From positions 744,001-808,000 of the forward strand of contig CAIIXF020000001.1 in NCBI GenBank assembly GCA_903813345.2: a DNA stretch of 64,000 nt, given 5' to 3'. This document shows, piece by piece, positions 1 through 64,000 of the stretch; the stretch's first letter is position 1; the number at the start of each line of letters is the position of its first letter. Made by a program: the position numbers and the translations under genes. The notes below the pieces were generated by a model. That model worked only from the letters and a program-made list of their open reading frames with translations. It did no database searches and was not told the DNA's origin. Source of the DNA: Owenia fusiformis (lineage: Eukaryota).

Positions 1-3000
1 CTCGATTCTGGTATGTCATCATAAGGGTAGCCTTGGTTGGCCAGGGTACGGTTAAACACCCTCTCATAGTACGGCATCCGCTCAGGTCTATGATGCAAAA
101 CATATAATAGTGCGAGATAATGTTGGATTACTATAAGTAATAACGAGAACATCTGGATTATCATAGTGAAAAACAGTAAGGCTAATACTAATAAACATTT
201 TTTCAAGAGCACTGGGCAGACAACACCAATTTCAATTTGACTTAAATATTTCATTGAACTGACAAATAAACATTAAACGTTTTATTAAAATGATGAAATC
301 TCAGATCAGAGATCAGAGTTAAAAGACAAACGCGGAAAATCAACTACTTACTGTATGATGCAATATTTAGCAAGGTAATTCAAGGGATCATGCATCGTCC
401 TAAGATCCTTGGGTTCCTCGTTGGCATTGGGAACATTTCTAGTTCGTCTTCTTTTTGGTTGCCTAAAAACGTCAATTACACTTGTATGAGTTAATTATGA
501 GTGAGGTGATAAACAATTTTAAGTTAAGTTTAAAAAAACTCAGGCTGTACATTATTTGAATTATTATGCCTATGATATATTTGATAATAGAATGGTGATA
601 CTAACGAGGCTCTCTTTTTAGCTAACAATTCAGTATTCGTTGGCTTCTTCTGTATGGGAGGATGTTCAATGACAGGTTTCTTCTCTATGGCTGTCTTATT
701 GTGGTTGTGCTTTGAGGCATCCTAAAAGGCAAAATTGAATTGATGCTTGACTACTTAAGAGTAGACTTTCTTAAAACAAAAAAAACAATGTTTGACAAAT
801 TACAAGTCATTAATGGACAAGAGATCGATTCAATAAATTACCTCTGGAAATAGCGGCAGCTTTGGTGGTGCAACAACTGGAGCAACCGGAAGTTTTGGAG
901 GCGCCATTTTGATTGGAGGAGGCTTGAATCTAATTGGTGGCAGCGGTTCTCCTTTTGTTACCTGTAATGTAATTTCTATTAACAATAGTTTCTCATTAAG
1001 GAGTCATCATTTATTCATGGTCGAATAGATCATTACATGATGTTACTATTCGAAGTATGTCTCCAGTCATGTCTTTTTCTATATGTCCTGAACTTACCAC
1101 AACTGCTGGCGTTTGTGGTTTTGAAGGTGGTGGTGTTTCTGGCTTTTCCACAGGGGTCGGAGCTTTCTCTACAATGACCTCCTTTTCCTTTTTCTTGACC
1201 GGTTCCTTCTTCTTGGGTGCTCCCGCTCTCTTCCTCTCGGTGCTTTTCTTACTTTCTTTGATGCTATAGCGAGGTAGCTTAGGGACAGTTGGCTCGGTCT
1301 CCTTCACGGCAGGTTCTAAATCACAAACAATGTAAAATTCCATAAAGTATTTCAACATAAAGGAACTCCTTAGGGGGGTACATGGGCAAACCAGGGAGCT
1401 TCCTTTCAATTTTAAAACGAGTTGTATACCATAGATCTATTATTTTAAATGTTAAGGTTTAAATTATATTATATTCAAATTCTATCACTGTTAACGATAT
1501 ATCTGTTTTAAATGGGCTTATTAGCTTTTTGCAGGTTAATGATGTAGATAATCCTATATTATAAATGGAGTGACACAAAAATGGTATCTCTAATTTTGGA
1601 ATTAACAGTGAAGAAACAGTTCTATACATCCACCAAATCCAAAAAAATTGTAATTTAGAGATTTCGCTGTGTGTAAAGTCGTCCAAAAACGTTATGTAGG
1701 CACATCTTCGACTACCAATGTGGTCATAATACACTTGGTGAAGTTGGAGTTCCTGAAACCTTGTGGAGTGAATCAAGATTACTTATGCTCGGGACTTATG
1801 CATCCATTCGGAAAACAAAATTTAATCAAACTGATTACCTGGAGTGGGGTCCTTGATAGGAGTTACAGCAACTGGTTCTTCACTGAAATCTTCCAGTTCT
1901 GGATCATGGAATATATATCCATGATCTGAAAAACAAGTAAAAATTAATAACCTAATCATTCTATAATGTTGAAATATATGATATAATGTCATATATATAG
2001 CAAATTACATACCACATTCGGATAGAACTGCAATGATCCTTTAAGGTCTACCCTTAAGTATTAAATCATAGTGGATCTGAAAAGTTACCCTTCCTTGATG
2101 TAAATGGACTTATGCGATAATCCCATTCATGTCCATGGTAATCCAAAAGCTTCTATACAGGTCTGAATGGTGAGACTGAGCGTCTTTATGGATATATATT
2201 AATTTGTAAGGCTTACATATATTGATCATAAAGACCTGAATATACATCTATCCTGACTAGACGTAATTTAAGTGGATTATAATGGGATTATAATAAACAA
2301 TTGTAGTATCGTTGCCTTCCGTAATCAATTTTTATTAGAATATAATGAGTTAATTGAAAGTGGAATGGGAATATGATTAAAGGCACCGAGGGGGTAAATT
2401 TTATTGCCCCACATTATGGTTGGGAAGAAACGATCGTGATGCTTTGATTGAAGGGGCTTTTACTTTTGATACTTAATATCTGGAAAGTGGTTATATATAT
2501 AACTGTGTATTTCATACTTGAGTGGGTTTGGGGTAGATATCACCCGGGAATATACATCATATCTGAGGAGCGGGCAGGATATATTGTATATGTCCCGCTC
2601 TAGGCCAAATGCGGGCAGATATAATATATCCATCCCGCTCACGGGAATTTTTTCAAAAGTTTAAAAAATTTAAAAAGTTAAATTTCAGAAGTTTAAAATT
2701 TTTCAAAAAGTTTAAATGTTATAATTCTATTGTATTGAACTGAAGGAATATTATGAAAATGTTAAATATAAATTGTGCTTTTACAGTATAGGCCTATCTT
2801 GTCATTTGAAAAAGGTGGTAAAGGTTATATCTACCCCAAACCCACTCAAGTATGAGATACACCAGTTATGTACGGTCGGTTTTGGATACAGTGTTTATCC
2901 CGCGGGAAATATGTGTATCTCCCTCGGTCCCTGCGGTCCCTCGTGAGATACACATATTTCCCTTGGGATAAACCCTGTATCCAAAACCTCCCAGTACATA

Positions 3001-6000
3001 ACCCTTATATATGCTAAAGTTAAACTTTAATATACTTACCCGTTTCTGGTGTAATGCTGGTATCCACAACTTCTTTCTTTGGCCCGTCATCCATAACGGG
3101 ACTTGGTTGTTTTTCCTCTGTTGGTTCAGTTGGTTCTGGATCTACAATATGAAAGGCGTGTACCAATTGTTGGCAGCTGACGATTGTCAATATCAATATC
3201 TACTTACACTTCATGACAAAATGTTATCATCTGGTTGTTCTTTATTTAATTTGATTTCATATTATCAAATATTATAATGTATAATATAAGTCACAGGGTT
3301 TCACTTATTTTATATGTTGATTACTTCGAAATGTTGTTTTCAACCTATTAATTGTAATATGTTTATCGACTCAATGCTAAGTGATTTTGACTCAAGTGCA
3401 GAACATACAAGGCTAAAACGTCGAGGATTTCCGAATCAGAAACATACTGAAATCACTCTGTAGACTTTAGAGTATTCTATCAATGAATGCATATAGTAAA
3501 TATACTGTATACGTCATTTCATGGGCAAAGCCATTGAAGCAACATGTCATTTTATTATATGGCAATGGATCATTGATAGATACCTCGTTTTAATTAAGTC
3601 ACATTTTATCTCAGATGGAAGATGTCAAGTTATCATTTGGTGATGGTGGTTAAATGCACAAACTAATACATTGCACTTTGGAATATGGTGTGTGATATTA
3701 CTTGAGAAAAACACAAAGTATAACAGGCCCGTAGCCAGGGGGGGCTCTGGGGGCTCGGACGAGCCCCCCCCTGATATCTCCTGAAAAAATGTGGACCTAC
3801 CTTTTTGCTTCCTTGAAGAAAAACGTGCTCTTCCCCACATTCACTGGGCAATTAAGATTTTAAAACTGGCATTACTGTGCATTGTTTTTCGAATTTGGGC
3901 ATTATTTTTCAAAAGTTGGCCCACTTTTTTTCATGGACATATTTGTGCCCCTTTCCCTCTTTTTTATGATCGTCCTTTGTGTTTTGTTAAACATAGCCCT
4001 AGGATGGGCCCGGGAAGAAATGTTGGCCCAAACATATTGAAGGGCCTCTTTAGTGGGCATTTTTGGGCATTACTTGACCTTTTGGGCCTTATTTTTTCAA
4101 TTTCAGGCCAAATTTTCAAAAACGGGCTATTAATTTTCAAAATTTTGGCCCCAATTTTGATTTAAGGGCCCTAAAAAATTTTACGCGCGGCCCTAGGATG
4201 GGCCCAGAAAAAAATGTTGGACCAAAAATATTGTAGGGCCTCTTTAGTTGGCCTTTACTTGACCTTAATGGGTTTTTTTTTATCAATTTTAGGCTAAATT
4301 TTCAAAAAACGGGCCATAAATCTTCAAAACATAGGCCCAAATTTTGGTTCTAGGGCCCTAAAATGAGTTCCGCATGGCCATAGGATGGGCCCTGAAAAAA
4401 ATGTTGGCCCAAAAATATTGTAGGGCCTTTTTAGTGGGCCTCTTTGGGCATTAATTGACCTTTTGGGGCTTTATTTTTTTTCGATTTAAGGCCAAATTTT
4501 CAAAAAACGGGCCACAAATTTTCAGAACTTTCGCCCGAATTTGGGTTTTTAGGGCCCTTAAAATTTTACGCGCGGCCCTAGGATGGGCCTAGGAAAAAAT
4601 GTTGGGCCAAAAATATTGTAGGGCCTCTTTAGTTGGCCTTTACTTGACATTTTTACTTGACCTTTTTGGGCTTTCAAGGCCAAATTTTCAAAAAACGTGC
4701 CATAAATTTTCTAAATTTTGGTTCTAGGGCCCTAAAAGTTTTTTTTGCGCGGCCAAAGGATGGGCCCAGAAAAAATGTTGGCCCAAAATTATTGTAGGGC
4801 CTCTTAGGTGGGCCTTTTTTGGCATAACTTGACCTTTTTGGGCCTTATTTTTTCAAGATTAGGCCAAATTTTCAAAGAACGGGCCATAAATTTTCAGAAT
4901 TTTGGCCAAAATTTGGGTTTTAGGGCCCTTAAATTTTTTCTGTTGACTGGTCCATTTTGAGCATCACTTGACCTTTTGGGCCTTGTTTTTTCAATGTTAG
5001 TCCAAATTTTCAAAAAACGTGCCATAGATTGTCTAATTGTTGGTCCAAATTTTGGTTTTATGGCCCTAAAAAGTTTTTCCGCGCAAACGCGGATATTTTT
5101 TCCTGACTTGAAGTGTGGGTCCCCCCTTCTTGGCTTCCGGATCCGCCACTGTCCTTTACAATACAAAGGGGCTTGATGTAGCATGGGGAATTTTCTTTTT
5201 TTGGGGGGGGTTGCGGGGGGTAGGTTCGAGCCCCCACTTACAAAAAGCTGGCTACGGGCATGTATAAAGCGTCATATCACACACAACACAATGGAATGAC
5301 CGAAATTAGTAATAGACATTGACAACTAGACTAACCCTTGAAACTGAAATAAACGTGTGTTAATCAAATTAATCACGATTTAGTGCAATAGAAATCATTG
5401 CTACGATTATCCTATGGCATGGTACGATGGTTACCACATATAAACTGTATAAATTGACACAAACAAGTATGTGCTTAGTAATAAACCTCATAATAATAGC
5501 ACAAAACAATTTTATCATTCAGGTGTAATCCGCTTTAACGTTGTTGTTAATGATGACGTCGCTCTTCATGAATTTAATAGAGGGCAAACAATAAGACTAT
5601 TGTCATGAAAATACTTATAGGGAAAATGTACATTTAATGCCGAAACAATATAACCTTATAATACGTCAAATAAACGTTATTATTATCAGGTGTTAGCCCT
5701 GGTGCATATTTGTCAGGGAAGCATAGTTTAGTTATCACAAAAATTCAAAGCCACAAAACATTTCGGCCACACCACAAAGGACAGACATTCCACAATGTTA
5801 TAAACACAAAACACAATGATGCCACTTTGGTGCGCACGCGCAATGCAACATAAAATCAAACAAAAATAACAATATCACTGTAAGATTGGAATATCTTACG
5901 ATAACACATGATAAAAGACAATAACACAGAGTAACATATGTCACATCACAAACGAAGCACCTGTGTAGAATTGACTCCTTGAAGAGAGTGGGGTGACATT

Positions 6001-9000
6001 GACAGCCTCGTGTCTATCGACATCTCCCACTGAGGGGATGGGGGACGGGGTGTCATGTATATCTATGGGTGAGGGTAGAGGGGCACTATGGTGCAATTCT
6101 ATGGTGGGGGTAGGGATCTTAGGGGATCCATTATCTTTTATTTCCAGGGACGTCTGTGTGTGAAGTACAACTACTGGAATAAGAAAAGATTTATATACTT
6201 AATTAGTGGTAGATATGATATCATCTGCTCCTAAGTGCGCGGTTTGTCAAGGTCTCTCAAATGTAGACGTTATTGACATGAGGCTGATTTATGGGGACTT
6301 TGGCGTCCATTATTATTCAGAGTGTAATTTCACATAAGTTAATAATAAAAGTTCTAAAATTAATGATCCTTACTTCCTCATTATAGTTTTGATATGCGAT
6401 GTGTTAGTCTTTATTCTAAACAAATCACTGAATCATGACGGATTTAATAACTGAAAACACCTCCTAGATTTAGTCACACACACATGCGTGATCGTATTTT
6501 AATTATTCCAAATCGGTGATGAGTTTTCAAATCATAATAGCCAATGACCAAATCAAAGAAAATAATTGACTTCAATGAATACATTATCACTTTAAAACAG
6601 AGTTATGGACGGTCGAACATTTGGATCTGGTTTAAATATCCAAATTAATGTCCATAATTTTGAACTGGGCAAACGTCAAAGGGATTATATGTACTTTTCG
6701 CAATCATAGAAACCTATTTAATAGTGGGTTGTATTTAAAATCTGGACCATTGTTGTTATGATTTGACATTTCATACAAGTAAAGGTATAACCTCATTCTG
6801 AGCTTATGCTACAACGATTTGAAGTCATAAAAAATTACGATCTTGGCTGCTACCATCTTTTTAAAGTAACAGTAATGAAAACATAGTATTTCATAGCAGA
6901 TTTTAGTTACAGGAGACTTAAGCAATGCATATAAAATCGAAACATCAACATATACGCACAGGTTGTCCTTTACAAATGCATTTAGTTTTCTCACATACAT
7001 AATCATTCAATTATCATGTTTACTCAGTGCGTTACATAGACTACATATCATCGTGTAATATGCCATTGATAGTTCTATAGCTAGTTTTCTATGATACATG
7101 TATTTTAAACAAGATCAAGATTTTATCGTAAGATATTTGGAGCTAAAAATGTATGACACACATCATTTTCTTTAGAAAGCATTATACTGTGCATCGAATT
7201 CAACTATAATGATTCCCGTTGACACAAACGCGAATCTCCCGTTCTCAACACAGCTCTGAAGCTGATCGAGTATTAGTAGAAGTAGACTAGGTAGCGCTTG
7301 TTTTGTATGCGCGCTATATAAATTACTGTTTCAGTATTATTCATTGGCGATCACGGTTGCGTTGTGAAAAATATCGCTAGTTTAAACTCTCTACTAACAA
7401 CTTTTGAGACGCTGAGTCAAACGACTGCAACGACATTTTATGAGTTTATATAAGTGATTTAAATAAAGTTGAGAATGGATCATAAAAACATAAACTAGGA
7501 ACACGAGTACAACAATAACTAAAGGGATACTTATTATAATAGGTGCAGATATTGATTTAGCCGGAATATTTGATATCTCTTTACAAGGGCCAATCCTGAA
7601 GTCCTGATAAAAATCCTCTAACTTAAACGTTTATCATTCGTTTTGCACAATCTTTTCAAAGTAACTGATTCATTAATTTGCGTTCAACTAGATGGTGTGA
7701 TTATAGAATTTTCTGTTGATCAATCATTCTGAAAAGTCCCTGCTGTATAGGCATATAAATAATGTAAATTGTGTAAAAATTTCAGGTGATTTCCTTTACC
7801 TACGAAAAAGATATAGCGTTTTTATCAGAACGTCTGCATCGGCCTTTGTGTATATTGGAGTAATCGGATAATAGGGACGTTAAGCATCACGTATTTTGAA
7901 GACCTCGTACGTGAACGTGAAGTATTGTCCGCTAAGACCTTCTCCCATTCGCGATCGTAGTATTTATTGGCCGATTGAATATAAAAGTATATGAAAAAAA
8001 TGTAATTAGGTCCTTGGAAAAGTATTGAGAGCAGAACAGTAATCCTAAGTGGTCGTAACATTAAACGCTCGCGTAACGGATGTCTTAAAAACGTGTGGCT
8101 TAACCTCCCTATTCTCTGGCTAAATAAACGTCTTTGTCTTATTATAACTACTTGAAGTCGATATATCACATTGGAATGAATAATACTGGGTCCTGTAGCA
8201 TAGTATTCACATCAATATATTTGCATCCTCAACAACATTCGTTCCAATGCCTATATCTGGCAAACTGCAAGTCACGCATGCATGCATATACGTTCTTAAA
8301 CCAATCTTGAAATAAACCTTCTCTATCCGGGGAAGCAATTTGGCTGTTCTTGCTCTGTTCTTGTTTCCTAAATGCTTTGAACACCCTACTGGCCATACCA
8401 ACTTCCTTTGCTTTACTTTTAAATGATCCAACTTTGGTCTTGATAAAATTAGGGGGAGTAATATGTCTTGAGTTTGTGGATGAATCAATTGGCTTGGTAG
8501 ATATTTCTAATGAAGGGGTCTTTGGAGTATGAGATTTGGAGGGAGCCGTTCTTGGTTTGTGAGAGAATTGGCCTGAAATTGGTATATATTCAGTCTGGGC
8601 TATTGGAGTAATATTTGTCTGAAGTGGTATTGTGTTGGCGCCCTGAGGAGTGTTAATAATTTCGGGTCTACTTATATTTTCATCAATATTTGCTGCAGTG
8701 AGCGGGGGCTTTGGTTCACCTAAAAATTGCATATTAAATAATTAAACTGAAACTACAAATTATGCATATAAATTCAAATACATATTTATACTTTAAGCGA
8801 CTTTCATTTGGAAATTAAGCATATATCTAAAGTTTTGAAATCTATGTACGCATAAAAAGCAAATTATCTAAGTAGAACTTACCATCACCTCATATAAGCA
8901 AAATCAGCAAGTCAATAAATTGAAACTTGAAAATAACTACTGTACTATTCTAACACTATGCCTATTTCAAAACAAATAGATTTTAAAACAACGAGATTGA

Positions 9001-12000
9001 TCTTGTATATTTGTTCTAAGCAAGAAACGATGACATACCTGGTTGGGGTATAGTGACAACACCTGAGTCTGCAGTTGACGGTGGTGATTGTTCACGTCTG
9101 AAAGTCAAATGGGACAAAAAGTGTAAATGAAACGTGGTAAAATAAAAGTTGAAAAGATGTGTTACAACAGGTTACAAGAAAACAAACACCCTGATATCTC
9201 AAACAATGGATAAAAGTAGCCTATATGTCACAAATGAACCCTCTTTCCATATGGTCGCAAAACATGCGCCCTGGGTCTCGCAGCTAGATGTCAGAATTCG
9301 AATTAATTACCTTCAGCTTATTATTTTATTGTTTTTCTCACGTCAAAGTTATACCTTTTTGGATGAAAAACTTACGGGGCTGAGTTAGGTTTTGGAGAAT
9401 CGATGGCTAGAGATGTGTGTGTTGAGTTCGACTTAAGTGTTTCTGGTTTAGTTGGCGGAGTCCACGGCTCAATAGGTTTTCTGATTGGTTCTTTCAGTTG
9501 AAATTGTTTTGGTTCCTACAAATAATTAATAAAAAGTATAAGTATAAATATAAACATTGCAAAACAAAAGTTTGCGTGAATACAGAAGTACAATATTTAT
9601 AACTAGTCAATAATTATAATAATGAGTTGGATACCTGGTAATCCACTGGTTTGTGTTCAAAGTCCACAAACTCAGTTGTTGGTTTGTCGCTCTTTGTAAC
9701 AGTAAATTCCTTGTACTTTGGGAGTTGAATATCACGATCCTTGGCGAAAGGATCTGACGCTTTTGTGACCTTTGTTTTGCCACGTTTAATTTCAAACGCT
9801 TTGGGAGCTAAAAAATAAAATGATTATCATTATATATCTGTAGAACAACTCAGTCTTGTTCTAGATGGAGCGACGGGTCTATACTGCCCCTATCGCGCTA
9901 TTATTCAATTTCCAACTTTATCATTAACATGAAAAATGGCAATGGACATTTAAAAGTTCCATAAGTTCAACAGATTTTATCTTGAACAGACAACAGTAAC
10001 GCAAGACAGCATTCTAGTTATACCAATCGATCATGTCAAAGTGAAAGAGCAAAGCATGGAAAAATCCATTTGTTATGACGTCATGTATTAATATGACAAC
10101 AAAATAAAAACCATGGCAAACAGTAAACGCAAAAAACAACAAATACCCTTCGATACCAGTCAACAAAAAAGCTTTCAATATCAAAGGAGACATATGTACT
10201 AAAATGGAGACTTTCTATCTCGTAAAGAATGGTAAGTTTGAGGAAAGAATTTAAAAAACTAAATTGCTGGTATATATAGATAATAGTGGCCATGGCAAGA
10301 CAATGTTACTTAGTATTTATCAGTACGTATCTGCCCAGTGTATTCTGTTTGTTTATAAAATTCAATGAAACTTCCGTTTGCAGAATTCTCTAACAAGTAC
10401 CCATCAAACCTTGACCCATGGAGTGTTCACTGGGTAGGAAGAAAGTCAACAGTAAACACAAGAAAGGTGAGCTCAAACGACATCGACGATTCAGTATTTG
10501 CCAAGTCTCCACTTAACCTTGCAACAAAAGCCCTGATACGATCGACAACATATTCAACAAATGCGGGAAATTCGTCTGCAGAGCTAGATCAGATTTTACA
10601 TATTGAAGAAATAAAAGATGGTATGAATATGTGCGATACATGGTCAGATGAAATGCATATCGATGTTGCTGATGTGCTTAGACCAAATGATAGTCCTCCT
10701 CAGATTGATGAGACAATCTTCGACAAATCTCCATTCAACCGAGCAGCCAGGTCAAGAAAAGCAAGACGAGGGAGAGCCCCCATCAACAATACAGATGACT
10801 TTTTACCAATTGGAACCCTTGTATGCAATACAATCAATCAGTCAGAAAATTATGAAAGAACCACAACGGATGCAACTTCTTGTAAAGCCTTCATTGAAAC
10901 GCTCGATCCAATCAAACGTTCTGGAAAAAACGACAAAGGATGTAATCACGGCAATATAGAGGACCTGAGTACACACATAGGCATTGATAATAACCATGTT
11001 GAATCAGTAGAGATGAAGAGCACAAGAAAACGCGTCGGAAAGTTCCTGAGACGGTATTTGCAGTTTGGAGGAAAGACACAAGCTGAATGATAGCAATTCG
11101 TCAAAACAGACTTTATTTTGTATTTTTATGAATTCAAAATTATTACCAGTGTAAAATACAAGCAATAGCAACAAGAATTGTAGATGTATATGATAATCTG
11201 TAAGTTTTGTTTTGAATCACCTTTGTACAGACTCCCTCTACTTCTCCTACTGTGTCTACTACCCAGTGATAAGCCAGTAGTGTTTGCGTCTGTCTCTTCA
11301 GTACCGATATATGTCCCTGTTGTATGTGATTCAACGCCATCAATAACAGTATCAGTCTCATCTTCAGGATCAACACCAGCATCATCAACACTAGCATCAT
11401 CAGCACCAGCATCATCAACACTAGCATCACCAGCACCAGCATCATCAACACTAGCATCACCAGCACCAGCATCTTCAACACCAGCATCACCAGCACCAGC
11501 ATCTTCAACATCTTCAGCATCATCCTCATCAACACCAGTAGCGTCCTTCTCATATCTAGCATCTTTATCGTCATTATTAATGTATTGTTCATCATCACTT
11601 CTCCCTTCATGTTCACTCGGATCGTTTGATGTATCAATTATTTTGGCGACTACAGTTCGAACCCTCGTATCATGTAGGGATGTGTGTTGTGTTGAGGAAA
11701 CAATGTCCTTGTCAATTTCGGAACCAGGTGTCCCTGCAATGTGAGAAAGGAGTAACATGAGACTCGCGAATGTATTAATATTAGTGGCACAACTGCTACA
11801 ACTTTTGGACATAACTCTCAAAGTAGCTATTGTAGCGATGCATTTGTATGGGTGATTAGTCATACAGGTTGGCGCTTCGATTTTATATGCAAGCTTTAAT
11901 TCCCTTATGACATATTGCGTGTAACACTCATATTTTCTAGAACATTCATAAGTTTCATGTCTCACACACAGCAGAGATAAGGGGAATTTACACTATATGC

Positions 12001-15000
12001 AAATGTTAGGTTTAAATCCGATCACTCACCCGGGGATATTACTTTTCCTTCTTCATCTATTCTACTTGTATCCTCTGTAAGGTAAATAGGCTCCACTTCT
12101 AAGGTTGCTGCCCTGGCTACAGGGCTGCTGCGATTGTCTACAAAATATCATAAAATCGCATTCTTCAACCGGTTGACAACAATAAAACTAAACGTGGTAC
12201 TGGTTAAAACAGAGCTTGGAGTCGGTGATATGGAGTTTTCCAAGTGCAAGTTCTGAGTTATCGTTTAGTGTAAAAACAAATCGGATTTAATCTTATACAT
12301 ATTTTTAATACTTGCATTGTAATTTGTATAAATTATGAAAGATAGTTATGGGCTAGTCTTTAACATACTGGTTCTGGCAATTGTCAGTTGGACGGCACAA
12401 AAAGTAATAAAACTATTTTGTGTCGACCTGTTATGGGATGCTGGGACCGTGTCAACATGAAATTATGTTACATAAAAACTCTCTGATGTGTAAAATTACA
12501 TCTAAAATAATATGTATTAGTATTTTTAAATTGTGCATCATTATTTATACAATCGGTGCATTTAACCTACAAAACAAAACTAAAATGTTATGTTAATGAC
12601 AGTGACAAAAAGTTCTTACTCGACCGTAGTTACACTGTGCAGTGGTAAAACCTTTCCAAACCGTTCAAAACGGATCAGTTCCGATAACAAAATAGCAGCC
12701 TCGAAGGTACGATTTTTCTCATGGTCATACGAGATGTACATGTCGGTAGAATCTTCACGCCCTTTTGGTATTTGATTGAACGTGTGTCAGCATCATACGT
12801 TTAAGAAAATCTGAGCATTTACGAGGGAATAACTCCCGGGAATAATTCACGAGATGTCATCATAGATACGATAATTCCTCACTTTTGTTACGTAAACGCG
12901 GGCGTCTTTTTTTAGATTTAACGGCTTTGTTTACGTAACATTAGTGAGTAAGTTGATCATCCTGGCGTCTGACGAGCTATTTGTTCGTAAATACTTCGAT
13001 TTTCTGAAATATGATTTCGACACGGTTGTGCCAAAGCAGGGTCGTGAGGATTCAGCCTACAACTCCTGAAATTACATAGAAAAAGAAAAGTCGTACCCCC
13101 GAGAGACTGTTCTATTTTGTTACCGAAACGGATCCGTCTTCAAAAAAAAGTTTGAAGAGTTTCAATACAGGGCATTAGGAAACTGGTGTAATGGGTCTAT
13201 GATTTTGGTCGTCGGCTGTGGAAAAGCCTGTATAAGGCGTATGTGTTATGAGCTAGTTTATCACATGATTTGTAAGATATGATGGTAAATCGAATGTAAG
13301 ACCTCATGAAATATTCGGCCCAGAATGAAGAAATCTCATTTCTCATAGCTGAGATAAACTAGTCAATATAAGGTAGGGTTAAATGTCAAACTAACTGTAG
13401 TCTTGAATCGAGGCCTTCTATTGACCTCCTAGTGTCACTAATTCAAACGTTGGGGAGTAATCGACATAAAAGGCTTATTACAAGACTGAAATCTACAAAA
13501 AAGTTGATTAAATATTAGGTAGCAGGTTAGTAGCATCGTGGAACAAAAACAGTGCATCTTACATACAAACTATATCACAATCCTTATAATAGAATAATAA
13601 ATAGGTTATCATTAAAAGTGATGCGTGAATATTAGGGTTAACAGGCCACTCTTCGGTTCATCCAAATCTTTCACCTTCTGCTTGAACACCTGGTTCCTTC
13701 GAGTCCGCTGAGTTGCATGGCGTCTTGGAGGGTGGTCTACTCACTCGAGTGTCTGTGGTCTCATTCAACGATGGGTTCTCAATTAAAGAAGGTGACTTGG
13801 GTTTCATGTTTCTCATCACACCATTTAAAGTATCGTCTTCAATGAGACTCTGTTGTGAGTGTTCATCATGAAGCGGTTCTCCGAAATGAGACGACAGTAT
13901 GTCATCCTTTTGGGAGGCGCTCTCTCGTGTTTTGGCGTTACTTCTGCTAGCAGTTGAGCCTGAATAGCCCGAGCCAGACCGAGATGGCGTTGGAGGGGCA
14001 CTGAATGATAACTCGGATCCTGGAGATCCTAAAAGGTTAGTAAATTGAACATGCTAACGAAACATACACAGAGGAGACTTCTATCTAGCATTTTCCCACG
14101 AGGCCACCCAAATAGGACTCTGAGTCACTCATTTATGATTATTTATGCCAAACGTAATTGAGAAGGATGAAATATTTTCAGTTTCAGCGTAAATATAAAC
14201 GAATACATTGTTACAGTTCTGATCTGTTCGAAAATTGAGTACATCCAATCTAGACCACTGAATACTGAAACTGAAATCTCGTCAATATGAGAAAAGATGA
14301 TGGTAGTGCTGTAGAGTAGGTGACATAGCCCATGCTACTATGTAATAATTAGTGGACATTTGAAATATCACCAATCACCATACCTGTTTCTGCTAACGGG
14401 AGTAGCTGCTGCAGGTCATCGGCATATTGGACACGTTTACTCGGCGACTTTCTTTTTGTATCTATGTCTCCATCGTCCTTGGAACGCATCTGCATGTCTC
14501 CAGCAGAGCCATCTATCGTAGACTTGGCGATATTCAGACTCACTCCATATTTTCTCATATCAGGAAAGTCAATTCCTAAGAATACAAAAGGACGTATACG
14601 GGTATCAGTTTTGATGGTTGTGGTCATTTCAAAATAGACATATTGAAAATTGTGTTTAGATATATCCCAGCAGTTGAATTACAAATATAATTGTATTCTT
14701 GATATCATATGCTTTGAATATACATGCATTACCTTTGTTGTATCATTGGTGGGCAGTTCAACGATATTGTGTATCAAAGCAACTCAAATATGATTTCTAA
14801 TCTTAAGTAAATATAAACCAAAAAATTATGACCCGCGTTTCAAAAACTTTACGAGAGAGCATGGATAAACGGAAAATGCATTTTTGTTTGCCACGTGGGA
14901 CAATCTTTCTATTTACATTAATTAGTAATTCCTAAATTGGAGGGTTTTTCATTTTGGGGTTAATAAAGTGGAATATTGGACTTTTTTGGTATTACCATGG

Positions 15001-17095
15001 AGATGAATATTGCCATTATAGTCCCCCTTTGTCTTCCAATATAGAGGATTCTTCTTCTTGTCCTCCTGTTTCGGGTAATCCCTTTTGTAGTACGTGAAAC
15101 CACCCCCTGTTCTCACCGGTTTCACTTTATGAAGACTGCAATGTAAAGTGACATTTGATCATTCTTTTATGAAATGCATGGACATCATCTGTTTCATAAA
15201 ATGATCTATCACACTTTTGTAGTAACTCCTTATATTGTAAGAGCTCAGATCAATGGAGTGTCATAATATCAGAGCATATTGTTTATGAAAGAAAGACGCT
15301 GACCATTACAGAATGACATTTTCCAGTCTTGTACCAGTTTAAAAATGCGGAAACGAACCTTCCAACAAAAGTATCCTGGACAAATAAAAGGACAATGAAT
15401 CTCTTTTCATTTGTGTGCATTTTACATGTTTATAATAATGAAGCATTTCAATGGTATTTGGTGTGATACCCCGAACGTAAGTTAAGTTACAATCTAACAA
15501 AGTAGTCTTTTGAGAAGAAGCGAAACCCATGTCTATTCACTCACTGAGGTATTGCACTCTGTTCGCACCCATAGCACAATTCATTGTCCACCCGCTGGCA
15601 CCCCGTGCATAACCCCGGCCATACATAAGGGTTCTCTCTTTTCTCCGTCTCTGATAGCTCCTTGTTGTGGAGCGGCGCCGTCCATGCTATGGGCAGAAAC
15701 ACCTTGTCGCCTGCGTTCTCGAGGGCGTCCCTGTAGTACTGACTGGAGTGGTAATACGCTGCCGAGTCGGATGACCGCGACCTGACATGCTTTTTCTTTA
15801 GCACAGCCGTTGCTAGATTTGGCAGATTTTCTGGGAAGCTGAAACTGAAATTATGAAGGATGTGTAACTACTTGTGTATTTGGAAAATCTTTTGTTCATA
15901 ATTCGGTCAATTGCCATTTTGCGGAAGTATTTAGAAAATGTGAGGTATTTAAATGGATATATGAATTGTTTTTCCTCATTTGTATGCTAAAAACTGACAA
16001 TATATTGCCGTCTTTGAGTCACGTTAGCATTTATATTCAAATATTTCCCCTGTGTAACTGATTCATTAATGGTCACTTACGGAAAGCAAATCATTTAAAA
16101 TTACTAAATAATGTTATTGACTCGGTTACCTTGAGGGGAGAAAGTTTTCCTCTTCTCCGATATCCTAGAAATAAAGACATGCATTTGTAATTATTGAACT
16201 TGTTGGATGAGATAATCCCATTGTGTGCACTTATTTATGCTAATTTGAGTATATTACATAAAGTTCTTTACTCGGAGAGACTGGGCCTAGTTCTGACTAT
16301 GTGCAAATGAAGTTATCCTTTATGGAAGCGAAATTTAGCTATTGGAAAGGGAAAAACATTCGGTCTCATTCATTTAATTGTATACTTATTTTAATTAATC
16401 ATGATGAAACTACCGTATAAAATGCCATTGAATGTGAAAAATTACATAAAAAGAACAAGTGAAGGTGTCGTACCGTATGACTCCTAAATTAGTAGGCCTA
16501 ACGGTTTTAAATCTTGAAATGGAAATAGCTAAATTCAAATTGTTTTCTAGTTTGTTTATTATCTGTTTTATCTTGGAATCGTATCAAATACCTCGATTCT
16601 TGATTGAATGATATTTCTCAACCATTCATTCGCTACAGCGATTTGAATATATGATCAGAGACATTGTAAACTCATTAAAAACAAAACAAATGCATAAATT
16701 ACCGCTAATGAACCGGGGAAGGAATCACTTCTCGATAAATGAGAACTGAACCCGTGCTTCAATCTACTCGCTCTGAGTCTTTCTAACTTTTCTGGGTTAA
16801 CTCTTGAAAAATCAGGCCTAGCCACTACTGGCACATGGGGCAGTCTCCAGTCTGAAGAATTGCTTGGAGCACCTCCATGTTGTAATCTCCATTTAGCCTC
16901 GTAGATCTTTGTCTGGAAGACACTTTCGGTGTCCAATTCTCTGCCTCTCGTGTCTCTTAGTATGATCTTCGGCAGGCGAGGAGTCATCGATGTAGCAGTC
17001 GTGGCCAGTGATTTGGTTTCTATGGTTTGGGAGTCTTTGTGTGGACTGATCGCACTCGATCCACCGTCAATGGAAAAATATCCATGGTCTGTCAT
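1..17095 (-). CDS. Multi-exon uncharacterised Pro/Ser/Glu-rich protein (about 1250 aa within window; 3' end runs off the window start)
   Basis: Hand-assembled GT-AG exons, all phase-consistent: 17095-16703, 16164-16130, 15838-15545, 15135-14996, 14575-14384, 14028-13675, 12137-12030, 11733-11221, 9807-9635, 9515-9376, 9097-9039, 8719-8399, 6173-5961, 3141-3040, 1925-1839, 1315-1098, 961-842, 721-606, 462-352, 87-1. Several match the ORF track (16655..17095, 15541..15804, 14349..14627, 11126..11965, 8229..8732, 1011..1409). Mostly low complexity; the last exons (DPLNYLAKYCIIQPERMPYYERVFNRTL) look like the start of a folded domain. Start codon and the donor at 8399 are less certain. Confidence 0.8.
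2495..3009. mobile_element. Non-autonomous hairpin-rich interspersed repeat (possibly Crypton-like; class uncertain)
   Basis: Inverted repeat about 2500-2540 vs 2826-2868; long hairpin 2881-2986. The end (ccctgtatccaaaacctcccagt..ataaccc) recurs inverted at about 58452-58490 and partly at 63905-63990. Confidence 0.55.
3724..5262. mobile_element. hAT-like non-autonomous element with 5-bp TSD and internal about-190-bp tandem repeats
   Basis: TIR CAGGCCCGTAGCCAG...CTGGCTACGGGCATG; TATAA on both flanks; internal repeats of ccctaggatgggccc..aaaaatgttggcccaaaaatattgtagggcc. Same TIR on the 207-bp copy at 58096-58302. Confidence 0.8.
10365..11090 (+). CDS. Intronless 241-aa ORF of unknown function nested antisense in an intron (9808-11220) of the minus-strand gene
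   Basis: 726-nt ATG-to-stop ORF in AT-rich DNA, not part of an evident repeat; internal repeat IDDSVFAKSPLN / IDETIFDKSPFN; basic C-terminal segment KSTRKRVGKFLRRYLQF. Confidence 0.5.
   Translation: MKLPFAEFSNKYPSNLDPWSVHWVGRKSTVNTRKVSSNDIDDSVFAKSPLNLATKALIRSTTYSTNAGNSSAELDQILHIEEIKDGMNMCDTWSDEMHIDVADVLRPNDSPPQIDETIFDKSPFNRAARSRKARRGRAPINNTDDFLPIGTLVCNTINQSENYERTTTDATSCKAFIETLDPIKRSGKNDKGCNHGNIEDLSTHIGIDNNHVESVEMKSTRKRVGKFLRRYLQFGGKTQAE
11370..11530. repeat. Coding minisatellite, 30-bp unit (VDDAGAGDAS-like), in exon 11733-11221
   Basis: Repeats of caacactagcatcaccagcaccagcatcat with variants; length is a multiple of 3 and keeps the minus-strand frame. Confidence 0.85.
12595..13220. mobile_element. 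Degenerate foldback/MITE-like element
   Basis: Imperfect long inverted repeat (e.g. gtacgatttttctc and gtagaatcttcacgccc vs gggtcgtgaggattc and gaaaagtcgtac); ends eroded, no TSD resolved. Confidence 0.45.
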
Positions 17096-18609
17096 TATGG
17101 GTAGGAATGTCCTGTGGCACCACTTTATATGTCCATTGGGCTATCTTGATTTATGACGTGCTCCTCATTTCAATTAATTGACTGTTGCTTTGCGTTCGAG
17201 ATCATTTTTTCATTATAAAAGAGATTACCTCTTAGGAACGGGTCCAAAGGTATTAAAAACAATGGTTCTTGTCACCTTCTCTAACTTGTATATATCACAG
17301 TTCTTAGTTGTCCATCAGTATCTTGATCTTAATAAGAACTATATCCCTAGAATATTAAGGTATGCTGGTTTGATTTTATATTCCGTTCATATACTGCTAA
17401 TTTCACATAGAGTGACACTTTCAGACAGACGTTATCAGAATATTAGAAGTGCGTATATTGCTATTTCAGTTAGCATGTAAATACAAAGCCTTATAAGAAG
17501 TTATCTCTAATATTTTCTTAATACCGTAAGTCAAATGTCGAGTCGATCTATTGTGTGAGATAAAAAGTCCGTATATTCCCAAGTCTTTATAATCCTACTT
17601 CTCAGACGCTCCTTCAAGACGCTAATCTTCGCTTAGTATCTTGACTATCCTTAAAGCTTTGACTATTATGCTTTATTCATCTAAGAATTGATCTCTAATA
17701 CTAATTCTGATCCATCTTTCAGCTGAAGTGATAATATTTCAAAACTTCCTTCAATTATTCAAGACCATTTTTACGGAGTTACCAAAAACAGGAGAGGTTC
17801 GACAGAGGACTATCTTGGTTACCTACTTTAAGGTTAAGAATGTTCTCCTTCAAGTAAACTCTATAGTATTGAGAGGTCCCTGTCAACGACAAATACAATG
17901 TGTGCTTTTTGCTTTGTGTACATTTTGCTTTAGGGAGTCTATGGGGCCAACTCAAACATTTACGATTGTATTTATTTTCTCTGCAAAATTCTATTATTAA
18001 AATGTTTGTACAGTTTCTATAATAAAACGTCCCCTTATAAAAGTTACAGAAAGGCTAGTTCTCTTAACAATACCTATTTGTTTAAAGAATTGAAACACGA
18101 AATGCAAATATTTTACGCTGATCTGGATTTAGAATAAACTGAACAACTATTTAGGGGAATTTAGAATAAGAAACACCAATGTCAATAGCAATTCGATCAA
18201 ATATTACTCCAAACTGATACATGCTAACAACAATAACATTTAAAACAATTTATATTTAACAATTTTAACAGTTTAATTGCACACACTTAGGGACAATAAT
18301 GTTTTGGGGATCGGACGTAGTCAGAGGGCGTATCCATGTCTACGACATTAGGGAAAAATTCAGTTTTGAGATAACTTTTATATCTATCACTAATTATTAT
18401 ATTTTATTACATTTATTTTAAGTCTCTGATTTGACATGAAGTTGGAATAGTATCGGTTATTCTGGTATCAAGATTGCATAAACCATTAGCCTGATACGAA
18501 AATGAGTTTCGGTGCCTTCGTGAGTTCATGCATGTACGTTGAGAATGGCGATAAGTTAGGTAAAACTAATTCAAAAAGCCGATTGATGACATTCAGTTGT
18601 GTTATAAAT

Positions 18610-19333
18610 GCTTCCTAGTCAACTCGTACCCAAGCCAATTCGTACCCAAGACAACTCGTACCCAAGACAATTCGCACCCAAGACAACTGGTACCCAAGAC
18701 AATTCGTACCCAAGACAACTCGTACCCAAGACAACTGGTACCCAAGATTATTTTCAGTATTATTGGTGCATATTAGGGAAAAAATTGAGTTTGTAATGCT
18801 TTTATGTTATAATGTGAATCAAATAAGCCTCAATATTTTTTTGAATTTAGAAGACATTTTTTCTCAATGGATCAGTAAAGCATTTTTTCTTAAATAAAAG
18901 AAGTGCTTGAAGCGCTTGTTCTCAATATTTTTTTGTCAAACATATATATAAATAAATATAATTACAACATTAGATCTGACACTTGTTCCACACACTCATG
19001 AACATACAATATTTTGAAAAATGATTATGAATATGTGGAATAAACATATGTCTCTTCACTCGAACATCCTGAATCTGTGACCAATATAAAATAATAGTCA
19101 ATAAAAATTGACACTCAGCTCAAAATGTCACAAAATTAAATCAATTTCTTCTGAAAATTCTTCTTCAAACTTTAAACTATTCTGAACAGTATGTTACAAT
19201 TATAATATGTATATCTATTCACATTCCCAGTCCAACGCTTGATTCAAAACAAAATATATACTTTGGTACGAGTTGTCTTGGGTACCAGTTGTCTTGGGTA
19301 CGACTTGTCTTGGGTACGAGTTGACCAGTTACC
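18610..19333. mobile_element. MULE/foldback-like non-autonomous element with 17-bp repeats in its TIRs
   Basis: Left arm (caactcgtacccaagac)n, right arm the inverted (gtcttgggtacgagtt)n ending gaccagttacc; TTATAAAT duplicated on both flanks (18602-18609, 19334-19341). Confidence 0.8.
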
Positions 19334-19666
19334 TTATAAATCAACCAAAAACTAGTTAGTCATCTGAAACTTCAGATATGCAGACAATAAAGTTATGCAA
19401 CAGTATGGGGGTGGCATCGTTTTTGTTGTTTGTGTTACATAAGCCGCTGTTTCCTCGGCAGTTCGTCTCCTGTAGTGTAAATTCACTTTTAGCTCTCTCC
19501 TGTGCTTAAAATCTCACTTGTTGCGTTTTGTGTGTCACCCTGTATGCCCATCATTGCAGGTTGCAAACTTGTATCCGTTGTTTGACCTTTTTGGAAAGTC
19601 TGGCTCGGCAAGACCCGTTTCCTGAGTCAATTTTGAACTCATTGATTAAAAAAGATTTAACCCCAG

Positions 19667-19812
19667 CAGGGACGTAGCCAGCTTTCAGTCAGGGGGTGCG
19701 ATTGTTGAATAAACAAGCAAAAAATAAGATTTATTTTGAATTTTACAAAAATTGATGCAACTTCCTTCATAATTGATTGCACCCATCGCCCCCCCCCCCG
19801 GCTACGCCTTAG
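19667..19812. mobile_element. Short hAT-like MITE with 5-bp TSD
   Basis: CAGGGACGTAGCC...GGCTACGCCTTAG (imperfect TIR); CCCAG on both flanks. Confidence 0.6.
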
Positions 19813-20164
19813 CCCAGAACTAAAAAAATCACTGTCTAATAATATCTCATTATTTCTTATATTCCTCGATTCTATGCATTTTTATATCCCGGGAATCCAA
19901 AATACATTTTTTTCGTGTGGTGTACAATAGAAATTCCCGGGAGACGGACAAGCAGACCAAGATATTTCGTACGGTGTATTGACCAATCATTGCAGATAAA
20001 ACAATAAACGTAAAATGCAAAGTTCATTTTGCTTCAAAATAACACTCAAATAGTACTTTGGACTCTAAATCAGTACTTCTAAGGTAGTCCAACTAAATCA
20101 CTAATAATCAATGCTGAAAGCCACCATTTGTTTAAGACGCTGCTCAATAAGTTTAATCAACAAA

Positions 20165-23100
20165 ATGGATGGGAAACGAAGGAAAGTTTTTGTTGCTGGA
20201 GTTGGAATGACCAAATTTGAGAAACCGAAAGTAAAAGATTGGGACTATCCTGATATGGGTAAAGAAGCTGGTAAGTGAAGAGTCCTGTAAAATCATATAT
20301 ACGCAAGATCTATATGAAACATTTCTCAGGTTTATCATACCTAAATACTATTATTTCAAGCTGAGATGAGACCCTATCTATTGCAAGACCATAGGCTAAG
20401 GGTTAAGTAATAGTAAGCTGTATACAGAAGAGACAGGTAAACAATTAGGATTGAAAATTTTTTCAAAAACTTGCCGTCTTGGTACGAGTTCTCCTTACTG
20501 GTATCGAGTCGTACCACCAAATCTCCCAAGAATCTTCTCCAAAGTGTTTTCGAAACGTAGATTGTTGAATATTTCAAATCTATATCCTAACTCTTCGATA
20601 AGACAGCATAAAAAAACACCAACTGTACGAACCTGCAATTGCCCGGCAAGTTGAAACTTCCGGACACATGGAAAGATTGAAATTTCACCATTTAAATTGG
20701 GTTTAAAAAGATATTATATGAATCAGATGTTTTGATAAATAATTATTAAGTAAACCTTTTATAGTTTTGTACACTTTAATTGATTGTTATTTCTAGAAAA
20801 TGAATTACATTTTAGAGAACCAGATAGGTGTCACTTGCGGCGGTTAGCAGGAACCAATCAAATTCCTTGTTTCAAACTTCCATTCATGATTCAACACGGA
20901 AGTCCGGGTAACTTGCCAGGCAATTGTAGGTTTTCAGAATATCTCACCTCAAGACGGCTTTATTCACTCTATATCACTTGAATGTGGTTGATTCATAGGT
21001 AAGAATTGAGAACTATCAATTTTGGATCAACTCTGCATTGTTTTTTGCAAATTATACACAAATAATGTTAAAATCACCATGTTAACAAGTGGCCTAAATC
21101 CTAGTTGTTCACCTGTCTCTTCTGTATACCTTACTATTACTTAACCCTTAGCCTATGTGCAAGACTTATGCCGGGCACAACCGTCACCATGTTATTAAGT
21201 GTTTTTAAGTTTCGCAAGGATCCTGCCATGACCGTGGTAGTGTTATCGTGATAGCCTGGTATAACCGTGACAATGCTATATTATATTGCATGGCCTGTCA
21301 TGACCTTGACAATGCTATACTATATGACCGTCATGGGTGTAGCGCCCGGTACGCTGGGTACGCACAGGCGTACCAGATGGTTGCAAATTCACTCCAAATA
21401 CAACCAAATTTCAAAATTTACCCCTAGTATGTATCCAACAGACTGACTAGAAGTCAGTCTGTTATGATGTACTACTTTCCTGTGGAAATTGCAGTGAAAT
21501 TTTTTGCACAAAATTATCAATTAGAGGAATCATTTCTTCAATAAAATAAACATTACAAAATTTCAATTAAATAGTAAGGTACAATTAAATGCAATAAAAG
21601 GTAACACAGCGTATTGTGAAGTGGAAATAAAGCTAGTTGAAGTAACAAATGTGCAAATTAATTTTACCCAATCGGCCATTTCGAATAGCACTTCCTTTGT
21701 AAACAAATATCTAGAATTACCAAACTTTAACATAGGTGCCTTATAGTCTGAATATAATTCAGACTAAATAGGATATAGTCTACCCAGACCCCCCTAAATG
21801 CTCGTTTTTTGATTCACTCAACTCTTGTTCCGTGGTGGTGGTGGTGTACTACTTAGAAAAATAGCGCTACGCCCATGACCGTGGTAATGTTAAAGCCTGA
21901 TATGACTGTGGCAATGGCTGTAAGGCCTGTTATGACCGTGGTAATTGAGATTAACATTTACAGTTGAATGTTATGACGAAAGAAGATATCTAAATTCATA
22001 TAATTGATATCTATCTCATTCAAAGAACGTATATTAGACGTCCATGGCAACATTATCAGAGACGGTTCTCTTCATCGGGGCTTGGCTGGAGGGTCAGGCA
22101 AGCCCTCCAATGTGTCTGTACTGATCTAAATAGTAAAAGGGAGTTCTATGTCTATACTACCTTAAATTGAAAGAGGTTGTGAGGAAAAATCAATGGAATC
22201 CTTTCAATAATCAACTACTGATTCAGTGGCGTAGCTGTAATGTACGGCAATACGCCATGGCATCTAGTTGAAAATCCTCAGTGGGGAATTTTTTATTTTA
22301 CCTATCACTAGGTAAAATAAGTTATTCACCACAAAATACATGGGAACCTCATGAAGTTTTCCTTTCCAATGTAGCATACATTTTCAAATAATTATCCCAA
22401 CGAACGAAGTTCGGTAGGGATATAGTGAAGCCCTCCGTCCGTATTCTCCGCAAAGAGGGTAAACTAAGAGGACAAATCAACATAAGACCAACAGTAAGGG
22501 GAAGGGGATAGTTTTCCGGCCGGATTAAAACGTTTAACCCACCTATGCGCAGTCTCAAGTCTGTGGACCCTGAAGAAAGATAACTAACATCGCAATCAAA
22601 TCAAGACAAAGAAAGAAGAAATTAAATGAAGAAACCAATGCAGCAAAAACAAATGACGTCCGTCCGTCCGTCTGTCCGTCCGGAAGATAACTCAAATATT
22701 AGTTGACGGATTTTCTTCATATTTGGTGGAAAGATGTATATTGATGAATAGTTTTACGCAAAAAAATTTTTTCAAGATGGCTGCCGCTTTAAAAATGACA
22801 GGACTTTTTCGCAAAAATCATAAATTTTTCATTCTAAACCAAAGTAATTAATATTATTGTTTGAAATTTTGGTAGTATTCACCTTTCCACAAAGTCAAGA
22901 AAATCGATAATTTCCGCTGCGCTGATTGGCTGTATGCAAATGAGTTCAATCGATGACGTCAATGACTGAAACATTTTAGAATTTAGTACAGGCAGTCTAT
23001 GGAAAGTCTTACTTACCTGTAAGAATTCTCATTATATTTAAATCTTTGCTAAGTGTTTGGTAGAATCTGAGGAAAATCAAAGAAGAATGGTAAGTAAGAA

Positions 23101-26100
23101 GCAAAAATCGTCAATTTTAGACAGTGTCTGTTTCATTTTTATTAGATTTAAAGCGAAGTAAGCCTAGCTTGTTACCCGGAATTTGTATAACCTCAGAGCC
23201 AGTACAACTGTACAATGCATGCACATGGTTTGTTCAATAGAGTATTAATATCCCGGGGGGTTCACTATATACAAAATTTGACGGGGGTCCTAGGCTGAAC
23301 ATAAAAATCTGTCGAATTTCAATGTGTTCCCATAGTACCAACCAAAATAATTCCCAAAAGCCATACCAAATGTCAATATATGAGATCAATGCCATACCAA
23401 TTGGCAAATGTCTAAATATAGGACCAATGCCATTCCAAATATCCAGATATATGATTTTTAGAATTTGATTTAATCAATTTAATAGAACCCACTTTCATTT
23501 CATGTTATTAATGGTCTCATAATGAGTTTGGTTTAATCCATTTGACGAGTGATTAATTAAGACTTATAATTCTAGGAGCAGGCTTCAGCGCCCAATATGA
23601 TTGAAAATGCAGAAGCTGCAAGTAATCCCTCTCATGATACTCCAACTGTTCTAGAAGATAATGACATTGTGGATACATCATCGCAAAGTAATTGCCCGTG
23701 TAGTATACTGACAGTGAATGATGTTGATGGTGCGAGTCTTAATAAACCAATTGGTCAACTGAGAAAATCTGAGTGCGTTAAATGGCTTTTGTGTCGAGGG
23801 ATTAAGCCTCATTTTAAATCCACACTAGCAGCTCTTCGAACTAAAGTAATAGAAACTGAAAAAACGCAAGCTGTTCCAGATGATTCATTGATAATAAATG
23901 ATCCCGACCCCAACAATGCAAATTTACGGGCAAAGCAATCGAAATGCACAACCTGCAAACGCAAACGCATTTGCGATAGTCATGAAACCTCACCAGATAA
24001 TGTTTTCCCGAGTAAAGGATTCTCTTCTTCCTTTCCCGTTTCTCTTACTGGCTTTACATACAGCAATATCGAAAAATATGCAAAGAACAGTGGGAAAAAA
24101 ATCAAGACAACCATGGTCGAAAAGCCTTTTGAAAAGGGCTACTATTTTTTCAGAGAAAATTATATTCATGGTACGGAATGCAAAACGGCAAACGGATATC
24201 ATTATATAAAATCAAAGTGTTACCCATCCCAGAGAAAAAATACGTCCCCCCACACGCTAAAATGTACCATAAATGATTGCGAGGTAGAATCTGCGTCATG
24301 CTCATGTAAAGCAGGAAAATCAGGCTACTGCAATCATATTATAGGATTACTGTACCAAATTGATTATATGGGACAAAATAAATTATCATTTTTCCCAAAA
24401 GAGAATTCATGTACCGACAACCCCCAAAAATGGCACAAACCACGAACAAGTGGATTGTCGTCTGATACAGTGATGCTATCTGAAGTTTCTGTACCCCATT
24501 ATGGAAAAGACACAAGTCGAGGAATTAAATCTACGTTGTTTGACCCGAGACGTGACAAAACACCAATCGACACCAAGGGATTGTATTGTGATCTTATACA
24601 GATTGGGACACCAATAGATTTTACCCTGTTAAGTGGACAATGCAATCAGAACAAAGAGCAAGTGCCAACATCCTTGGGGTTTTCTGTGCCCAGGGGAAGT
24701 ATCTTGTCATATCAAATACCCCAAAATGATCCTAATTTTCATATTGAAGACACAATAGACTATGATAATAGACAAATAATTGTTTGTCCCGATGATTTCC
24801 CACCCTTCCCATGGAGCACTTTAAGAGACGATCTGCCTTGTTACAACGGACCCCTTGACGAGTGTTCATTAAATTTCATCAATACAAATGTAGCAGTTAC
24901 AACCAACGAAGCTCTCGATCTCGAGCAGAATACAATTGGCCAAACAACCGTACCATTGTGGCATAGTTCAAGAAAATGTAGATTAACAGCAAGCAAATTC
25001 GGACAAATTGTAAACAGAAAGACTAAGGAACACTCCAAGTTTATAAGAAATGAGCTGCTTGGTGGTTCTGTTGGTAAAACCTCTGAAGCTATGAAGTATG
25101 GGATTAAAAATGAAACTGTAGCAATTGAAAAATACAAAAACTACAGAGAGTGTAATGGAAACCCCATTAAAATTATGCCCACCGGGTTGTACGTTAATCC
25201 TAAGATTCCATTTTTAGGAGCCAGTCCAGATGGCAAAATCCTAGATCCCAACGAGGGGCCTGGTTTGATTGAAGTAAAATGCAGTTACAAACATAGGGAC
25301 ATTACCGTAAAACAAGCCTGTAATTTAAAAGAGACTGTTTTTTTCATGGAAACAAAAGACGACAAACCGTCTCTAAAGAAAACGCATAGATACTTTTTTC
25401 AAATTCAAGGGCAAATGGGTATTTGTGGGGCAAATTTCTGTGATTTAATTGTGTACACGAACAGAGGTATTTGTATTGAAAGAATAGATTTTGACCAAAA
25501 CGTTTTCAATTGTATGATATCTAAATTAAGCCGTTTCTATTTTGAACATTTTTTGCCAGTGATTGTAAATTGAAGTGATATAAATATATTTATTGAACTT
25601 AATTCATTCATTCTTTCATAAAGAATAAAATGGTGTTATTGTACCTATTAATTGCATTTAAACAATGGATGCACAGTAGAATATTGTTTATACATGTACT
25701 TAATGTTGCTTAATAAATACATGGGAAATTCTCATAGTAAACCTGAAGTTATTACTGATCATATTCGTATCTACACGGATCTTCGTTAAATCTGGACGAT
25801 TATTAAAATCAACAAAAGAAAAGAGTCCATACTTTTTTTGGTAAAAAACGATCTTCACTCACATCCATAAGTTTGGCAACCGAAAGATGAAATTCGACCT
25901 ACTTTGCTTATTTCAAGTGCAGAATCAACTATGGACAGGCTTTGATATTCGAGGCCTATCCAATGAAAATCACATGTTACCAAACTTATGGAGGGTAGTG
26001 TATATCCGTTATCTCCTATGCTCTGCTCAAGCGACTGTCCTACCAATACATGTTTTATTTACACAAAATACAACAATATCACTGGGGAGTAACGTGATGC

Positions 26101-29100
26101 AACAACACCGTGTTGTTGCATCAAGATGGCCAGACTTCCGGTGATAGATTTTCGTACGATATGTTGTTTCCCCAATTTAAACCCATTTCTAGGACGAGTT
26201 TCTCAATAACCATACACGTGAAGTTAGCGCACGATCTATTTTAAAGAAACTGTCATTTGTATACATGTAGCATCATCAAGAAGCAAGAAGTTCACGGTTT
26301 TAGTTCCTCACTATTGATGCAACAACACCAAACCGAAGATGCAACAACACTCCTCTAGATTTGAGCAATGATGCAACAACACCAATTAATAGTATAATTT
26401 CAGAAGACCATAAATCTCGAGAGGAACAGATTTTTAAATGCTACTGTTGCAACACCGGGCCAGTACCCCATTTGCGTTCTTCTCGGGCATTCAAAATGCA
26501 CGTCCTGCGGGCGAAGATTCTTTATATGTATTTTCAAAAATTTATACTTTTAAATATCATAATGTACTGGAAGTTGTTTTATAACATAGTTCAATCGCCT
26601 TTAACATTGCAAGCTATAGTAACCCAATCTATTATCATAAACCCCTGTTCCATAGCTTGATGACCCTGATACCAGTTAGTATCATTCAAAATGGTGGGCA
26701 AACATCTTTCGTTCTCGGTAAACACCGAACTCCCGTGCAGTGATATTATCACTGCGGCGGGCAGGTATCTCACCGTAAGCATGGTAACTTCGTAATAAAC
26801 AACTGACGTGATTGGTTCTAGTCCCATGCTCAGGTCGCGTGATTGTAAAATTTAGACAATTTCATTGGTTGAATTGTGCGTATTAACTAAAAAACAACAC
26901 GTGCGGTAAACTATTATCAACACAACTTTTACTCAGAATTCCTTCCGCGGTGATTTCTTCTCATATTTCAATAATTTTGAAATATTTTGACAAAATAATG
27001 TTTGGGGAACATTCATGAATACATATTTTATAAGTTGTGTGAAAATTGACCACATATATGATGAAAAAGGGAACTATTTTCCCCAAATTTTGGGGATTTT
27101 CTTCATCTGCCCGCCGCAGTGTCTATACCGAGACACTGCATGGGAGTTCGGGTAAACACGACAAGCTATTGGAAATCTTGCACAGCGCACATGTAGAAGT
27201 ATTGTTCTCTTTGGATTCGTTCTCCCCGATTGAGTAAAAATGTTGGTAATAGGATTTAGGTCCCGAAAAGGTAAATTGATAGGGGTACAGTAATCCCAGA
27301 TTCCCCCTGGGCCCTCGGGAAATATCATAATGTGTCCCGGAATAAAACCAATAGTGAATCCCTCTCTGTAAATAACCTCTATTATAAAGCATTGTATAAC
27401 TGCAATATCATTAAACCAACACTCATCGGAAGTTATGGGGTTTTGAAAACTCAAAATCGCTAAATTTGGTGCCCCATGTTAAGTCAATGGGAATTTTTTT
27501 TTTGAAGTGTAAAATACGACATATATACGACCGAGTACAGCTTAATTTAATGAAAGCCTTTAAATGAAGGGTACCTCAAAAGCAATCTAGCTTCAAAATT
27601 TGGACACAAAAATGTCTAGGTCAAAATCCAGGTCAAATTCAAAGTTTTCCTTATTTTTGTGATTCTGACACTACACTTCAATCATATTCTTCGAAATTGT
27701 GTATACATGCGTAGCCAAGAGTGTACTAATAGTGTTAGCCTTTTGCCGTCAGAAAGTATTTTAACCCACTTTTGAGATATGGTGCCCAAAAAGTAGGTCA
27801 AAATAAAAAATTCTCCAAAATTAACGTTTGAGTTATGAATGAAGAATAGGATTTTCTCAGGAATCGGAATCTGCAAACCAAATTTCGATCCGACTTCCGG
27901 TTCGGAAGTTATGGCGTTTTGAAATTTCGAGAAAAATCGATCTGATGGTATCCTGATAGAAAGTCAAGAGTAGCGAAGAAAATGTTGAAAACCCCATCCA
28001 TCCTTCCTATCCTATCCTACTATTCTATCCTATCGTTCCTTCTTATTCTATCCTATCCTTCCTATCCTATCCCTTTTATCCCTATCCGTTCCTTCCTATC
28101 TATCCTTCATATCCTTTCCTTCCTATCTATCTATCCTTCCTATCCTTTCCTTCCTATCTTATTTGAAAATCACCTTGCTATTCTATCCTATCTTTCTTCT
28201 CTATTCTCTCCCATCGTTCCATCCTATTCTGTCATATCCCTCCTTCCTATTTCATCCATCCATCCATCTTTTTCTGGATGACTCGGCTTAAAAAAATCCA
28301 GATCTGGAGTCTGAAATTGAACTTGTTCAATTTCCAAAGTCTAGTTATATTAGTTCTTTGTAAACAATTTCCATACGATACGGTAAATCAAGGGGATTTA
28401 ATTTAGAAAATGAATAATCTTTATTTTTCAGATACAATATCAATGAGGTTGGCTCACGGGGATTCAATACTTAGCCTATGTATTTACTTTACGTTGTATA
28501 TCCTTTTAACTTTGATAAAGACAAATACATTAAGGAACCAAACAAAATACGTTTCATTCATGAACCGCGCACTCACGCGTTTTATTCATGTCCCGACCAA
28601 CACCTATAAACAGAACATAAAACAGTTTCTCTTGATATTCAATGATACATTATATTGGCGTTTTTGCATCAGCACATTGGTGTTGTTGCATCATTGATAA
28701 TAAACAGAGTGGTGTTGTTGCATCAATAGTGAGGAATTAAAACCGCGAATTTCTCGCTTCTTGATGATGCTACATGCATACTAATGAGAGTTTTTTTAAA
28801 TATAGATCATGAGCTAACTGCACGTGTATGATTATTGAGCAACTCGTCCTAGAAATGGGTTTACATTGGGAAAACAAAATATCGGACGAAAATCTATCAC
28901 CGGAAGTCTGGCCATCTTGATGCAACAACACGGTGTTGTTGCATCACGATACCCCCCAGTGAATATAGTACATATTCTGTATTTCACATATTATCGTCAT
29001 CATCATCATCACCACTTAAATTGCCATTGTCGCAGTCTGCAGCAGAAAAACATGTAACATTTTCATTGGATATTATTGGTGGCTGAAACAGTGATAATAA

Positions 29101-32100
29101 GGCACTGTTGGCCCACATCTGGTTGACTGACCCAAAAAGATTAATAGGAATAGGTCTATCGAAAATGTGATTGTTTTTCACTTTCCTTATACTTCGCTCG
29201 ACATGAATGCGCTCTGCAGCGATCTGTTGCGTCTTGTAGACATCTTCTGCATTCATCTGGTCCTCCAGACCAAGGAAGGGCGGGATATTTAGATTGACAC
29301 CAAGGGGATCTAATAAATCTTTTATTAAGAATCCCTTATCCACCATTACGTCGTCGTCTTTGTCGAATGGGAGTTGCAAAAATCCAGATCGTTCAGTGAT
29401 TTCTCTATCTGAAATACTTCCGTGGAAGAGGGAACTCACAAATGTAGGCGCCCCCTGTGGAGCGATTCCTAAAAGTCCCTTCAACGTGTTTGTCGATTTG
29501 TAGTTCGAATATGTTTGAGATTTAAGGGTTAGAGATTTCGGCATCTGACATTTGATCTCAAAAGCGTCTAAGATTACTCTGGTGTTAGGATATTTTTGCT
29601 TAAATGACGCTGGCATTGTTTGCTGAATTTGGTTTTTACTTGGCCAAATGTTCATGGACCCCAACGTGATGTAGAGAAAATTTACCCACTTCAGGAACAA
29701 ATTAGACACGGTGGATTTTGAAATACCAAATCTAATTGCCAAATCCATTTCGAACATGCCTAGTCTAACCCTACACAGATAAAGTAGGAATTGGTCCTCC
29801 ACGGACAGTTTATGGGGCCTGCCTGATTTTTTCTTTATTTCAGATGATTTGTCAGAGCGATTTGCGATGTTTTCACCGCTTTTTCCTGGATTCAGAAATG
29901 CAAGAACAGAAAGAAATGTTTGTTTGTTTGGAAATCCAGTATAAAATGGTATATAACGTTCGTGAAGATTATCGAATGTGAACACATTGGCTTTTAGCCT
30001 TTCATTTTCTTCTCGTAATTTGTCACACTGGATTTTAGTGTCATTATCCGGTTCATTGACGTTTTTTGTGGCAGTCAGTTTCATTATGTCAAGCTTCAGT
30101 TTTAATATTTTGTTCTCTAGTTCAGCCTTTTCCTTCTTTGATACGATAATTTGTAGTTTTGCACTCACTTCTTTTAATGTCTTTGTTGTACACGTTTTAC
30201 ATTCATAACCAACTGGAGTAAGAGGAGGGGATTGTAACCCTCTTGGTTCGGGGATAGAAGATACAGTTTTTTATCAGTAAACTCATGATTGTTTTCCACT
30301 CGATTAAAGGGGTCTTTTCGCCGTTTTGAAGACACATTCATATGAGGGACATCTGACCAGCATTTAAATACGTGGGGTACTATTCCTGCTTTTAAAATAC
30401 GTCTCTTGCTGAATCCGTGATACTCAAAAGCTTCGTCAGCAAAATGTAAAGAACAAACTCTACTCGATGAAGTTAATTGAAACTTTTTATCTTCAACCCT
30501 ATGTATCGCAATAAGCCATTTGTTTTTCATACTTTCTGGAACTTTAATATATGTGACTAACTTCTCATCAACCTTCGCTTTCCCGTAAGACGTGCACATC
30601 GGTACAATGCAATTTTTTCCCGATTTCTTTTGTTTGGGACAGTTGTTCTCATCTTTATTCAAATGATATCGATGGTATCCTGCTGGATCCTAAATAAAAG
30701 AAAAGTTCATGTTATGCAATTGCATACATTTATCTTTGCTGTACAATATTTCTAATTCTGACTTTAGATACCATTTTTTGTGAGTCGTGGATTATTAATG
30801 CGAACTATTTATCTCTTACCATATGATATACAATCTTCACACAAATCATGGTATATAAGTTTTATATCGCATGATGCTCATATTTCCCGGTGAATAAATT
30901 TGTAAAACTAGTATGCAATATGTCATTTGAAAAACACTTTCCAGTATTATGGTGTCGGCGAAAATGACATATTTACCTCGGAAATTCCTCCACAAATCTT
31001 ATTATATATGGGGATTTAATATTAATTTTATTTCCTCGGAAAATAGCTTACCGTTGATCCTTGGAATATATCCCATACAATATCTTTTCTCAGTAAAGAA
31101 TTACCTCTCAATCTGATTTGACAGAGATGACCAGGTGAATATGATATTTGCAATGGATATTAGCAATCGTTATTATGAACTTGTATTGTAATTAGGGTAA
31201 CTATACAAATCAATAATCAAAGTACATGAGAGTGCCCCCTCCGGAACATAGTACAACACAAGTACACCTACCGAGACGGATAACTAATGTTAATGTCTGC
31301 TGTACATTTCCATTCAATGTTGTCAACAGATCAATGACCGGCAATGAATCTCTTGTCAATTACTAACCTAGATACAGTAATATTATTACCAAAAGGGCAT
31401 AAACATATGTGAATGTGATGTATAATACCAAATCGATGATTATTTTATGATAACTTACCATTTTGAAGCAGCTAAATTGACTGAAAGTACCCAGAGATTT
31501 ACATGTAACTCAACCGGATTTGTGCTTTCGCGGGAAAAGTTTCTACCATTGACGTCATAGATTTTTAAGCGGCTCATTATAATATTCATGAGCTGACTTT
31601 ATGGAAAGGTGAATATTCGCAACATCTATCTATTTCACATATATTCAGTGTTTTTCATCCTGACCCCCAGGGGCCGTGTATGGGGGGTCAGGAAAACAGA
31701 AATTTTCGCTAATTTTTAGATCTTTCTGAAGTATAGCTTTATTATACTCAAATGAAAGGCAATTAAGAGTAGATTGCAAATATTGTATCTTTTTTCTGAT
31801 TCGAGCCTCGTAAAATTCAAAATGGCCGTCTAATGTACGATTTCGCAATAATTTTTCGATCCCTTCAACGTATGGCTATATAATACTCAAATTGAAGGAA
31901 TTTTGGAGTAGATCACAATTATGGTATTATTTTTCAGATTTGTACCTCAGAAAATTCAAAATAGCTGCTTTGCAGGAATTCGCAATTCTAAAATCTAAAT
32001 TTTTCAATTTTAACCAAAGTAATGAGTATAATTGATTGGAATTCGGTAATTGATATTTTGTTCGTTGGGATTTGCTACTCCGCGGAGTTGCCATCATCTA

Positions 32101-34331
32101 GTTTATCATACAGTATGCATTTTATCAATTTTTTCCATTCATTATTTTTAACGGCATTGTTGCATCTTACTTGAAAGCACCATGCCATTTAGTAGCCTCA
32201 GTTTTTCTGTTCTCCTAATTGTGATAGATTTTGATTGAGTCATATCATAATTTGTAGGACTTGCAGCACTGAAAGATGCGGGAATACCATATGAGAAAGT
32301 AGAGGCAGTTGTGTGTAGTTACAACTATGGAGACCCAACCAGTGGCCAGAGGGCGCTGTATGAGATTGGTCTGTCTGGAGTTCCTGTTTTCAATGTTAAC
32401 AACAATTGCTCTGCTGGTTCTTCAGGGCTAATGATGGCAAGGCAGCTCATCAAGGCTGGACATGATTGTGTTATGGCATTAGGTATTTAAACATTTGTGT
32501 ACATCTGCATTATTATGGTACATCTGATAAGTATTGATATCCTCTTAGCGAGCTTCTTATATACTTCACTTTTTGACTTGTTGCTCCTGCTTTCCAAATC
32601 ATATTTCAAGATCCATTTGTTGTATTTTCCCAAATGGGGAAGTTTTTTCATGATTTCCTGAAAATGTGGTTGTCACTTTTTGTATTATTTTGTACTTTAC
32701 TGAATATATGTATTTTATATTGATTGGTCACAGACACATCATGTAACTGGTCATAGCACATCAAAGGTCATCATTTCACCATTAATAAGCCAATCAGCAT
32801 TCAGAATACATATGAGATACTGTATAATGATAAATTCTGTTCATTGAAGGTTTGATGAAAAAATCATAAGCCAATCAGCATTCAGAATACATATGAGATA
32901 CTGTATAATGATAAATTCTGTTCATTGAAGGTTTGATGAAAAAATCAGAAAGACTCCAAAAATAAATGCTTATTCCTATATTTTTAGGTTTTGAGAAAAT
33001 GGAAGGAGGATTATCCGAGACATTCAAGGATCGTACTTCTCCAGTTCAGCGTCACATGGATCACATGGTCTCCCTCGGGGCAGAACCTGGTCTGATTGGT
33101 CCAGGCTATAATGCTATGACATCAGATGTCATCAAACTGTTTGCATATGCTGCAAGAGAATACATGGAGAAATATCCTGGTGCTATGACTTTTGAGGATC
33201 TTGTGAAAGTTGCGTATAAAAATCGTAAGCATGGGGCCAATAATCCAAAGGCTTCTTTGCAAAAACCTACCTCGATGAAAAGCATTGCCAACAAGGATCG
33301 AATAATGATTTATCCAATCACGATAGGCATGACTGCCATGACAGCAGATGGTGGAGCTGCTGCAATTGTCTGCAGTGAAAATTTTATTCAAGAGAACAAA
33401 CTTGAAAATCGTGCGATTGAAATCATCGCTCAGCATATGGTAACTGACCTCCCATCTTCATTTCATAAAAGCATGATGGACACAGCTGGCTACAGCATGT
33501 CAAAATTAGCTGCTGAAAAAGTTTATAAGGACTCAGGCCTGCAAGCCAAGGATGTAGATGTCATTGAAGTTCACGACTGTTTCTCGTGTAATGAAGTGTT
33601 TATGTATGAAGCCATGCAACTTGTAAAGGAGGGTGAAGGAGTTAAGCTGTTCAATACTGCCAAGTGGGTGAATAACAAGGCTGGGGGTGAGGTTTGTCAG
33701 CTAGGGGGGCGCTGGGTTGTCAATCCATCAGGTGGAATAGAGTCTAAAGGTCATCCTATAGGAGCAACAGGTAGGTTCAAAACACCAGTGACTAGAGGTT
33801 CTGTTACATTAATATTATATTCAATGAATACTAATACAAATTACTTTTATTTGCATGTTTGTAATTATTATGCTCATATACTTAAAAATTAAAGGATCTC
33901 AAGCCACTCTGTATTTAAAATACACAGTTAATCAGTTATGTTGAACTAAAATGAATGCAAGTAGATTGTGTATATTGAAAACACAGAGGTTCTTGAACTT
34001 GTACTGAAGGCTCAATATACAAGTTCAATATGTTATGACTTCCTTTCAATGTCAGGTCAAAATCTAGATTGCACTTATCAGATAAAATGGATAGGGTCAT
34101 AGTCTAACATAGAGCTTGCCATTGCTACACTTCAGACGTGAATGACATGTAATCCAACTGTTTGTTTCAGGTCTGGGGCAGTGTGCAGAGTTGGTATCGC
34201 AACTAAGAGGTGAGGCTGAGAAAAGACAAGTAGAAGGGGCAAAAGTGGCGCTACAACACAACTATGGAATAGGGGGAGCTGCAGTCGTCACCATGTACCA
34301 GAGGCCAACCTTCAACACTGCAAGACTTTAG
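20165..34331 (+). CDS. SCP2-like: Peroxisomal SCP-x-type (SCP2/DAF-22-like) thiolase, 424 aa, no C-terminal SCP2 domain
   Basis: Exons 20165-20270, 32258-32482, 32988-33770, 34171-34331 (1275 nt, GT-AG, in phase). Motifs [21 protein letters not shown] (catalytic Cys), [30 protein letters not shown]; ends -ARL* (PTS1). Confidence 0.95.
20390..21157. mobile_element. MITE with about-60-bp TIRs and 8-bp TSD (P- or hAT-type)
   Basis: TIR CATAGGCTAAGGGTTAAGTAATAGTAAG.../...CTTACTATTACTTAACCCTTAGCCTATG; TGCAAGAC duplicated at 20382-20389 and 21158-21165. Confidence 0.9.
21332..21877. mobile_element. hAT-like MITE with 5-bp TSD
   Basis: CATGGGTGTAGCGC...GCGCTACGCCCATG; ACCGT on both flanks (inserted in a loose atgaccgtgg repeat). 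Confidence 0.75.
22915..22965 (+). promoter_or_regulatory. Putative internal promoter of the YqaJ gene (CCAAT box, octamer, CRE)
   Basis: gattggc, ATGCAAAT and TGACGTCA clustered 25-65 bp inside the left TIR; mirrored CRE at the right end. Confidence 0.45.
23087..25573 (+). CDS. SWIM zinc finger + YqaJ/lambda-exonuclease-like (PD-(D/E)XK) nuclease of the transposon, about 666 aa, intact
   Basis: ORF 23597..25573 extended by ATG-only exon 23087-23089 (GTAAGT donor) spliced in frame to 23576. SAP-like KWLLCRG segment; [30 protein letters not shown]; YqaJ motifs [41 protein letters not shown]. Confidence 0.92.
26080..28961. mobile_element. Non-autonomous TIR element with CACTG termini, about-260-bp TIRs and 5-bp TSD, nested in the ISL2EU element
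   Basis: CACTGGGGAGTAACGTGATGCAACAACACC... vs ...GGTGTTGTTGCATCACGATACCCCCCAGTG; AATAT at 26075-26079 and 28962-28966; repeated GATGCAACAACAC motifs; no long ORF; CCTAT-rich tract about 27995-28270. Confidence 0.88.
28984..31461 (-). CDS. THAP + HTH + DDE (DDE_Tnp_4/Harbinger-family) transposase, about 569 aa, split by one frameshift
   Basis: ATG-only exon 31461-31459 (GTAAGT donor) spliced to 30689 gives [15 protein letters not shown]...; [60 protein letters not shown]; catalytic region [25 protein letters not shown]. Adding one base in the 6-nt homopolymer at 30267-30272 joins ORFs 30174..30662 and 28984..30168. Confidence 0.9.
31525..31593 (-). promoter_or_regulatory. Putative internal promoter of the transposase gene (CRE, E2F-like site)
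   Basis: cattgacgtcat (reverse complement of the left-end atgacgtcaatg) and tttcgcgggaaa just inside the right TIR, about 70-100 bp before the ATG exon. Confidence 0.45.
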
Positions 34332-36839
34332 ATTGGCCTTCAGAGACCAACCTTCAACCCTGCTAGACTTTAGATTGGCCTACAACACAAGTCACTTATT
34401 CCAAGAATAAAACTTGAGCAACATCACTGAAATGAAATGGACAGAATATGAGATACCAATCAGTATTGATTAATTTCATAGTTCTATTTCATATTTTGAC
34501 ATTGATGCTACAATATATGATTTTAGTACTATTAAGTTATAAAGATGGCAGAGCAGTTTCTATTGATTTGCATTAAATCAGATTAATAGTTCTATATCCA
34601 TTTGTGCAAACTGCAGTCTCTTGGAAGAAAGAGGAACTGTGTAGATTATAAAGGAGTTACAACTTGAGTGACACTTACAAAAATGCAATGCAAGTAACAC
34701 GAAATTGCCAACTATTTATTACTTCAAATGCTTGTACATACAAAAGTAACAGCACACATTGATTTATGATATAGTGTACAATGATTTTGATTGTAATTAA
34801 ATCCTAATTATTTTCATGAATGTATAGACCAATGTTCAGGTTCACTGTCCTTCCAGTTTACACATGTGGCCTTATGCTGTGATTAAGATCACTTTTATTT
34901 TTTATATTTTTATGTATTTACCAATTGCAAAAGAACAATTGTAAAATAAAATGTAAAAGACCATTGGATTAATTTTTATTTTATGTCACAAGCAAGAATT
35001 GATGACATGTTGTTAAAGCATTTTGTCATGTAATTGCTTTTATCTTAATTTGATGAACAATAGTTCAATGGTTAATTTTTGATGAGTCAGAATGGAGTTT
35101 ATTTCTCAAAAATTATCCTTTTTGCTAATATATTTTGATGACAAAATTGAAATTGATGAACACCTAAATTTTCTTATCAAAATATATAAAGTACATAACT
35201 AATTGTTTCTGTGAGTTTTAGAAAAGTTAGATACGCCAAAGTGTGTTTTGAGGTAAAAATCTGATTTTTACATAGAATCCAATGAGAAGTACCATGCCAA
35301 TTTTTGTCAAATATTGACACTTTATGTGTCTCTTGCTCAGAAAAAAGCATACAATCATATAGTTTTTCAAAGCTTGATATCTTTGTTACCTGTTTAATGA
35401 ATTCTTGATAACTTAGTTTGAGAAAAAGTTAATACTATCAAAAAAATTAATGGAACATGCTATGACATCTCATCTCTTGAGAAACAGAAAGGAACGTTGC
35501 TATGAGTGTTAAAATGGGAAACATACTTAAGCCTTGAAGAACTATTCATGAATAGAAATGTAATAAAGATGTCGCTTGGTCTGAATTCTATGTTTCTAAA
35601 CAACACAATCAAAGTTCAACAACCTATTTACAATGGTTTACTCTGGTTGCATAAGGGGGCGGGCTCAAAATATTTTGAATCACAATCAAAGGTGAATTTA
35701 TTAATTTTGAACCAATCACTTTTCCTTATTACAAACAGAAACTGCAAAATTAACCTTTATCTTCTCAAATCTTATCTTCCGATTGTATCTTATCTTCCGA
35801 TTATATCTGAACTGGTCGAATATTTTTTATAAAAGGATTCAGCCAGTTTGTGACAGTCCATAATGTGTTTTTCTTGTTTTTAGTATGTTTTCTAAAAGAT
35901 TTGTTATGAAAATCAACAGATAAATAATTCAATGTCTTAAAGCTCGTTCGAGGAAGCTGTGTTCCATCTATAACTTTTTCATCATGTAATTCTGTTTTAT
36001 ATCAATGACAGGTATTGTATTGATTGCCTAGGTTACCAGTGAAAATTGACTTGTATTAAAGAATGTAATTTGAGATTGTAAGATGTCCAATACTTTTATG
36101 TGATTGGATTAAATTGGAGATAGTTGTCATGTGACTGAATGTTGCATCTTGGGATAAGGCTCCACTGTTGTTCAAAGGTTTCTTATCACATAGTTGAGTT
36201 GGCATGAATGTTTGATAAAAAAAATCAAGACAAACTCATTTCAACGGTTTACAAGCCTCAGCTCAAAGATATTATCACGAAACCTATGGTTTCAAGCTAA
36301 ATAATACAAATTGATACCATTTGATGAAATAACAAGGAGAAATAGCATAAATATTCTTAATACTATTTGAAGTTAGGACCAGATAACTGGAGCTTTATGG
36401 CACTGTAAGTTGATAAGTTTATAGCAACAATGAGATAGCAACCATAAGCAATAAGATAGTCGCTTGGCTTATTGTAACAATTTTGATATCTCTTCATTAT
36501 TATACAAACATTAAAGTGAAGTTTGATTTATGTAATTCAAAATATGAAGATGTTTTATTGGTTTTGGTAAGTATTCTGTAGTTTAATTTTTTAAATCTAA
36601 AGATAATACAAAAACTTGGTTAAATTATTAATATGGATAATTTAGTTCAAAACATGAAAGAAGGATAATTGCATGTCATTTCTTATATTCTTTTGTACAA
36701 CTTTTCAGGAGTACTGAATATCTGTACCAGATTATGTACTAGGATATATACATATGTATTAGAAATGTACAAGGGCAGTGTTTGGTAGTAAGAATATACA
36801 CGCAATGTTCTGGCGCAAGTTTATGACATAACCGCAAAG

Positions 36840-39800
36840 ATGGCAGTAAATGATGACAATGTTCAGAATGAGTTAAGTCGTCTGCGCTTGCGTATTCTTC
36901 AAGAGGTAAGTACAACAATAAAACATCATGAAATTACAATAAGTGTTATATAATCATGTGTGTATGCTTTTCTCAACTGGGTGCAAAACTGCCACTACCT
37001 ATTCTGTCTACTACAGAGAAATAATGTCCAGTTTTATCTATTACCACTGTAAGATGCAATTATCCTATTGAATGTTGTTTAGTTAATTTCTACTTCTCTT
37101 TGACAAGTAGCCAGCCACTGGTACCATAAATCAAGCACTGTGTAAATACAACTTGTCTGACTACTTTCTCATAAAAATCCAATGTTATCTGGTTGCTATA
37201 GTAACCATGAATGTAAGGACTCTGCAATTACATTTAGGATTTTGTATAGTGTACTGTAGTGTAGTATAGTGTAGTGTAGTGTAGTGTAGTGCAATGTAGT
37301 ATAGTAGGTTGCTTTGCTTATTGGATGGCATCATAAAGGTCCTAATAAGGATAATGTAAAACCTTCTTTTCATTTAGCTTAATATGAAAATTTATTATAA
37401 TGAAACTCTGTTTCTCTTCAATTCAATGAGTATAGTTTTATTATAAAAAATAGGCATTGGATCATCATACATCTTTAAAATTTAGAAGTCAATACTTATC
37501 TGGTAAAAACTTGTAATACACAGTTGTGAATAATTCATTTTCTGATCTTGGAGAATGACAAATTGGTGGACAGAATAATTACAGTCATTGGTGGTGATAA
37601 ATTGCTTAAAGACAACACTATTGATGCAAACTGTTTTTCTGATGATGATATATTACATTAAGGAGGTATAATGCTTTTGTGTTTGTTATTGTTATATTGT
37701 ACGTCCAATCAGTGACGTTGTGTCCCCCTATACAAGTCCATATGTCATTTCACTCAGTATTCCCCTCCCACCACATATATATGTTTCACCCCTCCCCCTA
37801 TGCTATAATCTCATTTCATTATTTGTAATGTTGTTTGTTTTCACATTGAGAAATGTTATTCCCACTCGTGTAATGAATCCATTGGTTGCTATTGTGATAC
37901 ATCATCCCGATGATGAATGTGTCCAAATGTTTAATCTTGTAGTACCTGCTCGGGTTTGAAATATATCGCAAAATCAGGCTATTTTAACATAAACCTCTGA
38001 ATTATTTATGAAGTAATGCACATTTGTATTTTCAACCCATATGAATTATAGATGATATTTATACATTTATGTCTTTTATTGTTACGACCACTTTCAGTAT
38101 TTGCTTCATTAGAGGAATACTTTCAGAAATTACCTCAAAGTTGAGTATCGTTGAAGTAATAGGGTCAAGTAAAAACAATGATCAGGATACAATAATGTCA
38201 TTTTATTGTTACCAGATTCATAAATCAGAGCATTGAATTGAGATTGACCAAACACCGTATTGCTTTAAATGGGGATATAAGCTATATTTTCATCATAATT
38301 ATCCCTGAATCATATATTTTTGATAATACATTATTGATAGTGGTATTCAACTACAATCCATTACCTTGGACATAAACCTTTCTTCTGTAATTCTTCTGAA
38401 AAGCAACTTGTACCAAAAATGAAGATTTTGTATATCTTAAGGTTATACCTATTAGCCCTTTAGTGGTCATAACACCATTTCTATGCAGTTGTATAGCCTT
38501 GCCTAAGTCAGTATTTTTTACTTATCTGATCTTGAATTATTACTAGAAATCAAGATTAGTAAAAAGAGCGACTTGGGCAAGGCTAGTGGTTGCATGGAAT
38601 TGTATGTTTTAATCTTAATGTTATTTCCATTTTTCAGAAATATGAAAGAGAGAAGGAAATAGGGAAAGCCCTCCCTTTCATTTCACAGTCCCAACTACCA
38701 ACACATCCCCAGCATCAGTCTAACCAAGGTACTGAACTATACATGTATATCACATAGTCCTGCAAGAATTATTTTGGGTTATTATCCCGCTGAACAAAAT
38801 TCAAGGGGTATAGGAAAGCTGTCTGTTCATGCGTCTGTTTATCCGTCTGTCCATCCGTTTGTCCCTCTGTCTGGGCAATAACTCAAATACCAGTTGACAG
38901 ATTTGATTCAAATCTTATAGGCTTATGCCTTATGGGTGAAGGACCTCTGCTCAAGAAGAATTTTTCAATATGGCTACTAATTTCAAAATGGCAGCCATTT
39001 TTCGTAAAAATGTAATGATAAATCAAATACGAGTACTGTATCTGCTTCAACTTCAATTTTGCCTCATCTAATTAAATTTTCCTCGCTTGTTTTCCAAACC
39101 TGAAAGTCAGAATAATTTACTTGGAACCAACCAGTTTTGTCTCTGGCTGCAAAAATTAAATACCAGGATTTTGCTTGTCAAAACCTCCATGAAACCCCTA
39201 TTAACCATATGCAATTATTGCCTGTAATGAGTCACACTAAATATGTACTCGTACTTGTAGGCATAGAAAGGTTGATGGGCTTTGATGGTACAACAAGATT
39301 ACACCAAGCCATGTTAAAGCGTAGAGAGCTGTTGGATCAGTTACAGGTGTAGTAAATATATTAAGATGTCTGCTAGAAGCTCATTGAGATTTTTGCCTCT
39401 CCCATATATAGATCATAGAACAGTGAGTCCAAGAAACCTGTTGGGGAGATATAGAGGTTCTTATACGAGTACCTGTGCAAGATCGTCCAGCTCTTGATGA
39501 GCTTTGATAATTCTTCTTTAACGAGTCGAATATATCTTGCATGGGGTAAAGATGGCAGTATCTTTATTAGTCATATGAGAAAAATGAGTACCCAGTTATG
39601 GTATTATCACAATAACAAAAACAAAAAGATATTATTAATGTTGCATTTTGGGTATGTTTATAGATGGAGAGGCTTTTGGAAGACCATCATAGACCACGAT
39701 CCTACAGCAGTAGAAGAAAGTCACCCCCAAGTACCCATAGAAGTGTAAGGTCACTGCCAGAACTATCTAGAGGTAGGTACCCATAGGAGTGTAAGGTCAC

Positions 39801-42800
39801 TGGCAGAATTATCTAGAGTTAGGTACCAATAGGCGTGTAAGGTCACTGCCAGAACTATCTAGAGGTAGGTACCCATAGGAGTGTAAGGTCACTGCCAGAA
39901 CTGTCTAGAGGTAGGTACCCATAGAAGTGTAAGGTTACTGCCAGAACTATCTAGAGGTAGGTACCCATAGGAGTGTAAGGTTACTGCCAGAACTATCTAG
40001 AGATAGGTACCCATAGGAGTGTAAGGTCACTGCCAGAACTATCTAGAGGTAGGTACTCATAGGAGTGTAAGGTCACTGCCAGAACTATCTAGAGGTAGGT
40101 ACCCATAGGAGTGTAAGGTCACTGCCAGAACTATCTAGAGGTAGGTACCCATAGGAGTGTAAGGTTACTGCCAGAACTATCTAGAGGTAGGTACCCATAG
40201 GAGTGTAAGGTCACTGCCAGAACTATCTAGAGGTAGGTACCCATAGGAGTGTAAGGTCACTGGCAGAATTATCTAGAGGTATGTACCCATAGAAGTGTAA
40301 GGTCACTGCCAGAACTGTCTAGAGGTAAGTACCCATAGAAGTGTAAGGTCACTGCCAGAACTGTCTAGAGGTAAGTACCCATAGAAGTGTAAGGTCACTG
40401 CCAGAATTATACAGTTAGGTACCCATAGGAGTGTAAGGTCACTGCCAGAATTATCTAGAGATAAGTACCCATATATGTGTAAGGTCACTGCCAGAATTGT
40501 CTAGAGGTAGGTACCCATAGGAGTGTAAGGTTACTGCCAGAACTATCTAGAGATAGGTACCCATAGGAGTGTAAGTTCATATATAGATTTATGCTTGTTC
40601 ATTAGAAAATTATTTAATGACCTACCATTATATTTGATGTTAAAAATCCCATCACAGAGAAATACTGTATAATAGCAATGCAAGCATGCAATTTTATAAG
40701 CCTCTGAGTATAATTCCATATACATATTTATGCATGAGCATTCCAAGTCTTTTATTATTGATGAGTATTGGTAAGTATGCAGTCCCTACAAAATGGTTTC
40801 AAAACCTAAGGTGGTCGCCACAAAGAGCAATCTCTTTTTCTTATTGTTGTATATATTACATTTGAACAAAGAGTCTGTGTATAACTTGACCCGAATACAA
40901 CATTTCAGAGCCTGGCAGAAACATCCTAGAGTTACCTATACACCAGCAACCAGAGGAAGCCATTGAACTACCTAGCCAGCTTCCCTTCCTACAGCCCTTA
41001 CCCAACCCACCGCCACAACCACAACTTCCTAACCAGACATCACCTGGAAAAGGAGGTAAGATGGTACATCTAATGTTTTGTAAGGGAAATTGTTGTTGGA
41101 TCAGTCACCTATGAAAAAGAATATGTCTGGTTGGTGTCACTGTTCTAATATTTAAATATGGAAGTGAGTTAATATGTCTGGTTGATGTCACTGTTCTAAT
41201 ATTTAAATATGGAAGTGAGTAAATATGTCTGGTTGATGTCACTGTTCTAATATTTAAATATGGAAGTGAGTTAATATGTCTGGTTGATGTCACTGTTCTA
41301 ATATTTAAATATGGAAGTGAGTAAATATGTCTGGTTGATGTCACTGTTCTAATATTTAAATATGGAAGTGAGTTAATATGTCTGGTTGATGTCACTGTTC
41401 TAATATTTAAATATGGAAGTGAGTTAAATATGTCTGGTTGATGTCATTGTTCTAATATTTAAATATGGAAGTGAGTTAAATATGTCTGGTTGATGTCATT
41501 GTTCTAATATTTAAATATGGAAGTGAGTTAAATATGTCTGGTTGATGTCACTGTTCTAATATTTAGATATGGAAGCGAGTTAATATGTCTGGTTGATGTC
41601 ACTGTTCTAATATTTAAATATGGAAGCAAGTTAAATATGTCTGGTTGATGTCACTGTTCTAATATTTAAATATGAAAGTGAGTTAAATATGTCTGGTTGA
41701 TGTCACTGTTCTAATATTTAAATATGGAAGTGAGTTAAATATGTCTGGTTGATGTCACTGTTCTAATATTTAAATATGGAAGTGAGTTAAATATGTCTGG
41801 TTGATGTCACTGTTCTAATATTTAAATATGGAAGTGAGATAATATGTCTGTGTTTCCCACTGAAATGAATTGATGAATGATGTTCAATAAATATATAATG
41901 TTGGCATCTCTGTGAAAGGTGTGATTATTTCAGATGCCATGGAAACTAGGTGCCATGGAAACTGTGATTGTTTCAGATGCCATGAAAACTTATTACTTGA
42001 AATGTTATAAATTTCTGAATGATGCAATGTTTTTTTTGTTTTTGTTTTTTTTTTTTATTAAAAATATTTATTCTCTAAAATTAAAATCAAATACATAATA
42101 ACACTAGACACTTTTAATAAGTGTATCAGCGTGAAAACATTTAAATATTAACCTGAGTCAAATGGAAATGAGAAAAAAAACAATTTAAAAATATTTACTC
42201 AGTTAAATGAGAATAAAATTGATAACAATATATAAAATCTACATATATGTTTGTCAGTAATTCAGTTCAGAATAGGTTGATGTCATATGAATTTTAAAAT
42301 TCTTTTTAAAACAGTTAATGGAAGGTAATGTTTTCAAAGAAGTTGGCAGATTATTCCAAAGCTGAGCACCTGAGTATTTTATTGAGTTTTGACCTATAAT
42401 TGTTCTAAATTTTTTCATGTGAAGGCAATTTTGGAATCTTGTCTCATGTTCATGAAATATCAAATTTGGAGTAAAATAATTTTCAAATATGTCAAAAGGA
42501 AAGCCATCGGGTTTTGTTGTGTATTGATAAAGAAATTTTTCAACTTCAAGCTTATGTATGTCAAAAATATCTAGAAAATTGAGTTGTTTAAAAAGAGGTG
42601 GGCTATGTGCTAAAAAGTCAGAATTTGTGATTATTCTCACTGCACGTTTTTGTAACAAAAGCAATTTATTCAAAAAGGTTTTACATGCATTACCCCATAT
42701 GATGTTGCAATAGTTCAATTGTGATAATATAAGTGAATTATGGTATGGTAATCATGGTTTTTGCATTCAATTTATATTTAATCTTTCCCAGAATACCAAT

Positions 42801-45800
42801 AATTTTAGATATTTTATGTATAACCTTATTTATGTGCTCATTCCATTTTAATTTACAATCAATTGTTACTCCCAGAAAATTTGTATGCATTACTCTTTCA
42901 AGAATATTACCCCCTATTTTTATATTAAAATCTTGATTTTCATCAATATTTAACTTTGATCTTGTAAATAGCATATAATTTGTCTTGTCTATATTCAAAG
43001 AAAGTTTATTTGATTTGAACCATTCTAATGTCTTTTCCATTTCTAGATTTACATTTCTATATAGATCATGAAGGTCTTTGTTTGAACATAAGATACTTGT
43101 ATCATCTGCGAAAATAGTAAATTTAAGAATATTTGAAACCTTATGTAAATCATTAATATAGAGAATGAATAAGATGGGGCCTAAAACAGACCCTTGAGGT
43201 ACACCACAAGTGATAATATTTTCTTCAGATAGAGTGTTGTTAAAAGAAGTAATGATTTTCCTATCAGATAAATAGCTTTCAAACCAATTTTTTGCGACAT
43301 TGCGAATTCCAAAATTTTCAAGTTTTTTTAGAAGAATTTCATGATTTACTGTATCGAAGGCTTTCGATAAATCTAAAAATATTCCAATAGCATGAGTTGA
43401 GCTTTTATCTAGAGATATCCTCACTTCTTCCAAGAAGGAGAGGATTGCCATATAAGTTGAATAATGTTTTCTAAAACCAAACTGATTTTTGAATAAAAGT
43501 TTGTATGTTTCAATAAATGTTATTAATCTATTTTTCATGATCTGTTCTAAGAGTTTAGAAAAGACACTAAGTAGAGATATAGGTCTATAGTTTGAAAATT
43601 TTGAAGTATTTCCTTTTTTAAAAAGTGGGATAACTTTGGCTGTTTTCAACTTAGTGGGAAAAACCCCTGTATGGATAGACAAGTTTGCTATATGAGCAAA
43701 TGGTAAAAGTAAATTATTTCTTGCATGTTTAACTACTATTGGTTTGAATTCATCTAGGCCTGGTGAGCAATCTTTTAAAACTGACATTAAATTTTCGATT
43801 TCATCCTTACTCACAGGAGTAAGTTCTAAAGAAGATTCATTGATTTCCATAAATGTAAAAGGGGACTCTGTTAAAATGATTAGGAATATCTTTTCTATCA
43901 GTCAAAGTATCATCTCCATCATAAAATTTATCTGGAAAAACTGAATCACATTTTTTGCGGTGAAGTAAGTCATTTATAACTGACCAAGTATTCTTGATAT
44001 TATTGCTTGTTTCAGTAAATCTATCACAAAAATATTTCCTTTCTGCTTTGCGGATTAATTTATGGAGTTTGTTTCGAAAAGTTTTGTATTCAGCTAGATT
44101 CTGTTTCGTTGGGTGTTTCAAAGTATTTCGATAAAGTTTATTTTTCTGTTTCACAGATGTTAGTATACCATGTGAGAGCCAAGGCTTAATTGAGTTCTTG
44201 TGAATTTTTGTATTTTTGACTTTTACAGGGAAATATTCATCATATTTTCTACTAATTTTGTCTGCGAACAAATTATAAGCCACATTTACATCAACCTTTT
44301 CATTAATTATACCTGTCCAATCTATATCTTTCAGTGAATCACTAAAATTATTAATTGCACTCAATGAATATTTCCTAAAAGTGATTTGTTTGTTTTCACA
44401 AACATTTTGATAGTGTGATGTAAGGGCAAAGATAGGATGGTGGTCAGAAATGGGAAATGAAAGAAGACCACTTTTGATTACATTATTTGAATTAGAAAAG
44501 ATATTATCAATAAGCGTAGCACTTTTTTCTGTTATTCTAGGTTTAAAAATCAATGGGTTATAAGATTGGGAGTATAATAGATTAAGAAAATTCAACGTTT
44601 GTGCATCACTTTCAGTTTTAAGTAAATCAATGTTGAAATCACCCATTATAAAAGAAAATTTATGTTCCCTATCAATTTTAGAAAGTAGGCTCTCAAAACT
44701 TTCAAGAAAAGATGCCATGTCTGTATTTGGTGGTCTATATATTATAGTAATAACCATATTTTTCTCATTTTTCCTAGGAATTTCAATAGATAGTGATTCA
44801 CATGCTTTATAATCTAATTTGAGGTCATCCCTATGTTTAAAGTCAATGCCTTTTAAAATATGAAGTGCAACACCACCCCCTGGTCTATCTTTCCTAGAGT
44901 TAAAAATACTATTATAATTAGAATCATTTTCCTCATAAATAGGCTCTAAGTTTGATGTAAGCCATGTTTCAGTCATACCAATAATTGAAAGATTATTTTT
45001 TAACAATTGCAACATATTATGGAATTTCCATTGATTTTTAGATACACTCCTCATGTTGATGTGTAACATACTAAGATCATTTGATTTTTGTAAGTGATAG
45101 TTAAATTGATCTATATTATTGTAGTTGCACTGATTTACTGATTGATTTATTTCAAAATCATGTGCAGTGAGAGGTTCATCCTTCTGTCTATTTTCTAAAG
45201 TCAGTGGATTAAAAATAAGACTTTCATAATCATTAGTTGGAATTGAAGAAGGTGCTAAGTCAAGAAATTCAATTGGTGTTGCCTCATAAAATGGAAACAT
45301 CTGCCATTTTCTTGTTAACAACAAGTAAATGCATAATGTTGGCATTGTCATGGAAACTGTGATTATTTCAGATGCCATTGAGATGCTGATGCTGCAGAAT
45401 GCTCAGATGCATCAGTTAATCATGCAACAGATGATGATGTCAGCTTTGCAACCTGGTAAACCACTTCAAATGATGGAAACTGATGCCCACAGTCATCTCA
45501 ACCAACAACCTTCACAGTCTCAACCTCCTCAAAAACTCAACAACATCTCTGTTTTACCACCAATACATTCTAAAAGGTAGCATAAATAGTACCCTTCAGA
45601 TTTATTTGACAAAGCTTCCTAAACTTCACTGTTTCGGTTAAAGAGAATCCTTTAAACTCACCAAGCCAGTCAGAGATTGGCATCAAAATGGCCTACTTTC
45701 TATTTCTGATAATTTTCTCGAGTCATTGTTGACTCAGTAATTACCAACATTACAATATTATTTAATTGTGTTTCTCTCCTTTGCTGATTGGTTGTGAAAA

Positions 45801-48800
45801 TATCTGCATGGTTGGTTTGGATGGATTTATAATATGGGCTGTGGCAGCCACCAATAGTATGAATGGGGCCGCTAATCTGTAAAATCTGTCTAATTGTTCA
45901 TAGGTGTTCTTTCAGGAATTTCATTTTCTGTTCATGGTACATAAAAAGCAGCCTCTTGTACAGCACTCCCCATCAGAGCATCATAGTGACCCTTGAGTGT
46001 ATGTGTGGATGTGTATTAGATGCCAGCACACCTCTCATATGTTGGGAAAAAATGTATGACTCACACATCGAAAGTGTCCAGAATTCATCTAACTATCTGA
46101 AACAGTAAAATGTTCTAGAGAGAGAGGGCCCTCCTTTGCCCCCCTCCCCCAATACCACCCCTTGTAGTTTTCCTTTGGCATGAGAAGTTCCAGTCATTTG
46201 TTTATTGACATCAGTCACCACTTTGAAAATCCAATAATACGACTGCATTCTCTTGTTGCAGGACTACACCTCAAGTGGTGACATCTTTACAGCAGCCTAG
46301 AGGTATGACAATGCGTAGGAGTAATCAATACATGTCTCTTAAACAAAGTTAAATTAAAAACTGGAATATGTCTAGGAAAGAAACATGAGCAATATGTAGT
46401 GATAAAGCATACATTTTTATTTAGCCTTGCAATTAAATTCTCTTGGTATAGATAAACGCCAAAAAGGTGTTTTTATTAAGGCTGCTGTTCACTTAAGACA
46501 GGTTTCACTAAGTAAATAAAGACAGGCGGTTTTAGCAGGCAGTAAATAATACTTTAAAGCTGTCATATGATTTAATTGTACATATTTTGTAGTTGCTGAC
46601 CCACCACCCCCTCCAACATGTTCACCCACTCCCATCATAATGTCTCCAAGATACCACAAAAGTAAGTTCAGTTTTCAACATGTTCACCCACTCCAATCAT
46701 AATGTCTCCAAGATACCACAAAAGTAAGTTCAGTTTTCAACATGTTCACCCACTCCAATCATAATGTCTCCAAGATACCACAAGTAAGTTCAGTTTTCAA
46801 CATGTTCACCCACTCCAATCATAATGTCTCCAAGATAACACAAAAGTAAGTTCAGTTTTCAACATGATCACCCACTCCAATCATAATGTCTCCAAGATAC
46901 CACAAAAGTAAGTTCAGTTTTCAACATGTTCACTCACTCCAATCATAATGTCTCCAAGATACCACAAAAGTAAGTTCAGTTTTCAACATGTTCACCCACT
47001 CCAATCATAATGTCTCCAAGATACCACAAAAGTAAGTTCAGTTTTCAACATGTTCACCCACTCCAATCATAATGTCTCCAAGATATCACAAAAGTAAGTT
47101 CAGTTTTCAACATGTTCACCCACTCCAATCATAATGTCTCCAAGATACCACAAAAGTAAGTTCATATTGAGGAATATTATATAAGATATCTCTTTGAATA
47201 TGATACAATAAAAATATATTTCATGAGTAGAAAACACAAGGATCATCATTTAAAAGGCAGCAAAATATGAATTATCTATATAAACCACTGAATTACTTTT
47301 ATTTCTAGGTTCCTTAAAGAAAGTGATACCATACCCAGGCAGTAGTAAGTACATTCTTCTATATTATGTAACCACCAAAAGTGGTGACATATTGTTATGG
47401 TCTCCGTTTTTTGCGACGGCGGTTGGTGGTTGGAGGTTGGCGTCCGGCGTCAGGCGTCTGTAACAATTTCTTACAACTTCCTATAACTTAACAAATACTG
47501 TTTAGATTGACTTCAATTTTTTTCTAAATCATCTACATGTTCTCAGAAGTTCAAATTTGACTTTAGATTTGACATTTGACCTTCAATGACCTTCTCAAGG
47601 TCAAAAAAGGTCAAAAAGGTCTGTTTTCAACTTGCTTCAAATTGACCAAATTTTTTTTTCAAAATCATCTACATCTTTTCAGAAATTCAAATTTGACTTT
47701 ACAAGTTCTCAGAAGTTCAAATCTGACTTTAGATTTGACCTTTGACCTTCAATGACCTTCTCAAGGTCAAAAAGGTCTTTTTTCAACTTGCTTCAAATTT
47801 ACTTAATTTTTTTTTCAAAATCATCTACATGTTCTCAGAAGTTCAAATCTGACTTTACATTTGACATTTGATCTTCAATGACCTTCTCAATGTCAACAAA
47901 AGTCAAAGAGGTATTTTTTCAACTTGCTTTAAATTGACCAAATTGTTTTAGGTGGTGACATTTTATCATGTTAATGCCTTGTTGCTCATTTAGACAGGTT
48001 CCAATTCTAATAATTCAAGTTTTTGAGGCATTTTTTAGAAAAAGCAACAGACCTATTTTTACTCAATCAGTTTTTCATGCTGATAAAGATATTAAAAGAT
48101 GACAGCTCAACGGGGTGGTCACGACACTGAATTTTGGCATGTTTACCCCCCTTGGAAAATATTCTAGGGGGTACTATGAAACTAGTTCATAACTCAAAGG
48201 ATATATGAGCTATTGTTCTGAGTTGTACACCATACATTGCTAGTACAAATATGAATACTATCCTAAAGTTATAGGTTGATACCCATATTGGTCTCAGAAA
48301 AAATACAATTAACAGGAAAAAGATACGCAATTTTTGTCTTGCCAATTTTATATTTGTAGCTTCACGCAAAATATGACAGCTTTAACAGCTCATAGTAGTA
48401 TTCTAAAAACATTTCCATGCTATATGGGGTATTGTAATACATCTATTTTAGTTATGAAGTACTATTTTGTAATTTTAATATGACTTTATAGTGCCCTACC
48501 CCTGGAAAATTGAAGAAAGTGGTTGTGGTGAATTTAATCATTTTGCAGCATTAAGTTAGAAACATGTATTGATAGACACCAAATCAATAAATTCATACCA
48601 TCATCAAATGTTAGGTGACATTCTAATTCATTTATTACTAGAATATAGGACTTAAGATATTTTATATGTAAGTTTTCAATTTAGTACATGTATCATAATG
48701 AAATCTAGTGTAATCACATACTAGAGAGGACATTGACATAAAGTCTAAACATTATAATCATCAATTGATCTCATTTGAGCAACTAGACTATGGTGGTTAT

Positions 48801-51800
48801 CATGCACAAGTAATGTACTACAGTGCCCCATGTACTAGGGCACGAGTCATTTGAGCCATATATACCTCCTGGTATATACCTTTACAACCAATTCAGAAGG
48901 GTCATTTACAATGTGCAAAACATGGCAAAAGTTCCGTAAAACTGTTAGTTCTCATAATCTGACCATATACCAGAGTCCTCATTAAGCCATGATGCATCAC
49001 AGCCAGATGTTAGAAAAGTAGCCAAGAATCGTTTTATTAACCAAAGATGACTTTCCCAACGATGTTGCATCACACTGTACTGTCAACTGTACATGTTGCT
49101 TTCAATTTTGTTTACTCTACATAGATCTGATTCTGCATTTAAATACCAAGACTTCAGTTTACTTCAACTGTCATGACTAAAGCATTTGATAGTATTTACA
49201 TAATAATGTTATAAAGGAGTATGTAGGTTATCGCAAACAACTTCAGACAATGGTCCTTTTTCCATATAGCTTTGAAATCTCGTTAAGGTCTTGTTTTTAA
49301 TGAGATTTTAGGAGATCTGCATTTTTAACCATTAAAAACTAATGTTTGCACTGTAATTTACCATTATTCAAATTCTAATGATTTCCTGGTTGTCTAAAAA
49401 AGGTTGGGCTAAATCCCCATTGACACAATGCTGAAAAATCTTAAAAAGTTCATTTACTCTTCCAAGGATCACAATTTTAATGTGAAATCACAATCCACAT
49501 GTCAATAAGATCATAAAGTTACATTCCAATGATGTTTTAAGTTGATCCAAATCGAATTACTTCTTAAATCAAGAAATTAAGTGTGGCAATACATTTACAT
49601 GTATTCTAGCCCTACCCAAGCTCTACCAATACCCATGATGCCATCTACTTTTCATTTATATGGATAAAGGTCAATTCTAACTTGAATTATGAATATTTTC
49701 TGACCATGAACATAGGTATATCTTTTAGATCTATTCATTATCTTCAAGAAAAGTAAATATAATGATTAATCAGACCTAAGTCAGAGGCGTAGCTAGCCCA
49801 TTTTGCGAGTGTACGCCCGTATGATTTCCCGGTTTTATCATAATTAACAAAACGATGGTTCCATAAAATAGGAAGATCCCGTGTGTTCAGAAGATAAGGG
49901 ACACACTAAACACTCTTTATTCAATGAGGGAAATATGTATTGTTTGATCATTTTGACAAAGCTTTTTAAAGGGATTGAATTAACTGTATTAACAGATAAT
50001 ATCCGGGAAACAAAAAATACAGATTCTATATAATCATGCCATCGGCGATCGAAGCCGTCTATCAAAGCGATTTTATTTTTTAGGCTACCTAAAACTGTAT
50101 GTATGAGACTCACTGTTTTAAGCTTTTGTGGTCATTCTCCATGAAATATTATTATTTTTTCTGTGTTTGTTTTTATCTAGCTCACAAGATGATTAACAAT
50201 AAAAGAACAGTTACACGACCGTCTCAACTCCATTTCGGATCTTAACAATCTGTACGTGATTCTATAGAATAAATTCTATCTTTCTGTTTTTTTGCATTTG
50301 CGAACATGTCAATAACAGTATCAATGTTTATATCCTGTTCCCTATGGATATGTATCATGGCCAAGGAAGAAGGTCTTTCCTCGTTCATTGTGGAACGCAA
50401 GTATGAGTTAATGCGTTTCAAACTGCTAAAGCTTCGTTCAGCCACGCAAGTGGATACTGGCAATGTTAGCAGCTGGACCAAACACGTGTAGACATCGGGG
50501 TAAAGAGGCTGGGGGTCTGTTGAATAATCTCCTATCGATTTCTATCTCTTGGTAAAATATTTATTTTTCATCACAATTAATCAGGTAAATTTTATTTTTC
50601 CTTAAAATTTGAGAGTACGCCTGGGCGTACTTGGCGTACACGTAGCTACGCCACTGTAAGTGATATTAAAGGGAATGGCCCAATCAACATACTTTTTACT
50701 AAAAATGATGACCTAGCTTTTACCAAAGATGCAACCTTTAATTATATTCTTGAATGCATAATTAGAATATGCTTTGAGACATGTTCTATTTCCTAAGAGG
50801 AAAAAAGGATTGCTCCAGGGACTTTAAAGACACTGAATTTGGATGACCAAAATGAACTGAAACCAATGGATAGCATGACTTTTTTCAAAGGGGAAATAAC
50901 ATGGGGAACACTAATCTTAGGGGAATTCAGTTTTCGTTTCAAGAGCTATTTGATATATTAAAATAAAGAATAGTAATGCACTAAACATTGTTAAAAGGAT
51001 TGCATTTTTGGTGAAAATGAGGTCAACAACCTTGAAAAAATATATTGATGGGTTGATTGCTAGTGAAATATCTCCGAGTCCGATTGCCTTTATTATCCCT
51101 GTATACCTGTCTTCATGGTCAGGAAATAGTCATAATCAAAGATATAACTGTCTGAAATTGTTTGTGATAACTTACCTGAACATTTCCAGGTAAAATCAGG
51201 AGTGACACAATTTATTTCCACCAATTTTTTGACATGTCTTCAAATATACGATAGTATTTTCTTCATAAGATAGAGTGTCACTTGTGAAATTTATTGATTG
51301 ACCTGAGATCGTATCATATCTTTATGACATAGAAGCGAAATAGCCATATTGAACTTTAATGAATGTTGTTTGCCACTTTTCGACAATTCCGGCAAAATTT
51401 GGGGGTTTTGGGGGAGGGGTACAATTAAGTTAAAAAATTCACCTGATTCAGACTATCCTTAAATGAGCACTGATTCACCCGAGAGCATAACTTTTCCAAA
51501 ACATGTTAGTGTTATTTTTGGACCACTCGCATTAATGTTTCGTCTAATTTTTCCTCAGAGTTTCCTCACCATTGTCTTAGGCCATATTTATTGAGATATA
51601 TGAATGTTCATTATTAAAATATTGCCTTCCTTTGCAGTTGGAGAAGACTCGGCATTAGGTGTTATAAGTCCCAGACCACGATAAATAAAAAATAACAACA
51701 CAATGACATAAAACTGATAAACGTTTTCTCTTGTGCGTGTCAGCCATGGTCTACCAAATTAATTGCTATTCAGTGGGAAGAAACTCATTTTTCAGTTTCC

Positions 51801-54800
51801 ATTTTAATTTCCTGACAAATAGAGCGATCATCCCAGTATTTTTTCTATGATCTATATATCTATGTGCCTTTGCAACTTCTGTTTTAGAGAACAATAAAAC
51901 AATAGAAAGGATTACTTTACCATAATTCTAATCATCCCACATTGTAGACATATTTAGAATAAAAATATGAAGAGAATGACAAAACCTCTTAAAACACATT
52001 TCTTAGGAAACAAATAGTGTGGTATTCTTGTTACTATGGCAACAGAGTTTTTTCTTTTTGTCATTTTTGTCATACAGATTACCTATCATACCAGGACCAA
52101 ATCCTGAAAATTTGAATTCAGTATCTTCATTAGTATCTTAGATATATAGGTTTCTTATAGTATCCCCTGCAGATTTCATCTGAGTATAAGGAAAATGCTC
52201 TGAAGAGGGATGCCCAAGGATGCCACTTAACAGTTCTGGTATTTTTGAGGTCCCAACCCTCTATTCATGGGACAAGTTAACCATTGTAAATCTAGTCATG
52301 GTTAACTGACAGAATTGATTGTATCTTCAACTAAGAAGTCAATAAAATGTTAAAACCAGAAGAAAACCACACCAACTTTCTTCTATTACACCAGGGGTAG
52401 GGCATTATAAAGTCATATTAAAATTACAAAATAGTACTTCATCACTATAATAGATGTATTACAATATCAAACATAGCTTGGGAATGTTGTTAGAATACTA
52501 CTTTGAGCTGTTAAAGTTATCATATTTTGCTTGAAGCTACAAATATAAAATAAGCAAGAAAAAAATGACAAAAATTGCATATTTTTTTCTAATTAATTGT
52601 TTTTTTCCGAAACCAACAAAGATATCAACCTATAACTTTAGGATAGTATTCATCTCTGTACTAACAATGTATGCTGTAGAACTCAGAGCAATAGTTTATA
52701 TATCCTTTGAGTTATGAACTAATATTATAGTACCCCCTAAGATAATTTCCTAGGGGGGTAAAAACGCTAAAATGCAGTGTCGTGACCACCCCGTTGAGCT
52801 GTCATCTTTTAATATCTTTATCAGCATGAAAAACTGATCCAGAAAAAATAGGTCTGTTGCTTTTTCTAAAAAATGCCTCAAAAAGTCTTTCCCTTGAGAT
52901 ATTCTGAAATTGGAACCTGTCTAATTGATTTGTGCAATATCCAAAGACATTCATACTTTCTTTGGGCTCATTTTGTGGGATGATGTGAATAGAGCTGTGT
53001 ATATGTAAAATATTTAACGGTGATGATAAATCTCAGGAATATGGTTAAAAGACATATTTAATTCCTCTATCCATTGTATTATTTACTTTATTAGTGCAAT
53101 TAAAATCAATAATTAATCATCTCTTCCTTATTTTGATTAACTTTATATTAAAGGACTACTTAGAAAGTTTCGTCATGCTTCATTGGCAGTGTTGTATATA
53201 GAAATACTAAAGGCAAGGTCAAGGTCAAGGGAGGTGAGTTGAGTGTTTAATGATTTCTCAACAATTTGAACAACATGCCACATGTAGATATGCATTTAAT
53301 GTTATTTTGTTTCTCTACTTGAGATTGACAGACATGTGTTGTAAAATTTAAAGTATATAAAAACAACCCTATAATAAGCTACATTGTTGAGTGAGCATAT
53401 TGTTTCAGAGAAGGACCAAAAAGTTGAATGATGACCTTTACTTTGAAATCCAGCTGAAAGAGGCAGTAGCAGCTATACATAAAATATATCTTAATGTAAG
53501 TTGCACTATATTTCACTGTTTTTAGTTTTATGCAGTTTTTGGTGGTTGATAATCTTGGGGTTATCTTTGGAATTATATTATTTGCAGTAAAAAATCCATT
53601 GTACCTTATAATTTGATGACTTGTGATCAGTGTATGCATTAGAATATTGCATATGCATTTATAGATACTGAAACACGCCTGGTGATCGTACAAAATGGAT
53701 GGAGGGGGGGATTAGGCGATTTCTGCAAGAAAACTCAACAAATTTGGAAGATTTATTTTTTCAAGAGAAAATTTACCACTGAATTGTCAAATGAATAGGC
53801 GCAGTGCATGGCAAAATATGTTAGGTCATCTAGTATTTTTTTTGAACTGATACCCTTCAAAGATATGAGATCTATTAAAAAAGGTGCATCATCACCAACG
53901 TGCAAAAGTCAATGTTTTTGCTTTAAATTGGGCAACAATGGTCTACACGACCTATAATAAATAGGTATAAGGGACGTTATTATCACAATACTAATGACAT
54001 TGTTCACTTTTTAAAGTTAGTTTCCTTGCGTTATACAAAAAATAATCAAAATAAATTATTGTCATTACTTTCAGCCAAACGGTGCTGTATTCCCATGTTC
54101 ACTTGAAAAGGGGCCATACATATTGTCATTACTTTCAGCCAAACGGTGCTGTATTCCCATGTTCACTTGAATAGGGCCATACATATTGTCATTACTTTCA
54201 GCCGAATGGTGCTGTATTCCCATGTTCACTTGAATAGGGCCATACATATTGTCATTACTTTCAGCCAAACGGTGCTGTATTCCCATGTTCACTTGAATAG
54301 GGCCATACATATTGTCATTACTTTCAGCCAAGCGGTGCTGTATTCCCATGTTCACTGAAATAGGGCCATACATATTGTCATTACTTTCAGCCAAACGGTG
54401 ATGTATTCCCATGTTCACTTGAAAAGGGCCATACATATTGTCATTACTTTCAGCCAAACGGTGCTGTATTCCCATGTTCACTTGAAAAGGGGCCATACAT
54501 ATTGTCATTACTTTCAGCCAAACGGTGATGTATTCCCATGTTCACCTGAATAGGGCCATACATATTGTCATTACTTTCAGCCGAATGGTGCTGTATTCCC
54601 ATGTTCATTTAAATAGGGCCATACATATTGTCATTACTTTCAGCCAAACGGTGCTGTATTCCCATGTTCACCTGAATAGGGCCATACATATTGTCATTAC
54701 TTTCAGCCAAACGGTGCTGTATTCCCATGTTCACCTGAATAGGGCCATACATATTGTCATTACTTTCAGCCGAATGGTGCTGTATTCCCATGTTCACTTA

Positions 54801-57471
54801 AATAGGGCCATACATATTGTCATTACTTTCAGCCAAAAGGTGATGTATTCCCATGTTCACTTGAAAAGGGCCATACATAGTGTCATTACTTTCAGCCAAA
54901 CGGTGCTGTATTCCCATGTTCACTTGAAAAGGGGCCATTCATATTGTCATTACTTTCAGCCAAACGGTGCTGTATTCCCATGTTTACTTGAATAGGGCCA
55001 TACATATTGTCATTACTTTCAGCCAAACGGTGCTGTATTCCCATGTTCACTTACAAAGGGCCATACATATTGTCATTACTTTCAGCCAAACGGTGCTGTA
55101 TTCCTATGTTCACCAGAATAGGGCCATACATATACATATTGTCATTACTTTCAGCCAAATGGTGCTGTATTCCCAGTGCTACTGAGGGTGTTAAACAGTG
55201 AGAATGTGAACCTCCTTGTACAGGACAGGGGGACCATTCTTCAGTCTAAGGAGGATAAATTGGCCCTAGACACACTCAGAGCAATAATAGAGAACATCTC
55301 CTTTCAGATTTCACAGATAAGAGTAAGTGACTGTTGTCAGTCTAGGCCCTGCCACCTGTATAATAATATGAATATTAAAATGAAGAAATCACAAATACTC
55401 ATTGTTGTCTGACAGAAATATTGCTCTTTCAGAGAAGAAATATTTTGGGAGGTGTTTCTCTCCAAAATATCCTATTCTAAGCTTTCTAAAACTGTGCTAA
55501 ATATTCACATTTTCCATCATGTTGAAATTATTAGTTACAGATTGTGATTCAAGATGTAAATACTTCTTGAGAGTTTTTTATTAACACTAAAATATGAAAA
55601 ATAATTGTAAAAGTATATATACGTTATACAGATTATATGATCTGTGTCATTTAAAAGCACACATTTCTTTCAGGCAGTTCATGGTACATTAGGCTTGCAT
55701 AGAAAGGCGTCTGTTTTCAGTCTTATACAACCTAACAGGATCTTCCCCGAGTTCTACTTCTTTCAGGCTGAATTGGTAAATATTTATTTCATGGTACAAT
55801 GGTATTCCTAAGCTCACCAAAAGCTATTTATGTAAGTTATATTAGTGGGTGGCACTGGGTTGTCATATTGATAAATGAATGAATGCTCAGAAAACAAGTA
55901 ATAATTTAAATGGAGAACCATTATATGATCTTCGGATTTGATAGATATAATACGGTGATGTATATTACAGATGTAAGGCCAATCATCATATTCTTATTAC
56001 ATGTACTAAATATATTTTATGTATGTATGCTTTAGGTGCCCCTCCAAGTGTCAGGCACAAACAGTTTGCCAAATGTAAGCCACACCCAGGCACAGATGCT
56101 CATCCTTGGGATCTTTCTGGCAAGAGGCATGGTCTCCACTGTAAGAAATAATATTACTATTATTGAAATATTCATGCACATTTTTATAATTAAATGAATA
56201 TGTGTATATATACATGAACATTAAGATCATGGTTTAATGTTGAAGTCTTCATGATTTAACAGCTAGAATGCCATGTGTGCAAATGCATATTGAAGTCCAG
56301 GTAATTATGGTGAAGAAGCACATTGAGAATGTAGGTGTTGGGTCAGAATTTAAATGTTGCGTGATAAATTGTTTTTCATATTTAAGACACATAATAATTA
56401 AAATTAAAAAAAACTTTATATCAAATCAGCACAATATGCTGAAAGTTGAATACAAAATATAGATGTCATTGCAGTCTTCCTACCATTGAAAGACCATTGG
56501 CAAATCATAGGCACAGGATGAAGAGTTCACCCCCCCCCCCTGCTCATTCACTAAAAAGCTTATTCTTTGGTTCATAGTGAGTGGGGGCACTGAACTCTTG
56601 TTCCTGTGATCTAAATAATAAATAAAATAATTTGTTTCATATGATGTGTTACAATAATTTTCTTGAACTCCAGTTGCTGTTGAAGCCAGTTGAGTATGGC
56701 TTGCTACCCACACTGCCAAGTGATAATCTACAAAGAAACTTAGCAGTTGTTGCTACAATATTGATATATGTCTACAGGAGGACTGCAGTGCCTAAGAAGT
56801 CTAAAATAATGGTACTTCTATTGATTATAGTAAATACTAAATACAGTTTGGGCATTCTCCTAATTTAAATTCCTCTTTTCCTCTAATGGGAGATCACATA
56901 AGTGACGCTTACATAAAATGACAGTGAAATTAAAGGTGCACATAAGGTCAATACTTATCCTCTGAACCATATAAAGGCTTTTTGAGGGCACAATTCTCCT
57001 TAACAAAAAATGAATTTTAGATCTACATCTTGAATGGTATTCTTTAAACGCTGTATTTCAGGCAGAGTCGAGGGAGTTGTCCCAATATCTGGTGAATGAG
57101 GAGCAAATGGCGTACATATACAAGAAATTAAAGTCATCCATACAATATTCTGAGGTGAGAAGAATATGATACCTCTTTTTTATTTTCGACATATTGTTAA
57201 GCAAAAAGTATTTTGAATAAGAAAATCAAAGATATGTGCATTGCAATGTCATACTGTATGGGATACTGTACAAGTGAAGCAATCCAACAAATATAGCCTA
57301 ATCCTGATGACACCTGAGTCATTGCATACACTTAAGTTATTCACTTTTTAAGATTGTGAGGCCTGCATTTGGAGGATCATTTGACAATTTCAGATTATGA
57401 ATGTGTTGATTTTGCAGGATGTTTTGAGAGATTGGGTGGAGGAATATACGTCCAGGCTGAACAATGCATAG
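36840..57471 (+). CDS. DUF4587-family (C21orf58/PRR29-like) protein, about 558 aa, 17 exons
   Basis: Exons 36840-36905, 38638-38728, 39261-39346, 39664-39772, 40909-41055, 45372-45576, 46262-46302, 46593-46661, 47309-47344, 53154-53233, 53409-53495, 55155-55322, 55674-55775, 56036-56140, 56674-56811, 57062-57154, 57418-57471; all GT-AG and in phase. Motif DAIEMLMLQNAQMHQLIMQQMMMSAL recalls DUF4587; N-terminal LSRLRLRILQE and AMLKRRELLDQL recall C21orf58. Confidence 0.82.
38780..39010 (+). mobile_element. Helentron/HINE-like fragment related to the element at 22392
   Basis: ttatccc..ggggtata start, (gtct/gtcc)n tract, ataactcaaata..agttgac.gatt and tttttcaa.atggct shared with 22688-22820. Confidence 0.6.
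39731..40576 (+). repeat. 46-bp tandem array (about 18 copies) spanning an exon 3' end and splice donor
   Basis: Unit gtacccataggagtgtaaggtcactgccagaactatctagaggtag; first unit overlaps exon 39664-39772. Confidence 0.95.
41120..41850 (+). repeat. 51/52-bp tandem array (about 14 copies), intronic
   Basis: Unit aatatgtctggttgatgtcactgttctaatatttaaatatggaagtgagtt(a). Confidence 0.95.
42030..45320 (-). mobile_element. 5'-truncated, disrupted non-LTR retrotransposon (APE + RT ORF2; CR1/L2/Crack-like)
   Basis: APE motifs HINMRS, IGMTETWL, GGGVAL, IYRPP, MGDFNID, TLIDNIF, SDHHPI (43837..45378); RT motifs NYRPISLL, QFGFR, FLDLSKAFDTV, GVPQGSVLGP, FADDT, FLGV (42738..43850); C-terminal piece 42254..42718; A-rich tail at 42030-42057; frame breaks near 43860 and 42735. 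Confidence 0.93.
46614..47164 (+). repeat. 62-bp tandem array (about 9 copies) spanning an exon 3' end and splice donor
   Basis: Unit caacatgttcacccactccaatcataatgtctccaagataccacaaaagtaagttcagtttt; first unit overlaps exon 46593-46661. Confidence 0.95.
47365..47983 (+). mobile_element. Helentron/HINE-like non-autonomous element
   Basis: 5' ttatgtaaccaccaaaagtggtgacata hairpin; internal repeats of tttgaccttcaatgaccttctcaaggtc; 3' inverted copy ggtggtgaca then ..cttgtt. Similar 5' end at about 59562. Confidence 0.6.
47991..52923. mobile_element. 4.9-kb non-autonomous element with about-450-bp TIRs, TAG..CTA ends and 3-bp TSD (Academ-like)
   Basis: TAGACAGGTTCCAATT... vs ...AATTGGAACCTGTCTA; arms about 47991-48445 and 52445-52923 are inverted copies; ATT on both flanks. 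Confidence 0.8.
49782..50656 (-). mobile_element. Internally deleted hAT element with hATC dimerisation-domain remnant and 5-bp TSD, nested in the Academ-like element
   Basis: CAGAGGCGTAGCTA...TAGCTACGCCACTG; TAAGT on both flanks; ORF 50242..50481 LLTLPVSTCVAERSFSSLKRINSYLRSTMNEER..LAMIHIHRE is a typical hAT C-terminus. Confidence 0.9.
54057..55175 (+). repeat. 63-bp tandem array (about 18 copies) spanning a splice acceptor and exon start
   Basis: Unit attgtcattactttcag|ccaaacggtgctgtattcccatgttcacttgaatagggccatacat; last unit runs into exon 55155-55322. Confidence 0.95.
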
Positions 57472-58095
57472 GAACATCAAGTATTTTGTTATATGGAGTA
57501 CTCTCTGTACATTAGTGACTTGATGATGTATGTTTGTTACTTAACAACGAGTATCGAGTATTGGCAGACACAACATCAACCAGGTTGGTGGACTAACCAA
57601 CAACTACTAACAAACATCTAACAAAAAACTAATAACAATAACAATGAACTACTAACACCGAACTACTAAAACAACTAACAATGAACTACTAACTAATATT
57701 TACTAACAAGCAGTATTACCATATCTTGTAGGCTTTATTTTTTCTAAGCTTTCGGAAAAATGTTTATGCCCAATTCTATTGATTGTGCAAGTTATGAATA
57801 AAAGATGGGGTTATTTGGGATGAGAATAATAGCTAGTGTCCCTTTAAACTGCTTCCTTGGCATCCACAAAAGAATTGATTTGAGCTGAATGTAAACATAA
57901 TATTTAGGATGGCTAATTTCAGCTGACAAGGTATGTGAAATTGACATATTATTTTGCTTTGTTGACAATTCAAATATTCTCATTCCTGACATGTTTCCCT
58001 TTCGAATGGTATTAATCCCTTTCTAATGGTATATTCAAACCCTGGGACAAATAGCATCATTTTTTTAACACTTGTTTGTTCAACTTCTATCATAT

Positions 58096-58302
58096 CAGGC
58101 CCGTAGCCAGGGGGGGTTCGCAGGGTTCGGGTGAACCCCCCCCCCTGGCCAAAAATTCTTTCAAAATCATGAAGTTTTTCACCATTTTGAGCACTTCTCT
58201 TGTGATTTTAGCCATATTTGGGCCAAAATTGTCAAATGTGAACCCCCCCTGGAAATTTTTGAAAACTGAACCCCCCCTTGGCAAATCCTGGCTACGGGCC
58301 TG
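58096..58302. mobile_element. 207-bp MITE, same TIR family as 3724-5262
   Basis: CAGGCCCGTAGCCAGG...CCTGGCTACGGGCCTG; TSD not clear. Confidence 0.85.
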
Positions 58303-59260
58303 ATATATAGAGGTTATTTACTGTGAGGGATTCAATATGGGTTCTATTCAGAGGGACAATATGATATTTCCCGAGGGCCTGAAAGGCCAGAGGAAAATAT
58401 CCTATTGTAACGAGGAATAAACCCATATTTAATCCCGATCAGTAAGCTTTTTATAGGGGTTATACACTGGGAGGTTTTGGATACAGGGAATATCCCTGAG
58501 GGATATACAATATATCTTTTTCAAAATCAACAATTTTTTTCAAATTTTTATTTTCAAATTTTTTTTGAGCGGACATACGATTTATATGTCCCGGAGCTCC
58601 GTTGGAGCGGGACATACGAAAAATATTTGCCCGGATATGGAATATATTTCCGGTTCATATGTCCCTGAAACCTCATCAGGTATGGAATACATAGAGATTA
58701 TCCTATATGAGGTTCAGGATATTGGGATTATCCCGAGGCCAATATAATATATTTGCCCGAGGGCCGCAGGTCCCGAGGGAAAATACATTATATTGGCCAA
58801 GGGATAATCCCAATATCCTGAACCGACTATAGGATAATATGTTTATCCCATACCAATCTTGGTCATCTGGTTCACATTGTTCAATCGTGGAAATATTTTA
58901 GAATATTCATGCCCAGTTTTGTTTTCTTGGCCGTGGGTGGGTTCTCCTGTTCCCTCAAATATTCCCACATTTATTTTCTCGAATTTTTGATTGATTAGGT
59001 GGATGCTCCTTCAATTTTTTAAACCATCAAACAGATCCCGATTGTCTGTGTTTTCTCCATTGTCGTGTACAGTCATTACGCGAACGTTACAAATTATGAA
59101 AAAATATGCGAGCGGCGATTATGACGTAGCGGGCAGATATAGTATATCTGCCCGCTCGGAGCGGGACGTATAGCTATATCTGCCCGCTGATGAAAATATA
59201 AGTTTTTACAAACCGGCTTTATGTACCTATAACACGTCCAAGTATGGGATAAATATTGTT
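58303..59260. mobile_element. Cluster of hairpin-rich repeat copies (same family as 2495-3009 and 27280-27387)
   Basis: tatagaggttattta..gagggattca..atgatatttcccgagggcc is the reverse complement of about 27305-27385; hairpins centred on cccgagggcc..cccgaggg; gcgggcagatata..tatatctgcccgct shared with about 2570-2640. Confidence 0.6.
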
Positions 59261-59683
59261 ATCCCATGATATTCATGGTTCTCTTCTAGTCTTCATAAGA
59301 TCATTTATTCAAAATCTATATCTGATTTTTGTATGAAACAAAACCACACTTTACATCACAAAATATGACTTAACTTTATGAAATTTGAAATATAAAAATT
59401 TTATTGAGATGTTTTATGAGAAGTTGTATATTCCTTCAAATTTGTATACCTTGTTGCACAAGGCCTTTCCTTTTGGATGTGGGTGAACTATCTTGTGGCA
59501 AATGATTTCAACCAACTGCCATTTGAAATCCTTTATTCTTCAGCATGGAGTTTATAGTGTTTTTATGTCACCACAAAAAGTTGTTACAAAAAGTGACATA
59601 TTGTTACGTAGCCATCAACTTTATGTGGATGGTGAATGGCTTCTAAAAGATTCTTAACAACTCTAATAACTTTACAAGTTCTA

Positions 59684-60673
59684 CACAGGCAAATTACATC
59701 GGGCCCCGTACGAGCCTCGAAAATTACGAGTCATTACGGGCAAAAAGGAGCACCATCCTCGTTCAGGCTCGTACGGAGTTCGTTTTCGAGGCCCGTACGA
59801 GCTTGTATGATGCTCGTAATTGTTGTTTTCGAGGCCCGTACGAGCATGTACGAGGCTCGTTATTTCGATGCCCATACAAGCTCGTACAAGGCCCGTTATC
59901 GAAATCCAATCAAAAAAAATTTAATTGCTCTCATGGTTCATGATTTCTATCCAGAACATGCTGTGTATGTTTGATCACATCTATAGCTGTGTTTATTCAC
60001 ACATTCGATAACAGTAACATTTATTTACATCACATTTCAACTTATTGCAATACCGCACACAAATGTTTTTATATGCATTTACTTCACTTGTAGAGAAATA
60101 TGGTGTCTCCTAATGGTAACCCTCCTGTTTATTCTGTTTCCTAGTTTTTATACTGTTTATCATGTTGATACAGACATGAGAATATTTTGAAATTATTGGA
60201 GACATATTAATTCAGATATAATTAGATATAATTGAAATGTCATTTCTCAAGTATGCTAAAAAGTGTTCATCAAAATAAACGAGTAATTACGAGCCTTGTT
60301 ACGAGCCCTGTATGGGCAAGTACAGTGCTTGGAAATTACAAGCCATTACGTGCTTTGTTACAGGCATCGCACAGGCAAGTACAAGGCTCGAAAATTACGA
60401 GCTATTATGGGCCTCGTAAATGGCACCGTACAAGGAAGTACGGGGATCGAAAATTACAATTTATTACGGGGCTCGTTACGGGCACCGTACGTTCAAGTAC
60501 GGGGGTCGGAAATTACGAGCTATTACGGGCCTTGTAATCACAAGCTCTTACGAGGCTCGAAAATTACAAGCAATTACCAGACTCGGAACGATGTCCGTAC
60601 AAGGTTGTACAGGGTCCGTTGATACAACGAGCTCCGTATGGGCTTGTACGGGGTCCGATGTAATTTGCCTGTG
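59684..60673. mobile_element. Non-autonomous TIR element with CAC..GTG ends, TA flanks and subterminal repeats (EnSpm/CACTA-like)
   Basis: TA|CACAGGCAAATTACATCGGGCCCCGTAC ... GTACGGGGTCCGATGTAATTTGCCTGTG|TA; many cgagcctcgaaaattacgag-like subterminal repeats. Confidence 0.8.
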
Positions 60674-61296
60674 TATAATTATAGACTGACTTCGTATTTG
60701 AACAAAGAAAATATGTTATGAGTTCCAACACATTTCTGCAAATATCTGTTACCAGGGCAACAAATAAGAGGACTTGGTACATTTTGTAACTAGTTTAAGT
60801 TTCAAGAAGTAACGTTCACATAAACTTGAAATTCTTATTGTCAAAACATATAAGCATGTTAGGACTTTTAACATGTTTTTTTCATTTAAAACCCAGCTTA
60901 TTGATGTTTCTACAACTGATTTATACTATGGTATTACTATAATCTCTGATATTGCAAAAAATTGGCAGGTGCTGACATTTTGTATGTATTAACATAAATA
61001 TAAAACTGTATATGGTATCACATTTTACCTGATGGCCTGATGCTATCTAAAGTATCATCAATTACACTGGCCATCTGCCATATTAATACTTTAATTATGC
61101 ACCCGTTCAAATCCTCAGAAAATAGCCAAAAGCCAACATATAGGGCTATCTGAAATTTGTTGTGATATCTTCTGTGGTCCTTTATCTTTATTACTTGAAA
61201 AACTCATAAAAATATGCACAACTTACACCTTTTTGAGAGAAAAGTCAACAGAAGTAAACATTATATATGAAATTATAAGCTACTTTGTGCTTGTAT

Positions 61297-62142
61297 TAGA
61301 GAGATTTCGCACATTAGTGAAAGTACAACTTATACGTATACGTATAGTTTAAAGGGTCATGTCGAACTATTATATTCACTGAAATCAATTTTAAATTGTA
61401 CTTAATGGAACATAACTATTCCCGATATAGAAAAGCTCCATCAACTAGAGACTGTGAATGCACTGTCATCTGCACGTGTAGATTATGCACATTATAATTA
61501 AATGCTTGCCTCCGTGTCCTAGTAGTTGTAGTGTATTATAAACACAATCCTTTAAAGTGAGTCATGATCCTTTAAAGCGAGGCATTACATAAACAAGTTG
61601 ATTATTTCAAAGTTTTCATGATCAGTATAAGTTCAATGAACTTACAAAACGGTAAAAATACGTAAATGATAAACGTATACAGTTGGATCTCCGTATAAAA
61701 CTTTACCTACATGTGTGTGGAACAATTGACCGCCAGGATTTTTTGAAATTAATTAATTGGCTGAGTAGGAACAGTATCCAATCAAATACTTTGACCATCA
61801 ATTTGAAACACCAATCAAACCAGTAGGTTCTAGCAATTCCTGGAAACGATCCATTCAGTAGCTCAACAAATGACATACAGGGTGTTTCATAACGAGCATC
61901 TCCAAAAAGTCAATTTGAGAAGAGATATATGAGCCTATTTTATTCTAGACAAACACATTTGGATCAACTAAACATGCTACAATTCAAGAAAGTACAAATG
62001 GCATCCCTTTGACCTTTATTTATTACAGTCCGAGAAGATCTTTCCTGACGAAAAGCCCACATTATGAAACACCTTGTACGTTTACCTATAAGTATAAGTA
62101 TACGTTATAAGTTGTACTTTCACGCGGTGCGAAATCTCTCTA
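61297..62142. mobile_element. Unclassified MITE (TAGAGAGATTTCGCAC termini) containing a nested Tc1/mariner MITE
   Basis: AT|TAGAGAGATTTCGCAC..GTGAAAGTACAACTTATA vs TATAAGTTGTACTTTCAC..GTGCGAAATCTCTCTA|AT. Confidence 0.75.
61878..62076. mobile_element. Tc1/mariner-type MITE
   Basis: TA|CAGGGTGTTTCATAA...TTATGAAACACCTTG|TA. Confidence 0.75.
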
Positions 62143-62739
62143 ATGTCGTAATGATGAGGTACATCCTTTCAAAAACTCATTTTTTTGCATTCAGAAATAT
62201 TTTGGGTGTGGTCCTGTGGCATTGATATGGTATCATTGGTATCATGTGATTAAAATACAATCTATGATTGGCTTAGGATGAGATAGAACAAATTAACTTT
62301 AACAGTTTTCTGAGTTCTTGCTTTGGGATAATTTAATTCATTTGGAAAACTGATTTCACTGACATAGAACAAGTTGAATACTGGAAATCACATGTTTATT
62401 TATAGCTATATTTCACATTTGGGACCATGTTAGATGGAAAGAGCACAGTCAACTTAGGTGGAAACCGCATTTATCTCATTGTGGTCAAAAAGTGGCATAG
62501 AACACTTTGGCTCTTGAACACCGATATGTATCATTTGAACTCTCTTTGTTCAACCTTATTTCTGAGACTATTATAAAGTGTTACAGTGTCCAACGTTTTG
62601 GTGGCCAGTCTTTGGCGATTGGTGTTCACTTTGACAGCATTTGGTATCTGTAACAAATGGCAGGTAGTCACATTTTGCAATACCTTGTCTCGTTTTGGTT
62701 ATACATGTCAATGTGACCCTCTGCTGTGTTGATTGCTTA

Positions 62740-63315
62740 TGGCCTAGTCACATAGCCCGGCCGATGTCCGGCATCGGTAGAGCTCGGTGGATTTTTTTGG
62801 TGCCACCGAGCTCTCCTCATCGGAAGCAGAGCTCGGTGACGTGAACGGACTCCGTCCGGACATCTTCAGGCGACCGACCGAACACCGGCCGGTGACCGTA
62901 CGGAGTCTGTCTCAAAATGGTAGTTTTTTTCTGCCGATGTGGCAGCAACTACCGGCCGGAGGTCGGCCGGACATCGGAAGGAATACGGCCGGTACCCGAG
63001 CAGGTAACAGGACACCGTGCGATCGCCGGCTGGGTTGTTAACGGGCCTTGAACAGTGACCGGCCGATGCTCTGTCCCACATCGGCCGGAGCTCGGTCGGA
63101 GCTCGGCCGCTGTCCGTTAAAAAACCTCGTCCTCTGGTTGTCTCAGATGCACGGGACACCGGCCGATACTCGGCCGTGCACCGGCCGACGTGTTTTCCGA
63201 TGTGGTTACGATGGGGCTGCGATGACATGATGAGGGAGCTCGGTGAGCCGAGTTCGGTGAAAATTGCATCGCTGGCTCATCGTAACCTCATCGGCCGGGC
63301 TATGTGACTAGGCCA
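62740..63315. mobile_element. GC-rich PIF/Harbinger-type MITE
   Basis: TIR TGGCCTAGTCACATAGCCCGGCCGATG / CATCGGCCGGGCTATGTGACTAGGCCA; TTA on both flanks. Confidence 0.9.
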
Positions 63316-64000
63316 TTACACTATGTTTAATAAGAGCTTGATTGCTAAATTATATGATATTCTGAGGTCTAAAGTTGGCTTCATTATCTGAATCAGTTAT
63401 ATAAAGTGCAACTCTCCTTCTAAATCTTACTGTGACTATTGTTGGCAATAAGATACAGGATCAAAAAGGATTATTGAAATATAATCAGCAAAGATTTGAG
63501 TGTACATATACAGTCATATAAGGTGTTTCATTCATTGAGAATTTTAGATATGTCTATAATGATATGAAGGTCCCCAAATAAAGAATCAAATAAAGAAGCC
63601 AAATATCCACATACTTTAAGTAGTGTTGTAGGTAAATAACATACGGGAATGCAATCAATATCTGAGGTGAGTGGGTGATATATATAAATATCACCCACTC
63701 ATCAGCAATTGCTGGGAATTTCGTTCGATTCTCTTTGTGCACTGAAAGATATAAACACTGTAAAATATAAACTGTGCATGTATTTGATTGTTATAATTGT
63801 AATTATCATTTGTAATAATAACACAAGGATTCCATAACATTCAATACATACTTAATCCTCATAATCTACTAAGTATAGGATAAATCAGTTATTAAATTCT
63901 TGATTTTTGGTACAGGGTATATCCTTCATTAAATACAATACATCAACCCTTGGTCCCTGCTGTCCCTTGGGTCGATTTCCCTCAGATATTAAAAAATCTC

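Follow-up and report, generated by a model that had tools for sequence, protein, structure and literature searches.

A DNA transposon assigned to the ISL2EU group in Owenia fusiformis, with a THAP-HTH-DDE transposase and a convergent YqaJ-type nuclease gene

Related systems

In the published descriptions, an ISL2EU element is recognised by duplication of an AT target together with a transposase of THAP-HTH-DDE type and a second gene of YqaJ type (PMC4482050, PMC4122938, PMC9179366), and the function of the YqaJ partner is given there as unknown (PMC4482050, PMC4122938). The family and this partner are thus already in print, and only the member described here is new; an earlier note on this DNA, which had called the family not new and the role of the nuclease undemonstrated, agrees with the same two papers. 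The element at 22879-31612 matches ISL2EU in its AT duplication and inverted ends, in having both a THAP-HTH-DDE_Tnp_4 transposase and a second gene with a YqaJ domain, and in its animal host; its length of 5,847 bp (by arithmetic, without a nested insert) compares with a published average of about 4,840 bp (PMC4482050). Its filing under ISL2EU, a PIF/Harbinger-related group, in the earlier note holds against the definition in PMC4482050. It is almost certainly one copy of a cut-and-paste DNA transposon of the ISL2EU group (PHIS superfamily). It departs from the published picture in the start of its terminal inverted repeat (TIR; TC instead of the usual GG) and in its flanks (T-AT-A instead of A-AT-T) (PMC4482050).

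The HTH_Tnp_4 plus DDE_Tnp_4 transposase type and the two-gene layout are also those of PIF/Harbinger. Harbinger elements, however, have 3-bp TWA duplications, a transposase without THAP, and a Myb/SANT partner in place of a nuclease, the last point being as the earlier note had it (PMC4482050, PMC9179366). Spy, which Repbase files under ISL2EU (PMC12730594), is the nearest transposase lineage, but it is described as having one gene and no target duplication (PMC4482050, PMC4122938), and single-gene Spy relatives are reported to transpose unaided (PMC11304231). That Spy transposes alone suggests that the chemistry of the DDE enzyme does not depend on a second nuclease.

The nuclease resembles lambda exonuclease, YqaJ, and LHK-Exo in fold (Z 16-17) and in its D..E-x-K and QxQxQ motifs. 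These are phage Red-type 5'->3' exonucleases acting on double-stranded DNA. Unlike lambda exonuclease and LHK-Exo, to which it has 16-25% sequence identity in structural alignments, this protein has 420 additional N-terminal residues that include the SWIM and SAP-like parts, and, unlike the phage enzymes, it is encoded in a eukaryotic transposon with no adjoining annealing-protein gene. Tn7 likewise places a DDE transposase (TnsB) beside a nuclease of PD-(D/E)XK fold (TnsA); TnsA, however, is bacterial, and is a restriction-enzyme-like endonuclease and not a lambda-exonuclease relative. KolobokE, a eukaryotic DDE transposon of another superfamily, has also recruited a lambda-exonuclease-like nuclease, but its transposase is unrelated and its nuclease is fused downstream of the transposase and is not a separate convergent gene (PMC9587614).

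The element, its ends and its target site

The window (the whole 64-kb stretch of DNA that was analysed) contains the following features at the borders of the element:
22877-22878: left AT target-site duplication, from the two-letter overlap of the joint 22876->31613
22879-22897 (+): left TIR, 19 bp, 18 of 19 bases pairing with the right end
22948-22976: left subterminal repeat with the palindrome TGACGTCA (22954-22961), pairing with 31535-31563
31535-31563: right subterminal repeat with TGACGTCA (31550-31557), from the end-to-end alignment
31594-31612 (-): right TIR, 19 bp, pairing inversely with the left end
31613-31614: right AT target-site duplication, from the same joint

Across the window, the 21-mer ATTCACCTTTCCAYAAAGTCA is found at two places only, 22877-22897 (+) and 31594-31614 (-), versus a mean of 0.04 matches in 100 shuffles, none of which (0/100) reached two. 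The TIRs differ by a single C/T mismatch, as the earlier note had claimed, and the subterminal repeats form an inverted pair of 29 nt at 83%. The joint 22876->31613 is present in 787 raw DNA reads (X24; 384 + 403, with 202 start places), as well as in 13 contigs of X1, 3 contigs of X2, and 32 + 301 RNA reads (X21). It skips 8,736 bases, and two letters fit either side, these being the one AT that an unoccupied site has; the element therefore comprises 8,734 bp plus a 2-bp AT duplication. The reads across the joint derive from insertion-free copies of the surrounding high-copy repeat, in which the transposon sits and which the earlier note had not mentioned, and they fix both ends exactly, confirming the AT flanks and the borders 22879 and 31612 proposed earlier.

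This ISL2EU element is nearly whole and seems to be low-copy. Its two genes are arranged tail to tail (nuclease +, transposase -), and a Pfam search of the frames of at least 85 aa inside the element returned nothing besides the domains of these genes, in particular no single-strand-annealing protein.

The spacer between the two genes is occupied by an unrelated element:
26080-28961: nested non-coding TIR element, 2,882 bp

Its inverted ends are 252 bp long at 92%, with the termini CACTGGGG.., and copies of a duplicated 5-bp sequence, AATAT, flank it at 26075-26079 and 28962-28966. No family was found by a Pfam search of its frames, and read depth over it exceeds that over the ISL2EU element by a factor of hundreds to thousands. 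Contig record 11 (X2) joins 26074 to 28962; therefore, a copy or allele without the nested element exists. The 2.9-kb insertion entered the spacer after the ISL2EU copy had inserted into the high-copy repeat.

The nuclease gene

The features of the nuclease gene are as follows:
23576-25573 (+): SWIM plus lambda-exonuclease-like (YqaJ) gene, main exon, open stop-to-stop, 665 codons plus stop
23741-23875 (+): SAP-like helix-extended-helix, residues 49-93, a weak call
24035-24397 (+): SWIM-type zinc finger, residues 147-267, with C235, C237, C245, and H247, from a structural match
24869-25570 (+): lambda-exonuclease/YqaJ-type PD-(D/E)XK nuclease domain, residues 425-658, from fold and motifs

Within the open frame of 665 aa, an internal ATG at 23597 would give 658 aa. 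The protein matches Pfam YqaJ with E 4.9e-15 (56.5 bits, cut-off 22) and Viral_alk_exo with E 2.5e-6, and bears the motifs GASPDG at residue 541, EVK at 559-561, and YFFQIQGQ at 599. The D/E-x-K active site is intact, comprising D545 (25229-31), E559 (25271-73), and K561 (25277-79). In the structure model (mean pLDDT 82.2), the nuclease domain matches LHK-Exo (Z 17.1), lambda exonuclease (Z 16.3), and Epstein-Barr virus (EBV) alkaline nuclease (Z 14.7), Foldseek supports the fold with E 7e-8, and the motifs align to those of 3syy. The best identity of the nuclease to anything searched is 38%.

The uninterrupted SWIM-YqaJ gene of the earlier note holds as regards the open frame, the YqaJ domain, and the motifs, but Pfam SWIM reaches only 16.8-17.9 bits, below its cut-off of 19.6. 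The modelled fold of residues 147-267, which matches ZSWIM8 (Z 10.9, rmsd 2.4, 103 aligned), supports the SWIM assignment. Residues 49-93 match the SAP domains 1zrj, 2do1, and 1h1j at VIA-align Z 5.3-5.5 only, and Pfam has no match in residues 1-140.

The transposase gene and its frame break

The transposase gene is composed of the following parts:
30177-30689 (-): THAP zinc-finger part, C-x4-C .. C-x2-H then ..VPHVF, Pfam THAP E 6.2e-13
28984-30270 (-): HTH_Tnp_4 (E 2.5e-17) plus DDE_Tnp_4 (E 2e-33) part, 428 codons plus stop
30174-30272 (-): single frame-break zone between the THAP and DDE frames, with an A6 run at 30267-30272

These matches bear out the convergent THAP-HTH-DDE gene of the earlier note. 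The DDE triad is intact, D235 (29566-68), D311 (29338-40), and E358 (29197-99) occupying invariant or nearly invariant columns in an alignment of 17 sequences, and the best of the 351 relatives found have 58-67% identity. Relative to the THAP frame, the DDE frame lies at -1; the two overlap at 30174-30270, with the A6 run at the start of the overlap, and one added letter joins them. A homopolymer indel is a plausible cause of the break, judging from the sequence; homology cannot place the break because the transposase linker is not conserved. The earlier description, near-intact and broken only by one indel, is correct as to the single frame break but passes over the 2.9-kb nested insertion and the lack of an in-frame ATG upstream of the zinc finger in the THAP frame, for which an upstream exon would have to supply the start codon.

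It is possible, if rather doubtful, that the transposase is not truly broken, the missing A-run letter being an assembly error, private to this copy, or bypassed by a programmed slip. Contig record 5 (X1) has 764 letters over the 763-letter span 29741-30503, with one gap, and this extra letter, somewhere within that span, has the required sign and size; contigs over the nuclease coding region have 0 gaps, and the -1 offset with A6 at the junction fits as well. However, single-letter gaps are seen in non-coding contigs of the flanks too, at about 2 per 1,080 letters. A programmed slip, which would yield a THAP-only protein and a rare full-length transposase, is far less likely and highly improbable in itself. 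As we see it, the A-run does not fall into the X XXY YYZ pattern of a canonical slip site when read in the THAP frame. Relatives such as P0021, P0026, P0027, P0041, and P0043 have THAP, HTH, and DDE in one unbroken protein.

Putative split start codons

Both genes appear, from their sequence, to have their ATG supplied by a terminal mini-exon (ATG/GTAAGT) with an intron after it:
23087-23089 (+): putative nuclease start codon, last 3 bases of a short terminal exon, ATG/GTAAGT with donor GTAAGT
23090-23575 (+): putative nuclease intron 1, 486 nt, GT..AG, its acceptor ..ttctAG adjoining the first codon of the open frame
31459-31461 (-): putative transposase start codon, end of a short terminal exon, ATG/GTAAGT
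30690-31458 (-): putative transposase intron 1, 769 nt, GT..AG, with a pyrimidine-rich acceptor

The ATG/GTAAGT 9-mer is present near both element ends. This putative arrangement sets the copy apart from related loci, the motif ATGGTRAG at both ends being found in 0 of 24 of them. The putative nuclease intron includes a moderately repeated stretch, and depth is raised in the bin 23004-23428. The X2 contigs covering both genes are unspliced, one of them reading through the putative transposase intron, and the depth of raw RNA reads (X21) over both genes is about zero.

Variation among copies in the species

An X2 contig from another copy or allele of the same species has both genes linked. Of the 18 differences listed when this copy is set against the X1 and X2 contigs, 12 change an amino acid and 6 are silent; in the nuclease gene, the listed differences among near-identical copies comprise 4 silent and 5 replacing changes. 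Neither set bears a sign of constraint, and the suggestion that the copy is young enough to reconstruct does not find support here.

Linkage in relatives and the possible role of the nuclease

Linkage was considered in 80 metagenomic loci encoding a transposase relative, 43 of which have an opposite-strand YqaJ-family frame downstream of the transposase. A downstream, convergent nuclease is present in 26/32 loci with a flank of at least 2.5 kb (it was not found in the other 6) and in 37/49 with at least 1 kb. The earlier note had considered that the two frames might occur apart; what was found is linkage, both in these relatives and in the X2 contig. In relatives, the two genes stand 57-1,575 bp apart, tail to tail; here the distance is 523 bp after removal of the nested element. 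Catalytic residues of the nuclease are retained (D545 in 40/40 related loci, E559 in 40/40, K561 in 36/40), as are the SWIM ligands C/C/C/H (25/25, 25/26, 27/27, and 27/27) and a middle region, CTSxPQxWHKPR, with W279 in 28/28. The divergence of the two proteins is correlated (Pearson r = 0.88 over 31 elements and 465 pairs, a value reached in 0/2,000 permutations), with a mean identity of 42% for the nuclease versus 57% for the transposase, so that the nuclease is the faster-evolving of the two; the compared elements have only 42-64% transposase identity in common. The nuclease and the transposase are partners that have been inherited together over the long term.

The nuclease might nonetheless be a passenger without a part in transposition, for example a gene captured from a virus and retained because it helps in some other way, such as against rival elements or viruses, or one that has simply not been lost so far. 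Its faster divergence, the lack of constraint among near-identical copies, the six well-flanked loci without a detected nuclease, and the abundance of YqaJ-domain proteins (10,042 cluster representatives at E <= 0.001) all fit such a view, which we consider quite improbable. It is weakened by the conserved position and orientation, the kept active site, and the tight co-divergence across the compared elements because a useless passenger would decay or disappear.

We lean towards a nuclease that acts on DNA ends made during transposition. According to family knowledge, the transposase would bind the inverted ends and the subterminal repeats, excise the element, and insert it at an AT dinucleotide, which would become duplicated. 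The most specific reading, offered tentatively, is that the nuclease would resect the 5' strands of the double-strand gap at the donor site, and that the gap would be repaired off a homologous template still bearing the element; the donor copy would thereby be kept and the host spared a toxic break. This reading, which takes up the idea of resection or gap repair in the earlier note, is suggested because lambda exonuclease relatives have 5'->3' activity on double-stranded DNA ends. Taken as a whole, the explanation comprising an ISL2EU copy, its present state, and a nuclease processing DNA ends is fairly probable.

Some observations run counter to this explanation. The element has no annealing-protein gene, unlike phage Exo/SSAP pairs. 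Selection on the nuclease and expression show little sign, given its faster evolution, the lack of constraint between near-identical copies, the RNA depth of about zero, and the unspliced X2 contigs. The TC start and the T-AT-A flanks depart from published ISL2EU elements, and the putative split start codons are not shared by the related loci.

By analogy with Tn7, the nuclease might instead be a catalytic subunit like TnsA, the DDE enzyme cutting the 3' strands and the PD-(D/E)XK enzyme the 5' strands, so that excision would be nuclease-dependent; this reading, absent from the earlier note, is unlikely. TnsA belongs to the same broad PD-(D/E)XK class, and herpesvirus relatives of the lambda-exonuclease fold, to which the EBV match points, also cut as endonucleases; strict linkage, the conserved active site, and co-divergence would likewise fit. 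However, the top structural matches, LHK-Exo and lambda exonuclease, are processive exonucleases, and the closest transposase kin need no nuclease: single-gene Spy is active in cells (PMC11304231), and Harbinger requires only a non-catalytic Myb-like DNA-binding partner (PMC9179366).

Equally unlikely is that the second protein is mainly an adaptor that uses its SAP-like and SWIM parts to bind DNA or recruit other factors, nuclease activity being secondary. In that case it would do for ISL2EU what the Myb-like protein does for Harbinger, a published precedent (PMC9179366), and would help in recognising the ends, in entering the nucleus, or in assembling the complex. The SWIM ligands are conserved as well as the nuclease site, and the conserved middle region with W279 is in line with this; yet the SAP call is weak, the transposase has THAP and HTH DNA-binding domains of its own, and the invariant D and E of the active site would be unnecessary for a mere adaptor.

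Ends of the element and the surrounding repeat

The 64-kb window has only two matches to the 21-mer ATTCACCTTTCCAYAAAGTCA, 22877-22897 and 31594-31614, which are inverted relative to each other; the shuffle mean is 0.04 matches, and two matches were reached in 0 of 100 shuffles. The terminal inverted repeat (TIR) is 19 bp long, with 18 of 19 positions paired and one mismatch, and AT lies on each outer side. When sequencing runs of the same species label were aligned to window 20879-33612, read and contig alignments revealed the joint of an unoccupied site, 22876->31613, at which 8,736 bases are skipped and two letters fit either side. The joint is carried by 787 raw DNA reads (384 + 403, with 202 start places) of run X24, as well as by 13 DNA contigs of X1, three contigs of the RNA run X2, and 32 + 301 RNA reads of X21. 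The two shared letters mean that the unoccupied site has just one AT, and since the joint comes from repeat copies without the insertion, the element extends over 22879-31612 (8,734 bp) and is flanked by a 2-bp AT duplication. The 19-bp TIRs with one mismatch and AT flanks, which an earlier note had read from the sequence, are thus recovered at the same coordinates by the 21-mer pair and by the joint. A longer, weaker TIR pairing (32 nt, 84%) was ruled out, as the joint sets the ends at 22879 and 31612.

The host repeat has a raw DNA depth of 175-530 per orientation column in X24, as against 0-1.1 in the single-copy bins of 32354-33612 and 0-0.75 in the coding bins of the element. This high-copy repeat occupies 22154-22876 and 31613-32353 in tandem units of about 139 bp. 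It shows a strong strand bias in the X21 RNA (127-492 in one orientation vs 11-46 in the other) and loose read ends at 22389-22391, 22442, and 32103.

Each end also has, 55-75 bp further in, one arm of a second inverted pair, which contains a palindrome:

22954-22961 and 31550-31557: palindrome TGACGTCA, in paired subterminal repeats, upstream of both putative mini-exons

The palindrome is CRE-like and may act as a promoter element common to both genes or as a site bound by the transposase.

The nuclease gene

The frame at 23576-25573 on the forward strand is open over 665 codons. Pfam recognizes YqaJ in it (E 4.9e-15, 56.5 bits vs a cut-off of 22) and Viral_alk_exo (E 2.5e-6), and finds no match in residues 1-140. 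In the protein atlas, the matches of residues 140-424 are unnamed eukaryotic clusters only, some of them with SWIM or YqaJ. In an AlphaFold model of the protein (78 sequences, mean pLDDT 82), residues 421-658 have pLDDT 89-98, except for one 10-residue block at 81. Residues 452-658 match LHK-Exo with Z 17.1 and rmsd 2.4 over 175 aligned positions, lambda exonuclease (Z 16.3) and the EBV alkaline nuclease (Z 14.7) align to overlapping stretches within 422-658, and Foldseek relates the model to the lambda exonuclease/YqaJ family fold (E 7e-8, TM 0.70). D545, E559, and K561, together with the QxQxQ helix, align with LHK-Exo. The claim of an uninterrupted YqaJ gene with its catalytic motifs is therefore borne out by the open frame, the Pfam match, and the aligned residues. 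The SWIM domain claimed in the same gene holds at the level of the fold, with residues 147-267 matching the SWIM domain of ZSWIM8 (Z 10.9), but the Pfam SWIM profile stays slightly below its cut-off. Residues 49-93 bear a weak likeness to SAP domains (Z 5.3-5.5), possibly just a common arrangement.

The nuclease thus resembles lambda exonuclease and YqaJ in its PD-(D/E)XK core, in its catalytic D and E-x-K, and in the family fold. In contrast to the phage modules that combine Exo with an annealing protein, no annealing-protein Pfam family of the RecT, Red-beta, or YqaK type was detected among the scanned frames of at least 85 aa within the element, which were all but the three that overlap the two coding genes; a smaller or spliced gene of this kind may be present.

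The transposase gene

The transposase is encoded on the opposite strand, in two frames:

30177-30689, reverse strand: THAP finger (Pfam E 6.2e-13)
28987-30270, reverse strand: HTH_Tnp_4 and DDE_Tnp_4 (Pfam E 2.5e-17 and 2e-33)

All residues of the DDE triad (D235/D311/E358) are present, at conserved columns. The THAP and DDE frames overlap at 30174-30270, and joining them takes one added letter; an A6 run is located at 30267-30272, in the zone of the break, and an X1 DNA contig over 29741-30503 is one letter longer than the window. The break may be genuine, peculiar to this copy, or due to faulty assembly. A GT..AG intron of 52 nt spanning it was ruled out by its length, which is 1 mod 3 where 2 mod 3 is needed, as was a canonical -1 slip heptamer, which is in the wrong frame; nor could the break be placed by homology, the linker being unconserved among relatives.

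At its C-terminus (28987-29010), the transposase has six consecutive aspartates, specified by repeated GAT/GAC codons. An X1 contig over 28962-29384 differs from the window by five gap letters and seven other letters, so the aspartate tail varies between copies.

Putative split start codons and expression

There is no in-frame ATG ahead of the zinc finger in the THAP frame. At both ends of the element, about 150-210 bp inside the TIR, ATG|GTAAGT is found, and in both genes a pyrimidine-rich ..AG acceptor abuts the opening codon of the long frame and is in phase with it. These signals predict that both genes begin with a terminal mini-exon ending in the start codon, and that an intron comes next, 486 nt long in the nuclease gene and 769 nt long in the transposase gene. 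An X2 contig runs unspliced through the predicted transposase intron, and the ATGGTRAG mini-exon motif occurs at both ends in 0 of 24 related loci, with a single upstream match in three. The behavior of X2 as RNA can be judged at a neighboring gene:

32251-33889, forward strand: thiolase (SCPx-like) gene (Thiolase_N E 7.4e-7, Thiolase_C_1 E 1.1e-15)

Here X2 acts as RNA, with a contig spliced at 32478|32984 with GT..AG ends, and arithmetic on the bins gives an X2 depth equal to that of the exon parts alone. The X2 contigs over both transposon genes have a depth of 65-85 vs 523 for the thiolase exons, and the depth of X21 raw RNA reads over both genes is about zero.

The putative intron 1 of the nuclease gene contains a moderately repeated stretch (23004-23480). 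The X1 depth is 9,298 in bin 23004-23428 vs about 105-180 further in, and the X1 and X2 contigs both break at 23474-23480.

Nested element and copies

The spacer between the two genes harbors an unrelated insertion:

26080-28961 (26075-28966 overall): nested element of 2,882 bp, bounded by 252-bp inverted ends (92%) with termini CACTGGGG and by a duplication of 5 bp (AATAT)

The nested element is non-coding, bears an internal ATCCT-type microsatellite (27996-28251), lies 17 bp (28967-28983) past the transposase stop codon, and has an extremely high copy number in each of the four runs. One contig of the RNA run X2 joins 26074 directly to 28962, which means that a copy or allele without the nested element exists.

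No further copies of the ISL2EU-type element are present in the 64-kb window, and its X1 depth, about 105 in interior contigs vs about 70 in the single-copy flank, indicates a low copy number. At every listed site, X1 and X2 depart from the window sequence, hence distinct copies or alleles exist. Among the 18 coding differences listed, a small sample, 12 are replacing and 6 silent, and N328D in X1 is a replacement at a column invariant in 17 relatives; no constraint between these copies or alleles is visible. The nuclease gene is open and the transposase has all its catalytic residues, but the description of the transposon as near-intact holds only with qualification, given the nested 2,882-bp element, the frame break, and the THAP frame without its own ATG.

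Family assignment

The defining survey characterizes ISL2EU transposons as elements with AT duplications that encode a transposase of the THAP-HTH-DDE type and, as second gene, YqaJ; their TIRs measure 6-259 bp and usually start with GG, their length averages about 4,840 bp, and their hosts are animals (PMC4482050). The element shares with them the 2-bp 5'-AT-3' target duplication, the DDE_Tnp_4, HTH, and THAP domains of its transposase (in two frames with one break), the YqaJ nuclease domain of its second gene, and a TIR whose 19 bp fall in the published range. It differs in that its ends start with TCACC and its flanks read T-AT-A, while a GG start and an A|AT|T target are usual, a tendency and not a rule; three related metagenomic loci (L016, L026, and L032) are also devoid of the GG start (AT|ACACGAC). 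By the published defining features, the ISL2EU assignment made in the earlier note is right, and the departures concern tendencies only. Twelve "potentially active" ISL2EU families have already been reported in the same survey (PMC4482050), and the element is another ordinary member of this catalogued family.

PIF/Harbinger transposons have a 3-bp TWA duplication and a Myb/SANT partner, whereas here the duplication is a 2-bp AT and the partner is a nuclease; Spy elements have no target duplication and a single gene, in contrast to the AT duplication and two genes of this element. To our knowledge, ISL2EU are the only PHIS transposons in which an enzyme, not a DNA-binding protein, is the obligatory-looking partner.

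Conservation and possible role of the nuclease

The transposase frame has 351 related proteins, the best at 58-67% identity, many of them with THAP, HTH, and DDE in one frame; the named matches are from marine invertebrates and ticks. For the nuclease, a word search yielded only 20 proteins, at no more than 35% identity, and a full scan yielded 10,042 cluster representatives, 288 of them at E <= 1e-30, with a best identity of 38%. A YqaJ-family frame is located downstream on the opposite strand in 43 of 80 metagenomic loci encoding a transposase relative and in 26 of the 32 loci with at least 2.5 kb of flank; at just one locus among the 80 were YqaJ-family matches found elsewhere only. A search for TIRs in 15 related loci gave clear ends in about nine (alignment score of at least 20) and weak or no ends in the rest.

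In the related loci, D545 and E559 are kept in 40 of 40 and K561 in 36 of 40. Identity between pairs of elements averages 57% for the DDE core and 42% for the nuclease domain, and the two identities correlate with r = 0.88 over 465 pairs, a value reached in 0 of 2,000 permutations; kinship among the sequences inflates this correlation, which therefore shows co-inheritance, not interaction. The nuclease is conserved, co-inherited, and intact in its active site. It might still be a passenger, but, given the linkage, active-site conservation, and co-divergence, its activity probably matters to the element, a point of relevance to the way transposons cope with DNA breaks of their own making. The SWIM ligands are likewise kept (25-27 of 25-27), and another reading is that the second protein serves as an adaptor through SAP/SWIM.

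In papers from 2014 to 2022, the role of the YqaJ partner gene is called unknown or merely described (PMC4482050, PMC4122938, PMC9179366), the first of them stating that the function of the extra ISL2EU genes is unknown; judged by title and abstract, none of the 33 papers listed, out of 35 later ones mentioning ISL2EU, appears to test the nuclease. A lambda-exonuclease-like nuclease is carried by KolobokE transposons too (PMC9587614). The substrate of the nuclease would most likely be the DNA ends that the transposase generates; a more specific and more tentative guess is that it resects the 5' strands of the donor gap, favoring homology-directed repair. It could also be a strand nuclease similar to TnsA. 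Since the single-gene Spy kin transpose alone (PMC11304231), the nuclease is more likely to be an accessory that deals with the consequences of transposition than to take part in the reaction itself.

It is conceivable, though rather doubtful, that ISL2EU represents a true two-enzyme transposition system in which the lambda-exonuclease-like protein is required in vivo, either to convert the break at the donor site into a gap repaired by homology or to process one of the DNA strands at the ends of the transposon, in the manner of TnsA in Tn7, both genes in this lineage being also driven from mirrored ends via split start codons (ATG|intron). If so, donor-gap repair would make a cut-and-paste element effectively copy-preserving, and the split start codons would tie expression of both genes to splicing. 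With its mapped ends, open nuclease gene, catalytically complete transposase, and sister copy or allele free of the nested insert, the element provides a concrete substrate for experiments on the nuclease and thus a handle on a real, already recognized question.

Other features of the window

The window is AT-rich (GC 0.27-0.41), and its spliced thiolase gene, LINE, and hAT fragment mark it as animal DNA. The thiolase exons include 32257-32478 and 32984 onward, and the intron between them (32479-32983) is confirmed by 17 RNA reads and the spliced contig. This contig bears 290 further upstream letters that are not placed beside 32257, and the thiolase gene may thus have the transposon within one of its introns. 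Two other mobile elements were recognized:

42257-45402, reverse strand: non-LTR retrotransposon (LINE), with an Exo_endo_phos frame at 43840-45402 and an RVT_1 frame at 42741-43901 (E 2.4e-38)
50245-50541, reverse strand: fragment of a hAT transposase C-terminal dimerisation domain (E 1.7e-9)

The endonuclease and reverse transcriptase of the LINE are encoded in different frames that overlap by 62 bases.
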